DNA from: Bryobacteraceae bacterium
GTDB lineage: Bacteria > Acidobacteriota > Terriglobia > Bryobacterales > Bryobacteraceae
Assembly: GCA_035602665.1 (NCBI GenBank)
Contig: DATNLV010000228.1
Location: 1-50,630 of the forward strand
Direction of reading: 5' to 3'
Length of the DNA stretch: 50,630 nt
Made by a program: the position numbers and the translations under genes. Within the stretch, counting starts at the first letter, position 1; each line of letters opens with the position of its first letter. This document shows positions 1 through 50,630 of this stretch, in pieces. The notes beneath the pieces are model-generated. The model was not told where the DNA came from, did not search any database, and was given only the letters and a program-made list of their open reading frames with translations.

Positions 1-632
1 TCCGCCAGGTCGCGCGCCACCACCTGCGCCGGACCGGCCGCAAGCTCGATCCTCCGCCGCAGCTCCGGCGGAGCAACCTGGAGCAGGCCCTGCCGCTGGC
101 CCGCCGGAAGCGCCACCATCACCTCGTCCTGCCGCTCGAGCGGGAGCGCCTCGAACGCCGCCAGCCGCCGCTGCGGAGTTCCGCCTTCCAGTTCCCTCAA
201 CTCCGCCGGCTCCGGACCGCTTTTCTCTTTGTCCATCCTCCCGGCCAGCAACTGGATCAGGCGCCGCCGCTCGGGGTCGGACGGGAACGGCACCTTGCCG
301 TCAGCCATCTGCCGCACGATCTGCGGAGGCGGGTAGTCGAGCACCAGTTCGTCCGCCGGCATGGCCAGTGTATCGAGCGCCTTCAGCTTCTCCACAAGCA
401 CCGGGTTTTCCGCGATCCGCGCGGGATTGAGCTGAAGGTCGAGCCACTTCTTGAGGCCCATGGAGCGGATCCTCGTGAGATCGCCCGGCCGCGGACCGAA
501 GGCGAGCCGGTTCAGCGCCTGCTCGATCTTCTCGTCTTTCGAAAGCGTTTGCGAGAACGGCCCGGCGGCGCCGGCCGGAGCCACCGCCAGCCCAACCGTC
601 AATCCCAGCGCGATGAGTGCCTTCGGGCGCAT
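1..632 (-). CDS. DUF1800-family protein, N-terminal part (gene runs off the left edge)
   Basis: Absent from the ORF track because no stop lies inside the window. Reverse-strand ATG at 630-632 is preceded by GGAGG. Translation starts MRPKALIALGLTVGLAVAPAGA (signal-like), then EQALNRLAFGPRPGDLTRIRSMGLKKWLDLQLNP, the N-terminal signature I associate with DUF1800. Confidence 0.7.
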   Translation of the reverse strand, partial: MRPKALIALGLTVGLAVAPAGAAGPFSQTLSKDEKIEQALNRLAFGPRPGDLTRIRSMGLKKWLDLQLNPARIAENPVLVEKLKALDTLAMPADELVLDYPPPQIVRQMADGKVPFPSDPERRRLIQLLAGRMDKEKSGPEPAELRELEGGTPQRRLAAFEALPLERQDEVMVALPAGQRQGLLQVAPPELRRRIELAAGPAQVVARDLA

Positions 633-705
633 TCTCTGCTCCCCTCCCTCCATTAAACCCCCGATCCGGCCGGAAGTTGCGGACCTGACAACCCCAACCG
701 ATATC

Positions 706-731
706 CAGAGTTTCATGGATTCGGCCGATAT
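706..731 (+). promoter_or_regulatory. Possible sigma-28 (FliA)-type promoter upstream of cheW
   Basis: CAGAGTTT-N10-GCCGATAT compared with the enterobacterial consensus TAAAGTTT-N11-GCCGATAA. It lies 110 nt upstream of the cheW ATG. Spacing is one nt short and the -35 match is partial. Confidence 0.3.
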
Positions 732-841
732 GACAGTCAGCGCCACTCGGGGCGGGCCGTTCTCGGGCTGCCCGCCCGCGTTCGTGCCAGGCCTGAAGAG
801 GCGCGCCAGGCGGGAGAGACGGAACCCTCGAAAGGAGCGAC

Positions 842-1360
842 ATGGGATCGACAGTCTTGGAGAGGCAAACGGCTGCGGCGCTCAAAAGCGACGACCGCGG
901 CGGGAAATATCTGGTCTTTGAGCTGGGCCGCGAGGAATTCGGCATTCGCGTTCTCAAGGTCCGCGAAATCATGGGCATCCAGGACATCACGGCGGTTCCC
1001 CAGACGCCGGCCCACGTCAAGGGTGTCATCAACCTCCGCGGGAAGGTGATCCCGGTAGTGGATCTGCGGCTGAAGTTCGGCCTGCCGGAGCAGGAGTACA
1101 CCCAGCGTACCTGCATCATCGTGGTCCAGGTGCAGGGCGAGGCGGGGCCGATGTTGATGGGCATCGTGGTGGATGGCGTCGCCGAGGTGCTCAATCTGGC
1201 CGCCGCCGACATCGAGGACACCCCGGATTTCGGCGACGGAACGGCCACGCCCTACCTGCTCGGGATGGCCAAGGTAAAGGACAAGGTCAAGATCCTGCTG
1301 GAGATCGACCGCGTGTTGACCAGCACCGATCTGCACGCCCTGAACGCGCTGATGCACTAG
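842..1360 (+). CDS. cheW: Chemotaxis coupling protein CheW
   Basis: 172 aa. GGAG lies 5 nt before the ATG. Typical CheW sequence: [22 protein letters not shown]...[22 protein letters not shown]. Confidence 0.95.
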
Positions 1361-1370
1361 GGAGACGCAC

Positions 1371-3023
1371 ATGATGTCCCAGATGACGATTGGCGGGAAG
1401 CTCTACCTGAGTTTCGGCGGCGCGCTGGCTCTGACGCTGCTGACGAGCGTCGTCAGCCTGAACGGGGTCAGCGACCTTGGAGGAACGTGCAACCAGTTGG
1501 CCAAGGTGACAGCCAGGAAACAACTCCTGGCGGGCGCCATCGGCACCGAAATCACCACCGTTCTCGCCGCGGAGAGGGGTATTCTGGTGCGCGCCTTCAT
1601 GAAGGACAGGCCCACCATGTTGCAGTACAACCAGGACTTTCTGGACAGCGCGGCCCAGGTCAGCCAGCACCTGAACGACTTCTCGGCACTCGGTGGGACC
1701 GTGGAGGATAGCCGCGGCATTGAGGATCTGCGCGGCGCGCTGGCCACGATCCAACAGGGCCACGGCGAGTTTTGGAGTCACGCCGATTCCGGGCAGGTCG
1801 ACGCGGCCGCCGAGGATTACAAGACCAAAACCAACCCGGCCATCAAGCAGGCGGTCAAAATCGCCGGCGCTCTGGAGGCGCGGCAGGGCGACCTGATCCC
1901 CAAAGCGGCTCAGGAGGCCGACGGGGCCGTCTCACGCGCCCGCTGGACCACGCTGGCGCTAATAGGGTTCTCGCTGCTGCTGGCCGGGGTCGTGGTCTAC
2001 ATCGTGCGCCAGATCAACCAAAGTCTGCGGCAGGCGGTTCGAGAGCTGTCCGAAGGCTCCGGGCAGGTGTCCAGAGCGGCGTCGCAAGTCTCCGCTTCCA
2101 GCCAGTCGCTGGCGCAAGGTTCCTCCGAGCAGGCGGCGTCGCTCGAAGAGACTTCCGCATCGAGCGAAGAGATCAACTCCATGGCCCAGAAGAACACCGA
2201 AAACTCCCGTAGCGCGGCCGACCTGGTGACCCAGTCGCAGCAGAAGTTCGTCCAGACGAACGAGGCGCTCGAGCACACGGTGGCGGCCATGGGCGAGATC
2301 AACGCGCAGAGTGGAAAGATCTCCAAGATCATCAAGGTGATCGACGAGATCGCCTTCCAGACCAACATCCTGGCCCTCAATGCGGCGGTGGAGGCGGCGC
2401 GCGCCGGCGAAGCGGGCATGGGATTCGCGGTGGTCGCCGACGAGGTACGCAATCTGGCGCAGCGCTGCGCACAGGCGGCCAAGGATACCTCGGCCCTGAT
2501 CGAGGAGTCGATTGCCAAGTCCAGCGACGGCCAGGCCAAGGTGGACCACGTAGCCGCTTCCATCCGCACGATTACCGAGGATTCCACCAAGGTCAACACG
2601 CTCGTGGATGAGGTAAACCTGGGCAGCCAGGAGCAGGCCCGGGGGATCGAGCAGATCGCCAAGGCCATCCTGCAGATGGAGCAGGTGACACAGAGGACGG
2701 CCGCCAACGCCGAGGAAAGCGCCTCGGCAGCCGAGGAGCTGAACGCGCAGTCGGCGGCTTTAAGAGACGTGATCGAACGCCTCACCGCCATGGTTGGCGG
2801 GGGCGAGGCGGCCGGCGGGGGGGCGCGCCCGGCTCACCGCCGGGCAACGGCGGCGAGCGGCAATCCGCAGCGTCCGAAGGGGGAATCCACCGCCGGCCTG
2901 GCTGCCCTGCGCAAGGCCGTCGTGCACCAGCCGAAATCGGTCGAACGCCCGGCGCCGGTTCGTGCCGCCCGCGACGCGAACCCGGACCCGTTCCCACTGG
3001 ATGAGCAGTTCAAGGAGTTTTGA
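1371..3023 (+). CDS. mcp: Methyl-accepting chemotaxis protein (two TM segments, periplasmic helical sensor, HAMP, MA signalling domain)
   Basis: 550 aa. Highly conserved MCP hairpin tip [41 protein letters not shown]-terminal TM plus a second TM around residues 195-215. Confidence 0.95.
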
Positions 3024-3046
3024 CCGCTTGGCTCCAGGTGTGAATC

Positions 3047-5020
3047 ATGCCCAACCCGGAAATAGAATCGCTTCTAAGAGATCGAATCGACGATCTCTCG
3101 ACCCGTCTGCTGATCGAAGGACCCGGAGCGGAGACCTCGACCGGCGGCTCCCAGACCTTCCAGGCCGCGCTGGCCGAGCTCGGCCGGCAGGCGGGCGAGG
3201 CCGGCTACGGCGGAGCGGCCCGCATCGCCGGCGAACTCTCGGCCTCTCCGCCCCTGACGGCCGACCTGCAAGAGGGGCTTGCCCGGCTTCAGCAGGCTCT
3301 CTCGGACGGCCCGGGTGACGCGGCGCCCGCGCCCCAGGAGCCCGCGCGCCCGAAAACCGTCAGTGCGCTGGCGGACGATCCGGAACTCGTCTCCGATTTC
3401 ATCGTGGAATCGCGCGAGCACCTGACAACCATAGAGCAGCGTCTGCTCACGCTCGAACGGGAGCCCGGCGATGCGGACGCCATCAACTCCGTCTTTCGCG
3501 GATTCCACACCATCAAGGGTCTGGCCGGGTTCCTGGAGTTCGCGCCGATCCAGGAAATGGCGCACGAGGTGGAGACGGCCCTCAATCTGGTTCGCGAAGG
3601 GAAACTGGCCATCAACCCCGCGGTCGCCGACGTCATTCTGGAGAGCGTCGACTACCTCAGCCGGGCGATCGCCGGGGTCGAGTCCGGGGCCGGGTGCCAG
3701 CGCCTGCCCGGCCACGGCCACCTGCTGGGGAGAGTGCGTGCCCTGATGGCGGCCGAACCGGGCGTTCCCGAACCGCAGGCCACCGCCCAGCCGGAAGCAA
3801 AGCCGGAGACAGCGGCGCCGGCCGAGAGCGACGCCAGGCGGCCCGCCGCAACCGAATCCGCCTCGGTGCGCGTCGACACCACCAAGCTCGATTACCTGGT
3901 GGACATGGTGGGCGAAATGGTGATCGCCCAGTCGTTGCTGCGGCACAACGAAACCCTCGCCGCCGCAGGCGATACACGCCTCCATCGCGATATGGCGCAG
4001 CTGGCCCGCATCACCAGTGAAGTGCAACGGACGGCCATGGCCATGCGCATGGTCCCCATCGGACAGCTCTTCCAGCGTGCCACCCGCCAGGTACGGGACC
4101 TGTCGCGGAAGGTGGGCAAGCAGGTGGAGCTCGCCACGCGGGGCGAGGACACCGAAGTGGACAAAACCATCGCCGAGGAACTGTCCGATCCGTTGTTGCA
4201 CATGGTGCGCAATGCCATCGACCACGGCATCGAGGATCCCGCCGCCCGCGAGGCGGCAGGCAAGCCTGGCCAGGCCCGGATCACTCTGGCAGCCTATCAC
4301 CAGGGTGGCCAGATCCTGATCGAGGTTGGCGACGACGGCCGCGGTATGGATTCCCAGAAGCTTCTGGCGAAGGGACGCGAAAAGGGCCTGGTCGAGGACG
4401 GCGCGCGTCTTTCTGAAGGCGACATTTTCCGGCTCATCCTCGAGCCGGGTTTCTCCACCGCCGCGCAGGTGACCGACATCTCGGGACGCGGCGTGGGGAT
4501 GGATGTGGTCCGCACCCAGGTGGAGAAACTCAGGGGCCGGATCGAGATTCGCTCCGAGGCCGGCCAGGGCACCACATTCCTGCTGAAGCTGCCCTTGACC
4601 CTGGCCATCATCGATGGCCTGGTGGTGGCCGTCGGACGGCATCGCTACATCGTGCCCCTGTTCTCGGTCCGGGAGATGTTCCGGCCCGCCGCCGGTTCGA
4701 TGTTCACCGTCCAGAACCGGCAGGAGATGGCGCTGGTGCGCGGCCGGCTGCTGCCCGTGCTGCGCCTCCACAAGCGCTTCGGCCTGACCCCGCGCACCGA
4801 CGACCCCTACCAGGCGCTGCTCATCGTGGCAGAAAGCGAGGGGCACCCGTTCTGCCTGATGGTGGACGATCTGGTCGGCAAACAGGAGGTCGTGATCAAG
4901 AGCCTGGGGCAGGCCTTGGGCAAGGTTCCCGGCGTTGCCGGGGGCGCGATTCTGGGTGATGGGCGGGTCGGCCTGATTCTCGACATGGGCAGCCTGTGGG
5001 GAGCGCATGCAGGCGCTTGA
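3047..5020 (+). CDS. cheA: Chemotaxis histidine kinase CheA
   Basis: 657 aa. Hpt motif FRGFHTIKGLAGFLEF, dimerisation and HATPase_c regions (DDGRGMD, GRGVGMDVV), C-terminal CheW-like domain. About 110 aa of low-complexity extension precedes the Hpt. Confidence 0.95.
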   Translation: MPNPEIESLLRDRIDDLSTRLLIEGPGAETSTGGSQTFQAALAELGRQAGEAGYGGAARIAGELSASPPLTADLQEGLARLQQALSDGPGDAAPAPQEPARPKTVSALADDPELVSDFIVESREHLTTIEQRLLTLEREPGDADAINSVFRGFHTIKGLAGFLEFAPIQEMAHEVETALNLVREGKLAINPAVADVILESVDYLSRAIAGVESGAGCQRLPGHGHLLGRVRALMAAEPGVPEPQATAQPEAKPETAAPAESDARRPAATESASVRVDTTKLDYLVDMVGEMVIAQSLLRHNETLAAAGDTRLHRDMAQLARITSEVQRTAMAMRMVPIGQLFQRATRQVRDLSRKVGKQVELATRGEDTEVDKTIAEELSDPLLHMVRNAIDHGIEDPAAREAAGKPGQARITLAAYHQGGQILIEVGDDGRGMDSQKLLAKGREKGLVEDGARLSEGDIFRLILEPGFSTAAQVTDISGRGVGMDVVRTQVEKLRGRIEIRSEAGQGTTFLLKLPLTLAIIDGLVVAVGRHRYIVPLFSVREMFRPAAGSMFTVQNRQEMALVRGRLLPVLRLHKRFGLTPRTDDPYQALLIVAESEGHPFCLMVDDLVGKQEVVIKSLGQALGKVPGVAGGAILGDGRVGLILDMGSLWGAHAGA

Positions 5021-5870
5021 CGACACTGCCTGCTCCCCGATGAAGGCCGGCGAGTTCGCCAAGATCCGCCAGCTCGCCTATGACACCTTCGGGCTGGACC
5101 TGCGGGCGGGCAAAGAAACGCTGGTGTCCGCGCGGCTGGGCAAACATATCCGCAAGTCCGGATGCCGTTCCTTCGACGAGTACTACCGGCACGTCGTCGA
5201 GGACTCGACCGGGGAGGCGCTCATCCACCTCATTGACGCGCTCACCACCAACCACACCTCGTTCTTTCGCGAGTCGGCGCACTTCGATTTTCTGCGCAAG
5301 GTGCTTCTGCCGGAGTGGAAGAACCGCGCCGCCATCGAGATCTGGAGCGCCGCCTGCTCCTCCGGCGAAGAGCCTTACTCCATCGCCATGTGCATCCTCG
5401 AGGAACTGGGCGCGGTCCCTCCCGGCAAGGTTCATATTCTGGCCACCGACATTTCGACCCGCGTGCTGGCCGCGGCCGCCAAAGGAATCTATCCGGCCGA
5501 GCGCTTCGAGGCCTTCTCGCCCGTGCAGCTGCGCGGCCACTGGCTGCGCGGAGAGCGCGACTTCGCCGGCTCGTACCGCGCCAAGAAGGAGCTGCGGGCG
5601 ATGATCGAGTTCCGCCGGCTGAATCTGCTGGAGCCAGGCCCCCGGCTCGGCCCTTTCCCGCTTATCTTCTGCCGCAACGTGATGATCTACTTCGACAAGC
5701 CGACCCAGCGGCAGGTGGTCGAGCGCCTGGCCGGGTCCCTGGAGCCGGGCGGCTATCTGCTGACCGGGCACGCCGAAAGCCTCACCGGAATCGACCATGG
5801 GCTCCACTACGTGCAGCCCGCCGTGTACCGCAAAGGGTCCTCGCCGGAGAGGGAGAAGGGGAAACGGTGA
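5007..5870 (+). CDS. cheR: Chemotaxis protein methyltransferase CheR
   Basis: 287 aa. SAM-binding motif IWSAACSSGEEPYSIAM and FCRNVMIYFD. Overlaps the cheA stop by 14 nt. Confidence 0.95.
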   Translation: MQALDDTACSPMKAGEFAKIRQLAYDTFGLDLRAGKETLVSARLGKHIRKSGCRSFDEYYRHVVEDSTGEALIHLIDALTTNHTSFFRESAHFDFLRKVLLPEWKNRAAIEIWSAACSSGEEPYSIAMCILEELGAVPPGKVHILATDISTRVLAAAAKGIYPAERFEAFSPVQLRGHWLRGERDFAGSYRAKKELRAMIEFRRLNLLEPGPRLGPFPLIFCRNVMIYFDKPTQRQVVERLAGSLEPGGYLLTGHAESLTGIDHGLHYVQPAVYRKGSSPEREKGKR

Positions 5871-6379
5871 GCCAACTGACCGTCGGAGTCGGAGACTGCA
5901 AGACCAGCAATGCCCCCGAATCGGTCCTGGCGACCTACGCTCTGGGTTCCTGCATCGCGGTGGCGATTCACGATCCGGTGGCAGGCGTCGGCGGTCTGCT
6001 GCACTTCATGCTGCCGGAGTCCTCGCTCAACCCGGAGAAGGCCAGCCAGAATCCGTTCATGTTCGCCGACACCGGCGTTCCGCTCCTGTTTCGCACCGCC
6101 TACGGGCTGGGCGCCGAGAAACGCCGCCTGGTGGTGAGGGTGGTGGGCGGGGCGCAGGTCATGGACGAGCATGGCGTGTTCAACATCGGGAAGCGCAACC
6201 ACGTGGCGCTGCGCAAGATCCTCTGGAAGGCGGGGGTCATGGTCCACGCCGAAGAGGTCGGAGGGAACACCTCCCGCACCGTGCGGCTGGAGGTGGCGAC
6301 CGGCCGCTTCTGGATCCGCGGGCCCGGGATGGAGGATCGCGAAATGATGCCGTCGTCGACGGGAAAGGGAGGACGCTGA
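5867..6379 (+). CDS. cheD: Chemoreceptor glutamine deamidase CheD
   Basis: GTG start in a GTGA overlap with the cheR stop. ATYALGSCIAVAIHDP...GGLLHFMLP matches the CheD core. The ORF-track entry 5315-6379 is an upstream over-extension of the same frame. Confidence 0.9.
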   Translation: MSQLTVGVGDCKTSNAPESVLATYALGSCIAVAIHDPVAGVGGLLHFMLPESSLNPEKASQNPFMFADTGVPLLFRTAYGLGAEKRRLVVRVVGGAQVMDEHGVFNIGKRNHVALRKILWKAGVMVHAEEVGGNTSRTVRLEVATGRFWIRGPGMEDREMMPSSTGKGGR

Positions 6380-6771
6380 TGGAACTCCGTGTATTGATCG
6401 TGGACGATTCCTCGGTGATGCGCGCGTTCATACGCCGCGTCCTGGAGTTGTCCGGCCTGGAGATCGGGCTCTGCCTGGAGGCCTCGAACGGCGAAGAGGC
6501 GCTGCGGGTGCTCGAAAACAACTGGGTGGACGCGGTGCTCACCGATATCAACATGCCGACGATGGACGGCGAAGAGTTGCTGCGGCGGATGTCCGAACAC
6601 GCGGTGTTGCGGCTGATCCCGGTCCTGGTGGTATCGACGGACCGCACCGAAGGTCGCGTGCAGAAAATGCTCACGCTGGGGGCCAAGGGCTATGTCACCA
6701 AGCCCTTTGCACCGGAGACCTTGCGGGAAGAACTGGAACGCAGTCTGGCGGTGGTCAATGGAACCGAATGA
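6379..6771 (+). CDS. cheY: CheY-like single-domain response regulator
   Basis: ATG shares its A with the cheD TGA. MELRVLIVDDS...LTDINMPTMDG...VSTD...TKPF carries all receiver signature residues. 130 aa. Confidence 0.9.
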   Translation: MELRVLIVDDSSVMRAFIRRVLELSGLEIGLCLEASNGEEALRVLENNWVDAVLTDINMPTMDGEELLRRMSEHAVLRLIPVLVVSTDRTEGRVQKMLTLGAKGYVTKPFAPETLREELERSLAVVNGTE

Positions 6772-7291
6772 GATCCAGGTGGGGTTGGCGGCGGCGGTCG
6801 AGGAGGTCCTCGAAACGATGTGCTTTACCAGTGTGCTCGCGAGCGGCGAGGGAGCAGCCCCGGCCGGCATGGGCGCCGGGCACCGAACCGCGAGCGTGAG
6901 CGAGCGGACCTCGGCTGGGAGCGAAGAAACGGTCCCGGACGCCGCGGCGCGCTCGTGCACCGCGGAGCTGCACTTCGAAGGTAATCCTTCGGGCGGATGC
7001 CGCGTAAGCGTCCCGTTGAAGCTGGCACGAGTGGTAGGCGCCGGCTTTCTCGGCAGCGAGGAGATGGAAGTGTCCGACTCCCAGGCCGAGGAGGTGGTCT
7101 GCGAACTGGCCAACATGATCTGCGGCTCGGTGCTGAGCCGGCTCGAAAGCGAGGAGACGTTCCGCATCACTCACCCCCAACTGGTCCCGCCGGAGCGGGG
7201 CGCCGGCTTCGAAAACGCGGCCATCAACCGCTGGTTCGACTTGGGAGATGGAATCCTCACCGTAACGCTGGAGCTTCAGCCGGCCATATGA
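6758..7291 (+). CDS. cheX: CheX/CheC-family CheY-P phosphatase-like protein
   Basis: Starts at MEPNEIQ, overlapping the cheY end by 14 nt. Contains EEVVCELANMICGSV...THP, resembling the [DS]xxxExxN-x22-P phosphatase motif. Position between cheY and cheB fits. Confidence 0.7.
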   Translation: MEPNEIQVGLAAAVEEVLETMCFTSVLASGEGAAPAGMGAGHRTASVSERTSAGSEETVPDAAARSCTAELHFEGNPSGGCRVSVPLKLARVVGAGFLGSEEMEVSDSQAEEVVCELANMICGSVLSRLESEETFRITHPQLVPPERGAGFENAAINRWFDLGDGILTVTLELQPAI

Positions 7292-8346
7292 AGACCCGGG
7301 TCCTGATCGTCGATGATTCCGCCATCGTCCGCAAGTTGCTGGCCGAGGCCTTGTCCGAAGAGAAGGACATCGAGGTCGTGGGAACCGCGCCCGACCCCTT
7401 CGTGGCCCGCGACAAAATCCTCGCGCTCAGGCCGGACGTCCTGACGCTCGACATCGAGATGCCCCGCATGGACGGCCTCACGTTCCTGAAAAAGCTAATG
7501 CACTACCAGCCGATTCCGGTGGTCGTAATCAGCTCGCTCGGGCAGGCCGGATGCCAGGCGACTCTGGAGGCTTTGCGTCTTGGCGCCGTGGAGGTGCTGG
7601 CCAAGCCCGGTGGCCCCTACTCGGTAGGCGAGTTGCGGCTGGACCTGGCGGCTAAGATCCGGGCCGCCGCCGCCGCGCGTCTCCGCCGTGCGCCAACCGC
7701 GCCAACCGCGCACCCCGCGCCGGCCGCTAAACCGGAACCGTCCCTTCCCCCGGCCGCGTTCGATCCCGATGCGATCATCGCGGTCGGCGCCTCTACCGGA
7801 GGAACCGAAGCAATTCAGGACGTGCTCACCCACATGCCCGCCGGCTGTCCCGCCATGGTAATCACCCAACACATACCGCCCGTCTTCTCGCTGGCCTTCG
7901 CTAACCGGCTGAACGAGATCTGCCCAATGGAGGTCAAGGAAGCCCGGGACGGCGATGCGGTGGTCCGCGGCCGGGCCCTGATCGCACCCGGAAACTTCCA
8001 CATGTTGCTCCGCAAATCACCCGGCGGAGGCTTCCGGGTCACCGTCCAGGATGGCCCCCGCGTCTGCTACCAGCGGCCGTCCGTGGACGTCATGTTCTGC
8101 TCCGTGGCCGACGCCGCCGGTCCCCGGGCCATCGGCGTCCTGCTGACCGGAATGGGGAGCGACGGCGCCCGCGGGATGCTGAAGATGAAACAGAGCGGCG
8201 CCAGGACCATCGCGCAGGACGAGGCCAGCTGCGTGGTCTACGGAATGCCGCGGGAAGCCGTGCGCCTTGACGCGGCCGAGCAGGTCGTCCCCCTCGGCAA
8301 AATCCCCGCCGCCATCCTCGGCCAACTCAGCCGCATCGCGCGATAA
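7288..8346 (+). CDS. cheB: Chemotaxis response regulator protein-glutamate methylesterase CheB
   Basis: ATGA overlap with cheX. REC domain (MKTRVLIVDDS...LTLDIEMPRMDG) plus esterase domain (GASTGGTEA, LLTGMGSDGA, QDEASCVVYGMP). 352 aa. Confidence 0.95.
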   Translation: MKTRVLIVDDSAIVRKLLAEALSEEKDIEVVGTAPDPFVARDKILALRPDVLTLDIEMPRMDGLTFLKKLMHYQPIPVVVISSLGQAGCQATLEALRLGAVEVLAKPGGPYSVGELRLDLAAKIRAAAAARLRRAPTAPTAHPAPAAKPEPSLPPAAFDPDAIIAVGASTGGTEAIQDVLTHMPAGCPAMVITQHIPPVFSLAFANRLNEICPMEVKEARDGDAVVRGRALIAPGNFHMLLRKSPGGGFRVTVQDGPRVCYQRPSVDVMFCSVADAAGPRAIGVLLTGMGSDGARGMLKMKQSGARTIAQDEASCVVYGMPREAVRLDAAEQVVPLGKIPAAILGQLSRIAR

Positions 8347-8355
8347 GGGGCCAGA

Positions 8356-8398
8356 GTGGGGCGGCTCTCCAGAGCTGCGCCGGACGTCCACGTCCGGC
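8356..8398. repeat. Hairpin repeat (family B), likely also the che-operon terminator region
   Basis: GCTCT-CC-AGAGC (8364-8375) and GCCGGACGT-CC-ACGTCCGGC (8379-8398), enclosed by GGGGCC (8347-8352) / GGCCCC (8395-8400). The same 43-nt unit recurs at 21641-21682 with about 3 mismatches. Confidence 0.6.
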
Positions 8399-8496
8399 CC
8401 CTCCGTGTTCAAAATCCAGACAGTCCATGTATTGAAACACTCCACGGAGCCAGCCCCACCTCGCGTCATCCGTTCTAAACACACATCTTCCCGGTA

Positions 8497-8512
8497 AGGA
8501 ACCGGAATTGCT
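8497..8512 (+). promoter_or_regulatory. Sigma-54 type -24/-12 promoter candidate
   Basis: aGGaaCcggaaTTGCt against consensus TGGCACG-N4-TTGCW. The GG (8498-8499) and GC (8510-8511) have the canonical spacing. It lies 22 nt upstream of the 8534 ATG. A sigma-54 activator is encoded at 15924-17282. Confidence 0.45.
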
Positions 8513-8533
8513 CCTCCGAAACCAGAGAAGCCA

Positions 8534-8686
8534 ATGAATACCGACACCTACTGGCTGAACATGACCAATATCCTCCTCGGCATGGTCACGGCCATCTCCT
8601 TCCTCCTGATCCTGAAGGCCGTTGTTGCCGAGCTCGCCGCGCACCGCCACCACCGGCCGCTGAACCAGGAAGAGATCGAGCTGTAG
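8534..8686 (+). CDS. Small single-TM protein (50 aa), first gene of the redox module
   Basis: Below the ORF-track size cutoff; read by eye as MNTDTYWLNMTNILLGMVTAISFLLILKAVVAELAAHRHHRPLNQEEIEL. It resembles the N-terminal anchor of the 14168-14992 product (TM followed by RHH). It sits just after the sigma-54 motif and 8 nt before the next gene. Confidence 0.45.
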   Translation: MNTDTYWLNMTNILLGMVTAISFLLILKAVVAELAAHRHHRPLNQEEIEL

Positions 8687-8694
8687 CCCCTGCT

Positions 8695-9519
8695 ATGCGG
8701 TGCCCCTACCTTCAGGAAACGCAGATCAGGTTCTGCCGTATCGCGGCCGGGCCCAAAATGATCGCCCGCGCCGGCGCCGGCGGGTTCGAGGAAAAGTGCT
8801 CCTCGCCCTCCTACGCTACCTGCGCGGTCTACCGCCAGCGCCCCGGCGATGCGACCGATCCTATCTGCCCACACCTGGAGACTTCGCCCGCGCAATACTG
8901 CTCGGCCGCGCCCGAAAGGCGGCCCATCCCCCGCAAGCCGCTGCCAACCGCCTGCGAGGGAGGCTGCTACCGATATTGTTTCCTCTACCGCGACCTGCTG
9001 GGAACGGCCGACGAGGCGCCAACCATCGACGGCGTCCGCGTACCGCCCGACCTCCTCTATGCCGCCAACCACCTCTGGCTCCATCGCGCCGAGGACGGCT
9101 GGTGCCACGCCGGCATCGACGGCTTTCTGGCGAAGCTGCTGGGCCGGGTCGAAGCGGTCAGCGTGATCGCGTCCAAAGGCACGCTGGCGCCGAGCGCGGT
9201 CCTTCGGGCGCACGCCCTGAACTGGCGGGTCGCGTTTCCGAATCCGCTCCGCGACGCGGTCGGGAACCCGCAACTGCGCGCTCATCCCGAATGCCTTACG
9301 GCCGACCCGTATGGAGGCGGCTGGCTGTTCGCCGGCCAGGCCGACGCGGGCTCGACCGTCGCGGCCGGGCTCCTCGCAGGAGAGGAGGCGCTTGCATGGA
9401 TGACCCGCGAAATCGAGCGAATCGCGAGCCGGCTGGGCGGCCGGCCGTTCCAGGAAGGCCTGCTGGGCCGCCTGGACCGAGAAGCGTCTTTCAGCCTGTT
9501 TCAGGATTTCTGCCAATGA
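8695..9519 (+). CDS. Cys-rich protein with C-terminal glycine-cleavage-H (GcvH)-like fold, no lipoyl lysine
   Basis: 274 aa. Nine Cys in the first 94 residues, including a duplicated C-P-[YH]-L-x6-[FY]-C motif (C3..C14, C58..C69) and CEGGCYRYC. The C-terminal half aligns to GcvH (NHLWLHRAEDGWCHAGIDGF...DPYGGGWLF). No signal peptide. Confidence 0.8.
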   Translation: MRCPYLQETQIRFCRIAAGPKMIARAGAGGFEEKCSSPSYATCAVYRQRPGDATDPICPHLETSPAQYCSAAPERRPIPRKPLPTACEGGCYRYCFLYRDLLGTADEAPTIDGVRVPPDLLYAANHLWLHRAEDGWCHAGIDGFLAKLLGRVEAVSVIASKGTLAPSAVLRAHALNWRVAFPNPLRDAVGNPQLRAHPECLTADPYGGGWLFAGQADAGSTVAAGLLAGEEALAWMTREIERIASRLGGRPFQEGLLGRLDREASFSLFQDFCQ

Positions 9520-10103
9520 AGAACTATCGAGGGTCGATTCTTTTCGTTGCCGGCTTCGCCATCGCGCTGTCGGCCGGCTGGCTCGCCTTTCCCCGGGCGG
9601 AGTATGAAAGGCAGAACCAGCCGATTCAGTTCAGCCACAAAGTCCATCGCGACAAGGGCGGAATGAAGTGCGAAGACTGCCACGCCATCCGCGATGACGG
9701 GACCTTCAGCGGCATTCCCGCCGTCGACAAGTGCGCCGGCTGCCACGCCGCCCCGATGGGCACCACGGACGAAGAGAAACGGATGATCAAGCGCTACATC
9801 GAGCCGAACCGCGAGATTCCGTGGCTGGTCTACGCGCGCCAGCCGGAGAACGTGCGGTTCTCGCACGCCTTCCACGTGAAGCTGGCCAAGCTCGCCTGCG
9901 AGCGCTGCCACCAGGCGCACGGCGATTCCAACTCGCTCCCGGCCTTCGAGCGCGACCGCGTCAGCGGCTACAGCCGCGACATCCTCGGCGACCCGTCGCT
10001 TGCGAACGCGGCAAATCGCCACCCGGGCATGCAGATGGACGACTGCATTCGATGCCACCAGCAGCGCGGGGTCCAGGACAGTTGCCTGGCTTGCCACAAA
10101 TAG
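9516..10103 (+). CDS. Membrane-anchored pentahaem c-type cytochrome (class III / ActA-QrcA-like)
   Basis: ATGA overlap with the previous gene. N-terminal TM ILFVAGFAIALSAGWLAF. Five CxxCH motifs (CEDCH, CAGCH, CERCH, CIRCH, CLACH) and FSHxxH distal-His motifs. 195 aa. ORF-track entry 8700-10103 is an Arg-rich over-extension. Confidence 0.9.
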   Translation: MKNYRGSILFVAGFAIALSAGWLAFPRAEYERQNQPIQFSHKVHRDKGGMKCEDCHAIRDDGTFSGIPAVDKCAGCHAAPMGTTDEEKRMIKRYIEPNREIPWLVYARQPENVRFSHAFHVKLAKLACERCHQAHGDSNSLPAFERDRVSGYSRDILGDPSLANAANRHPGMQMDDCIRCHQQRGVQDSCLACHK

Positions 10104-10112
10104 GAGACACAC

Positions 10113-12173
10113 ATGGGACTCGGGCGGCGCGACTTATTGAAACTGGTGGGCGGCGGGGCGGCGGGCTTCTTCCTGACTCCGGTTCCGTGGAGGCTCATCG
10201 ATGGCGTGGCCATCCGGACCGAAAGCTGGCCCGGCGTTCCGGATCCGCCGCGCGGCGAGGTTCGCACCAGGTACACCACCTGCACCCTCTGCCCGGCCGC
10301 CTGCGGCGTGCGCGCCCGCTGCGTCGTGGATCAGCCGGTCAGCCTGGCCGGAGTGGCCTCGCATCCTGCCAGCGCGGGCGTCCTTTGCCCGGCCGGCCTG
10401 TGCGGCCATCATCTGCCGCTGCTCCCGAACCGCCTGCGCCAGGCGCTCGCGCGCAAGGGCGATAACTTCCAACCTGTGGGCATCGACGCGGTCGCGGGAG
10501 CGGTGGCCACGGCGCTCGCGGACATGCGCCAGAACGGATCGGCCGAGCGCGTCGCAGTCCTCGACGCCCGTCCCGGCCGCACGGCTTCGTTGATGTACCG
10601 CCGCTGGCTGCGAGCCGCGCCGAACGGCACGTACCTCCTGGCGCCCTCGGCCGAAGCCACCGCGCCCATGGGAATCGACATCGCCCGCACCGGCACCGTG
10701 CTCAGCTTCGGAGCGCCTGTGCTGGACGGCTGGGGCACCCCAGGTCGCGTCCTCGAAGCACGCAAGACTTTCCGCCTCATTCAAGTCGAAACGCGGCAAT
10801 CGAGGACCGCCCTGCTCGCCGATGGATGGCTGCCGATCCGTCCCGGCACCGAGGCCGCGCTCGCGCTAGGCATCGCCAACGTTCTGATCGAAGAGAAGCT
10901 GTACGACGCCGCCGCGGCGCGCAACGCCTCCGATTTCGCCGCCTATGCGGCGCTGGCCGCGCAGTTCCCTCCGCAGCGCGCCGCACAGCTCACGGGCATT
11001 CCCGCCCAGACCATCATTGCCGCGGCGCACGATTTCGTCGGCCACGGTCCCGCCATCGCAATCGCCGCGAGCGATCCCGGCGGCGGGCCGCTGGGCGAGG
11101 ATGAGCAGATCGCCATCGCGGCTCTGAACGTACTCTCCGGCAGCATCGGCCGCGAGGGCGGATTCCTGCCGCGCGGAGAAGCGTCGCGCCCGGCCGGGTT
11201 CGAAGAAGCCGCCCTGGCGCCGGAGCAAGGGATCGCCGAAGTGCCCGACGCCTCCATCCGCGTCCTGATCATTGACGACGCGCGCGCCGCCGGTACGTGG
11301 TGCTGGAGCGCGATCGAGCGGAAGCTCGCCGCCACCCACATCGTCGTCGCCATGACCGAATTCCTGGAAGGCGCCGCGCAGCACGCCGATTTCGCCGTGC
11401 CCGCGCCGGCCTATCTCGAAGCGGGCGAAGACGCGCCCGCCCCTCCCGACGTTCCAGCGGCCATGTTCAGCCTGGCCGGAGCCCTTCTGAAACCCCCGCC
11501 CGAAGCCGTCGACGGCGCCGCCTTCCTGAACCAGGTGGCGGGTGGCGGACCCGCGCTGGCCGACGTGCTGAAACAGCGCGTGGCCGCGATTCACGCCTCG
11601 CGCCGTGGCGAAGTCTTCCATTACGCGGATGCCTCGCGCACCGCGGTCCGGGACGTCAAATCGGCTGCCGACCTGTGGAAGGCCCTCGAAGAAGGCGGCT
11701 GCTGGATAGACCACCAGCCGACCCCGCACGAAAAGCCGCTCTTCGCAATTCTCGGCGATGCCCCCGACCGCGTCCTCGAAGCGGCCTCGGGCCGCCTGCC
11801 CGCGGACGCCCAGTTCCCCCTCGCCCTGGTTCCCTACGGATGGCGCGGCGCCGCCGGCGGGGCGATCTCTCCGATCATGACCAAGCTGTACCAGGAATCC
11901 GACCTGCGCCCCGGCGGTGACACCATCGAGCTTCACCCCGACACGGCGCGGAAGTACGGCGTCGCCGACGGCCACGTCGCAATCGTCCAGACCCGCTGCG
12001 GCAGTTGCCAGCGCCGTGTGCGAGTCGATGAGTCCGTGATGCCGGGCGTCATCCAAGCCGAGGTCGGCCCGTCCGCGAGTGGCAATTGCCGGCCGGAGGC
12101 GTTGCTGAACGCGTGCGGCGTCGCCGGCGACGGCACATGGCGTTTGGCGCGCGCCAGTCTGAGGAGGGCATAA
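10113..12173 (+). CDS. Tat-exported molybdopterin-oxidoreductase-family (MopB) subunit, Psr/Qrc/ActB-like
   Basis: 686 aa. AGGAGA RBS. Twin-arginine motif GRRDLLK. N-terminal CxxCxxxC...C cluster motif (CTLCPAAC...LCPAG). MopB blocks WLPIRPGTEAALALG and TIELHPDTARKYGVADGHVAIV. Whether Mo-bisPGD is actually bound cannot be judged by eye. Confidence 0.9.
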   Translation: MGLGRRDLLKLVGGGAAGFFLTPVPWRLIDGVAIRTESWPGVPDPPRGEVRTRYTTCTLCPAACGVRARCVVDQPVSLAGVASHPASAGVLCPAGLCGHHLPLLPNRLRQALARKGDNFQPVGIDAVAGAVATALADMRQNGSAERVAVLDARPGRTASLMYRRWLRAAPNGTYLLAPSAEATAPMGIDIARTGTVLSFGAPVLDGWGTPGRVLEARKTFRLIQVETRQSRTALLADGWLPIRPGTEAALALGIANVLIEEKLYDAAAARNASDFAAYAALAAQFPPQRAAQLTGIPAQTIIAAAHDFVGHGPAIAIAASDPGGGPLGEDEQIAIAALNVLSGSIGREGGFLPRGEASRPAGFEEAALAPEQGIAEVPDASIRVLIIDDARAAGTWCWSAIERKLAATHIVVAMTEFLEGAAQHADFAVPAPAYLEAGEDAPAPPDVPAAMFSLAGALLKPPPEAVDGAAFLNQVAGGGPALADVLKQRVAAIHASRRGEVFHYADASRTAVRDVKSAADLWKALEEGGCWIDHQPTPHEKPLFAILGDAPDRVLEAASGRLPADAQFPLALVPYGWRGAAGGAISPIMTKLYQESDLRPGGDTIELHPDTARKYGVADGHVAIVQTRCGSCQRRVRVDESVMPGVIQAEVGPSASGNCRPEALLNACGVAGDGTWRLARASLRRA

Positions 12174-12176
12174 GCG

Positions 12177-12935
12177 ATGGCTGCGAACAAATCGGCGCGA
12201 TACGGAATGGTCATCGACCTCGACCGCTGCACCGGCTGCGGCGCCTGCATGGTGGCCTGCGCCATCGAGAACAACGTGCCGCCGGCCAACGCCAAGGCCA
12301 CCGAGCGCACCGGCATCACCTGGATGCGCGTCCACCGCCTGGGCAACGGCCGCCCGTTCCCCGACAGCCGGGCCGTGTTCTTCCCCATCCTCTGCCAGCA
12401 GTGCGGCCACCACACGCCGTGCGTCGCCGTCTGCCCGCAGAACGCGGTCGAAGTGGACGCCGCGACCGGCATCGTGGACCAGATGCCGCAGCGCTGCCTC
12501 GGCTGCCGCTATTGCATGGCCGCGTGCCCCTACCATGCCCGATATTTCAACTGGTGGGATCCGGCCTGGCCTGCCGGAATGGAAAAGACGTTGAACCCGG
12601 ACGTGGCGCCGCGCATGCGAGGCGTCGTCGAAAAGTGCAACCTGTGCCACGGCCGCCTGCATCGCGCCGAGTCGAAAGCGGCCGCCGAAGGACGGCGGGA
12701 CATCGCCGCCAACGATTACGTTCCTGCTTGCGTCGAGGCCTGCCCCGCCAAGGCGATCACCTTCGGCGACCTTGCCGACGACCAGACCGAAGTGGCGCAG
12801 CTGGCCCGCAGCGAGGGCGCCTTCCGCCTGCTCGAAAAGCTGGGCACCGAATCGAAAGTCTATTACCGGTCCGAGCGGCCCTGGGTGCACCAGGCGGTCA
12901 AGTCCGGAATCGGAAAGGAGCCGCAACGTGGATAG
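12177..12935 (+). CDS. 4x[4Fe-4S] ferredoxin-type electron-transfer subunit (PsrB/NrfC/QrcC-like)
   Basis: 252 aa. Cys clusters CTGCGACMVAC, CQQCGHHTPCVAVCP, CLGCRYCMAACP and CNLCHGR...CVEACP. No signal peptide of its own, consistent with Tat hitch-hiking on the MopB subunit. Confidence 0.95.
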   Translation: MAANKSARYGMVIDLDRCTGCGACMVACAIENNVPPANAKATERTGITWMRVHRLGNGRPFPDSRAVFFPILCQQCGHHTPCVAVCPQNAVEVDAATGIVDQMPQRCLGCRYCMAACPYHARYFNWWDPAWPAGMEKTLNPDVAPRMRGVVEKCNLCHGRLHRAESKAAAEGRRDIAANDYVPACVEACPAKAITFGDLADDQTEVAQLARSEGAFRLLEKLGTESKVYYRSERPWVHQAVKSGIGKEPQRG

Positions 12936-14160
12936 GAGTTACATCGCGCGCGGATTGGAGCGCTGCACGACGCGCCGCTTCCTGATGTGGTTATTGCCCT
13001 GGACCCTACTGCTCGCCTTCGGCCTCTACGCCGCCGGCCTCTGCCTGTTCAAGGGACTCAACCAGACGAACATGGACAACCGGTTCGCCTTCGGCCTCTG
13101 GATCTTTCTCGACCTCACCGTGATCGCGCTAGGCGCGGGCGCGTTCTTTACCGGCTTCCTGGTCTACATCCTCCGTATGCATGAGCTGAAGGCCGTGATC
13201 AACAGCGCCGTGGTGATCGGCCTGGTCTGCTACAGCGGAGCGGTGACGGTGCTGATGGTGGACGTAGGCCAGCCTCTGCGCGCCTGGTTCACCTTCTGGC
13301 ACCCCAATGTCCACTCCATGCTGACCGAGGTCACGTTCTGTATCACCTGCTACCTCACGGTGCTGGCCATCGAATACCTGCCGCTGCTCCTGAAGAACCG
13401 CCGCCTGCGCCAGGTGCCGTCGTTCCTGGTATTCGAGTTCGAGCTGCATCGCGTGATGTACGTGCTGGCGGGCGTCGGCACGTTCCTCTCGTTCTTTCAT
13501 CAGGGCTCGCTCGGCGGCCTCTACGGCGTGCTGCGCGGCCGGCCGTTCGCCTTCCGCGAGGCGCTGGGCGTGTGGCCTTCCACATTCTTCCTCTTCGTGC
13601 TCTCCGCCGCTGCCGTTGGACCGAGCTTCGTGCTGCTGACCACCTGGCTGGTCGAAAAGATCACCGGCCACCAGCTCGTCGAGCGCACAGTCATGCAAAA
13701 GCTCGGCCGCCTGTCGGGAGTCCTTCTGATCGTCTACGTGCTGCTCAAGACCATCGACACGCTGGTCTGGATGAACCGCACCGTGCCCGGCGAAGGCTTT
13801 TCGCCGCAGCAGTTCTACGGCTTCGAGCCCTTCGGGGTCTGGATTCTTTTCGCGGAGATCGTGGTGTTCGGCCTCCTGCCGGCGGTCGTCCTGCTCGACG
13901 CGCGCAGGCGTGCGTCGCAGGCCTGGCTGCTCACCGCGGCCGGCTTCGCCTGCTTCGGGGTTGCGCTGAACCGCTTCGTCATGACCATCCAGACGCTCGC
14001 GCTCCCGACGCTGCCCTTCGACCGCTTCCTCTCCTACTGGCCAAGCTGGCAGGAAGTCGGGACATTTCTGGCCGTGGTCGCATACGGTGTTCTGGTCTAT
14101 TCGTTGTCCTACCGCTACCTGATCCTGTTTCCGCAGGAGCGGGACCTGAAGGCGAGGTGA
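12928..14160 (+). CDS. NrfD/PsrC/QrcD-family integral membrane quinone-interacting subunit
   Basis: GTG start after GGAAAGGAG, overlapping the FeS gene by 8 nt. About 410 aa and highly hydrophobic, with roughly 8-10 TM helices. The ORF-track start at 12772 lies inside the previous gene. Confidence 0.9.
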   Translation: MDRSYIARGLERCTTRRFLMWLLPWTLLLAFGLYAAGLCLFKGLNQTNMDNRFAFGLWIFLDLTVIALGAGAFFTGFLVYILRMHELKAVINSAVVIGLVCYSGAVTVLMVDVGQPLRAWFTFWHPNVHSMLTEVTFCITCYLTVLAIEYLPLLLKNRRLRQVPSFLVFEFELHRVMYVLAGVGTFLSFFHQGSLGGLYGVLRGRPFAFREALGVWPSTFFLFVLSAAAVGPSFVLLTTWLVEKITGHQLVERTVMQKLGRLSGVLLIVYVLLKTIDTLVWMNRTVPGEGFSPQQFYGFEPFGVWILFAEIVVFGLLPAVVLLDARRRASQAWLLTAAGFACFGVALNRFVMTIQTLALPTLPFDRFLSYWPSWQEVGTFLAVVAYGVLVYSLSYRYLILFPQERDLKAR

Positions 14161-14167
14161 GATCGAA

Positions 14168-14992
14168 ATGTTTCCATGGGTGAACGGCTTCAAATGGGAC
14201 GCGGGCCACGTCATCTTTCTAGGCGCTTTCTACACGGTCGTGATGATCGTGCTGGCGACCGTTGTCCGCGCCCTGGTGCGGTCCAGGCACCATGTCCGCG
14301 TCGAGAAGGTTGAAGCATTCCGGTGGAAGCAGGACTTCCACGATCTGCCGGCGCGGGACCGCCGCTGCCGCCACGAGCTGAACGGAGAAGTGGACTCGCG
14401 CCTCTGCGAGAACGGGTTCGATTGCCGCTCCTGCGCCAAGCACCCGGAGTTCGTGCAGGCTGCCGCGGCGCGGGCCGATCTGCCGAAGGGCGAATTGTTC
14501 GGGTTCCCCATGCCGCTCGACCGCCTGTACCACCGCGGCCACACCTGGGTTCGAAAGGAGAAGGACGGAACGTTGTCGGTAGGCCTCGACGAACTGGGAG
14601 CACGTCTGATCGGCAAGCCGGAACGCCTCGATCTTCCCGAACTCGGCCAGCACCTCAATGCCAACGCCACCGCATGGAGCGCCGCGCGCAACGGTGCGAC
14701 GATCCGCGTGTTGGCCCCGATCGAAGGCACCGTACTCGCCACCGGAGGCCCCGACCAGGGCTGGTATCTGAAACTCCGTCCCGACGGGCCGCAGCCCGAC
14801 ACCCGCCACCTGCTCCGCGACGGAGAAGCCGTCCGCTGGATGTCGCGCGAGCTGGACCGTCTGCAACTTCTAGCCACCCACGGCGCCTGCCCCGCCCTGG
14901 CCGACGGCGGAGCCCTGGTCGAAGACCTCGGCGCCGCCCTACCGAAAAACGAATGGGCCGCCGTCTGCGGCGAAATGCTGTTGGAACCGTAG
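14168..14992 (+). CDS. Membrane-anchored Cys-motif protein with GcvH-like fold, lipoyl lysine replaced by Asn
   Basis: 274 aa. GAGGTGAG RBS. N-terminal TM VIFLGAFYTVVMIVLATVV followed by RALVRSRHH (positive-inside, so the domain is predicted cytoplasmic). C-x12-C-x5-C-x2-C motif. GcvH-like YHRGHTWVRKEKDGTLSVGLDELGARLIG...WSAARNGATIRVLAPIEGTV...GWYLKLR. Confidence 0.8.
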   Translation: MFPWVNGFKWDAGHVIFLGAFYTVVMIVLATVVRALVRSRHHVRVEKVEAFRWKQDFHDLPARDRRCRHELNGEVDSRLCENGFDCRSCAKHPEFVQAAAARADLPKGELFGFPMPLDRLYHRGHTWVRKEKDGTLSVGLDELGARLIGKPERLDLPELGQHLNANATAWSAARNGATIRVLAPIEGTVLATGGPDQGWYLKLRPDGPQPDTRHLLRDGEAVRWMSRELDRLQLLATHGACPALADGGALVEDLGAALPKNEWAAVCGEMLLEP

Positions 14993-15044
14993 GGGAAGGG
15001 GGAAAACCGCCGTAGCGCAGGTTGGGGCCTCAGAGCTAATCCGT

Positions 15045-15836
15045 TCAGCGAGGGCGGGACGCTTTCTCACGCTCCACCTGGCGAACAATAGCCGACGCGA
15101 GTCCTCTGAGCCCTTCGGGGAGGCGCGCCGACAAGACTATCAGATCGGGCGGCTTTCCACTCAGGATCGCTACACCCTCGATGGGACTACCGTTTTTCTC
15201 AAGTGACGAATGTGTTCCCAACCCTTCTGTCTGGGCCGGAGTTCTATATTCAACCACCGCTCTGCCTCTGTAAGTCAGCTTGTCCGATGGATAGGGGCCG
15301 AACGGATACTCGCTTGCAGGAAAATCGGATCCGTCCATCAATTCGTGCACGCGGGACTTGTAGGCTGGGAACACTCGCGCAATGATTCGGACGACCTCAA
15401 GGCTGTCCCCGAGTTGGTCGCTGTGTCTTTCGGAAATCTCAATTGCCGGCCCATTAAAGCCGCGATCCTCTGGCCCGAAAATGTTGTTCCATCCGACCGG
15501 TTGGGGGCTCACATAGAGAAAATCGCCGCCGGAACCATAGACTCCCAGACAATACCAACCCCTTGGGGCAAGCACGCCAAGATCGAGGGCGGACCCGTAA
15601 TAAGCGAGCGCCTTGGCCGCGGTAGGGCTAAGCGGCAGCGATTTGACTGTACCCTTGGGCGCCTCCAGCAGCTCCGCCTGGCCGACAGATCGACATCCAA
15701 TGAAAGGTACCGAAACTGTCGACGCCGCAGACCCTGGAGAACTCGACGCCTCAACTTGTGTCTCCGCGCAAAGCGAAAGGTGCATGGACAGAACCCCGAC
15801 GGCACAACGCAGGCTCCGCGGTGAACGGCATCTCAC
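15045..15836 (-). CDS. Hypothetical lipoprotein (low-GC gene downstream of the sigma-54 activator)
   Basis: I prefer the GTG at 15836, which gives (M)RCRSPRSLRCAVGVLSMHLSLC, a lipoprotein-like signal with an LSLC lipobox. The ORF-track start at 15905 is further upstream. The sequence looks like real protein (GWYCLGVYGSGGDFLYVSPQP). About 52 % GC in the one 60-nt stretch I counted (15181-15240). No family recognised. Confidence 0.6.
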   Translation of the reverse strand: MRCRSPRSLRCAVGVLSMHLSLCAETQVEASSSPGSAASTVSVPFIGCRSVGQAELLEAPKGTVKSLPLSPTAAKALAYYGSALDLGVLAPRGWYCLGVYGSGGDFLYVSPQPVGWNNIFGPEDRGFNGPAIEISERHSDQLGDSLEVVRIIARVFPAYKSRVHELMDGSDFPASEYPFGPYPSDKLTYRGRAVVEYRTPAQTEGLGTHSSLEKNGSPIEGVAILSGKPPDLIVLSARLPEGLRGLASAIVRQVEREKASRPR

Positions 15837-15923
15837 GAGTGACAGTCTACTACCGCGCGAACCTCGCTGTTCACGGGCGTCCCAAGAGGAGACCGACTGC
15901 GGCACAGGGCCGCCCCCGCCTCC

Positions 15924-17282
15924 TCACCGCTCGATCGCGTACTTCTTGATCTTCTCGTACAGCGTCGAGCGCTCGATTCCCAACGTCGCCGCCGTCTCCT
16001 TGATATTGCCGTCGTGCCGCCGCAGCGTCGCCTCGATCGCTTGTTTCTCGATCTCCTGCAGGCTGAGGTTCGTCGGCACGCTCCACGCTTTGCGGCCATC
16101 GACGGCGTGGCCGAGAAACGCGAAATCCTCCTCCGTCAGCACCCGCCCGTGGCAGGTGACAACGGCGCGCTCGATCGCATTCTCGAGCTCGCGCACATTG
16201 CCCGGCCACTCGTGATCGAGCAGCACCTTCAGCGCTCCGTCCGAAAGCTCGGCCAGGTCCTTGCGTAGCTCGTGCGCGATCCGCTCCACGAAGTGGTTGG
16301 CCAGCAGCGGAATGTCCTCGCGGCGTTCGCGCAGCGGCGGAATGCGCGCTTCGATCACGTTGAGCCGGTAGAACAGGTCGTCGCGGAAGCGGCCATCCGC
16401 CACCGCCTGCTCCAGGTTGACGTGGGTCGCGGCGATCACCCGCACGTCCACCTGCACCTCCTCGGCCCCGCCCAGCCGGTAGAACGAGCGCTCCTGCAAC
16501 ACGCGCAGCAGGTCCACCTGCAGCTTGGGCGAAATGTCGCCGATCTCGTCCAGGAAAATCGTGCCTCCGTCGGCTAGCTCGAACTTGCCCTTCTTGCGGT
16601 CGGCCGCGCCGGTGAAGGCGCCCTTCTCGTAACCGAACAACTCGGATTCCAGCAGCGTTTCCGCCAGCGCCGCGCAGGAGACGCCGATAAACGGTTTGCC
16701 CGCGCGCGAGCCGGAATAGTGGATCGCCCGCGCGATGAGTTCCTTCCCGGTCCCGCTTTCCCCGCGAATCAACACGGTGTTCTTCAGGCTGGCGACATCC
16801 TCGGCCAGCTGCATCAGGTCGTGCATCCGCGCGTTTTTGCTGAGGATGTCCTGGAAGCGGTACTGCCGCGTCAGCTTCTTGCGCAGGATCGCGTTCTCCC
16901 GCTGCAGGTTCTTGAGCTTGATGATGCGGCCCACCAGCAGAGAAATCTCCGCCGGGTTGCACGGCTTGACGATGTATTCCTGCGCGCCCTCCTTCATCGC
17001 GGCCACCGCGGTATCGACCGTGGCGTAGGCGGTGATGATCACCACGGATGCCTCGGGCTGGAACCTGCGGATCTCGATCATGGTTTCGATCCCGTCCAGG
17101 CCGCCCGGCATTCTCAGGTCGATGAAGTAGATCGCGTAGGGGCGCGAGCGCGCCTTGTCGATGGCCTCGCCGCCCGACGCCGCGGTATCGACGGCGTAGC
17201 CGTCCTCCCGCAGCCAGGCAGCCAGCGACTCCGCCATCAGCTCCTCGTCATCCACTACCAGGATTTCCCAATTCGCCTTCAT
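15924..17282 (-). CDS. Sigma-54-dependent response regulator (REC-AAA+-Fis HTH, NtrC family)
   Basis: 452 aa. REC (ILVVDDE...[12 protein letters not shown]), Walker A GESGTGKE, sigma-54 contact loop GAFTGA, C-terminal HTH ([18 protein letters not shown]). ATGA overlap with the kinase gene. Confidence 0.95.
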
Positions 17283-18922
17283 TTGGTCTGACTCGCTACC
17301 GGGCTACCTTTGCCCTCCACATCCGCCGGCGTGGCCTGCGCAGCCAGGGGCAGCGTGACCGAGAAACAGGTGCCCTCCCCCGGCTTGCTCGTTACTTCGA
17401 TGTCGCCGCCATGCTCCTGCACGATCCCGTAAGTCACCGCCAGTCCCAGCCCCACTCCCTTGCCCTCGGGCTTGGTGGTGAAAAACGGGTCGAAGATCTT
17501 CGCCAGATTCTCCGGAGCGATGCCGTCGCCATTGTCCTCCACCGCGAGCACCACCACGCCCGCATCCGGGCGAGCCCGTGTACGAATGGCGATCCGCCCC
17601 TCGCTGCGACGCTGCACTGCCGCCGCCGCGTTCAGCAGCAGATTGATGATGACCTGCTGCATCTGCGCGCTGTCGCACTCGACCGCCGGCAAATCGGCCT
17701 CCAAATCGAGAACGGTTTCGGCGCCGGCGAGCTTGAGCTTGTGCGCCACCAGGGACAGCGTCGTCCGCACCACCTTGTTCAGGTCCGCCTTGCTCCGTTG
17801 CGGCTTCGAGCGCCGCGCGAAAGACAGCAGGTCAGAAACGATCCGCCCCACGCGCCCGGTCTCGCCCACCACGATGGAGAGGTAGCGCCGAAACTCCTCC
17901 AGCCGGCCCGCCGGAACGCCATCGTCCTTCACCATGCGCTGCATGAGCATGGAGAGATTCAGCACCGTGGACACCGGGTTGTTCACTTCGTGAGCCACGC
18001 TGGCGGCAAGCTGGCCGAGCGAGGCCATGCGATCGCTCTGCAGCAATCTCTGGTGAGCGGCCTTGAGCTGTTCGGTGCGGCGCTCCACTTTTCCTTCCAG
18101 GCCCTGGTTCACTTGATTGATCTCCGCCAGGGCATCGCGCAGCCGCTCGCGCATTCGGTTGAACGAGTGCGCCAGCTGGTTCAGTTCCTCGCTGCTCTCG
18201 ATCGGCTCGACGGGCTTATCGAGCTCCATCGCGCTCACGGCGTGTGTGCCGTCGATCAGCTTGCCGATCGGAACCGTGACGAAGTGATGCGTGAAGAACA
18301 CGACAAACAGGCTGAGCAGCAGTATCTGGATGCCGGTGACCAGGTACACGCGCGTCTGCATGGCGCGCACTTCGCGGTCCACCGGGCTGAGGTCCAGGGC
18401 AAGGTCCAGCACCCCGAGCACGCGCACATCGGCGGGATGGGCGTGGCACGCGGACTCGCTGCATGCCTTTTCGTTGTAGATCGGCGTCACCATCACCAGG
18501 CTGCGGTGCCCGTTGCTGGCCGCGAACACGCGTACCCGCGAGCGCGACTCGATCTTCACCTTGGGTGGGACTCCGGTGTGGCAGCGGGCGCAAGGGTCTT
18601 CGGACTTGTCCAGGTCGTGCCCCGGAACCGGGTCGGTCGAGAACATCAGCCGGCCGGTCCGGTTGAAGATGCGTATGCGGTCGATGCCCTGCGTGCGGGC
18701 GATGGCCTGCATCACCTGAAAGGCGGTCTCGCGGTGGTCGCGCAGCATCGCGTGCCAGGTGGCGCTGGTGATGCCGTGAGAAAGCTGGTCCGCCCCGACG
18801 ATCATGGCGTTCAGGAGCTGGCGTTCCTGGGTCTTGATATTCACCACGCCCCAAACGGCGGCGAGGACGATCACGATCACCGTGAGCGACAAGACGAGTT
18901 TCTGAGACAGCCTCTTTGGCAC
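17279..18922 (-). CDS. Sensor histidine kinase with periplasmic Cys/His-motif domain, HAMP, HisKA, HATPase_c
   Basis: 547 aa, GTG start. TM1 at residues 9-27 and TM2 around 193-212. The periplasmic segment carries CARCH (CxxCH) and CSESACH (Cx4CH). H-box [10 protein letters not shown]; G-boxes DNGDGI and GKGVGLGL. Confidence 0.95.
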
Positions 18923-19023
18923 TTCTGACCCGAGTTCTGATTATCCTCCAAGGGCCGAGGCAGATCTACGGGTCTGAATCTACCGATAGCGCCGCGGAGA
19001 GACAATAGCCCTGGAAGGTGACG

Positions 19024-19335
19024 ATGCGAGTGATTGCGGACCTATGCTTGATTCCGATCGGTATTGGCGTATCGGTCTCCAAGGAAATCGCCGCGTGCGA
19101 GCGCGTGCTGGCCGAGGCGGGCCTGAAGACCAGGCTGCACGCCTACGGCACCAACATCGAAGGCGAATGGGACGACGTCTTCGCCGCCATCAAGCGCTGC
19201 CACGAAGTGGTGCACGCCATGGGCGCGCCGCGCATCTCGTCGAGCCTTCGATTTGGAACCAGAACCGATCGCCCCCAGACCATGGACGACAAGGTTCACA
19301 GCGTCGAGGACAAGCTGGCGGGGGGCGGGCTTTAG
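19024..19335 (+). CDS. MTH1187/YkoF (DUF77, UPF0045) family protein
   Basis: MRVIADLCLIPIGIGVSVSKEIAACERVL...YGTNIEGEWDDVFAAIKRCHE matches the DUF77 pattern. ATG at 19024 is preferred over the GTG at 19018. The stop codon lies inside the first hairpin of the downstream repeat. Confidence 0.85.
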   Translation: MRVIADLCLIPIGIGVSVSKEIAACERVLAEAGLKTRLHAYGTNIEGEWDDVFAAIKRCHEVVHAMGAPRISSSLRFGTRTDRPQTMDDKVHSVEDKLAGGGL

Positions 19336-19401
19336 CCCGCGCGGAACTTTAGTTCCGCCGTCCGCGGTGCGGGGCTAAGCCCCGCGCGGGCTCAAGCCCG
19401 C
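19325..19401. repeat. Array of four tandem GC-rich palindromic hairpins (family A) between convergent genes
   Basis: GCGGGCT-TT-AGCCCGC (19325-19340), GCGGAACT-TT-AGTTCCGC (19341-19358), GGGGC-TAA-GCCCC (19371-19383), GCGGGCT-CA-AGCCCGC (19386-19401). Probably acts as a bidirectional terminator. Confidence 0.7.
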
Positions 19402-19412
19402 CCCCCTCAGCC

Positions 19413-21599
19413 CTATTCCACTCGGTCGAAAATCACCATCGTGCTGTCGAAATCGCCGCCCAGCCGCAGCGTCACCCCGCGATTCAACAGCGCGGCGCCG
19501 GTGATGGTGTCGTGCCCGTCCGCCAGCTTGCCGTCGATGGTACGTATCCGATAGACGGCCTCCGCGTCGAGTCCGCGCAGTCGCACAGCGGGCACCGGCC
19601 TGAGCAGCTGCTGGTCCTGCAGGAACGCGAACAGCACCGCCTGGCGTCCGTCCTCCGACACATATTGGTTCGCCGTGAGCGTGCCCTCGCGCGGAGAGAA
19701 CAGCCTGTAGAGCCGGCCCTGCTGCACCGTCTCGCGGATGTCTTTGTAGAAACCGATCATCTGCCCGCCGAGAGTGAAATCGGCATCCGACCAGTGGTTC
19801 AGGTTCGCGCCGATTCCGAGCGACCCCATCATGGCCACCAGAAAACGGAACTTCAGCGGCGTGCTGCGGCCGTTCAGGCTCGGCACGTCCGTGACCCAGG
19901 CCATCATCACCTTGGGCGCGTACGCGGCGCTGAAGCCATCCTGGATGCGCAGCCGGTCGAAGGCTTCGGTGTTGTCCGAGGTCCACACCTGGTCCACCCG
20001 GCTCAGCATGCCCAGATCGACCCGCCCGCCGCCGCCGGAGCACGACTCGATCTCCACGCCCGGGTGCTTCTCGCGCAGCCGGTCGATGATCGCGTAAACG
20101 TTGTTCACGTACTTCACCCAGATTTCCTTCTGCTGGGCCAGCGGAGCTTCGGGCCACCCGGGCTCGCTGAAGTTCCGGTTCATATCCCACTTCAGGAACG
20201 CGATGTGATTCTGGGTGAGGAGCTGATCGAGCACGCCGAAGATGTGCTCCTTGACGTCGTCGCGCGCCATGTTCAGGATGAGCTGATTGCGGCCCTCGGT
20301 GCGGGGCCGGCCCGGGAAATGCATGGCCCAGTCGGGATGCTGCCGGTAGAGATCGCTGTCCGGATTCACCATCTCCGGCTCCACCCACAAGCCGAACTTC
20401 ATGCCCAGCTTGTTGACCGTGGCGATCAGCCCGCCCAACCCGTTCGGGAACTTCTGCGGATTCACGTACCAGTCGCCCAGGCCCCGGTGATCGTCGTTGC
20501 GCTGTCCGAACCATCCGTCGTCCATGACGAACAGTTCGACGCCCAGCTTCGCCGCCTTCTCCGCCAGCGCCGTCTGTCCGGCCTCATTCACGTTGAAGGT
20601 GGTGGCTTCCCAGGAATTGTAGAGGACCGGCCGCGGATGCGGCGCCGCGCGGTCCGGCAGAATCCGCTCGCGCAGAAAACGATGCAGGATGCGCGAGCTT
20701 TCGCCGAATCCGCCGTCGGTGAACCCGGCATAGAACGGAGGCGTTTCGAGCGATTCGCCCGGCTGCAGCTGGTAACCGAAGTCGAAATCGTTGTAGCCGC
20801 CCGTGACGCTCACTCTCTGATGCGGCGTCTGCTCCACCACCAGCTTCCAGGTGCCGCTCCAACCCAGAGCGCCGAACCACACGCGTCCGTGTTCTTCGTC
20901 CGCCGCTCCGCCCTCGTCAATCGCGAACCACGGGTTGGCCTCATGGCTCGTCGTGCCGCGCCGGCTCTCCAGCACCTTCCGGCCGGTGTGTATGGGCTCG
21001 CGCGTGAGCTGCGTCTCGCCGGCCCAGCGGCCCGTCAGATAGCTCAGCCGATACCCGTCTCCGGCGGGCATGTACCACACCGCGGACTGCGCCGATTCGA
21101 GCGTCACCGGCTGCCCGGTGTCATTCGTGATCTTCACCTGCCGCCGGATGATGTCGTTGGCCGGATACACCTGGTAGACCACGTCCACCAGCAGGTTGTA
21201 CCCGATGTCCTTCAGCCGCACCGTGACGGTTTCGGGCCCCAGTTCGTGCGAGACATAGCGCAGCGCCACATCGCGCACGCCGTCGCCGAAGGTGATCTTG
21301 AGACACGGCTCGGCGTACTGCATGCCGCCCCATCCGGGATACTCTTCCGGGCTCTGGCCTTCGCGCGATTCGAAGGATGCGTGGTTCATCACCGTGTGCG
21401 CGGGGCTGAAGTCCTGGGCGCGTGTGACCTTCCCGCCCCAGTAAATGTTCTGAAGCGCGCCGTTTTCGTTCAGGCCGAAAACGTAACTGGTATGCGCGGT
21501 CTCGAGCAGGAAGATCTTCGACTCGGGCACATAGCGGACCGCGCCCACAGCCGGGCATCCCATGAGCGCAACCATAGCAAATGCGCGGAAGGGTTTCAT
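19413..21599 (-). CDS. Alpha-galactosidase, glycoside hydrolase family 36, secreted
   Basis: About 728 aa. Signal peptide MKPFRAFAMVALMGCPAVGA. GH36 blocks KLGMKFGLWVEPEMVNPDSDLYRQHPDW and CSGGGGRVDLGMLSRVDQVWTSDNTEA. The ORF-track start is a GTG at 21605; the ATG is at 21599. Confidence 0.93.
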   Translation of the reverse strand: MKPFRAFAMVALMGCPAVGAVRYVPESKIFLLETAHTSYVFGLNENGALQNIYWGGKVTRAQDFSPAHTVMNHASFESREGQSPEEYPGWGGMQYAEPCLKITFGDGVRDVALRYVSHELGPETVTVRLKDIGYNLLVDVVYQVYPANDIIRRQVKITNDTGQPVTLESAQSAVWYMPAGDGYRLSYLTGRWAGETQLTREPIHTGRKVLESRRGTTSHEANPWFAIDEGGAADEEHGRVWFGALGWSGTWKLVVEQTPHQRVSVTGGYNDFDFGYQLQPGESLETPPFYAGFTDGGFGESSRILHRFLRERILPDRAAPHPRPVLYNSWEATTFNVNEAGQTALAEKAAKLGVELFVMDDGWFGQRNDDHRGLGDWYVNPQKFPNGLGGLIATVNKLGMKFGLWVEPEMVNPDSDLYRQHPDWAMHFPGRPRTEGRNQLILNMARDDVKEHIFGVLDQLLTQNHIAFLKWDMNRNFSEPGWPEAPLAQQKEIWVKYVNNVYAIIDRLREKHPGVEIESCSGGGGRVDLGMLSRVDQVWTSDNTEAFDRLRIQDGFSAAYAPKVMMAWVTDVPSLNGRSTPLKFRFLVAMMGSLGIGANLNHWSDADFTLGGQMIGFYKDIRETVQQGRLYRLFSPREGTLTANQYVSEDGRQAVLFAFLQDQQLLRPVPAVRLRGLDAEAVYRIRTIDGKLADGHDTITGAALLNRGVTLRLGGDFDSTMVIFDRVE

Positions 21600-21640
21600 T
21601 GGCACTGAGTATAGCGGACCGATAAACGACTTCGCGACTG

Positions 21641-21728
21641 GTGGGGCGGCTCTCTAGAGCTGCGCCGGACTTCCACGTCCGGTCAGGCGGGTCTGGAGAC
21701 CCGCTGCAGGACTGGAGTCCTGCCCCAC
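21641..21728. repeat. Composite hairpin repeat (family B unit followed by family C unit)
   Basis: GCTCT-CT-AGAGC (21649-21660), CCGGAC-TTCCAC-GTCCGG (21665-21682), GCGGGTCT-GG-AGACCCGC (21687-21704), GCAGGACT-GG-AGTCCTGC (21706-21723), then CCCAC. Confidence 0.7.
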
Positions 21729-21731
21729 ACC

Positions 21732-23294
21732 TCAGTCTTCCTGCGGCTGCGCCCCGGTCTCGAGCTCCAGGCGCACGTCCTTGGGAGCGGTGCCGTTCCA
21801 CTTGGTGAAAGACTCTCTCACGATGCGGAAGATCGAGCCCCGGTTTTGTCCGATCACCTTCAGCCAGCCCCAGGCTCCCTTCGGCGGGAAGTAGATGCCA
21901 CGGAAAAAAATCCGCGCGATCATGTGACTGATCTTGTAGGGGACCGGCTCATCCGCGATCGACTCCAGTGCCCGGGCGGTCTCCGCGGGACTGTACGAGT
22001 TGGCCCAGGCGGAATGGACTTCGTCCTGCACCTCGGGGATGGTCATCTTCAGCGGCGTGTGGGCCATGTGAAATGGCGCGAACTCGAGCCAGTGTTTCGG
22101 CCGCGTCAGCCGCCCTTCCTTCGCCAGGCGGTCGTACAGGGGCGTCGCCGGGAACGGCGTGATCTGCCCGAAGACCGGCAGCACCGGAGGCCAGTCGCGT
22201 ATCTGGCTCAACGTGCGCTCGGCGACGCCGGGCGTGTCGTTGTCCAGGCCGAAGATGAAGGACGTGATCGCGTACACGTTTCTCTGCGCCAGCCGCTGAA
22301 GCACGGCCGCGTATTCGCCGGGCTTGTTGAAGCTCTTGTTCACGCTGGCCAGGTTGGCCGGATCGAGAGACTCCATGCCGATGAAGATCCACTTCCCGCC
22401 CGAATCCGCGATCAGGTCCACCAGTTCCTGGTCGCGCAGAAGGTTGGCGCTGATCTGGGCGACCCAGGCCAGTTGCGCGCCGGCGGAGATGATGTCGCGC
22501 AGCAGCGTCTTGGTGCGCCTCACGTTGATGGCGAAGTTGTCGTCGACGAAGAAGACCGCGATCTTGCCCCGGGTGCGCTGCATACGCGCCTTCAGACGCA
22601 GCATTTCGTCCACGATGCTCCTGTTGGAGCGGAAGCGGATCGAATCGCCGAAGAATCCGGTGACGGTGCAGAAGTCGCATCCATAGGGGCAGCCGCGGCC
22701 CGATTCGATGGGGATGATGTGGAACGTCTCCCACGGCCACTTGAAGCGATGCATCATCGCGCGAAAGAACCCGGAGATCCGGTTGAACTGAGCGAGATCG
22801 AGCGACTGCCAGGGGATCTCGGGGTAGTTCTTCAGAGTCGGCTTGTGCTCTTTGCCCGATGCATCCACCGGGGCGTAGATTTCCTTCAGCCGCCCGGCTG
22901 CCGCGTCTTCGACGATAGCGGGCCAGGTTTCGTCGGCCTCGCCCAGAGCGATGGCGTCGGCATGGCGCGGCCCGCCGTCGCGGCCGAGCGCTTCATCCGG
23001 CGCCTCGGTGACGTGCGGCCCTCCCATCACCACGGGAACGCCGGCGGCGCGCACGGCGTCGGCGACGCGGTACGCCTTGGCGACCATACGGGTCATGGCG
23101 CCGATCCCCACCAGCCCGACGTGTTCGGCGAGCACATAGCGCACCAGGTCGGCATCGCTCATGGGCCGCGTGTTGCCATCGATCAGCAACACCTCATGCC
23201 CTGGCGGGGTCAGCGACTGGAGCAGAAACATCCACAGGTGTGGCATGAAATTCTTGGTCACACCGTTGTCGGGACAATAGAGAAGAATCTTCAT
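21732..23294 (-). CDS. B12-binding-domain radical SAM enzyme (class B), substrate unknown
   Basis: 520 aa. N-terminal cobalamin-binding-like Rossmann region (LVGIGAMT...VPVVMGGPHVT). Radical SAM cluster motif CPYGCDFC. Long C-terminal extension. Confidence 0.9.
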   Translation of the reverse strand: MKILLYCPDNGVTKNFMPHLWMFLLQSLTPPGHEVLLIDGNTRPMSDADLVRYVLAEHVGLVGIGAMTRMVAKAYRVADAVRAAGVPVVMGGPHVTEAPDEALGRDGGPRHADAIALGEADETWPAIVEDAAAGRLKEIYAPVDASGKEHKPTLKNYPEIPWQSLDLAQFNRISGFFRAMMHRFKWPWETFHIIPIESGRGCPYGCDFCTVTGFFGDSIRFRSNRSIVDEMLRLKARMQRTRGKIAVFFVDDNFAINVRRTKTLLRDIISAGAQLAWVAQISANLLRDQELVDLIADSGGKWIFIGMESLDPANLASVNKSFNKPGEYAAVLQRLAQRNVYAITSFIFGLDNDTPGVAERTLSQIRDWPPVLPVFGQITPFPATPLYDRLAKEGRLTRPKHWLEFAPFHMAHTPLKMTIPEVQDEVHSAWANSYSPAETARALESIADEPVPYKISHMIARIFFRGIYFPPKGAWGWLKVIGQNRGSIFRIVRESFTKWNGTAPKDVRLELETGAQPQED

Positions 23295-23306
23295 TGGTTC
23301 ACGACT

Positions 23307-25046
23307 TCATTGACGGACTACTTCTGGCGTGGGCGCGCCGGCTAGCAGTGTTGTCTCCAAGGCCAACGGCGCTTCCGCCGCGGCCCAGTTGCACCGATCG
23401 AGGATGGTCTCGGGTTCGTAGGTCACACCGCGGGCGAGCCGCCTTTCTTCGCGAATGGTGGTCCACAGCAAAACGGGGCCAAGCAGGAGGGCGGTCAGAC
23501 GCGAGATCGTCCCGAACTCGCGGCCGATCTCCAGGCGCAGAGCGCGAATCTCGGCGCTCCCCAGTGGATTGCCACCCCTGAGCCGGTGCTCCATGGCCCA
23601 CAGCAGAGCGCTATAAGAGGTGCGCAAAGGGCGCACCTCCCACTCGAATCGCTCGCGGATACGCGGGTCCGGGTGGCTCTTGTATCGCCGCCATCCTGCG
23701 AGCGTGGTGCGGCAGATGCGGAACAGGCTCGGGCCGTTGAGCTTGAAGTCCCGCCGGAAAGCCCAGTCCAGCCAGCGCTTCGAATCCTCGCGGGAAATGG
23801 CCGCGTGGCGGAAGTTGAACCGGTCCTGCCCGTGCATGTCGGCGACGTCCAGACCTTCGAGCATGCGGCCCTGGCTCAGCATTTCGGAGTAGAGCGGCGT
23901 GCCGGGGGCCGGCGTGTAGAGCATGAACTGGTGGAAGTCGGTCTGATGCGCCACGGCGTGCTCGATCTCCTTCTCAATGTTCTCGGACGTGTGGTGCTCG
24001 AGGCCGATTATCGTAGAGCCGAGCAGCTTGATGCCGTGCGAGTGCAACTCGCGCGCCAGTGTCAGGGTATCACTTCCATGCAGCTTCCCGTACGAGGCGT
24101 GCGGCGACTCGAGTCCCATCCAGATCCAGGAGATGCCCAGGCCCACCAATTCCTCGATCGAATACTGGCGGATGGCGTTGGCCGAGGCGAACACGTACAA
24201 CGCCCAGGCCTTGTTCGCGCTCTTCATGCGATCCAGAAGCTCCAGCGCCCGCTTGCGATAGAGCAGGAAGTTCTCGTCCATGATGAAAAAGGACCGCGCC
24301 TTGAGGGCCGCTTCGGCTTCCGACATCACGTCAAACAGCTCGTCTCCGGTTTCGTAGAAGTTGTGGAACTTACCCTTGCCTCCGAAGAAAGCGGACGTGG
24401 CGCAGAAGTTGCAGCCCATCGGGCACCCCACCGACGGAACGATCGTCGCCGCGACCGAGCTCTCCGATTGCGGGTCGCTGATGCCCATGGCGCGGGTTCC
24501 GAATCCCGACACGATGTGCGGATGGCGTATGGGCGCGCTCTCGTCTTCGCCCAGGTAGCGGCGCATCCAGGAGATGCCTTCGCCGCGCACGAAGTGGTCG
24601 GCGTCGACCATCTGCTCGATGCCGGGCATCGCGGTGACGTGGCCGCCCACGACGATCGCGGATTTCGGCGACCGGCGCCGCACCATGCGGCACATCTCCC
24701 GGACCTTGCCGAGGTTGATGACGATCGAGGAGATCCCCACGATGTCGTACCCACCGGCGGCCAGTTCCCGCTCGAAGATGTCGCGGGTGGGGAAGTCGAG
24801 CACCGCGCATGGGGCGGAGATGTTCCGCTGGATCATCATCAGGCCCCAGGAGCGGTGGAACATCCGCAGCGAGAACGCGCCCTGCTCGCGCGTCACCTGG
24901 TTGTGATAGAGCTCCATGGGGTTGATGCGGCGGCTGCCGAACTCGTCGTCCTGGGCGTAGGGTCCGAACACGGACGTGAGGAGGATGCGGGCGCCCGAGC
25001 CCTTGGGGTGCCGCTCCAACGACCGCGCGGATAGGAGGTCAGTCAC
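23307..25046 (-). CDS. B12-binding-domain radical SAM enzyme (class B), second, divergent paralogue
   Basis: 579 aa, GTG start after GGGAG. B12-like region (DIVGISSIV...AIVVGGHVT). Radical SAM motif CPMGCNFC. Stops 12 nt before the next rSAM gene. Its start overlaps the stop of the upstream receiver gene by 8 nt. Confidence 0.9.
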   Translation of the reverse strand: MTDLLSARSLERHPKGSGARILLTSVFGPYAQDDEFGSRRINPMELYHNQVTREQGAFSLRMFHRSWGLMMIQRNISAPCAVLDFPTRDIFERELAAGGYDIVGISSIVINLGKVREMCRMVRRRSPKSAIVVGGHVTAMPGIEQMVDADHFVRGEGISWMRRYLGEDESAPIRHPHIVSGFGTRAMGISDPQSESSVAATIVPSVGCPMGCNFCATSAFFGGKGKFHNFYETGDELFDVMSEAEAALKARSFFIMDENFLLYRKRALELLDRMKSANKAWALYVFASANAIRQYSIEELVGLGISWIWMGLESPHASYGKLHGSDTLTLARELHSHGIKLLGSTIIGLEHHTSENIEKEIEHAVAHQTDFHQFMLYTPAPGTPLYSEMLSQGRMLEGLDVADMHGQDRFNFRHAAISREDSKRWLDWAFRRDFKLNGPSLFRICRTTLAGWRRYKSHPDPRIRERFEWEVRPLRTSYSALLWAMEHRLRGGNPLGSAEIRALRLEIGREFGTISRLTALLLGPVLLWTTIREERRLARGVTYEPETILDRCNWAAAEAPLALETTLLAGAPTPEVVRQ

Positions 25047-25488
25047 CGGCTCCCTTCGGCATCGAGGGATTCAGGCCCAGATCCAGAATCTGGAGGACCT
25101 CGCAAACTTTGCGCACCAGCGTCTGGGCACGGAACGGTTTGGACAGGAACGCGGCGGACGCGTGCAACCCGGTCTCCGCGGCTCCGGACATGAAGAGCGT
25201 TCTGGTCTCAGGATGTCGCTGGTTGAACCTGCGGTGCAGTTCGTGGCCGTCCAAACGCGGCATTTCGATGTCGGTCACGAGCAGGTGAATTGGCCCGGGG
25301 TGCTGCGTCGCAATTTCCAGCGCGTGGACGCCATCGACGGCTTCGAGCACACGACATCCGTGCGTCTGGAGAACTTGCCCGACGGTCGCCCGCACATCGG
25401 GCTCGTCGTCGGCGACCAGGACCGTCAAGTCGCTCCGTTCGCCGGCGCCCTCGAAGGCGCCCGCCGGCTGCCGCATACCCAAGGCCAT
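25039..25488 (-). CDS. Stand-alone response-regulator receiver (REC) protein
   Basis: LVADDEPDVR...LLVTDIEMPRLDG...LFMSG...SKPF carries the complete receiver signature with no output domain. I prefer the ATG at 25488 (GGAG upstream); the ORF-track maximum start is 25560. Confidence 0.8.
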   Translation of the reverse strand: MALGMRQPAGAFEGAGERSDLTVLVADDEPDVRATVGQVLQTHGCRVLEAVDGVHALEIATQHPGPIHLLVTDIEMPRLDGHELHRRFNQRHPETRTLFMSGAAETGLHASAAFLSKPFRAQTLVRKVCEVLQILDLGLNPSMPKGAGD

Positions 25489-25736
25489 GAGGACTCCACG
25501 AACCTGTCTGGCCAAATGGCCGCGCAGGACCGCCCGGATGGCCTCCGCCCAGGGAGGCACACGATCCGGCTGAGGAACGCTGCCCGAGAGGACATCTCGC
25601 CGGGCGCGGCGTCGCTCAAGAAACCTGTCTGGCTAGAATGGTAGCCCTCGCGTGCGGTGGGGGGAACTGGGCAAATACCTAGTTTTCAGAGCGAAGCGCG
25701 TGCCCTCGTGGCGTCACACGATGGAGCCCGCCGGGT

Positions 25737-26132
25737 CTAGCGCGTGGCTAACTTTCTCTCAAGAACCTCGCTCACCTTGCGCAACAGGTCCCGGCCGGCG
25801 AAAGGCTTGGGCAAGAACGGAGTACCTCGGGCCAGTCCGGTGTTCGACTGGCCTGACATGAACAGCGTTCTTGTCTCCGGACGCCGGTCGCTCAGCCTGC
25901 GGCTTAGTCCGCGGCCATTCAGGCGGGGCATTTCGATGTCGGTCAGCAACAGGTCGATCAGCCCTGAGTGCTGCGCGGCCACATCCAGCGCATCGACGCC
26001 GTCGACAGCCTGGAGCACTTGATATCCGGTCCTGTGGAGAAATTCGGCGACGAAGGCCCGCACCTCTGGCGCATCGTCGGCAACCAGAATCGTCCGGCCC
26101 GATTTGCGGACGCATGACGGCGAAGTGGACAT
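25737..26132 (-). CDS. Stand-alone response-regulator receiver (REC) protein, tandem paralogue
   Basis: ILVADDAPEVR...LLLTDIEMPRLNG...LFMSG...PKPF, very similar to the 25039-25488 product. ATG at 26132 is preceded by AAGAGGAG; the ORF-track maximum start is 26249. Confidence 0.8.
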   Translation of the reverse strand: MSTSPSCVRKSGRTILVADDAPEVRAFVAEFLHRTGYQVLQAVDGVDALDVAAQHSGLIDLLLTDIEMPRLNGRGLSRRLSDRRPETRTLFMSGQSNTGLARGTPFLPKPFAGRDLLRKVSEVLERKLATR

Positions 26133-26363
26133 CCGGACTCCTCTTTTGTACAGCCGGACGGCCTCGCCGCCCTTAGTGGGCAAGGCCGTCCGCACTGCCC
26201 CGCCCAGGGGAAGCCAGCCGCTTGTCCGCAGAGCGCGACGCTCATCCACAGGGCATGGCGGCGCTCAAGACTTGTCAAAGGAGAATAGTAGCTTGTAAGC
26301 GGTAAAGGCGTAACTGGGCAAACGACTAGACCCCTGGGGAAGCTCCGATGGGGGTGTCGCGCC

Positions 26364-27005
26364 TCAGGTGCCGACGAGGCCGTGTTCCAGCGCGTACTTG
26401 GTGAGTTCGGCCGTGCTACGGAGTCCCAGTCTCCGCATCACGTTCGATTTGTGAAATGCCACGGTCTTTGCGGAGATATTGAGTATCCTTGCAATCTCTT
26501 TGACGGGATGCCCTTCCGCCACCAGCTGCACAATCTCCCGCTGCCGCTCCGTGAGTTCGCCGGAGGCCTCTCCGGGCCAGAGCGGTGAACCGGGCGCATC
26601 TCCCAGGATGTCTTTTCTGACCAGCGGCGTGATGTAGGTGTGGCCTTTGAGTACCTCCTGGATGGCGGACACCAGTTCCATAGAGGCGCATCGCTTCAAG
26701 ACATACCCTGACGCACCCGCGCGGAAGGCCCCGGTCACGTAAGTGGCATCCGCGTGCATGGTCACGAAAATCAACTTGGCGGCCGGCACGGTCTGGCGTA
26801 ATTTGCGGGCGGCTTCGACGCCATTCAGGAGCGGCATCGAGATATCCAGCAGGATAATGTCTGGCTTCAATCGCTCGGCTGCCTCCAACAGCGAGCGGCC
26901 GTCTTCCACGGCTCCCACCACCTCGCACTCCGGTTCCAGTATCCTGCGGAGACCATCGATGACCAGCATGTGGTCGTCCGCGAGCAGAACGCGCGGCCGG
27001 CTCAC
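26364..27005 (-). CDS. NarL/FixJ (LuxR-HTH) family response regulator
   Basis: 213 aa. REC (VLLADDH...ILLDISMPLLNG...) plus LuxR HTH (LTERQREIVQLVAEGHPVKEIARILNISAKTVAFHKSNVMRRLG). GTGA overlap with the kinase gene. Confidence 0.95.
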   Translation of the reverse strand: MSRPRVLLADDHMLVIDGLRRILEPECEVVGAVEDGRSLLEAAERLKPDIILLDISMPLLNGVEAARKLRQTVPAAKLIFVTMHADATYVTGAFRAGASGYVLKRCASMELVSAIQEVLKGHTYITPLVRKDILGDAPGSPLWPGEASGELTERQREIVQLVAEGHPVKEIARILNISAKTVAFHKSNVMRRLGLRSTAELTKYALEHGLVGT

Positions 27006-30000
27006 GATGCCACCCTGTTCAACGGGACGCGCACGTCGATCTCGGTGCCATGACCCGCCCTGGATTGGATCGAAACGCTTCCCCCGACCAGGCGCACACG
27101 TTCGCGAATGCCAACGATGCCAAGCCCTTTCTGATCCGGCAGCAGGTCGGGGTCGAAGCCCTCTCCCTTGTCGATCACGGAAAGGACCAGGCCCTTTTTG
27201 TCTCCTCGAAGCGCGAGGGTTGCCTCGTTAGCGCCGGAATGCTTGGCGATGTTGTGCAGACACTCTTGCGCGACGCGATAGAGGCACAAGGAGACGTCGA
27301 AGGGAATGGATGCCGGCACGCCGCGGTGCGTGAACTTGAGCCGGATCGGATACAGCTTGGAGAAATCGGGGCAGTAGGCATCCAGCGCTGCGACCAGGCC
27401 GAAGTGCTCCAGGGACGAGGGGTGGAGCTGATGCGCCGCGCGCCGGAGGTCGTCCGAAAGTTGTTCGACGCGCTCACGCAGCGATCGAAGCTGGTCGCGG
27501 ACCAGATCGGGCGAGCCAGGCAGGTCCCGCTCCAACAAGTTGACCTCGTTCGCCAGCATGGCCATTCGCTGGTTCATGTCGTCATGCAGCTCACGGGCCA
27601 GGCGTTTGCGCTCTTCTTCCTGTGTCGTGAACAGGCTCGCCGTCAGCCTCCGGAGTTCCTCCTGGCTCTGGCGCAGCGCGTCTTCCGCCATCTTGCGCGC
27701 GGTGATGTCGAGGCCGGTGCTGATGATGTGGATGACGGAACCGTCCGCGGCGTGGTGCGCCAGACTCGACCATGCGATGACGCGGCGCGATCCGTCTTTG
27801 CGGATCCAGCAATTCTCGTAACGGGCCGCCGTCTCCACACCATCGCGCAGCGCCGCGAACACATTCTCCGACTCATCGACTTCCTCCGGTGCGAGCAGAA
27901 AGTCGCCGAGCCGTCGGTTCTTCACCTCCTCGAAGGAAAACCCCGACGTTTCCTGGCAGGCGGCGTTGAAGCCGGTGATGGTGCCATCGGGATGGCGCAC
28001 CACGATCAGGGCGCCGGAGAGATCGAGCAGGGCGGCCGAGAGGTCTCTGGCGGCGACCGCTTCATCGCGGGACAACCGCACCAGCTCCAGGCCGCGCTTC
28101 ATCACGTCGATATCCAGGAGCGCCATCAGCACGCCGGCAGTCCTGTTGCCGGCCGTCGTGTGCGGCCTCATGCGAAGGGAGTACCAACGCCCATCCCGCC
28201 CCTGCACGTCTCGTTCGACCGGGCTGGCTTTGTCGATCACTTCCGAGATCAGACGGTCCAGTTCGGGAGCGTTGATGTTGGGCTTGAGGTCGCTGATGGG
28301 CCGGCCCACGTCCCCGGGGATCAGGTTCAGCAGCTTTTCCGCCGCCGGCGTGAAGCGCCGGATTCGCCGGTCGGCTCCCAGGATGACGATCGGGATGTCG
28401 ACCCCCACCAGCAGATTGCTGAGATCGTCGGCGAGCTGGCCCAGTTCCGCGTTCCGATTCTGCAGTTCCTCGTTCAGCGTCGTCAGTTCTTCGTTCGAGG
28501 ACTGGAGTTCTTCCTTGGCGGTCTCCAGCTCCTCGTTGGTGGCTTCCTGGCTTTCGATGATCGACTGCAACTGTTCGCGGGTGGATGCCAGCTCGTGACT
28601 CAGCACCGCGAACTGCTCGGCATCCCTGGCCCGGCTCGGTTTGCCCGATCCTTTCCGCCCGGCCTGCTCGATCAGAATCAGGAAGTCCGGCCACTTGGCG
28701 CGACGCCCGTTGATCGGGACCACCTCCACATCGACCGTTTCGGAACCGCTCTCATGGTCGAGGCGGATCCCTTCCCGCCGGACCGGAACCTTCTCCTTTT
28801 TCGCCTTGTGGAGCGCCGCGCGCAGGTCCAGCACCAGGCCCTGGCGGACGAGCTTGAAGAGGTGGAGGCTGGCCGCACCCGTCGCAGGTTGCAGGTACGA
28901 GCCGGTGTTTCCCTGGAAGTGAATGACGTGCAGGTCAGCGTCCACCACCAGCGCCGCGAGTTCGTGCCGCTGCCAGACCAGACGCTCCACCGCCTTCTGC
29001 AACTCAGGCACGGCGTCCGTTTCCGCCCGTGCGCTCTCGCGTGCCGGAGTCTCTCCCCGATCCCTGGCGGCCAATCCCGACGGCATCGCGGCCGGGACCG
29101 GATTCGGCGAATAGACCTTGTTCTTGCGCTCGACCAGGCTGAACAGGCGCGCGGACGGCCCGATGGTTTCCGACTCGCCCAGCATCAGAAAGCCACTCGG
29201 ACGGAGAGCGTAGTGGAAGATCGACAGCACCCGCTTCTGCAGGATGGGTCCCATGTAGATCAGGACGTTGCGGCAACTGATCAGATCGAGCCGGGAGAAC
29301 GGGGGATCCTGGCCGAGGTCGTGCCGGGCGAACACGCAACGATCACGGACCGCCTTGTCGATCCGGTAATTCGCTCCGACCTTCGCGAAGAAGCGCGCCA
29401 GGCGCTTCGGCGAGACCCCTGCCACGGCGGCTTCGGAGTAGGTGCCCAGCCTGGCTCTGTCGAGTGCGGAGGTGCTGATGTCCGTCGCGAAAATCTGACA
29501 GCGCGTGTCGTCGGCCCGGTGGTCCAGAAATTCCAGGAGTGCGATCGCGATCGAGTAGACCTCTTCCCCCGTGGAACAACCTGGCACCCAGATCCGGATC
29601 GGCTCGCCTTGCGATCCGCTCGCCAGCAGCTTCGGAAAGACGTTGCGGCGCAGCGCGGCGAAGGCTTGCGGTTCCCGGAAGAAGCTGGTCACGTGAATCA
29701 GGAGGTCCTGGCCAAGCGCTTGCGCCTCGGCGGGGTTCCGCTCGATGTCCGACGCATACTGTTCCAGACTCTTTGCCTTCTGGACGACCATACGGCGGGC
29801 GACCCGGCGCCGGATGGTGCCGGGCTTGTACAGACTGAAGTCCACGCCGGTGGCGCTTCGCAGCGCGTGGAGAATTCTGACGAGACTCTCCGAACCTTCA
29901 ACGGGCTCCGGCTCCCCGGTCGCCGGCGCGGGTGAGCGCGAGAGCCGGAGAAGTTCGCGCGCCATGGCCGCGGGAGGCAGGACGAAGTCGACGCAACCTG

Positions 30001-30547
30001 CCGCGATCGCGCTCTCGGGCATGCCGGGGTAGGAGGCCGACTTCGGGTCCTGCGCAAAGGCAATGCCGCCCTCCGCCTTGACGGCTTCGAGGCCCGCCGT
30101 CCCGTCGGAGCCCGTTCCCGACAGGATGATGCCGATGGCTCCGCCGGCCTGATCCTCCGCCAGAGACTTCAGGAACCGGTCAACGGGCATGTGCTTAGCG
30201 GCCTGCTCCCGGGACGAGAGTCGCAGCGCCCCACGACGGAGTGTCACGTCGCGATCCGGAGGAATCACGTAGACATGATGCGGCTCTAGAGCGATGCCGT
30301 CTTCAGCCTGGGTGACGGCCATCCTGGTCGCTCGCGACAGGAGTTCGCGCAACAGGCTCTGGTGATGGGGATCGAGGTGCTGGACCACCACGAAAGCCAT
30401 CTCCAAGTCGGCCGGCAAGGCTTTCAGCAGCGCCGTGCAGGCCTCCAGACCGCCCGCCGATGCACCGATCCCCACGACGGGAAACGGGAGCCTGGGCCCT
30501 ACGCCGGCGTCCGGGGGCTTCGGCGATTTGGAGTTCACTCGGGCCAC
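27002..30547 (-). CDS. Hybrid CheB-methylesterase / CheR-methyltransferase / coiled-coil / PAS / HisKA_3 histidine kinase
   Basis: 1181 aa, GTG start after GGAGGAGGA. CheB-like VVGIGASAGGLEA...VVQHLDP. CheR-like IWVPGCSTGEEVYSIA...CRNVLIYM. Coiled-coil LETAKEELQSSNEELTTLNEELQNRN. PAS regions. HisKA_3 box LARELHDDMNQ. HATPase_c GLGIVGIRERV. Confidence 0.95.
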   Translation of the reverse strand: MARVNSKSPKPPDAGVGPRLPFPVVGIGASAGGLEACTALLKALPADLEMAFVVVQHLDPHHQSLLRELLSRATRMAVTQAEDGIALEPHHVYVIPPDRDVTLRRGALRLSSREQAAKHMPVDRFLKSLAEDQAGGAIGIILSGTGSDGTAGLEAVKAEGGIAFAQDPKSASYPGMPESAIAAGCVDFVLPPAAMARELLRLSRSPAPATGEPEPVEGSESLVRILHALRSATGVDFSLYKPGTIRRRVARRMVVQKAKSLEQYASDIERNPAEAQALGQDLLIHVTSFFREPQAFAALRRNVFPKLLASGSQGEPIRIWVPGCSTGEEVYSIAIALLEFLDHRADDTRCQIFATDISTSALDRARLGTYSEAAVAGVSPKRLARFFAKVGANYRIDKAVRDRCVFARHDLGQDPPFSRLDLISCRNVLIYMGPILQKRVLSIFHYALRPSGFLMLGESETIGPSARLFSLVERKNKVYSPNPVPAAMPSGLAARDRGETPARESARAETDAVPELQKAVERLVWQRHELAALVVDADLHVIHFQGNTGSYLQPATGAASLHLFKLVRQGLVLDLRAALHKAKKEKVPVRREGIRLDHESGSETVDVEVVPINGRRAKWPDFLILIEQAGRKGSGKPSRARDAEQFAVLSHELASTREQLQSIIESQEATNEELETAKEELQSSNEELTTLNEELQNRNAELGQLADDLSNLLVGVDIPIVILGADRRIRRFTPAAEKLLNLIPGDVGRPISDLKPNINAPELDRLISEVIDKASPVERDVQGRDGRWYSLRMRPHTTAGNRTAGVLMALLDIDVMKRGLELVRLSRDEAVAARDLSAALLDLSGALIVVRHPDGTITGFNAACQETSGFSFEEVKNRRLGDFLLAPEEVDESENVFAALRDGVETAARYENCWIRKDGSRRVIAWSSLAHHAADGSVIHIISTGLDITARKMAEDALRQSQEELRRLTASLFTTQEEERKRLARELHDDMNQRMAMLANEVNLLERDLPGSPDLVRDQLRSLRERVEQLSDDLRRAAHQLHPSSLEHFGLVAALDAYCPDFSKLYPIRLKFTHRGVPASIPFDVSLCLYRVAQECLHNIAKHSGANEATLALRGDKKGLVLSVIDKGEGFDPDLLPDQKGLGIVGIRERVRLVGGSVSIQSRAGHGTEIDVRVPLNRVAS

Positions 30548-30640
30548 TTCCTCCTCCGCTGCAAAGTTATTCTTGGCTCCGTCAGGAGTGCCATGTCAAG
30601 CAGGATGGGAAGCGCAGCCGGGTCGAGCATGGGCGGCGGG

Positions 30641-30676
30641 GCGGGGCTGAAGACCCGCGCGGGCTGAAGCCCGCCC
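30641..30676. repeat. Hairpin repeat, family A copy
   Basis: GGGGCT-GA-AGACCC (one stem mismatch) followed by GCGGGCT-GA-AGCCCGC. It lies upstream of the hybrid kinase gene. Confidence 0.6.
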
Positions 30677-30819
30677 TCCTATACAACGCAGTCTGAGTGA
30701 CGTATCATAGTAGATGAGTCGAGCGTTTCTACTCCCTCTTCGGGCTGCCTGAACTAAGTCAGACCACCTGGACTTATTTTCCTTAGGTAAGTCCCTGCCG
30801 GCAGCGAGGTGCAAAACAG

Positions 30820-31131
30820 ATGCCATTTCGGAATTGTTTTGCGCGAACCTTCAAGGCCGCGGTGGTCTTGAGAGAAGCCCCGCCCTATTCTGGAGTCTAC
30901 GGCCTTTCAAACGCCCTGGGGTGGATCTACGTGGGGGAAACCGACGACATTCAGGCTCAACTCCTCGATCTGCTGAAGGAGCCACGCACCTTCGCGGCAA
31001 ACGGAGTGCCCACGGGATTCAGCTTCGAGCTTTCCTCTCCCAATGAGCGGGTCGCTCGCCAGCGCCAGATTGTTTTGGAATTCGATCCGCCCGGCAATGG
31101 CGGATCAAGATCGACACGGAAGGAGTATTGA
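30820..31131 (+). CDS. Hypothetical protein with degenerate GIY-YIG-like motifs
   Basis: 103 aa. GAGGTG RBS. SGVYGL...GWIYVGETDDI...ERVARQRQIVLEFDPPGN resembles GIY / YIG / E...N spacing, but the usual Arg/His are not evident. The 5-prime part is about 50 % GC. Confidence 0.5.
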   Translation: MPFRNCFARTFKAAVVLREAPPYSGVYGLSNALGWIYVGETDDIQAQLLDLLKEPRTFAANGVPTGFSFELSSPNERVARQRQIVLEFDPPGNGGSRSTRKEY

Positions 31132-31616
31132 TGGTCACTTACTACGCCCTATGGCGCACGACGCATCTGCTTTGTGAGGCTGGTCTGCGCGATCAGGCTC
31201 TACTGTGCTTAGTCGCCAGGGTGCCCTTCAGTTCGCCGTCGGATCGCGACATCGTGGCGATTTCCGAGAGGGGAGCGGATAGTTGCGTGATCGCGCTGGA
31301 CGAGAATCTGCTGTGGTGCCGGCTTGCGGTCCCCCAGGCGGAGCGAATCCTGCGCATGCTGCGGTCCGGGGAGCTCGCCTTGTGCGTCCGCTCCTTTGAA
31401 CCGAACAGCACGCAAGTCCTGTCCGGAGCGCGCGCCCGGCTCATGCCCGTCGAGGAGGCGCCCCTGGCCGGCCTGCCGGCCGCTCGCCGTCAGCCCGCGG
31501 GCGGTTTCACGACGCCGCACCACATCCGTGCAAGCTTGAAGATCGGCCCGGAGGCCAACATCACAGAACTCCGGCACGTGCTTGGCGGACTCAGTGGAGC
31601 GCACGCCGTCGTGTAG
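31131..31616 (+). CDS. Hypothetical protein (no recognisable domain)
   Basis: 161 aa. AGGAG lies 5 nt upstream. The ATG shares its A with the TGA of the preceding gene (translational coupling). A hairpin terminator follows. Confidence 0.5.
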   Translation: MVTYYALWRTTHLLCEAGLRDQALLCLVARVPFSSPSDRDIVAISERGADSCVIALDENLLWCRLAVPQAERILRMLRSGELALCVRSFEPNSTQVLSGARARLMPVEEAPLAGLPAARRQPAGGFTTPHHIRASLKIGPEANITELRHVLGGLSGAHAVV

Positions 31617-31631
31617 CGTGCCAGAAACACA

Positions 31632-31682
31632 CTACTCGGCCCGGACACCCCGCGTCAGACGCCAGGGTGTCGAGCCGAGTAG
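31632..31682. terminator. Bidirectional stem-loop terminator between convergent genes
   Basis: CTACTCGGC-CCGGACACCC...GGGTGTC-GA-GCCGAGTAG forms a long imperfect hairpin. It is followed by CTTTT on the + strand and by TGTGTTTCT on the - strand. Confidence 0.5.
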
Positions 31683-31696
31683 CTTTTAAGAAGGTC

Positions 31697-32020
31697 CTAC
31701 CAGCGCTTGCCGCCGCGGCCACCACCGCCGCCGCCGCCGCCGCGATAGCCGCCCCCGCCGCCGCCGGAGCGTTCGGTCTTGGGACGAGCTTCGTTGACGT
31801 TGAGATCTCTCCCACCGAGCTCGCGGCCGTTGAGGGCAGCGATGGCCCTGTCGCCTTCGGCATCGTCCGTCATCTCGACAAATCCGAAGCCGCGGGGTTG
31901 CCCCGTATCGCGATCCGTCACGATGCTAACGCGTTGAACTGTTCCATGGGCCTCGAACAAGGCGCGAAGCGCCTCTTCCGTGGTCCCAAAACTGAGGTTT
32001 CCAACAAATATGTTCTTCAT
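31697..32020 (-). CDS. RRM-type RNA-binding protein with Gly/Arg-rich tail
   Basis: 107 aa. RNP2 IFVGNL, RNP1 RGFGFVEM. C-terminal [23 protein letters not shown]. Confidence 0.95.
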
Positions 32021-32162
32021 CTAGGGTTATCCTTTTCCGATTTGACGGCGGGCGAATTGGGCAGACGTGAGCGCGAAACGCAGATGGGTCTTACCGTGAA
32101 TTGGCGGGATCGATCAAATCAGTTTCGAGTTTAACACAGACTAGGGCCTCCGCGCGCCTATT

Positions 32163-33830
32163 TTAATGCGGCTCCTGGATACGGACCACGCGGGCCCCTG
32201 CTACGTTACGCAACTGTTGCACCCGGCCCGATGGCCATACGATCTCGACCAGGTCCGCCGATGCCGCCGCGCCCAGCCCGAAATGCACGGGTCCGGCGCT
32301 GGACGAGGCATAGCCGCAGGCGGTTGTAACATGATTGTATTGCGTGCCGGCGCTGGTAACGACTTTGATCCGCGCGCCGATGGCATCGCGGTTGCTCTTG
32401 GTGCCCTCGAGCCGGAGCTCGAGCCAATGACTCGCGCCCGGGCTCTGATTCATCCAGATCTCGGCCGGAGCGCCGATCGCGCTGACCACCACGTCCAACC
32501 GCCCGTCGCCGTCCAGGTCGCCGACCGCTGAACCGCGATGCCTCTCGGGGGCCTGCGCGGCCAGTCCCGCTTCGGCGGTGAGCGCGGCAAACTTGCCGTT
32601 TCCCAGATTGCGGAACACGGTATTGGGCTGCGCCACGCTCACGCGCGGGGCGGCCTGGAGCGATTGGACATGGCCGCGAGAGACGAAGATGTCCTTCCAG
32701 CCGTCGTTGTCGAAATCGAAGATGGTGGGCGAGTAGCCCGACATCGGCATGCTGAGCGTGGCCATCCGACTGGGCCCGGTAGCGTCGATGAAGTCGCCCT
32801 TGCCGGTGTTCCTGAACAGCGGGAAGGTCTCGTCGTCGAGGGCGACCAGCGCGATGTCGGGGTAGCCGTCGTTGTCGAGATCGCGAAAATCCGCGCCCAT
32901 GCCGGAGATGAGCTCGGCGTTCTCGCGCAGCGCGACGTTGGCGGGGAACGCCACCTCTTCGAACTTGCCGCCTCCTTTGTTGTGGAACAGCGAGTTGTAC
33001 ATCTTGTCGTTGGAGACGAAAAAGTCCACCCAGCCGTCGAGGTCGTAGTCGGCCACGCCAATGCCCATGCCCTTGCCAGGATGCGCGCGCACGCCGCACG
33101 GGGCCGAGATATCGCGGAAGGTTCCATCGCCGTTGTTGAGGTACACCTGGTTGGGCGTGGGCTTGTACATCTTTGGGTGGCAGTAATCGAGGCGGTCCCC
33201 GGATGGGCAAGCGGGCTCTGTGTCGATGTTCCAGCTCAGGTAGTTCACGACGACCAGGTCGAGCAGGCCATCATTATTGATATCGACCCAGGCTGCGCCG
33301 ACGGACCAGAGCGGGCCGTATTCGGCATCGGGCTTGTTGAGCCCCGCCTGTTGGGTCACGTCCTTGAAGGTTCCGTCGCCGTTGTTGTGGTACAGCGTGT
33401 TGTGGTGGACGCCGCCGACGAAGATGTCCTCGTATCCGTCGTTGTCGTAGTCGCCGATGGCGACGCCGGTGTCGAAGCCGGTGCCTGCGAGACCGGCCTT
33501 TGCGGTGACATCGGTGAAGTGGCCCTTGCCGTCGTTTTTGAAGAGGCGGTTGTAGTACTTGGGATCGGTCTTTTTGAGGCTGCGGATGTCGGCGCCGTTG
33601 GTGAAAAAGATGTCGAGCGCGCCGTCGTTGTCGTAGTCGAAAACCGCGACGCCACCGGCCATGGTTTCCGGGGCGTGGCGCTGGGGCGTCTCGCAACTAT
33701 CGAGCGTGAACGCGATCGGCCGATGGGCGAAACGGATCGGGCTCTCCGTGTTTTGGAAGCTTAGCGTGAGGCCGCCGGCCGCGAGCGCAAGGAGGACGGG
33801 GACGAGCGCGGTGTTTCGGAGCGCGGGCAT
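32163..33830 (-). CDS. CRTAC1-like secreted protein (FG-GAP/VCBS repeats + ASPIC/UnbV C-terminal domain)
   Basis: True start is the ATG at 33830 (MPALRNTALVPVLLALAAGG signal). Repeated DxDNDGxxD(I/L)(F/V)V motifs. C-terminal SNRDAIGARIKV...HFGLG...VEIVWPSG. The ORF-track start at 34214 is an over-extension. Confidence 0.9.
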   Translation of the reverse strand: MPALRNTALVPVLLALAAGGLTLSFQNTESPIRFAHRPIAFTLDSCETPQRHAPETMAGGVAVFDYDNDGALDIFFTNGADIRSLKKTDPKYYNRLFKNDGKGHFTDVTAKAGLAGTGFDTGVAIGDYDNDGYEDIFVGGVHHNTLYHNNGDGTFKDVTQQAGLNKPDAEYGPLWSVGAAWVDINNDGLLDLVVVNYLSWNIDTEPACPSGDRLDYCHPKMYKPTPNQVYLNNGDGTFRDISAPCGVRAHPGKGMGIGVADYDLDGWVDFFVSNDKMYNSLFHNKGGGKFEEVAFPANVALRENAELISGMGADFRDLDNDGYPDIALVALDDETFPLFRNTGKGDFIDATGPSRMATLSMPMSGYSPTIFDFDNDGWKDIFVSRGHVQSLQAAPRVSVAQPNTVFRNLGNGKFAALTAEAGLAAQAPERHRGSAVGDLDGDGRLDVVVSAIGAPAEIWMNQSPGASHWLELRLEGTKSNRDAIGARIKVVTSAGTQYNHVTTACGYASSSAGPVHFGLGAAASADLVEIVWPSGRVQQLRNVAGARVVRIQEPH

Positions 33831-34152
33831 CTGAGGATGATTATGGCATTGACTCCGTGGCTGGAGCCCCCTCTGATTCCAGACACCAGCGAAGACCCAG
33901 CGGCGGCCCGGCGTCAAATACAAAACGAAGCCAATAAGTTCTTTGGTTTCAGTGCAAGCGTCGGTTCGGTAATTCCAATAAACGTCGGGCGGGCCGGCGC
34001 AATTCGGACAGCGGTGGTTCGTGTCGCACGTTTCGCCCTCCGAGGCAAACATAGCGCGGCTGGGCGGAGTGAGAAGGGGAGCAGCGGGGCAAGCGATTGA
34101 GAATGCGGGGAAAGAGTTTTTTCGGAAGGCGTGACTCAGCCGCGAGGGCCAC

Positions 34153-34195
34153 GGCGGGTCTTGAGACCCTCGGCAGGCGTGGAGGCCTGCCCCAC
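34153..34195. repeat. Hairpin repeat, family C copy
   Basis: GGGTCT-TG-AGACCC (34156-34169) and GCAGGCG-TGGA-GGCCTGC (34173-34190, one inner mismatch), then CCCAC. It lies in the divergent intergenic region. Confidence 0.6.
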
Positions 34196-34257
34196 AGGGC
34201 TGCGCTTCGCCCAAGGATAGAGGCGATTCGCCCCAGGGGTCGGCCTCTGGACGCTCG

Positions 34258-35370
34258 ATGGAGATACTCTGGAGTTACAAGTTGCGCAAAACCCTTCTCA
34301 TCTTAGGATGCTGGACCGCCTATGCATTGGTGATGGGCTCGCGGTACGTGGTGGTCCAGTCATTGGGCGGCAAGCGCGTCCATGCGGTTCGAATCCTGGT
34401 TGGCGAGCTCACGTTTGCGTGGCTTTGGGCGGCCGCGACTCCATTGCTATGGCGCTTGTCCGCCCGATTCCCCATACACAAATGGTCCGACGTGCGCCGC
34501 CTCCTCCTGCATTCGGTTTTTGCCTGTGTGTCTTCGCTGGCGATCAAGTTCGCGTATGACATAGTGTTCCTTCCGGTGATTCAACCGGAATGGGTGCCGG
34601 CGACCGGCCGGGCCGCCATGGTCTCGGTGATCGGAGCCATCGATTTCGGCACCTTGAACTACACCATGATCGTGATGGCCCAGCACGCGGTGGCGTACCT
34701 GTCGCGTTGGCGGCAATCGCTGATCCAATCGGAACGCCTGGCGAAGCTGCTGGCCGAGGCGCGGCTGCAGACTTTGCAGATGCAGCTCGAGCCACACTTT
34801 CTGTTCAACACCCTGCAATCGATCTCCCAGTTGGTCCACGAGGACCCCGACGCAGCCGAGCGCATGCTGGCTCTCTTGGGGGATATGCTTCGGAAGACCC
34901 TGGCTTGCCGCAACGGAGAGGAGATTCCGCTGCACGAGGAGCTGGGCCTGCTGCACCAGTACATCGACATACAGCAAGTGCGCTTTCGCGGAAGGCTGGA
35001 GGTTCAATGGCATGTGGATCCGACGACGGAGAATGCCGCGATCCCACCGATGCTGATGCAGCCGCTGGTGGAGAATGCCTTCCGGCACGGCCTGAACGGG
35101 TATCATACGGTGGACGTGCTGTCGATCCGGTGCGCGCGGAGGGAAGACCGGCTCCACATCGAGATCCAGGACAATGGACCTGGAAAACGTCGCTCAGATA
35201 AAGATACCGACCGTCAGGGTATGGGCCTCAAGAACGTGGCGGACAGACTCCAGTATCAGTATGGCGCCGAGCAGAGCCTTCGCTACGGGACGAACGGCGC
35301 GGATGGCTTCCGGGTCACCCTTGAGATCCCGTTTCAACTTCATGAGAACCTATCGGGTGCTGATCGTTGA
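34258..35370 (+). CDS. LytS/YehU-type sensor histidine kinase
   Basis: 370 aa. N-terminal multi-TM region. His_kinase motif LEPHFLFNTLQSISQLV. HATPase_c (IEIQDNGPG, GMGLKNVADRL). Confidence 0.9.
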   Translation: MEILWSYKLRKTLLILGCWTAYALVMGSRYVVVQSLGGKRVHAVRILVGELTFAWLWAAATPLLWRLSARFPIHKWSDVRRLLLHSVFACVSSLAIKFAYDIVFLPVIQPEWVPATGRAAMVSVIGAIDFGTLNYTMIVMAQHAVAYLSRWRQSLIQSERLAKLLAEARLQTLQMQLEPHFLFNTLQSISQLVHEDPDAAERMLALLGDMLRKTLACRNGEEIPLHEELGLLHQYIDIQQVRFRGRLEVQWHVDPTTENAAIPPMLMQPLVENAFRHGLNGYHTVDVLSIRCARREDRLHIEIQDNGPGKRRSDKDTDRQGMGLKNVADRLQYQYGAEQSLRYGTNGADGFRVTLEIPFQLHENLSGADR

Positions 35371-36103
35371 CGACGAGGCGCTGACGCGCCGAGCCATCCG
35401 GCGTTTGCTCGAGCCGGAGAGCGACATGGAAGTTGCCGGCGAATGCGAGGACGGCGAGCAGGCCGTAGCGGCCGTCCGGCGCCTCTCGATCGACATCCTG
35501 TTTCTAGACGTCCGGATGCCTCGCAAGGACGGTTTCCAAGTGCTGGAGTCGCTCGCCGGAGCGCATCTCCCCCTGGTGGTCTTCGTCACAGCTCACCAGG
35601 AGTTCGCGGTCCGGGCGTTCGAATTCAACTCCATCGACTATCTTCTGAAACCGTTCGACCGCACGAGATTCCTGCGGACTCTAACGCGCGTCCGCGAACG
35701 CCTCGGCGGAGCGCGGCCGCTCGAAGACAACTCGTTCGTGCCCGAAATCCTGCGCTTCCTTCGCGCCGGGTCCGGCCTGCGTATTCCGGTGAAGCAGGGA
35801 AGACGGGTGCTGCTGATCCGCCAGGAGACCATCGACTGGATCGAAGCTGCCGACAACTATCTGATCCTGCACTGCGGCAAGCAGGAGCACATCATTCGCA
35901 AGACCATCAGCAGCCTGGAAGGCATCCTGGACCCGGGCCGGTTCCTGCGGATCCACCGCTCGGCGCTGGTGAACATGGATCGCATCCAGTTCTACGAGCC
36001 CAATGCGGAGGGCGACTATACCGTGACCCTGGCCAGCGGCTCGCAACTTACGCTCAGCCGCGGCTACCGGGACCGGTTCTTCGCGAGGTTGGTGAAGACA
36101 TGA
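35342..36103 (+). CDS. LytR/AlgR (LytTR DNA-binding) family response regulator
   Basis: Starts at MRTYRVLIVDDE (ATG 35342), overlapping the kinase end by 29 nt. REC plus LytTR (IDWIEAADNYLILHCG...FLRIHRSALVN). 253 aa. Confidence 0.9.
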   Translation: MRTYRVLIVDDEALTRRAIRRLLEPESDMEVAGECEDGEQAVAAVRRLSIDILFLDVRMPRKDGFQVLESLAGAHLPLVVFVTAHQEFAVRAFEFNSIDYLLKPFDRTRFLRTLTRVRERLGGARPLEDNSFVPEILRFLRAGSGLRIPVKQGRRVLLIRQETIDWIEAADNYLILHCGKQEHIIRKTISSLEGILDPGRFLRIHRSALVNMDRIQFYEPNAEGDYTVTLASGSQLTLSRGYRDRFFARLVKT

Positions 36104-36132
36104 CTGACAGGGGCGCGATGGTGGGACAGGCA

Positions 36133-36159
36133 CGAATTTCGCAAATGCGGCGAAATTCG
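36133..36159. terminator. Possible stem-loop between convergent genes
   Basis: CGAATTTCGC-AAATGCG-GCGAAATTCG, a 10-bp stem with no clear U-tract. Confidence 0.3.
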
Positions 36160-36217
36160 AGCCAGTCCCGGGTTTGCGGCCAATTCCGGTGCGCGACGGA
36201 ATCCACGACGCACTACA

Positions 36218-39200
36218 TTAGAAGACCAGGCGCACGACGATCTGAAGCTGTCGCGAGTTACTCGGGAAGTAGTTTTGGTATTGGCCGAAAGAAGGGTTCC
36301 CAGGGACGAGGAAACTGCGACTGACGGCATCGGTCAAGAACGGCGAAACGTCAGCGAGGTAACCGCCAACGAACTGCGAGTGGTTGAAAAGGTTGAAAGC
36401 CTGCACCCCAAAATCGAGCCGTTTGTTCTCTCCGTAACCAATCCGCTTCATGAGGGCTGCATCGAAATTGTTGGTGTGGTCCAGCGGCAGAGTATTACGG
36501 CCTCCGTTGGCGAAGGCGCCGAGACCAGCCTGGATGTATCGGGCGCCCGGGTTGGTGGCCACATAGGCGACGATGTCGGGCGAGCCGGCGTCTACCACCT
36601 GGCCGGCCGCGTTGAGGGGGTTTACTCCGCTGCTGGTGCCGCTGGCGCCGGCTGGATTGACGATCGCGCGGTCGCCCGCTGTGTCGTTGTTCAGGTTGGC
36701 GTCCACACCGCTCTGCACGGTCGCGTACTCGGGCGATTGAAAGGTGTAGGTGCCGGAGATGTTCCAGTTCCCCACGAGGTTCTTCAGCACCCAGGATTGG
36801 TTCTGGAACGGCTTGAAGTCGTAAATGGGTGTCAGCGTGAAGCGGTGCCGGCGATCGAGCGCCGATGACGCCCATTCGGCGCGCATGTTCTGGAAGTCCT
36901 GGGCGCGGCGCGGAGAAAGAATGGTGGAAAAGTTAGTGGCGGTCGAGTCGTCGAAGTTATGGCTCCATGTGTAAGCCGCCAGAACCGACACATTGCGTGA
37001 AAAGCGCTTGGTCAGTTGCAGCGCCAGGCCGTTATAGCGCGAGTTGCCCCAGGGATGATAGGTGGTCAGGTTCTGTGCGAAGCCGTAAGCCGCCAGATCG
37101 TTGAACGGCTGATGGATGGTGCCACCCGGCAGGGGAGTGTTCTTGAGAGTGTCCAGCGTCAGCGTGTCGGCGGCCAGTTGAGATGCCGTCGGCATGGTCA
37201 GGTAGGTGGGAAGATTGTGCGTCGCCGTCACGGGGCTCACGATATTCAAACGGGTCTGGTTCCACAGGTGAACGCCCTTGGTGTACACGTAGCGAGCTTC
37301 GACAGTGTAGTCCTTGCCGATCAGACGCTGCACACCGAGGGTGCCGTTCAACGCATAGGGCCGGTGCTGGTCGAAGGTGTAGGAGGCGATCGACGCGCGG
37401 GCGTCCGCCTGACTTACCGCGGCGGACCCCGACGGCACAAGCCCACCGTTGGCCAGGAAATTCGAGACCGGTTGGCTCCCGTTCACGTCGAGCGTGGTCT
37501 GGTAATAGGCCGGGGACGCGTTCTGCGCCAGGTTAATGTAAGTGTTGTCGTAAGACATGCTGACGCCGCCACGGATCGACCAGACTCCGCTGTTTCCGGG
37601 CGTGTAGGCGAAGCCCAGCCGCGGCGCCCAGTTGTTTCGGTCCGATTTCGGCGAACGGAACGCGATCACGCCCGGTACGTCGGCGATGGAACTGAGGGCC
37701 TGCGCCCGGGAACCGACCGGCACGGTGACGTACTCGTACCGCAGTCCCAGGTTGAGGGTCAAGTTACGGCGAACCCGAAAGTCGTCATTCACGTAGGCGG
37801 CCGTCTGAAGATAGCCGAAAGGAGTATTGCTTGAACCGGCGCTGCGCTCGCCGGAAACGCCGCTCAGGTTGCCGCCGCTCGGCTGCTGGTCCAGTAAGTA
37901 CTGCTCTAACGTGGCGTAGTCGTAATCCCCGCGCACACGCTGGACGAAATATCCCGTCAGGATAATGTCGGAGATATTGAGGCCAGCCTTGATCGTGTGG
38001 CGGCCCCAGGTCTTGGTGAGGTTCTCCTGCAACTGGGACAGATTCTCGATGGATCCACCCGGCGTATTCGGGTCGGGACCGATCTGCAACTGGAGGTCGT
38101 CGATGCCGATGTTCGGGAAAGCATCGAGACCCGGAAACTTGAAGTTTCCCGCGCCGATGTTCTGGTTATTGCGGCTATAGGACACGCGCAGTTCGTTCTC
38201 CAGGGTCGGCGAGAAGTTGTGGAACTCCGAAATCGAGACGCTGTTATTGACATTCGGGGAAGGCTCGAAGAATACCGGCAGCGCAGCCAGGAAGTCGATA
38301 CCGACGGACCTATTGTAGAAGTAGCGTCCACGAAGCTGGTCCCCGGCGCTGATGTTCCAATCGATCGCGGCCACCGCGTTATAGGAGTTGTTGTAGGCCG
38401 GCGATGCAAACGAAAGCGGGCCGATGGGGATTGTCGTGCCGCCCACGGTCACCGAGTCGCTGGCGGCCGGCGCCACCGGCACGTACTGTTCGAATACTTT
38501 CAGATTCGTCTTGCTGACGCCGCCCAATCCCCCGAGGGCCGTGAGGCCGGCGCTGGTGGGTGCGAACACAGTCTGGCCCGGCTGCGCGGCCTGGCCCAGC
38601 GGGTTGTATTCGAAGTTACCGTAGTAGAACAGCTTGTCTTTACGGATGGGGCCGCCGATGCTAGCGCCCAGGCGGTTATCGTCGAAACGGGGGTTGGAAC
38701 GAATGCCCTGTTGCACTTCCGTCTGGTCCACCGCATTCAGGTTGCGGTTTTGCAGATACTCGAAAAGCGAGCCGTGAATCGTGTTCGTACCCGTCTTGAC
38801 AACCGCGTTGAACACGCCGCCCGAGGCGCCGCCGAACTCGGCGCTAAATTGATTCTGCACCACGTTGAACTGCGCTACCGCCTCGTTGGAGACATATACC
38901 TGCGGGCCGGTGGAGTAGTGGTTGTCGTTCATCACGCCATCGAGGTTGAACGTATTGTTCTCAGGCCGCTGGCCGGCGACGCTCGGACCGGTGCCCTGGC
39001 CGACGCCGCCGGAACTGGTGACGCCCGCGCCGAGCAGGCTCAGGTTGTAGATCCCGGCTCCGTTGACGACCTTGGAAAGGCCCGCCGAGGGCACGTCGAC
39101 CGCGGCCCTGGAGTCGTAAGTGGACTGCAATTGGGCCGTGGAAGTGTCCAGCAACGCCGGGGCTTCCGTTACTTCCACCGTGGTGCTCACGGCGGCCACG

Positions 39201-39538
39201 GCCAGGGTCAGGTTAATCGACGAAGTGTGGTTCAGCAGCAACTGCACGCCCGCCACGGCCGCGGTGGTAAAGCCTGGCATGGTTGCCGAGACATCATAGC
39301 GTCCCACAGGGATGTTATTCAGGCGGTATTCGCCTGTGGAACTCGTTTGCGTGGTGTATTTCGCGGCGGTCTCGGTGTTGGTGGCTGTTACCACCGTTCC
39401 GACGATGCTTGCGCCGGTGGTGTCTGTTACCGTCCCTACCAGTATGCTGTCACTGGCTTGCCCAAATAGCGCCATCGTCGAAAGTGCCAGGGCGCCTCCG
39501 AGACAAAGTAGAGTAAGTGAACCGGATCGGCTCGTCAT
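36218..39538 (-). CDS. TonB-dependent outer-membrane receptor with N-terminal carboxypeptidase-regulatory-like domain
   Basis: Starts at the ATG at 39538 (MTSRSGSLTLLCLGGALALSTMALFGQ signal). CarboxypepD_reg-like GTVTDTTGASIVGTVVTATN...YRLNNIPVGRYDV. Long beta-barrel ending in VVRLVF (terminal Phe). 1106 aa. Confidence 0.9.
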   Translation of the reverse strand: MTSRSGSLTLLCLGGALALSTMALFGQASDSILVGTVTDTTGASIVGTVVTATNTETAAKYTTQTSSTGEYRLNNIPVGRYDVSATMPGFTTAAVAGVQLLLNHTSSINLTLAVAAVSTTVEVTEAPALLDTSTAQLQSTYDSRAAVDVPSAGLSKVVNGAGIYNLSLLGAGVTSSGGVGQGTGPSVAGQRPENNTFNLDGVMNDNHYSTGPQVYVSNEAVAQFNVVQNQFSAEFGGASGGVFNAVVKTGTNTIHGSLFEYLQNRNLNAVDQTEVQQGIRSNPRFDDNRLGASIGGPIRKDKLFYYGNFEYNPLGQAAQPGQTVFAPTSAGLTALGGLGGVSKTNLKVFEQYVPVAPAASDSVTVGGTTIPIGPLSFASPAYNNSYNAVAAIDWNISAGDQLRGRYFYNRSVGIDFLAALPVFFEPSPNVNNSVSISEFHNFSPTLENELRVSYSRNNQNIGAGNFKFPGLDAFPNIGIDDLQLQIGPDPNTPGGSIENLSQLQENLTKTWGRHTIKAGLNISDIILTGYFVQRVRGDYDYATLEQYLLDQQPSGGNLSGVSGERSAGSSNTPFGYLQTAAYVNDDFRVRRNLTLNLGLRYEYVTVPVGSRAQALSSIADVPGVIAFRSPKSDRNNWAPRLGFAYTPGNSGVWSIRGGVSMSYDNTYINLAQNASPAYYQTTLDVNGSQPVSNFLANGGLVPSGSAAVSQADARASIASYTFDQHRPYALNGTLGVQRLIGKDYTVEARYVYTKGVHLWNQTRLNIVSPVTATHNLPTYLTMPTASQLAADTLTLDTLKNTPLPGGTIHQPFNDLAAYGFAQNLTTYHPWGNSRYNGLALQLTKRFSRNVSVLAAYTWSHNFDDSTATNFSTILSPRRAQDFQNMRAEWASSALDRRHRFTLTPIYDFKPFQNQSWVLKNLVGNWNISGTYTFQSPEYATVQSGVDANLNNDTAGDRAIVNPAGASGTSSGVNPLNAAGQVVDAGSPDIVAYVATNPGARYIQAGLGAFANGGRNTLPLDHTNNFDAALMKRIGYGENKRLDFGVQAFNLFNHSQFVGGYLADVSPFLTDAVSRSFLVPGNPSFGQYQNYFPSNSRQLQIVVRLVF

Positions 39539-39772
39539 ATGTGTAGCTCCCCCCTGTGTGTTGGCACCTTGACCACGCGCGCGGCATGTCGCACGCGAGT
39601 CCCCCTGAAACCCGGCCAACTATGGAATCGAGTATGGTCGGGATCGACGGAGAATGCGGCCAAAATGGGGTGACTGGCGGAATGCCGGGGCGAATTGCGG
39701 GGTGGTGGGGCGGGCGTGGCCCTGCGAGTGCGACCTGCTATGGAAGCTCGCTCGCGTGAACTGGGCGTTGCG

Positions 39773-40738
39773 TCATTCGGTGGCGGTGCGGTGGCTGGGG
39801 CGTGTCTGGAGACCCGCTGCAGGCGTGGACGCCTGCCCCACTTTCGTCGTGGTGATGACCACAACGCCCACCAGAACGAGCAGCGCTCCTAGGATCGTTC
39901 GCAGGCCGAGCGCTTCCCCGGCGAGGAAATAGCCGAGAAGCACCGCTATCACGGGATTCACATATGCGTAAGTGCCGACCTTGGTCGGGGACTCATGATG
40001 AATCAGCCAGACATAGGCGGTAAAGGCAACGATAGAACCGGCGACGATCAAATAGAGCAACGCGAGCCACGCTCCGCGTGAGACGGCTTCGGGACGGAAC
40101 GTGCGAAACTCCCCCATGGCAGCCGCTGTTAGAGCCAGCAACACTCCTCCGGCCAGCATCTGCGCGCCCGAGCTCATGACTTTGGACGGCGGAAGCTGCA
40201 GCTTCCGCGTGAGCGCGGACGCTAGCGACCAACACATCGCCGCAACGATCAGCGCTACGGCGCCGGCCCTATCGACCGGTGCGCCGCCCAGGTTCAACGA
40301 GCGGCTCATCAGCACTGCCACGCCGGCAAGGCCGATCAGGAGCGCCGAGGCCAGTCGCAGGGTGAGCCTTTGCGTTCGCAGGATGAAGATCTCCGACAGG
40401 GCCATAAACGCCGCGATCGTGGCCATCATGACAGCCGTGATTCCGGAGGGCACACGCTGCTCGGCCCAGAACACCAGTCCGTAGTCGCCGACGAAGATCA
40501 GGGCGGCCAGCAGGAAAGCCGACGTCCATTGCCGCCCGCTTGGTGAGGGCTCGCCGCGCGCGAGCATCCAGACATAGAGAACGCTTCCGGCGATCACGAA
40601 GCGCATCGCCGCAAGCAGGAACGGCGGCACTTCCCGCACGCCGATGCGGATGGCGAGAAATGTGGATCCCCACACCAGGTAGATGATCGCGAACGCCAGG
40701 ACAGTCTTCCAGGTTGGGCGGTGGCCCCTCGCTTCCAT
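39773..40738 (-). CDS. EamA/DMT-superfamily transporter
   Basis: Starts at MEARGHRP (ATG 40738). About 10 TM helices with a two-EamA-repeat pattern (YLVWGSTFLAIR..., PTKVGTYAYVNPVIAVLLG). The last ~20 codons are encoded by a family C hairpin repeat. Confidence 0.9.
   Translation of the reverse strand: MEARGHRPTWKTVLAFAIIYLVWGSTFLAIRIGVREVPPFLLAAMRFVIAGSVLYVWMLARGEPSPSGRQWTSAFLLAALIFVGDYGLVFWAEQRVPSGITAVMMATIAAFMALSEIFILRTQRLTLRLASALLIGLAGVAVLMSRSLNLGGAPVDRAGAVALIVAAMCWSLASALTRKLQLPPSKVMSSGAQMLAGGVLLALTAAAMGEFRTFRPEAVSRGAWLALLYLIVAGSIVAFTAYVWLIHHESPTKVGTYAYVNPVIAVLLGYFLAGEALGLRTILGALLVLVGVVVITTTKVGQASTPAAGLQTRPSHRTATE
39800..39841. repeat. Hairpin repeat, family C copy, inside the 3-prime end of the EamA ORF
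   Basis: GTGTCT-GG-AGACCC (39802-39815) and GCAGGCG-TGGA-CGCCTGC (39819-39836), then CCCAC. Confidence 0.65.
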
Positions 40739-40767
40739 AGCTCTATCGTCGCACTGAGCGAGCGGTG

Positions 40768-42354
40768 CTAGCGATCCAACCACACCCGGTAGACGGCGCC
40801 GGCTTTGGGCAGGTTGACGCCGAAATCGGTCTGATCGCCGTTCAACCGGCGACGGACGGTCCAGGTTCCGTCGGAGAACACGCCTTCTTCGGCGCGGAGG
40901 AAGCGAGCTCCGTCACCGGGCTTGCGCTGGCCGGTGGCCGGAATACCGCGGCGGGCGCGGAAGCGGACGCGGGTTTCGAAACCGGCGAGCACGAATTCGC
41001 CGGGCGCGACCTGGGCGATCAGCACACGGCCTTCGCCGTCCGTTTTCGACTCGTTGCTTCCGAAGCCCCAGTTCGGGCGGTTGAATTCCACCAGAACGTC
41101 GTAGTCGCCGCAATGCAGCAACTCGGAATAGACGCGCGGGCCTTCGACCGCGGCCCTGAGCTTGCCCTCGGCCTGCCACTGGGAAATCTCGGAGACCACG
41201 GGGGCGAGTAAGTGGTAGCTGGCGGCAAGATCGGCGATGGCCTCCGGCGAGGTATTGGTCCAGCCGGTGGCGTCGAGGCCGAAGGGAGAGAAGCCGATGG
41301 TGCCGAACTCGCCGATGGCCTCGAACAGGCGGCGCGGGCCGGGATTGTCGTAGTAGGTCTCGGGGATGAAAAGCGGGTTGTCGGGCCGGCGATACGCGGT
41401 CATGGTGCGCACGTAGCTTTCGTGGCTGGGCAGGTAGATGTCGGGCGCTATGACGTCGATCGCCGGCGTGGCCGCTTTCCAGACGTCGAGCATGCCAGCG
41501 ACCGGGCCGCCGCTGGGGTAATCCTCGCCGGGCCGCTCCCAACTTCCGCCTTCCGAGAGCCAGCAGTTCACGTAGAGCGGCAACTTATACGCGGCTTTGC
41601 CGGCGGCGGCAACCTCATTTACGTAGGAGGCGATGCCCCAGGCCGAGAAGGCCTCCTCGGCTTCGTCGCCGAAGACCTGCTCCCAGGTTCCGGGTTTGCG
41701 ATGCAGGGCCGCGACTAACTTATCGGGAACCGCGGATTGGAACAACTTAGTAGCCTCCGGCGAGTAATCGCGCGGGGTGCCGTAGGAGCCGGACTCGTTT
41801 TCGACCTGCAGCAGAATCACGGTGCCCTGCGCCTCATCAGTTTCGCCGATGTGGTGCATCAGGGCGGTGAAGGCCGCGCGATCCGCTTCCAGCGTGGCGG
41901 GGAACCAGGGCGAGATGATGCCGGTCACGTTGCCGGCCGCGTCGATCATGGTGGGGTAGCGCTGGCGGTCCTGCTTCACCCACGCCGGGACGTAGGTGGA
42001 CGCTCCGTTCTTCCAGCTTCCGAACCACAGGAAGACGAGGTGAATTTTGTGCTCGCGAGCCCAGGCGAGGATGCGGTCGACGTTGTCGAAGCGGAACTGG
42101 CCTTGCTGGGGCTCGATGTCTTCCCAATAAACGGGGATCTCCACGGTGTTGGCCCCGAGGGCTCCGATGGTTTCCCAGATCTGCGGCAGGGCCGCGGGCC
42201 AGCCGCTTGAGTTATTGACCTGGCCGCCGAGGATCAGAAAGGGCTTGCCGTCTACGAACAGTTGCCAGCCGTGCGCTTGCTTTTCGATGCGCGGCCTTTC
42301 GGCGGCCGCGAGCGCGGCGGCGATGAGGAATGAGAGAAGAACGACACGTCGCAT
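40768..42354 (-). CDS. Secreted clan GH-A glycoside hydrolase, beta-galactosidase-like (GH35/GH42-type TIM barrel plus C-terminal beta domain)
   Basis: 528 aa. Signal MRRVVLLSFLIAAALAAA. GANTVEIPVYWEDIEPQQGQFRF and acid/base motif LLQVENESG. The exact GH family is not decidable by eye. Confidence 0.8.
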   Translation of the reverse strand: MRRVVLLSFLIAAALAAAERPRIEKQAHGWQLFVDGKPFLILGGQVNNSSGWPAALPQIWETIGALGANTVEIPVYWEDIEPQQGQFRFDNVDRILAWAREHKIHLVFLWFGSWKNGASTYVPAWVKQDRQRYPTMIDAAGNVTGIISPWFPATLEADRAAFTALMHHIGETDEAQGTVILLQVENESGSYGTPRDYSPEATKLFQSAVPDKLVAALHRKPGTWEQVFGDEAEEAFSAWGIASYVNEVAAAGKAAYKLPLYVNCWLSEGGSWERPGEDYPSGGPVAGMLDVWKAATPAIDVIAPDIYLPSHESYVRTMTAYRRPDNPLFIPETYYDNPGPRRLFEAIGEFGTIGFSPFGLDATGWTNTSPEAIADLAASYHLLAPVVSEISQWQAEGKLRAAVEGPRVYSELLHCGDYDVLVEFNRPNWGFGSNESKTDGEGRVLIAQVAPGEFVLAGFETRVRFRARRGIPATGQRKPGDGARFLRAEEGVFSDGTWTVRRRLNGDQTDFGVNLPKAGAVYRVWLDR

Positions 42355-42366
42355 TGTGAACTCCTT

Positions 42367-42403
42367 GCGGGGCTCAAGCCCCGCGCGGGCTGAAGCCCGC
42401 CCT
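42367..42403. repeat. Hairpin repeat, family A copy
   Basis: GCGGGGCTCAAGCCCCGCGCGGGCTGAAGCCCGCC, identical over 35 nt to 45150-45184. It lies between the stop of the CRTAC1-like gene and the start of the GH gene. Confidence 0.7.
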
Positions 42404-42405
42404 CC

Positions 42406-44130
42406 CTACGGTTCGTTGATGGTTACGATGCGGTCCGCGGGCACGTCCTTCAGGACGGTCCTGGCGCCGGAGGGCCAGCGGACGGCGATCGATTCGGCGC
42501 GCTCGGCGGCGCCCAGTCCGAAATGCAGGCGCAGGTCGTTCTGCGAAAGATAGCTGCCGCCGCTGCGGACCTCGTCTATTTGCGTGCGGCCGCCGGCGGT
42601 AACCGCCACACGCGCTCCGATCGCGCTGCGGTTCGAGCGCGAGCCGGTGAGCTTAAGCAACAGCCAGTGGCCCGGAGCGCGCTGGCTCCGCTTCCAGAGC
42701 GAGGGCGGCTCGTTCTGGTTGTTGGCCACGATTTCGAGCGTGCCATCGTTGTCGATGTCGCCGATGGCGAGGCCGCGCGCCGAGTGGCGCGCCTGGAACG
42801 CCGGGCCGGCCAGCTCGGAGATGTCCTCGAAGGTACCCTTGCCGGTGTTGCGGTATAGGAGAGCGTGGTCACGGGAGTGGATGTCGATGTTCTGGCGGTC
42901 GACTTCGGGGAAAACGTGGCCGTTCACCACTACGAGTCCCTTCCAGCCGCTGTTTTCGAAGTCCAGGAAGGCGCAGCCCCAGTTCACGAAGCGCGTGTTG
43001 TGCGCGAGGCCGGCGGCTAGCGTGACGTCGTCGAACTGGCCATTGCCGGAGTTGCGGTATAGGAGCGAGCGCTCGTCGGAGAAGTCCGAGCGGAAGATGT
43101 CGAGATGGCCGCCGCCGTCATAGTCGGCGGAGGCGAGGCCCATGCCGGAGAGCTCGTGGCCGTTCTCGTCGAAGGCGACACCGCGCATGACAGCCTCTTC
43201 GGAGAATGTGCCGTCGCCCTGGTTCATGAAAAGCATGGCGGCGGTCTGATCGCCGACCACGTAGATGTCGGGCCGGCCGTCGTCGTTGACGTCCTCGGCG
43301 AGGACGGCGAGCGAGTAGTGGCCCTCCGCCTTGGCGATCCCGGAACGCTCGGAGACATCTTCGAAAGTGCCGTCGCCTTTGTTGTGATAGAGCAGGTTCT
43401 TTTCGAACGGCAGGCCGCGAGGACCGCAGTTGACAGGCATGCCGCGGTAGAAGCAATAGGGATTCGAGCCCGGCTTCGGCGTGGTGGCGAAGTCGAACTT
43501 CAGGTAGTTGGCGACGAACAGGTCTAAGTGGCCGTCGCCATCGTAATCCAGAAAAGCGCAGCCGGTGTTGTAACGAACGCGGTCCTGAGTAAGATGAGCC
43601 TTCGCAGTTACTTCTTCGAAGCGCTTTCCGCTGACGTTGTGGTAGAGACGGTTCTGGCCCCAGTAAGTGACGAATAAGTCGGTGTAACCATCGTTGTCAT
43701 AATCGCCCGCGCAGACGCCTTCGGCCCAGCCGGATGAAGTAAGTCCAAGCTCGGCGGTGACGTCGGTGAAGTGGCCGTTGTGGTCGTTGTGGTACATGCG
43801 GTTCGTGCCGCCATCGCCCGAGAGGACGAAGATGTCGAGGTAGCCATCGTTATCGTAATCGATGAAGGCGACCCCGCTGCCGGTGGTCTCGATGATGTAC
43901 TGCTTGGTCTTCTCGCCGCCGTTGGGGAAAGCGGCGGTGAGGCCGGCTTGGCGGGCGATGTCGCGGAAGTCGGGGAGGCTGTCCGCTTGCTGACGCGCGC
44001 GGTTCGGTGCTTGTGGCGGGGGCGCGGCGAAGAGCGCCAGCGCTAACGCGGCCGCGAGGAGCAGCGTCTCGGCACGAGTGCCGAGACGGCAGCCTGAGAG
44101 GCTGCGCCACGTCCGGAGACGATGTCTCAC
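42406..44130 (-). CDS. CRTAC1-like secreted protein (FG-GAP/VCBS repeats + ASPIC/UnbV domain)
   Basis: 574 aa. GTG start in a GTGA overlap with the upstream TPR gene. Repeated DYDNDGYxDxFV motifs. C-terminal SNRSAIGARVAV...HFGLG...IAVRWPSG. Confidence 0.9.
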   Translation of the reverse strand: MRHRLRTWRSLSGCRLGTRAETLLLAAALALALFAAPPPQAPNRARQQADSLPDFRDIARQAGLTAAFPNGGEKTKQYIIETTGSGVAFIDYDNDGYLDIFVLSGDGGTNRMYHNDHNGHFTDVTAELGLTSSGWAEGVCAGDYDNDGYTDLFVTYWGQNRLYHNVSGKRFEEVTAKAHLTQDRVRYNTGCAFLDYDGDGHLDLFVANYLKFDFATTPKPGSNPYCFYRGMPVNCGPRGLPFEKNLLYHNKGDGTFEDVSERSGIAKAEGHYSLAVLAEDVNDDGRPDIYVVGDQTAAMLFMNQGDGTFSEEAVMRGVAFDENGHELSGMGLASADYDGGGHLDIFRSDFSDERSLLYRNSGNGQFDDVTLAAGLAHNTRFVNWGCAFLDFENSGWKGLVVVNGHVFPEVDRQNIDIHSRDHALLYRNTGKGTFEDISELAGPAFQARHSARGLAIGDIDNDGTLEIVANNQNEPPSLWKRSQRAPGHWLLLKLTGSRSNRSAIGARVAVTAGGRTQIDEVRSGGSYLSQNDLRLHFGLGAAERAESIAVRWPSGARTVLKDVPADRIVTINEP

Positions 44131-45242
44131 TTTGCGGGGGTCCCTTCGCCCAGGCGCTTCAGGAAATCGGTGAATTCGCCTTCGGGCGGATGCTGGAGCT
44201 TCTGAAGCACCTCCTGCTCGCGGCGCGCCTTGTCCATCTGGCCGGAGTTTCGATAGGCGAGCATGAGGGTGTAGTGGCCGGGCTCATTGCGCGGCTCGAG
44301 CGCCACCACGTGTTCGAGGAGGGGGATGGCCTCGGCGTACTGCTTGGCCTGCACGCGCAGCTTGCCGACGGCCAGGGCCGCTTCGGCGAAATCGGGACTC
44401 AGGTCGAGCGCTTTCTGGAAGTGCGGAAGCGCCTGGTCGGCCTTGCTCCCGGTGTTGAGGATCTGACCGATCTGGAACTCGGCCGCGGCGTCGCCGGCGT
44501 TCAGCGCCAGCTCGGCTTCGAACTCCTTCTCGGCCAGGGCGAGGGCTTCGGGATCGTGCGATTCGAGCAGGAGGGCGCGGCCCAGGCGGAAATGCAGGTT
44601 AAGCGCGCGCGGGTTCTTCGCGATGGCCTTGCGGTATTCGGCGGCGGCTTCGGTGAACCTGTTCTGCGTTTCGAAGATCTCGGCGGAAAGCTGGTTGACG
44701 CGGTACGAGGCCGGGGTCTTCTCAAACATGCGGCGCGTTACGTCGTTGAACGCTTTCATGTGGACGCGGGCGGCCTGGTAGAGCACGTCGGCGTCGTCTG
44801 GATACTTCTGTTCGAGCCGCACGGCGATGGGGAGGGCGCTCGCGCATTGGCCCTCGGTGACGTAGCACTGCGCGAGGGCGAGGCCCGCGAGACGGGAGAG
44901 GTCGGGGTTGGCGGACTTCTCGAAGCGGTCGGCCAGATCGGCGATGGCTTCGGTGCAATGACCGGTCGCGGCGCGAGAGAGCGCCAGGAATGTGCGGGCG
45001 TGGTCGTCGTTTGGATCGGCCTTGAGGGCGTCCTGCAACAGCCGGCTGGATTCGAGGTAGTGGCCTTGCTGGAAGGCGGCGACACCGCGCTCGGTAAGCG
45101 AGTCGGCGGCGAGGAGGGGGAGAGTCAGGAGGAGGAGAAGACAAAAGCTGCGGGGCTCAAGCCCCGCGCGGGCTGAAGCCCGCCCCCCGGAGCAGGCAGG
45201 AAGTTTTAGGGGAGAGGGTAGCAATCTAGTGGCCGGCGTCAT
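44127..45242 (-). CDS. TPR-repeat protein
   Basis: 371 aa with multiple TPR-like helical repeats (AIPLLEHVVALEPRNEPGHYTLMLAY...). The only canonical in-frame start is the ATG at 45242, which places a family A hairpin repeat inside the N-terminal coding region (..GGRASARAGLEPRS..) ahead of the hydrophobic FCLLLLLTLPLLAA. Confidence 0.75.
   Translation of the reverse strand: MTPATRLLPSPLKLPACSGGRASARAGLEPRSFCLLLLLTLPLLAADSLTERGVAAFQQGHYLESSRLLQDALKADPNDDHARTFLALSRAATGHCTEAIADLADRFEKSANPDLSRLAGLALAQCYVTEGQCASALPIAVRLEQKYPDDADVLYQAARVHMKAFNDVTRRMFEKTPASYRVNQLSAEIFETQNRFTEAAAEYRKAIAKNPRALNLHFRLGRALLLESHDPEALALAEKEFEAELALNAGDAAAEFQIGQILNTGSKADQALPHFQKALDLSPDFAEAALAVGKLRVQAKQYAEAIPLLEHVVALEPRNEPGHYTLMLAYRNSGQMDKARREQEVLQKLQHPPEGEFTDFLKRLGEGTPAK
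45150..45186. repeat. Hairpin repeat, family A copy, inside the predicted 5-prime end of the TPR ORF
   Basis: GGGGCT-CA-AGCCCC (45152-45165) and GCGGGCT-GA-AGCCCGC (45168-45183). Confidence 0.7.
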
Positions 45243-45471
45243 CGAGCATCAGCTCCGTGTTTGAGAATCGGTGCCGCTGCTGACCTTCGTAGTAGCGGAA
45301 CGAGAGCAGCGGGGGTTGGCCGGGCGCGATCTGAGCCGGGGGCGAGACGCGCTCTGACGGCGTCACGGCGAGCTCGACGACCTGGCCGGAAGCGGCGATC
45401 TCCTTGGTCAGGCGGTCGAGCGTGCCGCTGTCCCCGTTTGCGGCAAGCGTGAGTAAGACGAAGACGATCAT
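45226..45471 (-). CDS. Small hypothetical protein (81 aa)
   Basis: ATGA overlap with the stop of the upstream 1152-aa gene. Hydrophobic N-terminus MIVFVLLTLAANG. No recognisable domain. Could be spurious. Confidence 0.4.
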   Translation of the reverse strand: MIVFVLLTLAANGDSGTLDRLTKEIAASGQVVELAVTPSERVSPPAQIAPGQPPLLSFRYYEGQQRHRFSNTELMLDDAGH

Positions 45472-48400
45472 GGTTCCTCCAGCTCTTTGAGAGCCTTTTG
45501 GGCGAGCGGCAGGCCGGGCTTGCGAGCCAGCAGGGAGCGCATCACTTCGCGCGCCTTTTCGCGTTCGCCCAGGCGGACCCAGGTGCGCGCCAGATTCAGG
45601 TACAGCGTGTCGTCGTCGGGCGCGACTTTGATTCCGTACTGGAACGCGGCGATGGCGTCGTTGGTCTGGCCGATGTTGGCGTAGAGAACCGCCAGGTTGT
45701 TGATGGCCGAGGTGTCGTCGCGGCGCACGGAGATGGCCTGCTCGAACAGATGGCGCGCTTCGTCGGTATGGCCGGCCTGAGCGAGCAGGAGCCCGAGGCC
45801 GTTGGCGGCGCCGCCGCTGCGCGGATCGGCAGCCAGCGCGCGACGGTACAGCCGCTCGGCCTCAGCGGTGTTGCCGAGCTTTTCCTGCATGCGTGCGGCG
45901 TTCTCGAGCGCGTAGGGAAGGTCCGGCCCGAGCGCCAGTGCCTTTTCGTACATGCGCAGGGCGTCGCGATGGTTGCCCGCGGCTGCTTCGACGCCGCCGA
46001 GGTCGTTCCAGGCCTCGGGCGAATCGGGATCGAGCCGGGTGACCTTTTCAATGGCCTCGCGGGCGGGTCCGAGGCGGTTGGCCTGAAGATGGATGCGGCC
46101 GATGGCCAGCAGCGTTTTGGCGTTTTCCGGCGAGCGGCGGGAGGCTTCCTCCAGGTACGGGAGGGCCTGCTCTCCGTAGCCTGCCATCCAGAGGGCTCCG
46201 CCGATTTTGAAATAGTCGCGCGCGGGCTGGCCGTGATAGACGCCTTCGAAGGGCAGCGCACGATGGTCTGGAACTGGGCTGTCTACGGTGCGGAGGTCGG
46301 ATTGCAGGGTCGCCGAGCCCGGGAATTCGGCGTAGATCTTGCGGGCGCGGCCCGCGGTATCGATCAGCAGATAGAGAGGCGTGGTGAGGTCTACGCGATA
46401 GTCGAACAGGTAGCGGCGGAAGATGGCGTAGGCGGCCGTGAGATCGGCGGGGGCGGCGCGCAGATCCAACGCCTGGGTGGGGACGGGATACTGCGGCACG
46501 GGCTCGCCGGCGTGTAACACCAGCAAGGCCGGGCCGATTCTTTGCTCGGGCAAAGGCACGGGCTCCCAGAGCCACGTCGTGAAGGGGCGGGCTTGGTTGT
46601 CTACGGCCAGGTCTTGCGTCGAGACGGGTCTCGACGCGGCAGGCTTGAGAGCCTGCGCCACGGGGGCATGAGAGGACTCTTCGGTGATCTGGTAGAGGAA
46701 ACCGGCAACTAGCGGGGGTAACTGCTGAACGGCGCCGCCGGGCCAGATGACTCGGACGTGCTCCGCGCGCGCTTTGTCGCCGAGACCGAAGTGCAGGCGC
46801 TTGGTGTGCTGCGAGAGATACGCCGAGCCGGCGACGACCCACTTCACCTGGCCATCCACCTCGACGCGGGCGCCGATCGCGTCGCGGTTGGATTTCGTTC
46901 CGCGCAGCTCAATGACGAGACGCTGCCTGGGCTGGCCGCAGACATTCTGGAAGAGACGGATCTGCGGGCCCATGCGGCTCTTGAGCACCAGGTCCACGTT
47001 CCCGTCGCCGTCGAAATCGAGGAAGCCGAAGGCGCGGCTGTCTTCCGCGCGGTCGATTCCGCTGGCGGCGGAAAAGTCGTAGTAGCGGCCAGCACGGCGC
47101 GCGTAGAACACGTTCGGCTCCGGACCCGCCCAACTATAATCCTGGCGGATTAACTGGTTGATGGAATTCCAGCCGTCTTCGTAAGCCGGCGACCGCCCGC
47201 TGCCGGCCGGCGACTTAGCCACCACCTGACGGTAGAAGTAACTCATTAAGTCGGTCCGGCTGTTATTCGTCAGCATGCCGCAGGAGATATAGATTTCGGG
47301 CGTGCCGTCGTTATCGAAATCGCAGCCGTCGCAGGACCAGGACCAGGCACCCATCTCGACGCCTTGCGAATCGGCAGTGTAAGTGAATGTGCCGTCGCCG
47401 TTGTTGTGGAACAGCGAATTGCCCTTGACGTGGCGGCGGTAGATGTCTCGCAACGCCGGGTCCGCCTTGGCCGGGCCGAACGCGGGATGGTTCACGATCC
47501 TCTGGCCGCAGGCGCTCCACATATTCGATACGAGAAGGTCGGGGCGGCCGTCGCCATCGTAATCGAGCCACGCCGCGCTCATGCCCGGGCCGATGTCGAG
47601 CACGCCGGCCTCCTGGGCGACGTCGCGGAAATGGCCCTCGGTGTTGAGGTAGAGATTCTTGCGGCCGAAGTCGTTGGCCACGCAGAGGTCGGGCCAGCCA
47701 TCGCCGTTATAGTCGCACCAGGCGCCCGCGAAGCTGAAGCGGTTGTTGTTGTGGTCCATGCCGGTCGCGGCGGTCACGTCCTCGAAGTGCGGCGGGTCCT
47801 GATCGAGCCGGTTGCGGAAGAGGAAATTCGGCGGGCCGTTCTGCGCGTCGTGATAGGGAGTCGGATAGCGGTACGTAGCTTCGCTCTGAAAGTACACGTA
47901 GCTGCAAAGGTAGATATCGAGGCGGCCGTCGCGGTCATAATCGGCGGCCGAGACGCTGGTGAAGGTGCCCTGCGGCGCGGTGGCGAAGCGAAAGGCACCT
48001 GGGAGCAGCGTGAAGTGGCCCTTGCCATCGTTGAGAAAGAGCATGGGCTGGCCGGGCCGCAGCAGGACCAGGTCCTGACACCCGGAGTTACGGAGATCGA
48101 CGAAGAGGGCGCTGGCGGTGTTGTCGAGGATGTCGAGCCCGGCCTGCTGCGAGATGTCGCGGAAGCGGCCGGTTCCATCATTCTTATAGAGGCGGTTGGG
48201 CAGGCCGCCGGGCTGGCAGACGTAGATTTCGTCGAGGCCGTCGTTGTCGATGTCGGCCACGGCGATGCCGTTCTCACCGTAGACGTCGACGCCCGTGGCG
48301 GGGTCGAGGCGCGAGCGCCAGTAAGGAACGCCCCGTGTGAGCTGCTCCTCGAAAGAGGCGACACCCGCGAAGGCCGCGGCTGTGACGTCGCGAAACCACG

Positions 48401-48926
48401 GTGCGGGGGCGTGGGTGCGCGTCTCCTCGATTGGATCGAGGCGCGTGATCAGGCCGTCGCTCCAGGTCTGCTTCCAGATGCCGATGCGGTGCTCGATGCG
48501 GCCCGCGTTCTGGCTGCGGATGTCGTAGCGGACGCGGTCGTCGGGCAGTCTGTAGAACCTCGCCCGGCGGACGGTGCCGAGCGAGGCCCGCCATCTCCTC
48601 CAGCCAGTGGCGATGTCTTCGCCGCGGCCGTAAACCGCGGACTCCACGTCGGGCGCGATGCTCTTGTAATCGGCGGGAGCGGGCGACGCTCCGCCGCATC
48701 CGAGAGCCAGCGGCAGGTCGCCGGTCTCAAGCGCCGAAGCCAGGCGCGCTTCGATCTCCTTGGCGGTCTTTTCCTCGGGAAACTCGTCGGTGCCGGGTTC
48801 GGCGTACGCCATGACGGCGGCGTAGGACGGCTCCTGCTTGAACTTGACCGGGAAGGGCGACGACGCGAAGCCGGGCACGGTGTAGAGCGGCGCCGCACAA
48901 ACCGCCAGGAAGTCGCGACGCCTCAT
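45468..48926 (-). CDS. Large CRTAC1-like protein: Tat-like signal, FG-GAP/VCBS repeats, ASPIC/UnbV domain, Cys-less thioredoxin-like segment, C-terminal TPR repeats
   Basis: True start is the ATG at 48926 (MRRRDFLAVCAAP), in an ATGA overlap with the upstream TPR gene. 1152 aa. DIDNDGLDEIYV-type repeats. SNRDAIGARVEV...HFGLG...VRVIWPGG. TPR region from about residue 910. The ORF-track start at 49091 is an over-extension. Confidence 0.9.
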   Translation of the reverse strand: MRRRDFLAVCAAPLYTVPGFASSPFPVKFKQEPSYAAVMAYAEPGTDEFPEEKTAKEIEARLASALETGDLPLALGCGGASPAPADYKSIAPDVESAVYGRGEDIATGWRRWRASLGTVRRARFYRLPDDRVRYDIRSQNAGRIEHRIGIWKQTWSDGLITRLDPIEETRTHAPAPWFRDVTAAAFAGVASFEEQLTRGVPYWRSRLDPATGVDVYGENGIAVADIDNDGLDEIYVCQPGGLPNRLYKNDGTGRFRDISQQAGLDILDNTASALFVDLRNSGCQDLVLLRPGQPMLFLNDGKGHFTLLPGAFRFATAPQGTFTSVSAADYDRDGRLDIYLCSYVYFQSEATYRYPTPYHDAQNGPPNFLFRNRLDQDPPHFEDVTAATGMDHNNNRFSFAGAWCDYNGDGWPDLCVANDFGRKNLYLNTEGHFRDVAQEAGVLDIGPGMSAAWLDYDGDGRPDLLVSNMWSACGQRIVNHPAFGPAKADPALRDIYRRHVKGNSLFHNNGDGTFTYTADSQGVEMGAWSWSCDGCDFDNDGTPEIYISCGMLTNNSRTDLMSYFYRQVVAKSPAGSGRSPAYEDGWNSINQLIRQDYSWAGPEPNVFYARRAGRYYDFSAASGIDRAEDSRAFGFLDFDGDGNVDLVLKSRMGPQIRLFQNVCGQPRQRLVIELRGTKSNRDAIGARVEVDGQVKWVVAGSAYLSQHTKRLHFGLGDKARAEHVRVIWPGGAVQQLPPLVAGFLYQITEESSHAPVAQALKPAASRPVSTQDLAVDNQARPFTTWLWEPVPLPEQRIGPALLVLHAGEPVPQYPVPTQALDLRAAPADLTAAYAIFRRYLFDYRVDLTTPLYLLIDTAGRARKIYAEFPGSATLQSDLRTVDSPVPDHRALPFEGVYHGQPARDYFKIGGALWMAGYGEQALPYLEEASRRSPENAKTLLAIGRIHLQANRLGPAREAIEKVTRLDPDSPEAWNDLGGVEAAAGNHRDALRMYEKALALGPDLPYALENAARMQEKLGNTAEAERLYRRALAADPRSGGAANGLGLLLAQAGHTDEARHLFEQAISVRRDDTSAINNLAVLYANIGQTNDAIAAFQYGIKVAPDDDTLYLNLARTWVRLGEREKAREVMRSLLARKPGLPLAQKALKELEEP

Positions 48927-50035
48927 GGGCCGGTCTCCGCAGCGGTCAGGCGCTGGTGCTCGGCTCGCTCCGCCTGCGCCTGGTCGGGCTTGCCGAGCCG
49001 GTCGTACACGCGCGCGAGCTGGAAGTGCGCCGGGGCGTTCTTGGGATTCAGCTCCACGCTGCGGGCCAGCTCCGCCGCCGCCGCAGGCCACTCGCGCCTC
49101 TCTGCCAGCAAGACGCCGAGCTCATAGTGCGACTGCCAGAAGTTGTCGTTGAACTGGATGGAGCGGCGCAGTTCTGCCTCGATCTTCGCGGGCTCGCTCC
49201 CGGCGGCGGCGAGCGCCTTGGCGTACAGGCACGCGGACAGGTAGTTCGCCGGCTCGGCCTTCTCCCAGGCGGCGTAGGCGGCGACGATGCGGGGCAGGCG
49301 GTCGCCGGCCTGGTCGAGCATGCGCGCCAGGAAGATGTAAGGCTGCTCGATGGAAGGATCGATGCGGGTGATCTCGAGGTAGGCGTCGATGGCGTCCGTG
49401 AAGCGGCGTTGTCCGTAGGCCGCCACGCCATAGGCGAGATGCATCTGCGCGCTCGACGCCCAGCGGCGGCGTCCCTGGTCGAAGGTGGCGAGAGCGCCGG
49501 AGAAATCCCCCTTCTGCAACTGGAGCTGGCCGAGGTCGAAGACGAAGGCTTCCGTCTTGGGGTCGGCTTCCACCGCTTTGCGAAATTCGCGGAGGGCGTC
49601 TTCGGGCCGGTTCTCCGCAACGTAGGCGTGGCCGAGGAAGTTGGCGGCGCGGGCTGGAGCCTGGGGATCGGCGGCGCCGCTGGCTGCGAATCGCGCCTCC
49701 CAATCGGCGGCGTGTTTGAAGTCGCCGGTCTCGGAGTAGAAGACGGCGAGCGCGTGCTGGACGGCGGGGTTTGCGGGCGCGAGAGCGGCGGCGCGGTCAG
49801 CGGCGTCATGCGCCGGCTTCGTCTCCTTTGCGTGAAGGTAGGTCTGCGCCAGCGCGACCCAGACCAGCGCATTGTCGGGTTTCAGACGGGAGGCGTTTTC
49901 GAGGCTTTGCCTGGCTTGGACGAGGTCATTGCCATTGAGCGCGAGCAGGCCGCGGCGGAACTCGGCTTCGAAGGACTCCTGGGCCGCAAGCGCCGCTGCC
50001 GACACACATAGCAAAAGTGCCAACCACCATCTCAC
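48923..50035 (-). CDS. TPR-repeat protein with signal peptide
   Basis: 370 aa, GTG start. (M)RWWLALLLCVSAAALAAQ signal. TPR-like repeats throughout. Confidence 0.85.
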   Translation of the reverse strand: MRWWLALLLCVSAAALAAQESFEAEFRRGLLALNGNDLVQARQSLENASRLKPDNALVWVALAQTYLHAKETKPAHDAADRAAALAPANPAVQHALAVFYSETGDFKHAADWEARFAASGAADPQAPARAANFLGHAYVAENRPEDALREFRKAVEADPKTEAFVFDLGQLQLQKGDFSGALATFDQGRRRWASSAQMHLAYGVAAYGQRRFTDAIDAYLEITRIDPSIEQPYIFLARMLDQAGDRLPRIVAAYAAWEKAEPANYLSACLYAKALAAAGSEPAKIEAELRRSIQFNDNFWQSHYELGVLLAERREWPAAAAELARSVELNPKNAPAHFQLARVYDRLGKPDQAQAERAEHQRLTAAETGP

Positions 50036-50117
50036 GCGGACCTCGCTCCTGTTGCACCGCTCCCTCGCGGTCGCGGCTCGGTTCCGGACGCCACATTCCA
50101 GTGTAGTGCGCCGCGCT

Positions 50118-50148
50118 AAAAAAAGCCCCCGCCACGAGGACGGGGGCT
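50118..50148 (-). terminator. Rho-independent terminator of the upstream TonB-receptor gene
   Basis: On the minus strand, AGCCCCCG-TCCTCGTGG-CGGGGGCT (8-bp GC stem) is followed by TTTTTT. It lies 23 nt after the stop at 50171. Confidence 0.75.
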
Positions 50149-50170
50149 CGTCTCAGAGTTAAGACGTCTC

Positions 50171-50630
50171 TTAGAACCTCAGCCGGAGAGAGAGTTGGAA
50201 GTGTCGCTCGGTTCCGGGTAGGGTGGATGTAACCCTGCCTAGGTTCCCCTGGCCTGCAATGACGTACTTCAAGGGGCCATTCGGGTTAGCGGGGTCAACC
50301 GGAACTTGCTGGATATTCGCGTCCGACAGGTTAAGGTCCGGAAGGCTGAACTGCGGTGTGTTGGTCAGGTTCAGAGCCTCCGCGCGGAACTGCAGGTTCC
50401 AGCGCTCGGTGAACCGGAAGTCCTTGAATAGCGAGAAGTCGAGGTTTTTGAGGGAGGGACCGGTGTTGCTCTGCATACCGAGGTTGCCGCCGGTACCCGA
50501 AGGCGCACCGACGATCCCCGGAGCCGCAACAGCGAGGGCGGTCCAATCAAACCAGGAGGCTGGCGTGCGCCCGCCGGAGGGCGCATTATTGGGGTTCTTG
50601 CCGGCCACCAGATCGGGCATGCAGCGGTTC
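50171..50630 (-). CDS. TonB-dependent receptor, C-terminal part (gene runs off the right edge)
   Basis: The frame stays open to the window end; the ORF-track Met at 50620 is internal. Typical barrel end NLDFSLFKDFRFTERWNLQFRAEALNLTNTPQF...FQLSLRLRF with terminal Phe. Confidence 0.8.
   Translation of the reverse strand, partial: NRCMPDLVAGKNPNNAPSGGRTPASWFDWTALAVAAPGIVGAPSGTGGNLGMQSNTGPSLKNLDFSLFKDFRFTERWNLQFRAEALNLTNTPQFSLPDLNLSDANIQQVPVDPANPNGPLKYVIAGQGNLGRVTSTLPGTERHFQLSLRLRF

Follow-up and report, generated by a model that had tools for sequence, protein, structure and literature searches.

As judged from its sequence, the seven-gene operon at 8534-14992 encodes a Qrc-type respiratory complex acting between periplasmic cytochrome c and menaquinone, together with three partner proteins. 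It lies in the window analysed here, namely the whole stretch of 50,630 nt of the Bryobacteraceae contig DATNLV010000228.1. Our best reading is that ordinary Qrc chemistry is combined with three partners that face the cytoplasm, bind metal and are tethered to the membrane, either as subunits or as assembly factors. All seven ORFs are confirmed on the forward strand at the coordinates given in the preliminary description:

8534..8686, + strand: p50, operon gene 1, predicted N-out/C-in single-pass membrane protein
8695..9519, + strand: gcvA-like, predicted soluble cytoplasmic protein with Cys N-domain and GcvH fold
9516..10103, + strand: QrcA, membrane-anchored periplasmic pentahaem cytochrome c (NCBIfam QrcA)
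10113..12173, + strand: QrcB, Tat-exported molybdopterin-family scaffold (best NCBIfam match QrcB)
12177..12935, + strand: QrcC, periplasmic four-cluster Fe-S subunit (NCBIfam QrcC)
12928..14160, + strand: QrcD, NrfD-type integral membrane quinone-binding subunit (NCBIfam QrcD)
14168..14992, + strand: gcvB-like, predicted N-out/C-in single-pass membrane protein with GcvH fold

The genes are tightly packed, with overlaps or gaps of at most 9 nt (in gene order +8, -4 (ATGA), +9, +3, -8 and +7 nt).

The Qrc core

The parallel with QrcABCD in order and sizes, drawn already in the preliminary description, is borne out by the NCBIfam matches and by the N. vulgaris locus (DVU0692-0695), which has the same four core subunits in identical gene order: a TM multihaem QrcA, a Tat-exported MopB-like QrcB, a four-cluster QrcC and a ten-helix, cofactor-less NrfD-type QrcD. 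QrcA (195 aa, anchored by a TM helix at its N-terminus and bearing exactly five CxxCH motifs, against six haems in N. vulgaris) and QrcD (410 aa, with a GTG start, an 8-nt overlap with qrcC and an NrfD match) pass the NCBIfam cut-offs, scoring 212.9 bits against 180 and 581.7 bits against 570. QrcC (252 aa) reaches 359.5 bits, below its cut-off of 400, with Qrc still its best family, and QrcB (686 aa) reaches 241.6 bits, under the cut-off of 440, with QrcB as its top family. The identities to the N. vulgaris subunits are 37% (QrcA), 27% (QrcB), 52% (QrcC) and 49% (QrcD). Mutagenesis in N. vulgaris has shown that eight residues of QrcC and QrcD matter (PMC13059093), and all eight are kept in the window and across the clade, i.e. 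the essential Tyr113 in QrcC, and D70, Y110, D120, S138, Y150, R358 and E413 in QrcD.

QrcC, whose 16 Cys form four ferredoxin-type groups, lacks a signal peptide; its assembly with QrcB has to take place in the cytoplasm, and it is presumably exported together with QrcB. QrcB carries the twin-arginine motif RRDLLK, and its C57-x2-C60-x3-C64...C92 corresponds in the alignment to the FS0 cysteines of PsrA from T. thermophilus; these four cysteines are kept in the QrcB of the variant clade, whereas canonical QrcB, as in N. vulgaris, has lost them. Together with the sub-cut-off scores of QrcB and QrcC, the retention of FS0 suggests that the core may not behave exactly like the Qrc of Desulfovibrio.

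By the Qrc family matches and the conserved Qrc residues, the core is a Qrc homologue and not one of ACIII, Psr or Nrf. ACIII (ActABCDEF) does resemble it in having a pentahaem cytochrome, an NrfD-type membrane subunit, a four-cluster Fe-S module and a MopB-like module poor in cofactors, and it also has small single-pass accessory subunits. However, ActB joins the MopB-like part and the Fe-S part in a single protein, and ACIII possesses two NrfD subunits (ActC and ActF) and the monohaem ActE, none of which is the case here; the absence of ActD/E/F-like genes had been correctly noted before. We know of no GcvH-fold subunit in the published ACIII structures. In addition, QrcD belongs to a different clade from ActC (PMC6303296).

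The accessory proteins

Both proteins flanking the core are 274 aa long and match Pfam GCV_H with 25.4 and 31.1 bits, above the gathering threshold of 22.2. Their AF2 models (pLDDT 83 and 81) match solved GcvH structures in Foldseek, with E-values of 4e-8 to 7e-8 and TM-scores of 0.74-0.80. The position of the lipoyl Lys of E. coli GcvH is Gly in gcvB and Ala, Gly or Ser in gcvA in all homologues examined. The description of these proteins as GcvH folds lacking the lipoyl lysine is thus upheld by profile, structure and alignment, while the label "carrier-like" becomes doubtful since the attachment site of the prosthetic group is gone. The barrel-sandwich hybrid fold is shared with GcvH, with LbpA of the sHdr sulfur-oxidation system and with GcvH-L of Firmicutes; to our knowledge, all functional GcvH relatives bear lipoate on the conserved Lys. 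Compared with these paralogues, gcvA and gcvB have double the length and carry in addition Cys-rich N-domains, C-terminal helical extensions and, in gcvB, a TM helix, and they score far under the gcvH equivalog cut-off (about 31 versus 116 bits).

The N-terminal domain of gcvA holds two invariant 4-Cys sites, C3/C14/C35/C43 and C58/C69/C87/C95, and is followed by the GcvH-fold domain and the C-terminal helical extension. In gcvB, the cytoplasmic part contains the invariant C67-R-H69...C80...C86-x2-C89-x2-H92, then the GcvH-fold domain, a helix and an LADGG motif. From this architecture, gcvA and gcvB appear to be paralogous and to share one plan, i.e. a putatively metal-binding 4-Cys N-domain, a non-lipoylatable GcvH fold and a helical tail. 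For the Cys sites, neither the Pfam families nor the PDB sequences give a match. The homologues of gcvB form more than 1000 clusters. Apparent gene fusions of accessory proteins with a Qrc subunit turned out to be frameshifts or masked sequence.

The 50-aa p50 proves to be a real and conserved gene, though truncated here, as most of its relatives are of ~87 aa and end in a conserved ...TMADGGE; it has no Pfam or NCBIfam match. The TM helices of p50 and gcvB have positive-inside flanks and lack conserved haem ligands. The preliminary description had placed both GcvH domains in the cytoplasm by the positive-inside rule. The location is retained, but the rule applies to gcvB (and p50) and not to gcvA, which is soluble and without signal peptide, and therefore cytoplasmic by default.

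Conservation and distribution

Overall, the arrangement recurs in all 80 species-level genomes retrieved via QrcD alone, and is therefore not due to chance. The gcvB gene lies downstream of qrcD in 79 of 79 loci, and gcvA upstream of qrcA in 66 of 66. A p50-like ORF is detected by jackhmmer directly upstream of gcvA in 64 of 65 related loci, and in the remaining one it lies slightly beyond the distance window used. The order p50-gcvA-qrcABCD-gcvB is kept across at least three phyla, including Bryobacterales/Solibacteraceae, Thermoanaerobaculia and Vicinamibacteria of Acidobacteriota, as well as Ignavibacteriota and Bacteroidota, in contrast to the Desulfobacterota in which canonical Qrc occurs. 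FCB-group genomes with QrcABCD are reportedly for the most part without Dsr (PMC9727166).

Unlike this seven-gene operon, the four-gene canonical Desulfobacterota qrc loci have no counterpart of p50, gcvA or gcvB in either of the two examined, and no accessory genes lie downstream of a QrcD-like gene of 40% identity either. Both the accessory genes and the FS0 cysteines of QrcB occur in the variant clade, and both are missing from N. vulgaris and the P0192 contig. By a test set in advance, the flanking genes are thus strictly co-conserved with this QrcD clade. Our search found no paper on p50, gcvA or gcvB, and no paper or curated family naming the seven-gene arrangement, in accordance with the earlier view that no characterised complex has this composition. 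In the only transcriptome found (MAG CO124, under anoxia), the qrc genes are hardly expressed, with RPKM values not above 1.7, and there are no reads for gcvB, which does not favour our reading.

Promoter and regulators

Three features outside the seven genes probably concern the control of the operon:

8497..8511, + strand: sigma-54 type -24/-12 promoter-like element, AGGAAC-N5-TTGC, 23 nt upstream of the p50 ATG
15924..17282, - strand: NtrC-type sigma-54-dependent response regulator (AtoC/ZraR/NtrC-type models)
17279..18922, - strand: sensor histidine kinase whose periplasmic domain has two c-haem motifs, CARCH at 110 and CSESACH at 153

A GG-N9-TGC element is present within 150 nt upstream of p50 in 30 of 35 related loci, against a background of 0.28 per 150 nt, and in most of the 30 it lies ~37-47 nt upstream of the p50 start. 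No sigma-70-like promoter is found anywhere in 8300-15300. This single conserved sigma-54 element, the lack of sigma-70-like sites within the operon and the tight gene junctions speak for the accessory genes being part of the system. The regulator is the probable activator of the operon; its orthologue (>600 bits) occurs within 10 kb of the operon in 39 of the 80 loci, and is present in locus L001 too. Among full-length kinase orthologues beside the operon, the CX4CH motif is kept in 34 of 34 and CXXCH in 23 of 34. Transcription would hence start from the sigma-54 promoter, probably switched on by the adjacent regulator and the kinase, which would sense the periplasmic redox state via c-type haem. 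Such a promoter with an adjacent haem-sensor two-component system is unlike canonical Qrc.

Proposed mechanism and alternative readings

As in the Qrc of Desulfobacterota, the complex would connect c-type cytochromes of the periplasm with the menaquinone pool of the membrane. Electrons would pass along QrcA with its five haems and QrcC with its four Fe-S clusters to the periplasmic-side quinone site of QrcD, and the protons for quinone reduction would be drawn from the cytoplasm via QrcD. QrcB would be a Tat-exported scaffold, probably molybdenum-free and still with one [4Fe-4S] cluster (FS0). The partner of Qrc is a soluble periplasmic cytochrome, and the missing substrate-defining partner remarked upon earlier, though indeed not seen at the locus, is normal for this family. 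On the cytoplasmic face, gcvA and gcvB may dock at QrcD, gcvB fixed to the membrane by the helix that it carries and gcvA perhaps by way of p50; each of the two pseudo-symmetric four-helix bundles of the NrfD fold might take up one module. The accessory proteins would serve a structural or regulatory purpose, e.g. in assembly or in the control of cytoplasmic proton entry, with no electron transfer across the membrane. That the operon encodes such a Qrc-family complex of extended composition, with the accessory proteins docked cytoplasmically in this role, is held by us at about even probability; a purely structural role becomes less attractive if the accessory metal is Fe-S rather than Zn.

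It is possible, if somewhat improbable, that the accessory proteins are dedicated maturation factors and not subunits of the mature complex, acting in the cytoplasm before Tat export to insert or proofread the Fe-S clusters of QrcB (FS0) and QrcC, with their anchors keeping them near the translocon. NarJ, TorD, DmsD and HybE play such roles for complex iron-sulfur molybdoenzymes, and maturation genes are often embedded in operons of this kind (nar, tor, hyb). The accessory genes correlate with FS0 retention in QrcB, the Cys-rich domains could carry transferable clusters, and QrcC needs its cytoplasmic assembly with QrcB. However, the FS0 correlation spans very few independent lineages, and gcvA, gcvB and p50 show no similarity to known Tat chaperone or Fe-S scaffold families. 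Moreover, known chaperone systems use fewer parts than the three proteins seen here, of which two are membrane-anchored and two paralogous, and the operon is translationally coupled at either end, which suggests that its products are made in stoichiometric amounts.

We consider it unlikely that the operon encodes a transmembrane redox device, in which the periplasmic head exchanges electrons in either direction with Fe-S clusters of gcvA and gcvB, perhaps via a second, cytoplasmic-side quinone site, and so links the quinone pool to cytoplasmic thiol/Fe-S chemistry. The three invariant 4-Cys sites are predicted to be cytoplasmic, that of gcvB directly after the TM helix and near the membrane surface, the system is placed under a predicted redox sensor, and FS0, which is unusually retained, suggests that the path of the electrons has been modified. 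The likeness to DsrMKJOP and HmcABCDEF extends to a periplasmic cytochrome c, an NrfC-type Fe-S protein, an NrfD-type subunit and a Cys-rich cytoplasmic protein, with DsrO and DsrP only distant NCBIfam matches. In those complexes, the membrane is crossed via DsrM/HmcE, a dihaem cytochrome b, and the path ends in DsrK/HmcF, an HdrD-like CCG protein; both modules are absent here, and the accessory proteins have no Fer4-type motif. QrcD, a cofactor-less NrfD protein, shows no clade-specific His or Met able to bind haem and keeps the canonical periplasmic quinone site and the cytoplasmic proton-path residues; no redox cofactor can be assigned to the ~30-40 Å of membrane, and the GcvH domains lack the carrier lysine. 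The redox loop resembling DsrMKJOP or HdrDE, as proposed in the preliminary description, is therefore unsupported.

An active molybdoenzyme, i.e. a quinol-dependent periplasmic reductase of the Psr/Phs/Ttr/Arr kind, is highly improbable for the 686-aa subunit in spite of its Tat signal, intact FS0 motif, weak Pfam matches (Molybdopterin 28.6 bits, Molydop_binding 43.8 bits) and PhsA as second-best NCBIfam family, as its top family is QrcB, its Mo-ligand segment is partly deleted in the window, cannot be aligned to PsrA or FdhH and has no conserved Cys, Ser or Sec among clade orthologues, its length varies from 583 to 750 aa within the clade with some orthologues losing every Pfam MopB match, and it is accompanied by a pentahaem QrcA and a QrcD with all Qrc-specific residues.

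At another locus (L072), a second, distant protein of the Cys4-GcvH-DGG type adjoins an NrfD gene of the HybB/HmcC type that has a kinase and a regulator of its own, which points to a wider link of such proteins to NrfD modules.

Layout of the operon and identity of its core

The operon at 8534-14992 is composed of seven ORFs on the + strand with junctions of +8, -4, +9, +3, -8 and +7 nt, which bears out the close packing reported in the preliminary description:

8534-8686, + strand: p50 ORF, 50 aa, conserved gene
8695-9519, + strand: gcvA ORF, 274 aa, passes the Pfam GCV_H threshold
9516-10103, + strand: qrcA ORF, 195 aa, five CxxCH motifs, N-terminal anchor
10113-12173, + strand: qrcB ORF, 686 aa, RRDLLK, FS0-type Cys
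12177-12935, + strand: qrcC ORF, 252 aa, 16 Cys in four groups
12928-14160, + strand: qrcD ORF, 410 aa, NrfD domain (Pfam)
14168-14992, + strand: gcvB ORF, 274 aa, TM helix, passes the Pfam GCV_H threshold

The features ascribed earlier to the four core products are likewise recovered. The 195-aa product has its N-terminal anchor and five CxxCH motifs, the 686-aa product carries RRDLLK together with a C57-x2-C60-x3-C64...C92 set that aligns with the FS0 cysteines of T. thermophilus PsrA (FS0 being the [4Fe-4S] site of MopB-type subunits), the sixteen Cys of the 252-aa product fall in four groups and come without a signal peptide, and the NrfD domain found in the 410-aa product shows it to be of NrfD type.

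On the whole, these four genes encode a Qrc-type head and quinone module. The proposed parallel with QrcABCD holds, in that qrcA-B-C-D lie on one strand in the same order as in Nitratidesulfovibrio vulgaris and the best NCBIfam families are those of Qrc. QrcD (581.7 bits against a cut-off of 570) and QrcA (212.9 against 180) score above the curated equivalog cut-offs; QrcC (359.5 against 400) and QrcB (241.6 against 440) score below theirs, yet Qrc is still the best-scoring family for each. Identities to the proteins of N. vulgaris Hildenborough (locus L083) are 37% for QrcA, 27% for QrcB, 52% for QrcC and 49% for QrcD. QrcA has five haem motifs in the window versus six in N. vulgaris, and the wording 'penta/hexaheme' has already been applied to QrcA/ActA (PMC6303296).

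Canonical Qrc is an electrogenic cytochrome c3:menaquinone oxidoreductase with H+/e- = 1, as measured with the purified complex in menaquinone proteoliposomes (PMC6303296, PMC13059093). Mutagenesis in 2026 assigned menaquinone reduction and cytoplasmic proton uptake in QrcCD to QrcC Y113 and QrcD D70, Y110, D120, S138, Y150, R358 and E413 (PMC13059093). All eight positions carry the identical residue in the window, as they do in eight members of the clade drawn from Acidobacteriota, Ignavibacteriota and Bacteroidota. The variant's QrcCD is therefore very probably the functional equal of the N. vulgaris quinone module.

Among related systems, alternative complex III differs in having an ActB fusion (MopB-like plus Fe-S), two NrfD-type subunits (ActC, ActF) and ActD/ActE, while in the window the MopB-like and Fe-S genes are separate. 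The absence of ActD/E/F-like genes noted earlier is confirmed, since the window contains only one NrfD gene and no monohaem ActE-like ORF.

The Fe-S site and the Mo-ligand region of QrcB

Canonical QrcB is free of redox cofactors (PMC13059093), whereas the variant QrcB keeps the FS0 motif: all four Cys of CxxCxxxC...C are retained throughout the variant clade, that is, the QrcD relatives whose operons carry p50, gcvA and gcvB. Three of them are lost in N. vulgaris QrcB, where one of four is left, and in a second canonical-type sequence.

The molybdenum site is a different matter. Catalytic Mo/W-bisPGD enzymes (Psr/Phs/Ttr/Arr/Fdh) have a Cys/Sec/Ser/Asp ligand about 100 residues after FS0, plus MGD-binding domains. 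By comparison, the Mo-ligand region of QrcB gives no sequence-based alignment with PsrA or FdhH, contains no Cys or Ser conserved across the clade, and is missing in part from the QrcB of the window; clade members have QrcB proteins of anywhere between 583 and 750 aa, and the MGD-domain Pfam matches of the 686-aa protein are weak. Mo-bisPGD is likely absent from QrcB, which lacks a conserved ligand for it. Because the ligand region is unalignable and eroded in this way and the length so variable, QrcB would be a non-catalytic scaffold with one Fe-S cluster retained.

Co-conservation of the accessory genes

A QrcD alignment, a query independent of the flanking genes, was searched against GTDB with each species represented by a single genome. 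Relatives turned up in 583 genomes, of which the best 80 (68-95% identity) were kept. These come from Bryobacterales/Solibacteraceae, other Terriglobia, Thermoanaerobaculia, Vicinamibacteria, Ignavibacteriota and Bacteroidota, the closest relative among them being in a Bryobacterales MAG (95% identity). The seven-gene arrangement is present in 80/80 of these best species-level genomes. By six-frame phmmer, gcvB lies directly downstream of qrcD in 79/79 loci with enough sequence, and gcvA upstream of qrcA in 65/66; in the 66th, gcvA is present within masked sequence. ORFs resembling p50 occur in 64/65 loci, and gcvB homologues make up more than 1000 protein clusters. Thus the lack of co-conservation that the preliminary description named as a ground for refutation is clearly not seen: the flanking genes are co-conserved with the QrcD clade (79/79 gcvB, 66/66 gcvA). 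In the canonical comparison, which is made of two loci plus one intermediate locus, the accessory genes are absent from the N. vulgaris qrc locus (p50, gcvA and gcvB alike), from a second canonical-type locus (QrcD 618 bits on the Qrc model) and from a QrcBCD-like locus at 40% identity. Co-conserved in the variant and absent from the other loci, the accessory genes mark out a Qrc sub-family of its own.

Qrc has been regarded as a four-subunit complex of sulfate-reducing Desulfobacterota (PMC13059093), and a 2021 survey reported QrcD in Deltaproteobacteria only (PMC8076601). Unlike this four-subunit complex, the variant operon adds three strictly co-conserved genes (p50, gcvA, gcvB), whose products are predicted partners. 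In the full-text literature we find nothing connecting GcvH-like proteins with Qrc or NrfD complexes, and NCBIfam/Pfam hold no curated family for the accessory proteins beyond the generic GCV_H domain. In accordance with the earlier claim of novelty, no described complex of this seven-gene composition is found in either source. The core is a Qrc of the ordinary kind; what is undescribed, and widespread, is the set of extra components, the retention of FS0 and the mode of regulation. A sister form of Qrc, with three extra genes, an Fe-S site in QrcB and a putative sigma-54/haem-sensor regulation of its own, is widespread in Acidobacteriota, Bacteroidota and Ignavibacteriota.

Properties of gcvA, gcvB and p50

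The three strictly co-inherited accessory proteins are predicted to be cytoplasmic, and two have membrane anchors. Among them occur invariant patterns of metal ligands and a GcvH fold without the prosthetic-group site. The GCV_H domain proposed for both flanking proteins is supported by Pfam (25.4 and 31.1 bits against 22.2) and by Foldseek. For the AF2 models, built from 35-39 homologues (mean pLDDT 83 for gcvA and 81 for gcvB), the top matches in the PDB are GcvH proteins only (E 4e-8 to 7e-8, target TM-score 0.74-0.80), restricted to the C-terminal halves. On the gcvH equivalog TIGR00527 the two proteins score 25.0 and 31.2 bits, below the cut-off of 115.85. The lipoyl lysine is missing, as first read: the column of the E. 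coli GcvH Lys is Gly in 12/12 gcvB-type and Ala/Gly/Ser in 14/14 gcvA-type sequences, and a Lys/Arg two residues upstream of it in gcvB is not invariant. Hence gcvA and gcvB have the fold in common with GcvH but not the lipoyl-lysine of its hairpin (E-S-V-K-A), and cannot carry lipoate in the known way. Since this lysine is absent from every homologue examined, the labels 'glycine cleavage system H protein' and 'glycine cleavage system H lipoate-binding protein', given to these genes in many metagenome annotations, mislead metabolic reconstructions.

The Cys-rich domains are peculiar to each protein. Eight invariant Cys form two C-x10-C-x17-20-C-x7-C repeats in gcvA, and gcvB has, past its TM helix, the invariant residues C67-R-H69, C80, F84-D85-C86-R87, C89 and H92. 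Pfam offers no match for these domains even at E values up to 5, profile searches of PDB sequences give nothing meaningful, and hhalign detects no homology between the two. We nevertheless read gcvA and gcvB as probable paralogues because one architecture is common to both, running from a Cys domain through the GcvH fold and a W..RE.ERL helix to a DGG-type motif and terminal helices. A Rieske site at C-x-H...C-x2-H of gcvB was considered and rejected, as the segment is predicted to be helix/coil and the His residues are absent from the paralogue at locus L072, from an Acidobacteriota MAG.

The third protein, p50, is a real gene product with its N-terminal 40 residues conserved; most relatives are about 87 aa long and end in ...DGHAFHVPGLGLTMADGGE, and that of the window has 50 aa. 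By the positive-inside rule, p50 and gcvB are predicted to be oriented N-out/C-in, which would place all accessory domains in the cytoplasm, opposite the Tat-/Sec-exported head. The preliminary description had used this rule to place both GcvH-fold proteins; it applies to gcvB with its TM helix, and not to gcvA, which is soluble and has none.

Long-form p50, gcvA and gcvB have in common a short cytoplasmic-tail motif, hydrophobic-[M/L]-A-D-G-G, that may serve as a docking peptide (window 8534-8686, 9430-9519 and 14880-14992, and related loci). The ADGG stretch of gcvB, residues 240-249, is the lowest-confidence part of its AF2 model, and the window clade has lost the motif from p50 as well as from gcvA but keeps the gcvB copy. 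Co-variation of the p50-tail and gcvA motifs was dropped as evidence, being a single lineage event with counter-examples. Seeming gcvA-QrcA fusions in public protein sets (P0179, P0185, P0188) are frameshifted or masked gene calls and were left out of the evidence. The database proteins P0185 (373 aa, GcvH and cytochrome domains) and P0179 are taken as frameshifts because the linker resembles an out-of-frame translation of the QrcA TM helix, and an in-frame gcvA-qrcA ORF in the related locus L076 (3305-4609) is an artefact of a masked N run.

In addition, the part of L072 covered (16316-21220, - strand) has a HybB/HmcC-type NrfD gene followed by a gene for a soluble 275-aa protein, a distant member of the Cys4-GcvH-DGG family, along with its own haem-motif kinase and sigma-54 regulator. 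This protein contains C-x12-C-x5-C-x2-C, a GcvH domain (Pfam, 57.5 bits) and MYDGG, and its lipoyl position is again Gly by manual alignment. A metagenome scan with it returned no relatives. The cluster hints that Cys4-GcvH-DGG proteins are partners of NrfD modules more generally.

Possible roles of the accessory proteins

In our judgement the chances are about even that the accessory proteins are stable structural or regulatory subunits. They would associate with the cytoplasmic face of QrcD, gcvB being held by its own helix and gcvA perhaps through p50, so that the p50 and gcvA pair would resemble a split gcvB. NrfD subunits consist of two four-helix bundles with pseudo-two-fold symmetry and a putative ion path in each (PMC8076601), so each bundle could be capped by one of the paralogous modules. 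As subunits, these proteins would give a Qrc-type NrfD module its first known cytoplasmic partners, and would offer a handle on the way in which NrfD subunits without cofactors link quinone chemistry to the cytoplasm, through proton entry, regulation or assembly.

That they are instead dedicated maturation factors seems rather unlikely; such a role is suggested by the correlation of FS0 retention with the accessory proteins, from which the related locus L086 was left out as its MopB gene is cut at a contig end.

A bolder and still less probable proposal is that the 4-Cys sites of gcvA (two) and of membrane-adjacent gcvB (one) bind Fe-S and form a cytoplasmic electron arm on the NrfD subunit, or that the paralogous modules act as gates on the two NrfD proton half-channels. 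With an Fe-S arm, the complex would be a new kind of quinone-coupled device working on both sides of the membrane, made up of a cytochrome head in the periplasm, a quinone site and an arm on lipoate-free GcvH scaffolds. With either an arm or gates, Acidobacteriota and Bacteroidota of soils and sediments would have a widespread and undescribed mode of coupling, and NrfD complexes of other types, such as the HybB-type one of L072, would bear related modules.

The transmembrane redox loop of the preliminary description, from the periplasmic head to cytoplasmic Cys-rich carriers, is the least probable of these readings, because the seven products include neither the dihaem cytochrome b nor the HdrD-like CCG cytoplasmic subunit that distinguish DsrMKJOP/Hmc (Pfam, NCBIfam), QrcD keeps the canonical periplasmic-side quinone site and proton path, and a comparison of 82 variant with 118 canonical QrcD gives only 16 fixed differences, in which neither His nor Met is involved, thus no clade-specific haem ligand. 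A haem-b site in QrcD was rejected on the same comparison.

Physiological context

Overall, the variant complex is not tied to sulfate reduction. No metabolic partner recurs: hydrogenase, formate dehydrogenase, cytochrome c3 and dsr are not recurrent in the flanks of the 80 loci, and genes for dsr, hydrogenase and formate dehydrogenase are also missing from the 50,630-nt window, where the genes downstream of the operon are unrelated. The same arrangement occurs in the sulfate-reducing acidobacterial MAG CO124, where gene 48 ('Glycine cleavage H-protein', one TM helix) adjoins qrcD, and under anoxia the qrc genes there reach at most 1.7 RPKM and gene 48 has no reads (PMC10564751). Gong et al. 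drew attention to an unnamed 'novel protein family' adjoining putative qrcABCD of Blakebacterota and Orphanbacterota, and the QrcABCD-encoding Blakebacterota genomes are mostly without DsrABC (PMC9727166). The question thereby raised is the role of Qrc in organisms without sulfate reduction.

Regulation and neighbouring genes

Two regulatory genes adjoin the operon and overlap each other:

15924-17282, - strand: NtrC-type sigma-54 activator
17279-18922, - strand: histidine kinase

When the flanking ORFs of the 80 loci are clustered, three genes alone prove recurrent: those for the kinase, for the sigma-54 regulator and for a Peptidase_M54. Kinase and activator lie within 10 kb of the operon in about half of related loci. 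A -24/-12 element, GG-N9-TGC, is located at 8497-8511, 23 nt upstream of the p50 ATG, and is at chance level in the window taken alone. An equivalent element, mostly TGGC-N8-TGCA, is found within 150 nt of p50 in 30/35 related loci (background 0.28 per 150 nt), in most of those 30 about 37-47 nt upstream of the p50 start. No sigma-70-like site is found anywhere in the operon. The periplasmic domain of the kinase has CARCH at residue 110 and CSESACH at 153, with a weak Pfam match to Mcp40H-20_sensor; its orthologues keep CX4CH in 34/34 and CXXCH in 23/34. Apart from the Fe-S-type CNLCH of QrcC, CxxCH occurs in the window only in QrcA and the kinase. The kinase is probably a haem-c redox or ligand sensor, and operon expression would be sigma-54-dependent and redox-sensed, with p50 as the first gene.

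The Peptidase_M54 (archaemetzincin-like) gene, about 180 aa, lies between kinase and regulator in the related locus L001 (1690-2229) and in 37 of the related loci; it is absent from the window, where the two genes overlap directly. Between gcvB and the regulator there is a 286-aa ORF (15045-15905, - strand) with no Pfam match and of doubtful gene status. A GH36 alpha-galactosidase (melibiase) gene and two adjacent B12-binding radical SAM genes at 19413-25046 (- strand) are seemingly unrelated to the operon. Directly upstream of the operon is a complete chemotaxis cluster (1371-8346: MCP, CheA-CheW, CheR, CheD-like, CheY-like and CheB), and a 1181-aa CheB-CheR-PAS-histidine kinase fusion is encoded at 27002-30547 on the - strand.

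Follow-up and report, generated by a model that had tools for sequence, protein, structure and literature searches.

A membrane-tethered GcvH-fold protein without the lipoyl-lysine closes a Qrc-like operon and is a candidate cytoplasm-side accessory subunit

The window analyzed here, 50,630 nucleotides of contig DATNLV010000228.1 from a Bryobacteraceae bacterium, contains a plus-strand module of seven genes in the order small transmembrane (TM) protein, soluble paralogue, QrcA, QrcB, QrcC, QrcD, and the target of this study. The four core genes have the QrcABCD subunits as their best NCBIfam matches and lie in the same order as in the canonical system (PMC13059093; PMC6303296). They encode a multihaem cytochrome c with five CxxCH motifs (QrcA-like, positions 9516 to 10103; 212.7 bits, cut-off 180), a molybdopterin-family subunit with the twin-arginine leader GRRDLLK (QrcB-like, 10113 to 12173; 241.6 bits, cut-off 440), a 4Fe-4S subunit (QrcC-like, 12177 to 12935; 359.5 bits, cut-off 400), and an NrfD-family membrane subunit (QrcD-like, 12928 to 14160; 556.8 bits, cut-off 570), which also matches Pfam NrfD and starts at either GTG 12928 or ATG 12985. 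QrcA is above its cut-off, QrcC and QrcD fall just below theirs, and the QrcB of the window is strongly diverged from Desulfobacterota QrcB. The original prediction had placed the target in a respiratory operon, which is borne out by the QrcA/B/C/D-like identity of the genes between paralogue and target. The target gene itself (14168 to 14992) is an open frame of 274 amino acids; its product is tethered to the membrane and combines a Cys4 motif with a GcvH fold devoid of the lipoyl-lysine. The start ATG is 7 nt downstream of the QrcD stop, and at the other end of qrcABCD the genes overlap by 4 nt, so that both joints of the module are tight. The protein matches GcvH models only, with no homology to QrcA, QrcB, QrcC, or QrcD.

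Relatives of the target occur in 373 species genomes, and DNA was fetched for 80 of these. The module order is kept, up to contig ends, in 84 of 84 related loci from Acidobacteriota, Bacteroidota/Ignavibacteria, KSB1, and Kryptoniota. Across these loci the QrcD-like subunit is 71 to 80% identical, and the target is conserved at 46 to 57%, equal to QrcA and above QrcB. No cultured carrier of the module was found among the best 80 of the 373 genomes and the cluster members read, all of which are metagenome-assembled genomes (MAGs) or metagenome contigs. The gene order conserved in every locus suggests that the target may be an extra subunit of the Qrc-like complex and, since it is always the last gene of the operon, that this complex probably has unrecognized cytoplasmic-side partners. 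In transcripts of the Sulfopaludibacter MAG CO124 (PMC10564751), the target orthologue has zero reads in all samples and qrcABCD stay below 2 TPM, levels that are too low for any inference. The orthologue in this MAG is labelled "Glycine cleavage H-protein."

The target is predicted to contain a single TM helix at residues 15 to 33 (VIFLGAFYTVVMIVLATVV; positions 14210 to 14266), oriented N-out/C-in, with a mean Kyte-Doolittle hydropathy of 2.6. Lys and Arg together average 0.31 residues before the helix and 4.33 after it across the family. From this charge distribution, we infer a periplasmic N terminus and a cytoplasmic location for the Cys module, GcvH domain, and ADGG tail, which would then lie on the face opposite the periplasmic QrcA, QrcB, and QrcC. 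Residues Phe17, Gly19, Phe21, and Arg38 are invariant in the family, and the N-terminal aromatics are likewise conserved. As originally predicted, one TM helix and a C-x12-C-x5-C-x2-C motif (C67 to C89) lie upstream of the fold. The cytoplasmic topology, the small TM open reading frame (ORF) at 8534 to 8686, and the link to sigma-54 and a two-component system go beyond that prediction.

Pfam, phmmer, AlphaFold2, and Foldseek all place a GcvH-fold beta-sandwich at residues 116 to 204 (positions 14513 to 14779). Against Pfam GCV_H the target scores 31.1 bits (E = 2.5e-7; cut-off 22.2), with residues 120 to 191 covering only positions 2 to 73 of the 122 in the model. A phmmer search of PDB sequences aligns residues 115 to 193 without gaps to the E. 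coli H-protein (3a8i_E, E = 5.2e-9), exactly the pairing first drawn by eye between the C-terminal half and E. coli GcvH. The AlphaFold2 model has a pLDDT of 78.6 (about 90 in the GcvH part) and a pTM of 0.72, and it contains the H-protein beta-sandwich: its best Foldseek matches are H-proteins, headed by 3a8j_E (E = 2.7e-8, TM score 0.73 to 0.75 on the target structure), and those from E. coli, T. thermophilus, M. tuberculosis, bovine, and human sources span E values of 2.7e-8 to 2.9e-5 and TM scores of 0.64 to 0.75. The GcvH fold of the target is genuine. Scores against the NCBIfam GcvH equivalogs lie below their cut-offs (TIGR00527, 31.2 bits, cut-off 115.85; NF002270, 33.3 bits, cut-off 117).

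The hairpin tip that bears the lipoyl-lysine in GcvH is Asn175-Gly176 in the target (positions 14690 to 14695), as placed by both alignment and model. In the HMMER alignment, the lipoyl Lys of E. coli ESVKAAS pairs with Gly176, and Asn175 pairs with the preceding Val; in the model, strands 168 to 174 and 177 to 182 leave N175-G176 as a two-residue tip. The hairpin, WSAARNGATIR, is without any Lys, and the tip context is Arg174-Asn175-Gly176. The original prediction had the lipoyl Lys replaced by Asn; the Lys is indeed absent, but the aligned residue is Gly176, with Asn175 as its neighbor. The Gly176 pairing is also present in that prediction's own alignment string. In 236 homologues, Lys is not conserved in the lipoyl column, which holds Gly in 102, Asp in 53, Asn in 33, Glu in 26, Ala in 5, and Lys in 5, with Gly, Asp, Asn, or Glu in 214 of the 236. 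At position 174, the nearest basic one, 150 homologues have Lys and 70 have Arg. With Asn-Gly at its lipoyl hairpin tip, the target therefore cannot carry lipoate, and the real fold combined with a non-Lys lipoyl column supports the earlier proposal that a GcvH scaffold is reused without lipoate. Compared with true GcvH and the paralogue, the GcvH domain of the target is also shorter by about 12 residues, those of the N..L...PE..N helix. Neither gcvT nor gcvP occurs among the approximately 30 window ORFs scanned, and the neighbors of the target are QrcA to QrcD and a two-component system.

The Cys module, C67-R-H-x3-G-x6-C80-x3-F-D-C86-R-x-C89-x2-H92 (positions 14366 to 14443), is the most invariant feature of the family in the 236-homologue alignment. 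Each of its four Cys residues is present in 235 of 236 sequences, accompanied by R68 (235), G73 (234), F84 (234), H69 (227), and H92 (226); the four Cys, at conserved spacing, are invariant in the cross-family alignment A4 as well. Relatives contain between one and four copies of the C-x12-C-x5-C-x2-C unit, and one cluster of them has it fused to a HoxU-like 2Fe-2S/4Fe-4S protein. The suggestion that the Cys motif may be the functional group fits its near-complete invariance, its repeats, and the HoxU-like fusion, but is unproven. Scans of whole proteins and isolated Cys motifs against Pfam and NCBIfam returned no model for the Cys modules, and no PDB sequence matched a 36-sequence motif profile at E ≤ 10; no described metal-binding domain was recovered for it from PDB sequences at this threshold or from Pfam. 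A weak single Pfam match to Agglutinin_C (E = 0.04) was dismissed as chance. The helical C-terminal tail of the target contains an ADGG motif (positions 14900 to 14911), which is kept in 227 to 233 of the 236 homologues. The motif recurs in Desulfobacterota relatives and, in most lineages, also ends up in the tails of both the paralogue and the small TM protein.

The soluble paralogue (8695 to 9519) consists of two Cys4 units (C3, C14, C35, and C43; C58, C69, C87, and C95; all eight Cys invariant in alignment A3) followed by a lysine-less GcvH fold. It scores 25.4 bits against Pfam GCV_H and has PDB matches down to E = 6.8e-8, and its AlphaFold2 model (alignment A5), in which the Cys region is of low confidence, matches H-proteins in Foldseek with TM scores of 0.78 to 0.85. 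Its hairpin tip is His173-Ala174, with Ala174 opposite the Lys, in agreement with the Ala/His reported earlier for this site. No signal peptide was found in the paralogue. A Foldseek match to the haem protein Dri1/Ssr1698 (E of about 0.3, probability of about 0.2, 50 columns, in the low-confidence region) was set aside as noise. The module's first gene (8534 to 8686) encodes a single-pass membrane protein of 50 amino acids with the motif D..TYWLN.TNI.LG.VT. Its orthologues, 79 to 104 amino acids long, precede the paralogue in about 40 loci, and in most lineages their tail is cytoplasmic and ends in DHAF..LG.TMADGGE; this tail is missing in the window's clade. The paralogue and the small TM protein have both lost their ADGG tails in this clade (4 of 4 loci), and both keep them in 38 other loci. 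This joint loss suggests that the accessory proteins act together.

A candidate sigma-54 (-24/-12) promoter element, AGGAACCGGAATTGC (8497 to 8511, plus strand), lies 23 nt upstream of the module's first gene. It has two mismatches and alone is not significant, as 47 such matches were found versus 50 expected. In 20 of 63 loci, GG-N8-TTGC precedes the orthologous small ORF, more often than the roughly 4 loci (maximum 9) predicted by shuffles; at the position equivalent to AGGAACCGGAATTGC, locus L006 has CGGAACCGGAATTGCT. The minus strand beyond the target encodes a sigma-54-dependent response regulator (15924 to 17282; Pfam Response_reg, Sigma54_activat, and HTH_8), which is the likely activator of the module, and a HAMP-HisKA-HATPase histidine kinase (17279 to 18922) whose periplasmic sensor region contains the haem c-type motifs CARCH and CSESACH. 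Orthologues of the regulator, 70 to 78% identical, adjoin the module in 31 of 49 long loci. A histidine kinase, an M54 peptidase, and a sigma-54 regulator adjoin the module in most related loci, and this HK-(M54)-RR triad is also found near the gene family in Desulfobacterota. In the clade without the M54 gene, two of the three accessory proteins have no ADGG tail any longer; locus L029 is without M54 and keeps its ADGG tails. The ADGG motif common to these proteins might be what the neighboring M54 peptidase acts on.

The family is large: the tethered form alone makes up more than 1,000 clusters at 90% identity, and the superfamily comprises about 3,500 at 50% identity. Relatives recur in two settings other than the Qrc-like one. 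Desulfobacterota relatives carry the same C-x12-C-x5-C-x2-C unit, are without a signal peptide, and adjoin HdrA-like, MvhD, and CCG-domain (HdrD-like) genes. Here the gene of the soluble relative often forms a transcription unit by itself under a sigma-54 promoter, a perfect TGGCAC-N5-TTGC located 66 to 91 nt upstream of the gene in 6 of 6 loci, and the protein can therefore work without an NrfD partner. In 8 of 11 fetched loci, a TM-anchored protein with two lysine-less GcvH domains directly follows HmcB-like and HmcC-like (NrfD) genes, with the HmcC-like gene immediately preceding it; among the 11, one contig (L098) begins inside the gene and another locus (L100) is a weak 33% match only. 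The presence of the same kind of protein after NrfD genes in another type of complex is a further addition to the original prediction and provides an independent second case of the arrangement. One double-GcvH relative (L095) occupies the position of HmcD, a small TM protein right after the NrfD-type HmcC, and its TM region gives a subthreshold HmcD match (18.2 bits, cut-off 34). An HmcD-like anchor was rejected for the target TM helix and the small TM protein, neither of which shows HmcD similarity. The cytoplasmic side of canonical Hmc comprises a cytochrome b (HmcE) and the HdrD-like HmcF and is not known to include GcvH-fold proteins. The activator near the Hmc-like module is of a different type, with a PAS domain and no receiver domain.

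The target shares with GcvH the beta-sandwich, the Y-x-x-x-H-x-W start, and the P-[VI]-x-G strand after the hairpin, but it is without the lipoyl-lysine and the N..L...PE..N helix, adds the N-terminal TM helix, Cys4 module, and ADGG tail, and lies in a Qrc-like operon, whereas GcvH is encoded with gcvT and gcvP. LbpA is another GcvH-fold protein encoded in a redox or respiratory gene cluster and with extra conserved cysteines absent from GcvH; it has a strictly conserved lipoylated Lys, and its cluster includes dedicated lipoate ligases and hdr-like genes (PMC6067878). LbpA is soluble and has another Cys pattern, whereas the target is tethered and without the Lys, and no hdr, lplA, or other lipoate ligase gene was found among the module genes and other window ORFs scanned. 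The NCBIfam models NF045810 ("GcvH-related protein," Desulfobacterota) and TIGR03077 ("not_gcvH") describe GcvH-fold proteins that are not glycine-cleavage H-proteins, and neither covers the Cys modules or TM helix; the target matches neither, and the paralogue reaches 21.3 bits on NF045810 (cut-off 150). Canonical Qrc, a system of Desulfobacterota, has been described as having only four subunits, with all peripheral parts periplasmic and QrcD taking protons from the cytoplasm (PMC13059093), whereas the window-type module of Acidobacteriota, Ignavibacteria, and related groups adds three predicted cytoplasm-facing gene products.

We give roughly even credence to the reading that the target belongs to a Qrc-like (NrfD-type) quinone-reductase module as an accessory subunit that is not lipoylated, lies on the cytoplasmic side, and has a Cys4 metal or redox site as its working group. 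On this model, the TM helix (F-x-G-x-F) would pack on QrcD, and the target, small TM protein, and eight-Cys paralogue would form a cytoplasmic cap with three Cys4 sites, most likely Fe-S clusters or alternatively Zn sites. The lysine-less GcvH domains would serve as docking scaffolds rather than swinging arms. By electron transfer, dithiol/disulfide exchange, or gating, the cap could tie quinone reduction by QrcCD, whose protons come from the cytoplasm, to the redox state of that compartment, and the neighboring sigma-54 two-component system would turn on the entire module. We know of no cofactor in NrfD proteins able to pass electrons across the membrane, and an electron relay would therefore require an unknown N-side quinone site. 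The N. vulgaris QrcABCD functions in proteoliposomes as a four-subunit complex (PMC13059093), and the accessory proteins are therefore dispensable for core catalysis. A broader and much more tentative proposal, to which we assign a small chance, is that lysine-less GcvH-fold Cys4 proteins are a hitherto unrecognized class of cytoplasmic partners for cofactor-less NrfD subunits in Qrc-like and Hmc-like complexes, providing these seemingly periplasm-only complexes with a redox-active N-side module. Electrons or a dithiol/disulfide signal might pass between such a module and cytoplasmic enzymes of the HdrA type, or the module might gate proton uptake, and its cysteines could be the successor to the swinging-arm role of lipoate.

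It is rather unlikely that both Cys-rich GcvH-like proteins are instead assembly or maturation factors outside the mature complex, cytoplasmic Zn/Fe-binding chaperones comparable to FdhE or TorD/DmsD that hold or proofread the Tat-exported QrcB/QrcC pair or aid QrcD insertion. With a twin-arginine leader on QrcB but not on QrcC, folding of the pair must take place in the cytoplasm and precede export; a cytoplasmic chaperone gene is common in operons of this enzyme class, the proteins are Cys-rich and predicted to be cytoplasmic, and Desulfovibrio Qrc is active without them. Against this, Pfam, NCBIfam, and Foldseek reveal no sequence or fold likeness to known maturation proteins, relatives accompany HdrA-like cytoplasmic enzymes that are not exported, Desulfobacterota Qrc operons do without such a factor, and a TM helix and short periplasmic N terminus highly conserved in specific residues would be needless for a transient chaperone. 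A role in signalling is unlikely too: instead of being respiratory subunits, the proteins would sense redox state or metal as partners of the kinase, M54, and sigma-54 activator set, perhaps as feedback anti-activators or co-sensors inside the regulated operon, as PspA/B/C do for PspF. The HK-(M54)-RR triad beside the family (31 of 49 long loci and Desulfobacterota), the perfect promoter in all six Desulfobacterota loci with the gene often the sole member of its unit, the resemblance of the small TM, tethered, and soluble set to a membrane-stress sensor layout, and the loss of M54 and of two ADGG tails in one clade all favor it. However, a gene under a regulator's control need not be a regulator, the accessory genes bracket qrcABCD as tightly as a 4-nt overlap and a 7-nt gap allow, the post-NrfD position recurs in the Hmc-like module with its different activator type, and L029 keeps ADGG tails without M54.

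Very unlikely, in our view, is a dithiol/disulfide carrier, a cysteine version of LbpA/DsrC in which the CxxC pair C86/C89 on the tethered scaffold stands in for the lipoate dithiolane, carries sulfur or redox equivalents, and relies on a cytoplasmic reductase. The scaffold does derive from a swinging-arm carrier, the Cys are invariant, Desulfobacterota relatives lie beside HdrA-like, MvhD, and CCG-domain genes whose enzymes reduce disulfides, and LbpA in Hdr-like clusters demonstrates that GcvH-like proteins can serve Hdr-type enzymes (PMC6067878). Yet four invariant Cys at fixed spacing with a conserved His resemble a metal site more than one redox pair, the Cys unit is outside the GcvH domain and off the hairpin, and no CCG-domain or Hdr gene was found among the roughly 30 window ORFs scanned or in the Qrc-type loci with gene lists read. 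An acyl or lipoyl carrier modified on another lysine, or a diverged housekeeping GcvH, is hardly credible. Sources do call family members "glycine cleavage system H (lipoate-binding) protein," and 150 of 236 homologues have Lys at position 174, but this residue is Arg in 70, the hairpin of the window protein (Arg174-Asn175-Gly176) offers no Lys, and the GcvH equivalog scores of 31 to 33 bits compare with cut-offs of 116 to 117. The absence of gcvT and gcvP among the window ORFs scanned, the TM, Cys4, and tail architecture, and a gene context unrelated to glycine cleavage also argue against such a carrier.

Full-text literature searches returned no paper linking GcvH-like proteins with Qrc, NrfD, HdrA, or HdrL, and the Cys modules have no curated family in Pfam or NCBIfam and no relative in PDB; as far as can be checked, this supports the original view that lysine-less GcvH-fold proteins in a respiratory operon are uncharacterized. 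Databases routinely label the family as lipoate-binding glycine-cleavage H-protein (GcvH), a mislabel that can distort metabolic reconstructions from metagenomes. The target is a clear case of a cofactor-carrier fold retained after loss of the cofactor site. Energy conservation in anaerobes depends centrally on Qrc and its NrfD-type relatives, which are pictured with periplasmic peripheral subunits, with protons alone coming from the cytoplasm. Three predicted cytoplasm-facing proteins in every related locus recovered would alter this picture of Qrc for Acidobacteriota, Ignavibacteria, and their relatives, groups that are abundant in peat and soil and relevant to sulfur and carbon cycling.

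The open reading frame at 14168-14992 (+) comprises 274 codons and starts 7 nt past the stop of the upstream NrfD-type gene. The similarity of its product to GcvH, claimed in the original prediction, is real, as Pfam, phmmer, and AlphaFold2 with Foldseek agree. The protein matches Pfam GCV_H over residues 120 to 191 (31.1 bits; threshold, 22.2), and a phmmer search of PDB sequences aligns residues 115 to 193 ungapped with the E. coli H-protein (E = 5.2e-9), reproducing pairings originally made by eye. Structure prediction and comparison with GcvH, which had been proposed as a check, recovered the H-protein fold. The AlphaFold2 model, built on 23 homologues, has a pTM of 0.72 and a pLDDT of 78.6 (about 90 in the GcvH part), and its best 22 Foldseek matches in the PDB are all H-proteins or GcvH-L, led by 3a8j_E (E = 2.7e-8; TM 0.73-0.75 normalised on the target). 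About 12 residues forming a short helix (N..L...PE..N), present in the paralogue and in true GcvH, are missing from the domain, which is why the Pfam match ends at model position 73. The transmembrane (TM) helix (residues 15 to 33) and the C67-x12-C80-x5-C86-x2-C89 motif are both as originally described.

The lipoyl-lysine was predicted to be replaced by Asn. There is indeed no Lys in the target hairpin, WSAARNGATIR, but the partner of the E. coli ESVKAAS lysine is Gly176; it is the preceding Val that pairs with Asn175. These two residues form the hairpin tip, between model strands 168-174 and 177-182. Among 236 aligned distinct family sequences, the lysine column contains G (102), D (53), N (33), E (26), A (5), and K (5), the column before it R (125), N (48), and G (26), and position 174 K (150) or R (70). 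Because a modified lysine would be invariant and this column is not, the alignment indicates that this is not a lipoylated family. For the target itself, a cryptic role as lipoyl carrier can effectively be dismissed, and the cautious reading of a GcvH scaffold without lipoate holds. JGI and NCBI name the database members of the family (P0002-P0120 and P0271-P0337) either "glycine cleavage system H (lipoate-binding) protein" or "hypothetical protein"; the GcvH name is misleading across the whole family.

The genes between the two GcvH-like genes are identified by NCBIfam as QrcA (212.7 bits; cut-off, 180), QrcB (10113-12173 [+]; 241.6; cut-off, 440), QrcC (359.5; cut-off, 400), and QrcD (556.8; cut-off, 570). 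The QrcB-like subunit is the module's least conserved gene. Pfam, PDB matches, and model plus Foldseek also assign a GcvH fold to the soluble paralogue (8695-9519 [+]); the Ala/His reported there corresponds to a His173-Ala174 hairpin tip, with Ala174 opposite the lysine. Directly 5' of it lies a conserved 50-aa single-pass membrane ORF that had been missed (8534-8686 [+]; D..TYWLN.TNI.LG.VT). Orthologues elsewhere have 79 to 104 aa and a C-terminal end, DHAF..LG.TMADGGE, that is lost in the window's clade.

Searching one genome per species turned up relatives of the target in 373 genomes. We compared loci from the best 80 of these, all MAGs (Bryobacterales, Solibacteraceae, Terriglobia, Thermoanaerobaculia, Bacteroidota/Ignavibacteria, KSB1, and Kryptoniota), and four obtained by exact protein look-up. 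Within contig reach, the order paralogue, QrcA, QrcB, QrcC, QrcD, target is constant, and the small TM ORF was detected immediately before the paralogue in about 40 loci. At the more distant loci, identity to the window protein is 71-80% for QrcD, 63-72% for QrcC, 50-59% for QrcA, 46-57% for the target, 35-50% for QrcB, and 33-42% for the paralogue. The window and its clade (L005-L007) lack both the ADGG tail of the small protein and a DGG segment of the paralogue, both of which are kept in 38 other loci. This joint loss suggests that the small TM protein, the paralogue, and the target act together.

Relatives of the target number more than 1,000 at 90% clustering, all of about 275 aa and identical architecture. 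In the alignment of 236 distinct sequences, each of the four cysteines is kept in 235, with R68, G73, R78, F84, and H92 nearly as constant; P184 is present in all 236 and A245-D246-G247-G248 of the C-terminal tail in 227 to 233. F17, G19, and F21 of the TM helix are invariant and the 13-residue N terminus carries conserved aromatics, a pattern suggesting that the helix packs specifically and is more than an anchor. Mean Lys plus Arg is 0.31 before the helix versus 4.33 in the 16 residues after it, so that the positive-inside rule predicts an external N terminus, with the Cys, GcvH, and ADGG parts on the cytoplasmic side. No signal peptide was found in the paralogue or in Desulfobacterota relatives. 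QrcB of the window bears a twin-arginine leader, and QrcABC of the characterised Qrc complex are periplasmic (PMC13059093); the accessory proteins, their parts being predicted cytoplasmic, would thus lie across the membrane from these subunits.

Downstream and convergent to the module are a sigma-54-dependent response regulator (15924-17282) and a histidine kinase (17279-18922 [-]), whose orthologues flank it in 31 (regulator; 70-78% identical) and 30 (kinase) of 49 long loci. A Peptidase_M54 (archaemetzincin-like) gene usually lies between them (1690-2229 in locus L001; most of L010-L082), as it does in Desulfobacterota loci L086 and L088-L090. The window, L005-L007, and L029 have no such gene, although L029 keeps the ADGG tails; the shared ADGG motif is one candidate substrate of the peptidase. 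A sigma-54-type -24/-12-like element, AGGAACCGGAATTGC, is found at 8497-8511 (+), 23 nt 5' of the small ORF. At 20 of 63 loci, GG-N8-TTGC lies 5' of the small-ORF orthologue, versus about 4 (maximum, 9) in shuffled sequences. With CARCH (residue 111) and CSESACH (residue 154) in a sensor region predicted to be periplasmic, the kinase is a candidate haem c redox sensor; the L001 orthologue has a weak Mcp40H-20_sensor Pfam match. Between target and regulator lies a 286-aa ORF (15045-15905 [-]) with no Pfam match and no counterpart in the 90 related loci searched. A chemotaxis cluster (1371-8346 [+]; MCP, CheA-CheW fusion, CheR, response regulator, CheX, and CheB) ends just 5' of the module. Elsewhere in the window are a 1,181-aa fusion of CheB, CheR, PAS domains, and histidine kinase (27002-30547 [-]) and two neighbouring B12-binding radical SAM genes (21732-25046 [-]; 520 and 579 aa).

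A profile search of 1.84 billion representatives returned 3,480 clusters at E<=1e-3, 148 of them at E<=1e-30. The nearest relatives without a membrane tether come from Desulfobacterota: soluble proteins, about 310 aa long, in which two C-x12-C-x5-C-x2-C units accompany a GcvH domain that is complete but has no lysine, and which share the ADGG tail. In one cluster, the protein is fused to a HoxU-like 2Fe-2S/4Fe-4S partner. A textbook TGGCAC-N5-TTGC promoter lies 66 to 91 nt 5' of the GcvH-like gene in all six loci examined (L085-L090), and four of the six carry a homologous kinase/sigma-54 regulator/M54 set upstream. Large HdrA-like genes and MvhD adjoin the soluble relative in 4/6, as does a CCG-domain gene in L085. 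The HdrA-like genes (NfnB-like plus HdrA-like domains, 1,300 to 1,390 aa; L085 11164-15606, L086 831-5324, L088 1-2913, and L090 9223-13653) are each preceded by a 59- to 81-aa gene call with the same FAD-binding domains; each pair resembles a single gene interrupted by an in-frame stop, perhaps a codon for selenocysteine.

A second class of tethered proteins carries two lysine-less GcvH domains after its TM helix. Its gene directly follows HmcB-like and HmcC-like (NrfD) genes and precedes an octahaem cytochrome c (L095 5845-10507; also L091-L099 and L101), with a PAS-sigma-54 activator upstream of the module. Of 11 loci retrieved, 8 (L091-L097 and L099) have the HmcC-like gene immediately 5'; the L101 contig ends just inside the gene. 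The TM segment gives a sub-threshold HmcD match, and no HmcE/HmcF-like genes were identified among scanned ORFs flanking the module. Qrc-like and Hmc-like complexes, two distinct families, thus both have a tethered lysine-less GcvH gene behind an NrfD-type gene.

The target has the GcvH fold but none of three defining marks of GcvH: it has no lipoyl-lysine, scores below the equivalog level, and does not sit in a gcvT/gcvP context. Nor is it an LbpA, a protein whose lipoylated lysine is strictly conserved and which comes with ligases of its own (PMC6067878), or one of the four Qrc subunits. For its Cys module, a motif profile against PDB sequences and Pfam found no curated model or solved structure. 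Qrc was noted earlier in Acidobacteriota (PMC10564751); in the data of that study, a target orthologue with a single predicted TM helix appears under the name "Glycine cleavage H-protein", and passages of its main text are silent on it. In the literature searched, no paper ties GcvH-like proteins to Qrc, NrfD, or Hdr.

The target combines a GcvH fold, an absent lysine, and an invariant Cys4 unit with a fixed place in a Qrc-like module. Judging from the fixed spacing, the fusion to Fe-S domains, and the Hdr neighbours, the Cys4 sites most likely hold Fe-S clusters, with Zn as the alternative. Conservation and context suggest that the TM helix docks on QrcD and that the target, the small TM protein, and the 8-Cys paralogue could form a cytoplasmic cap with three Cys4 sites, which might pass electrons, pass a thiol signal, or gate QrcD's cytoplasmic proton entrance. 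Two points speak against a catalytic role: the Qrc of N. vulgaris works with four subunits (PMC13059093), and NrfD proteins are not known to carry a cofactor able to move electrons across the membrane. As rivals, the target could be an assembly chaperone for the Tat-exported QrcBC pair, a partner of the sigma-54 system in feedback or co-sensing, or a cysteine-based carrier analogous to LbpA or DsrC. The finding is real: a variant of an established fold in what is probably a new role. It adds three genes to a respiratory module already known, Qrc, and opens onto a larger sigma-54-controlled family.
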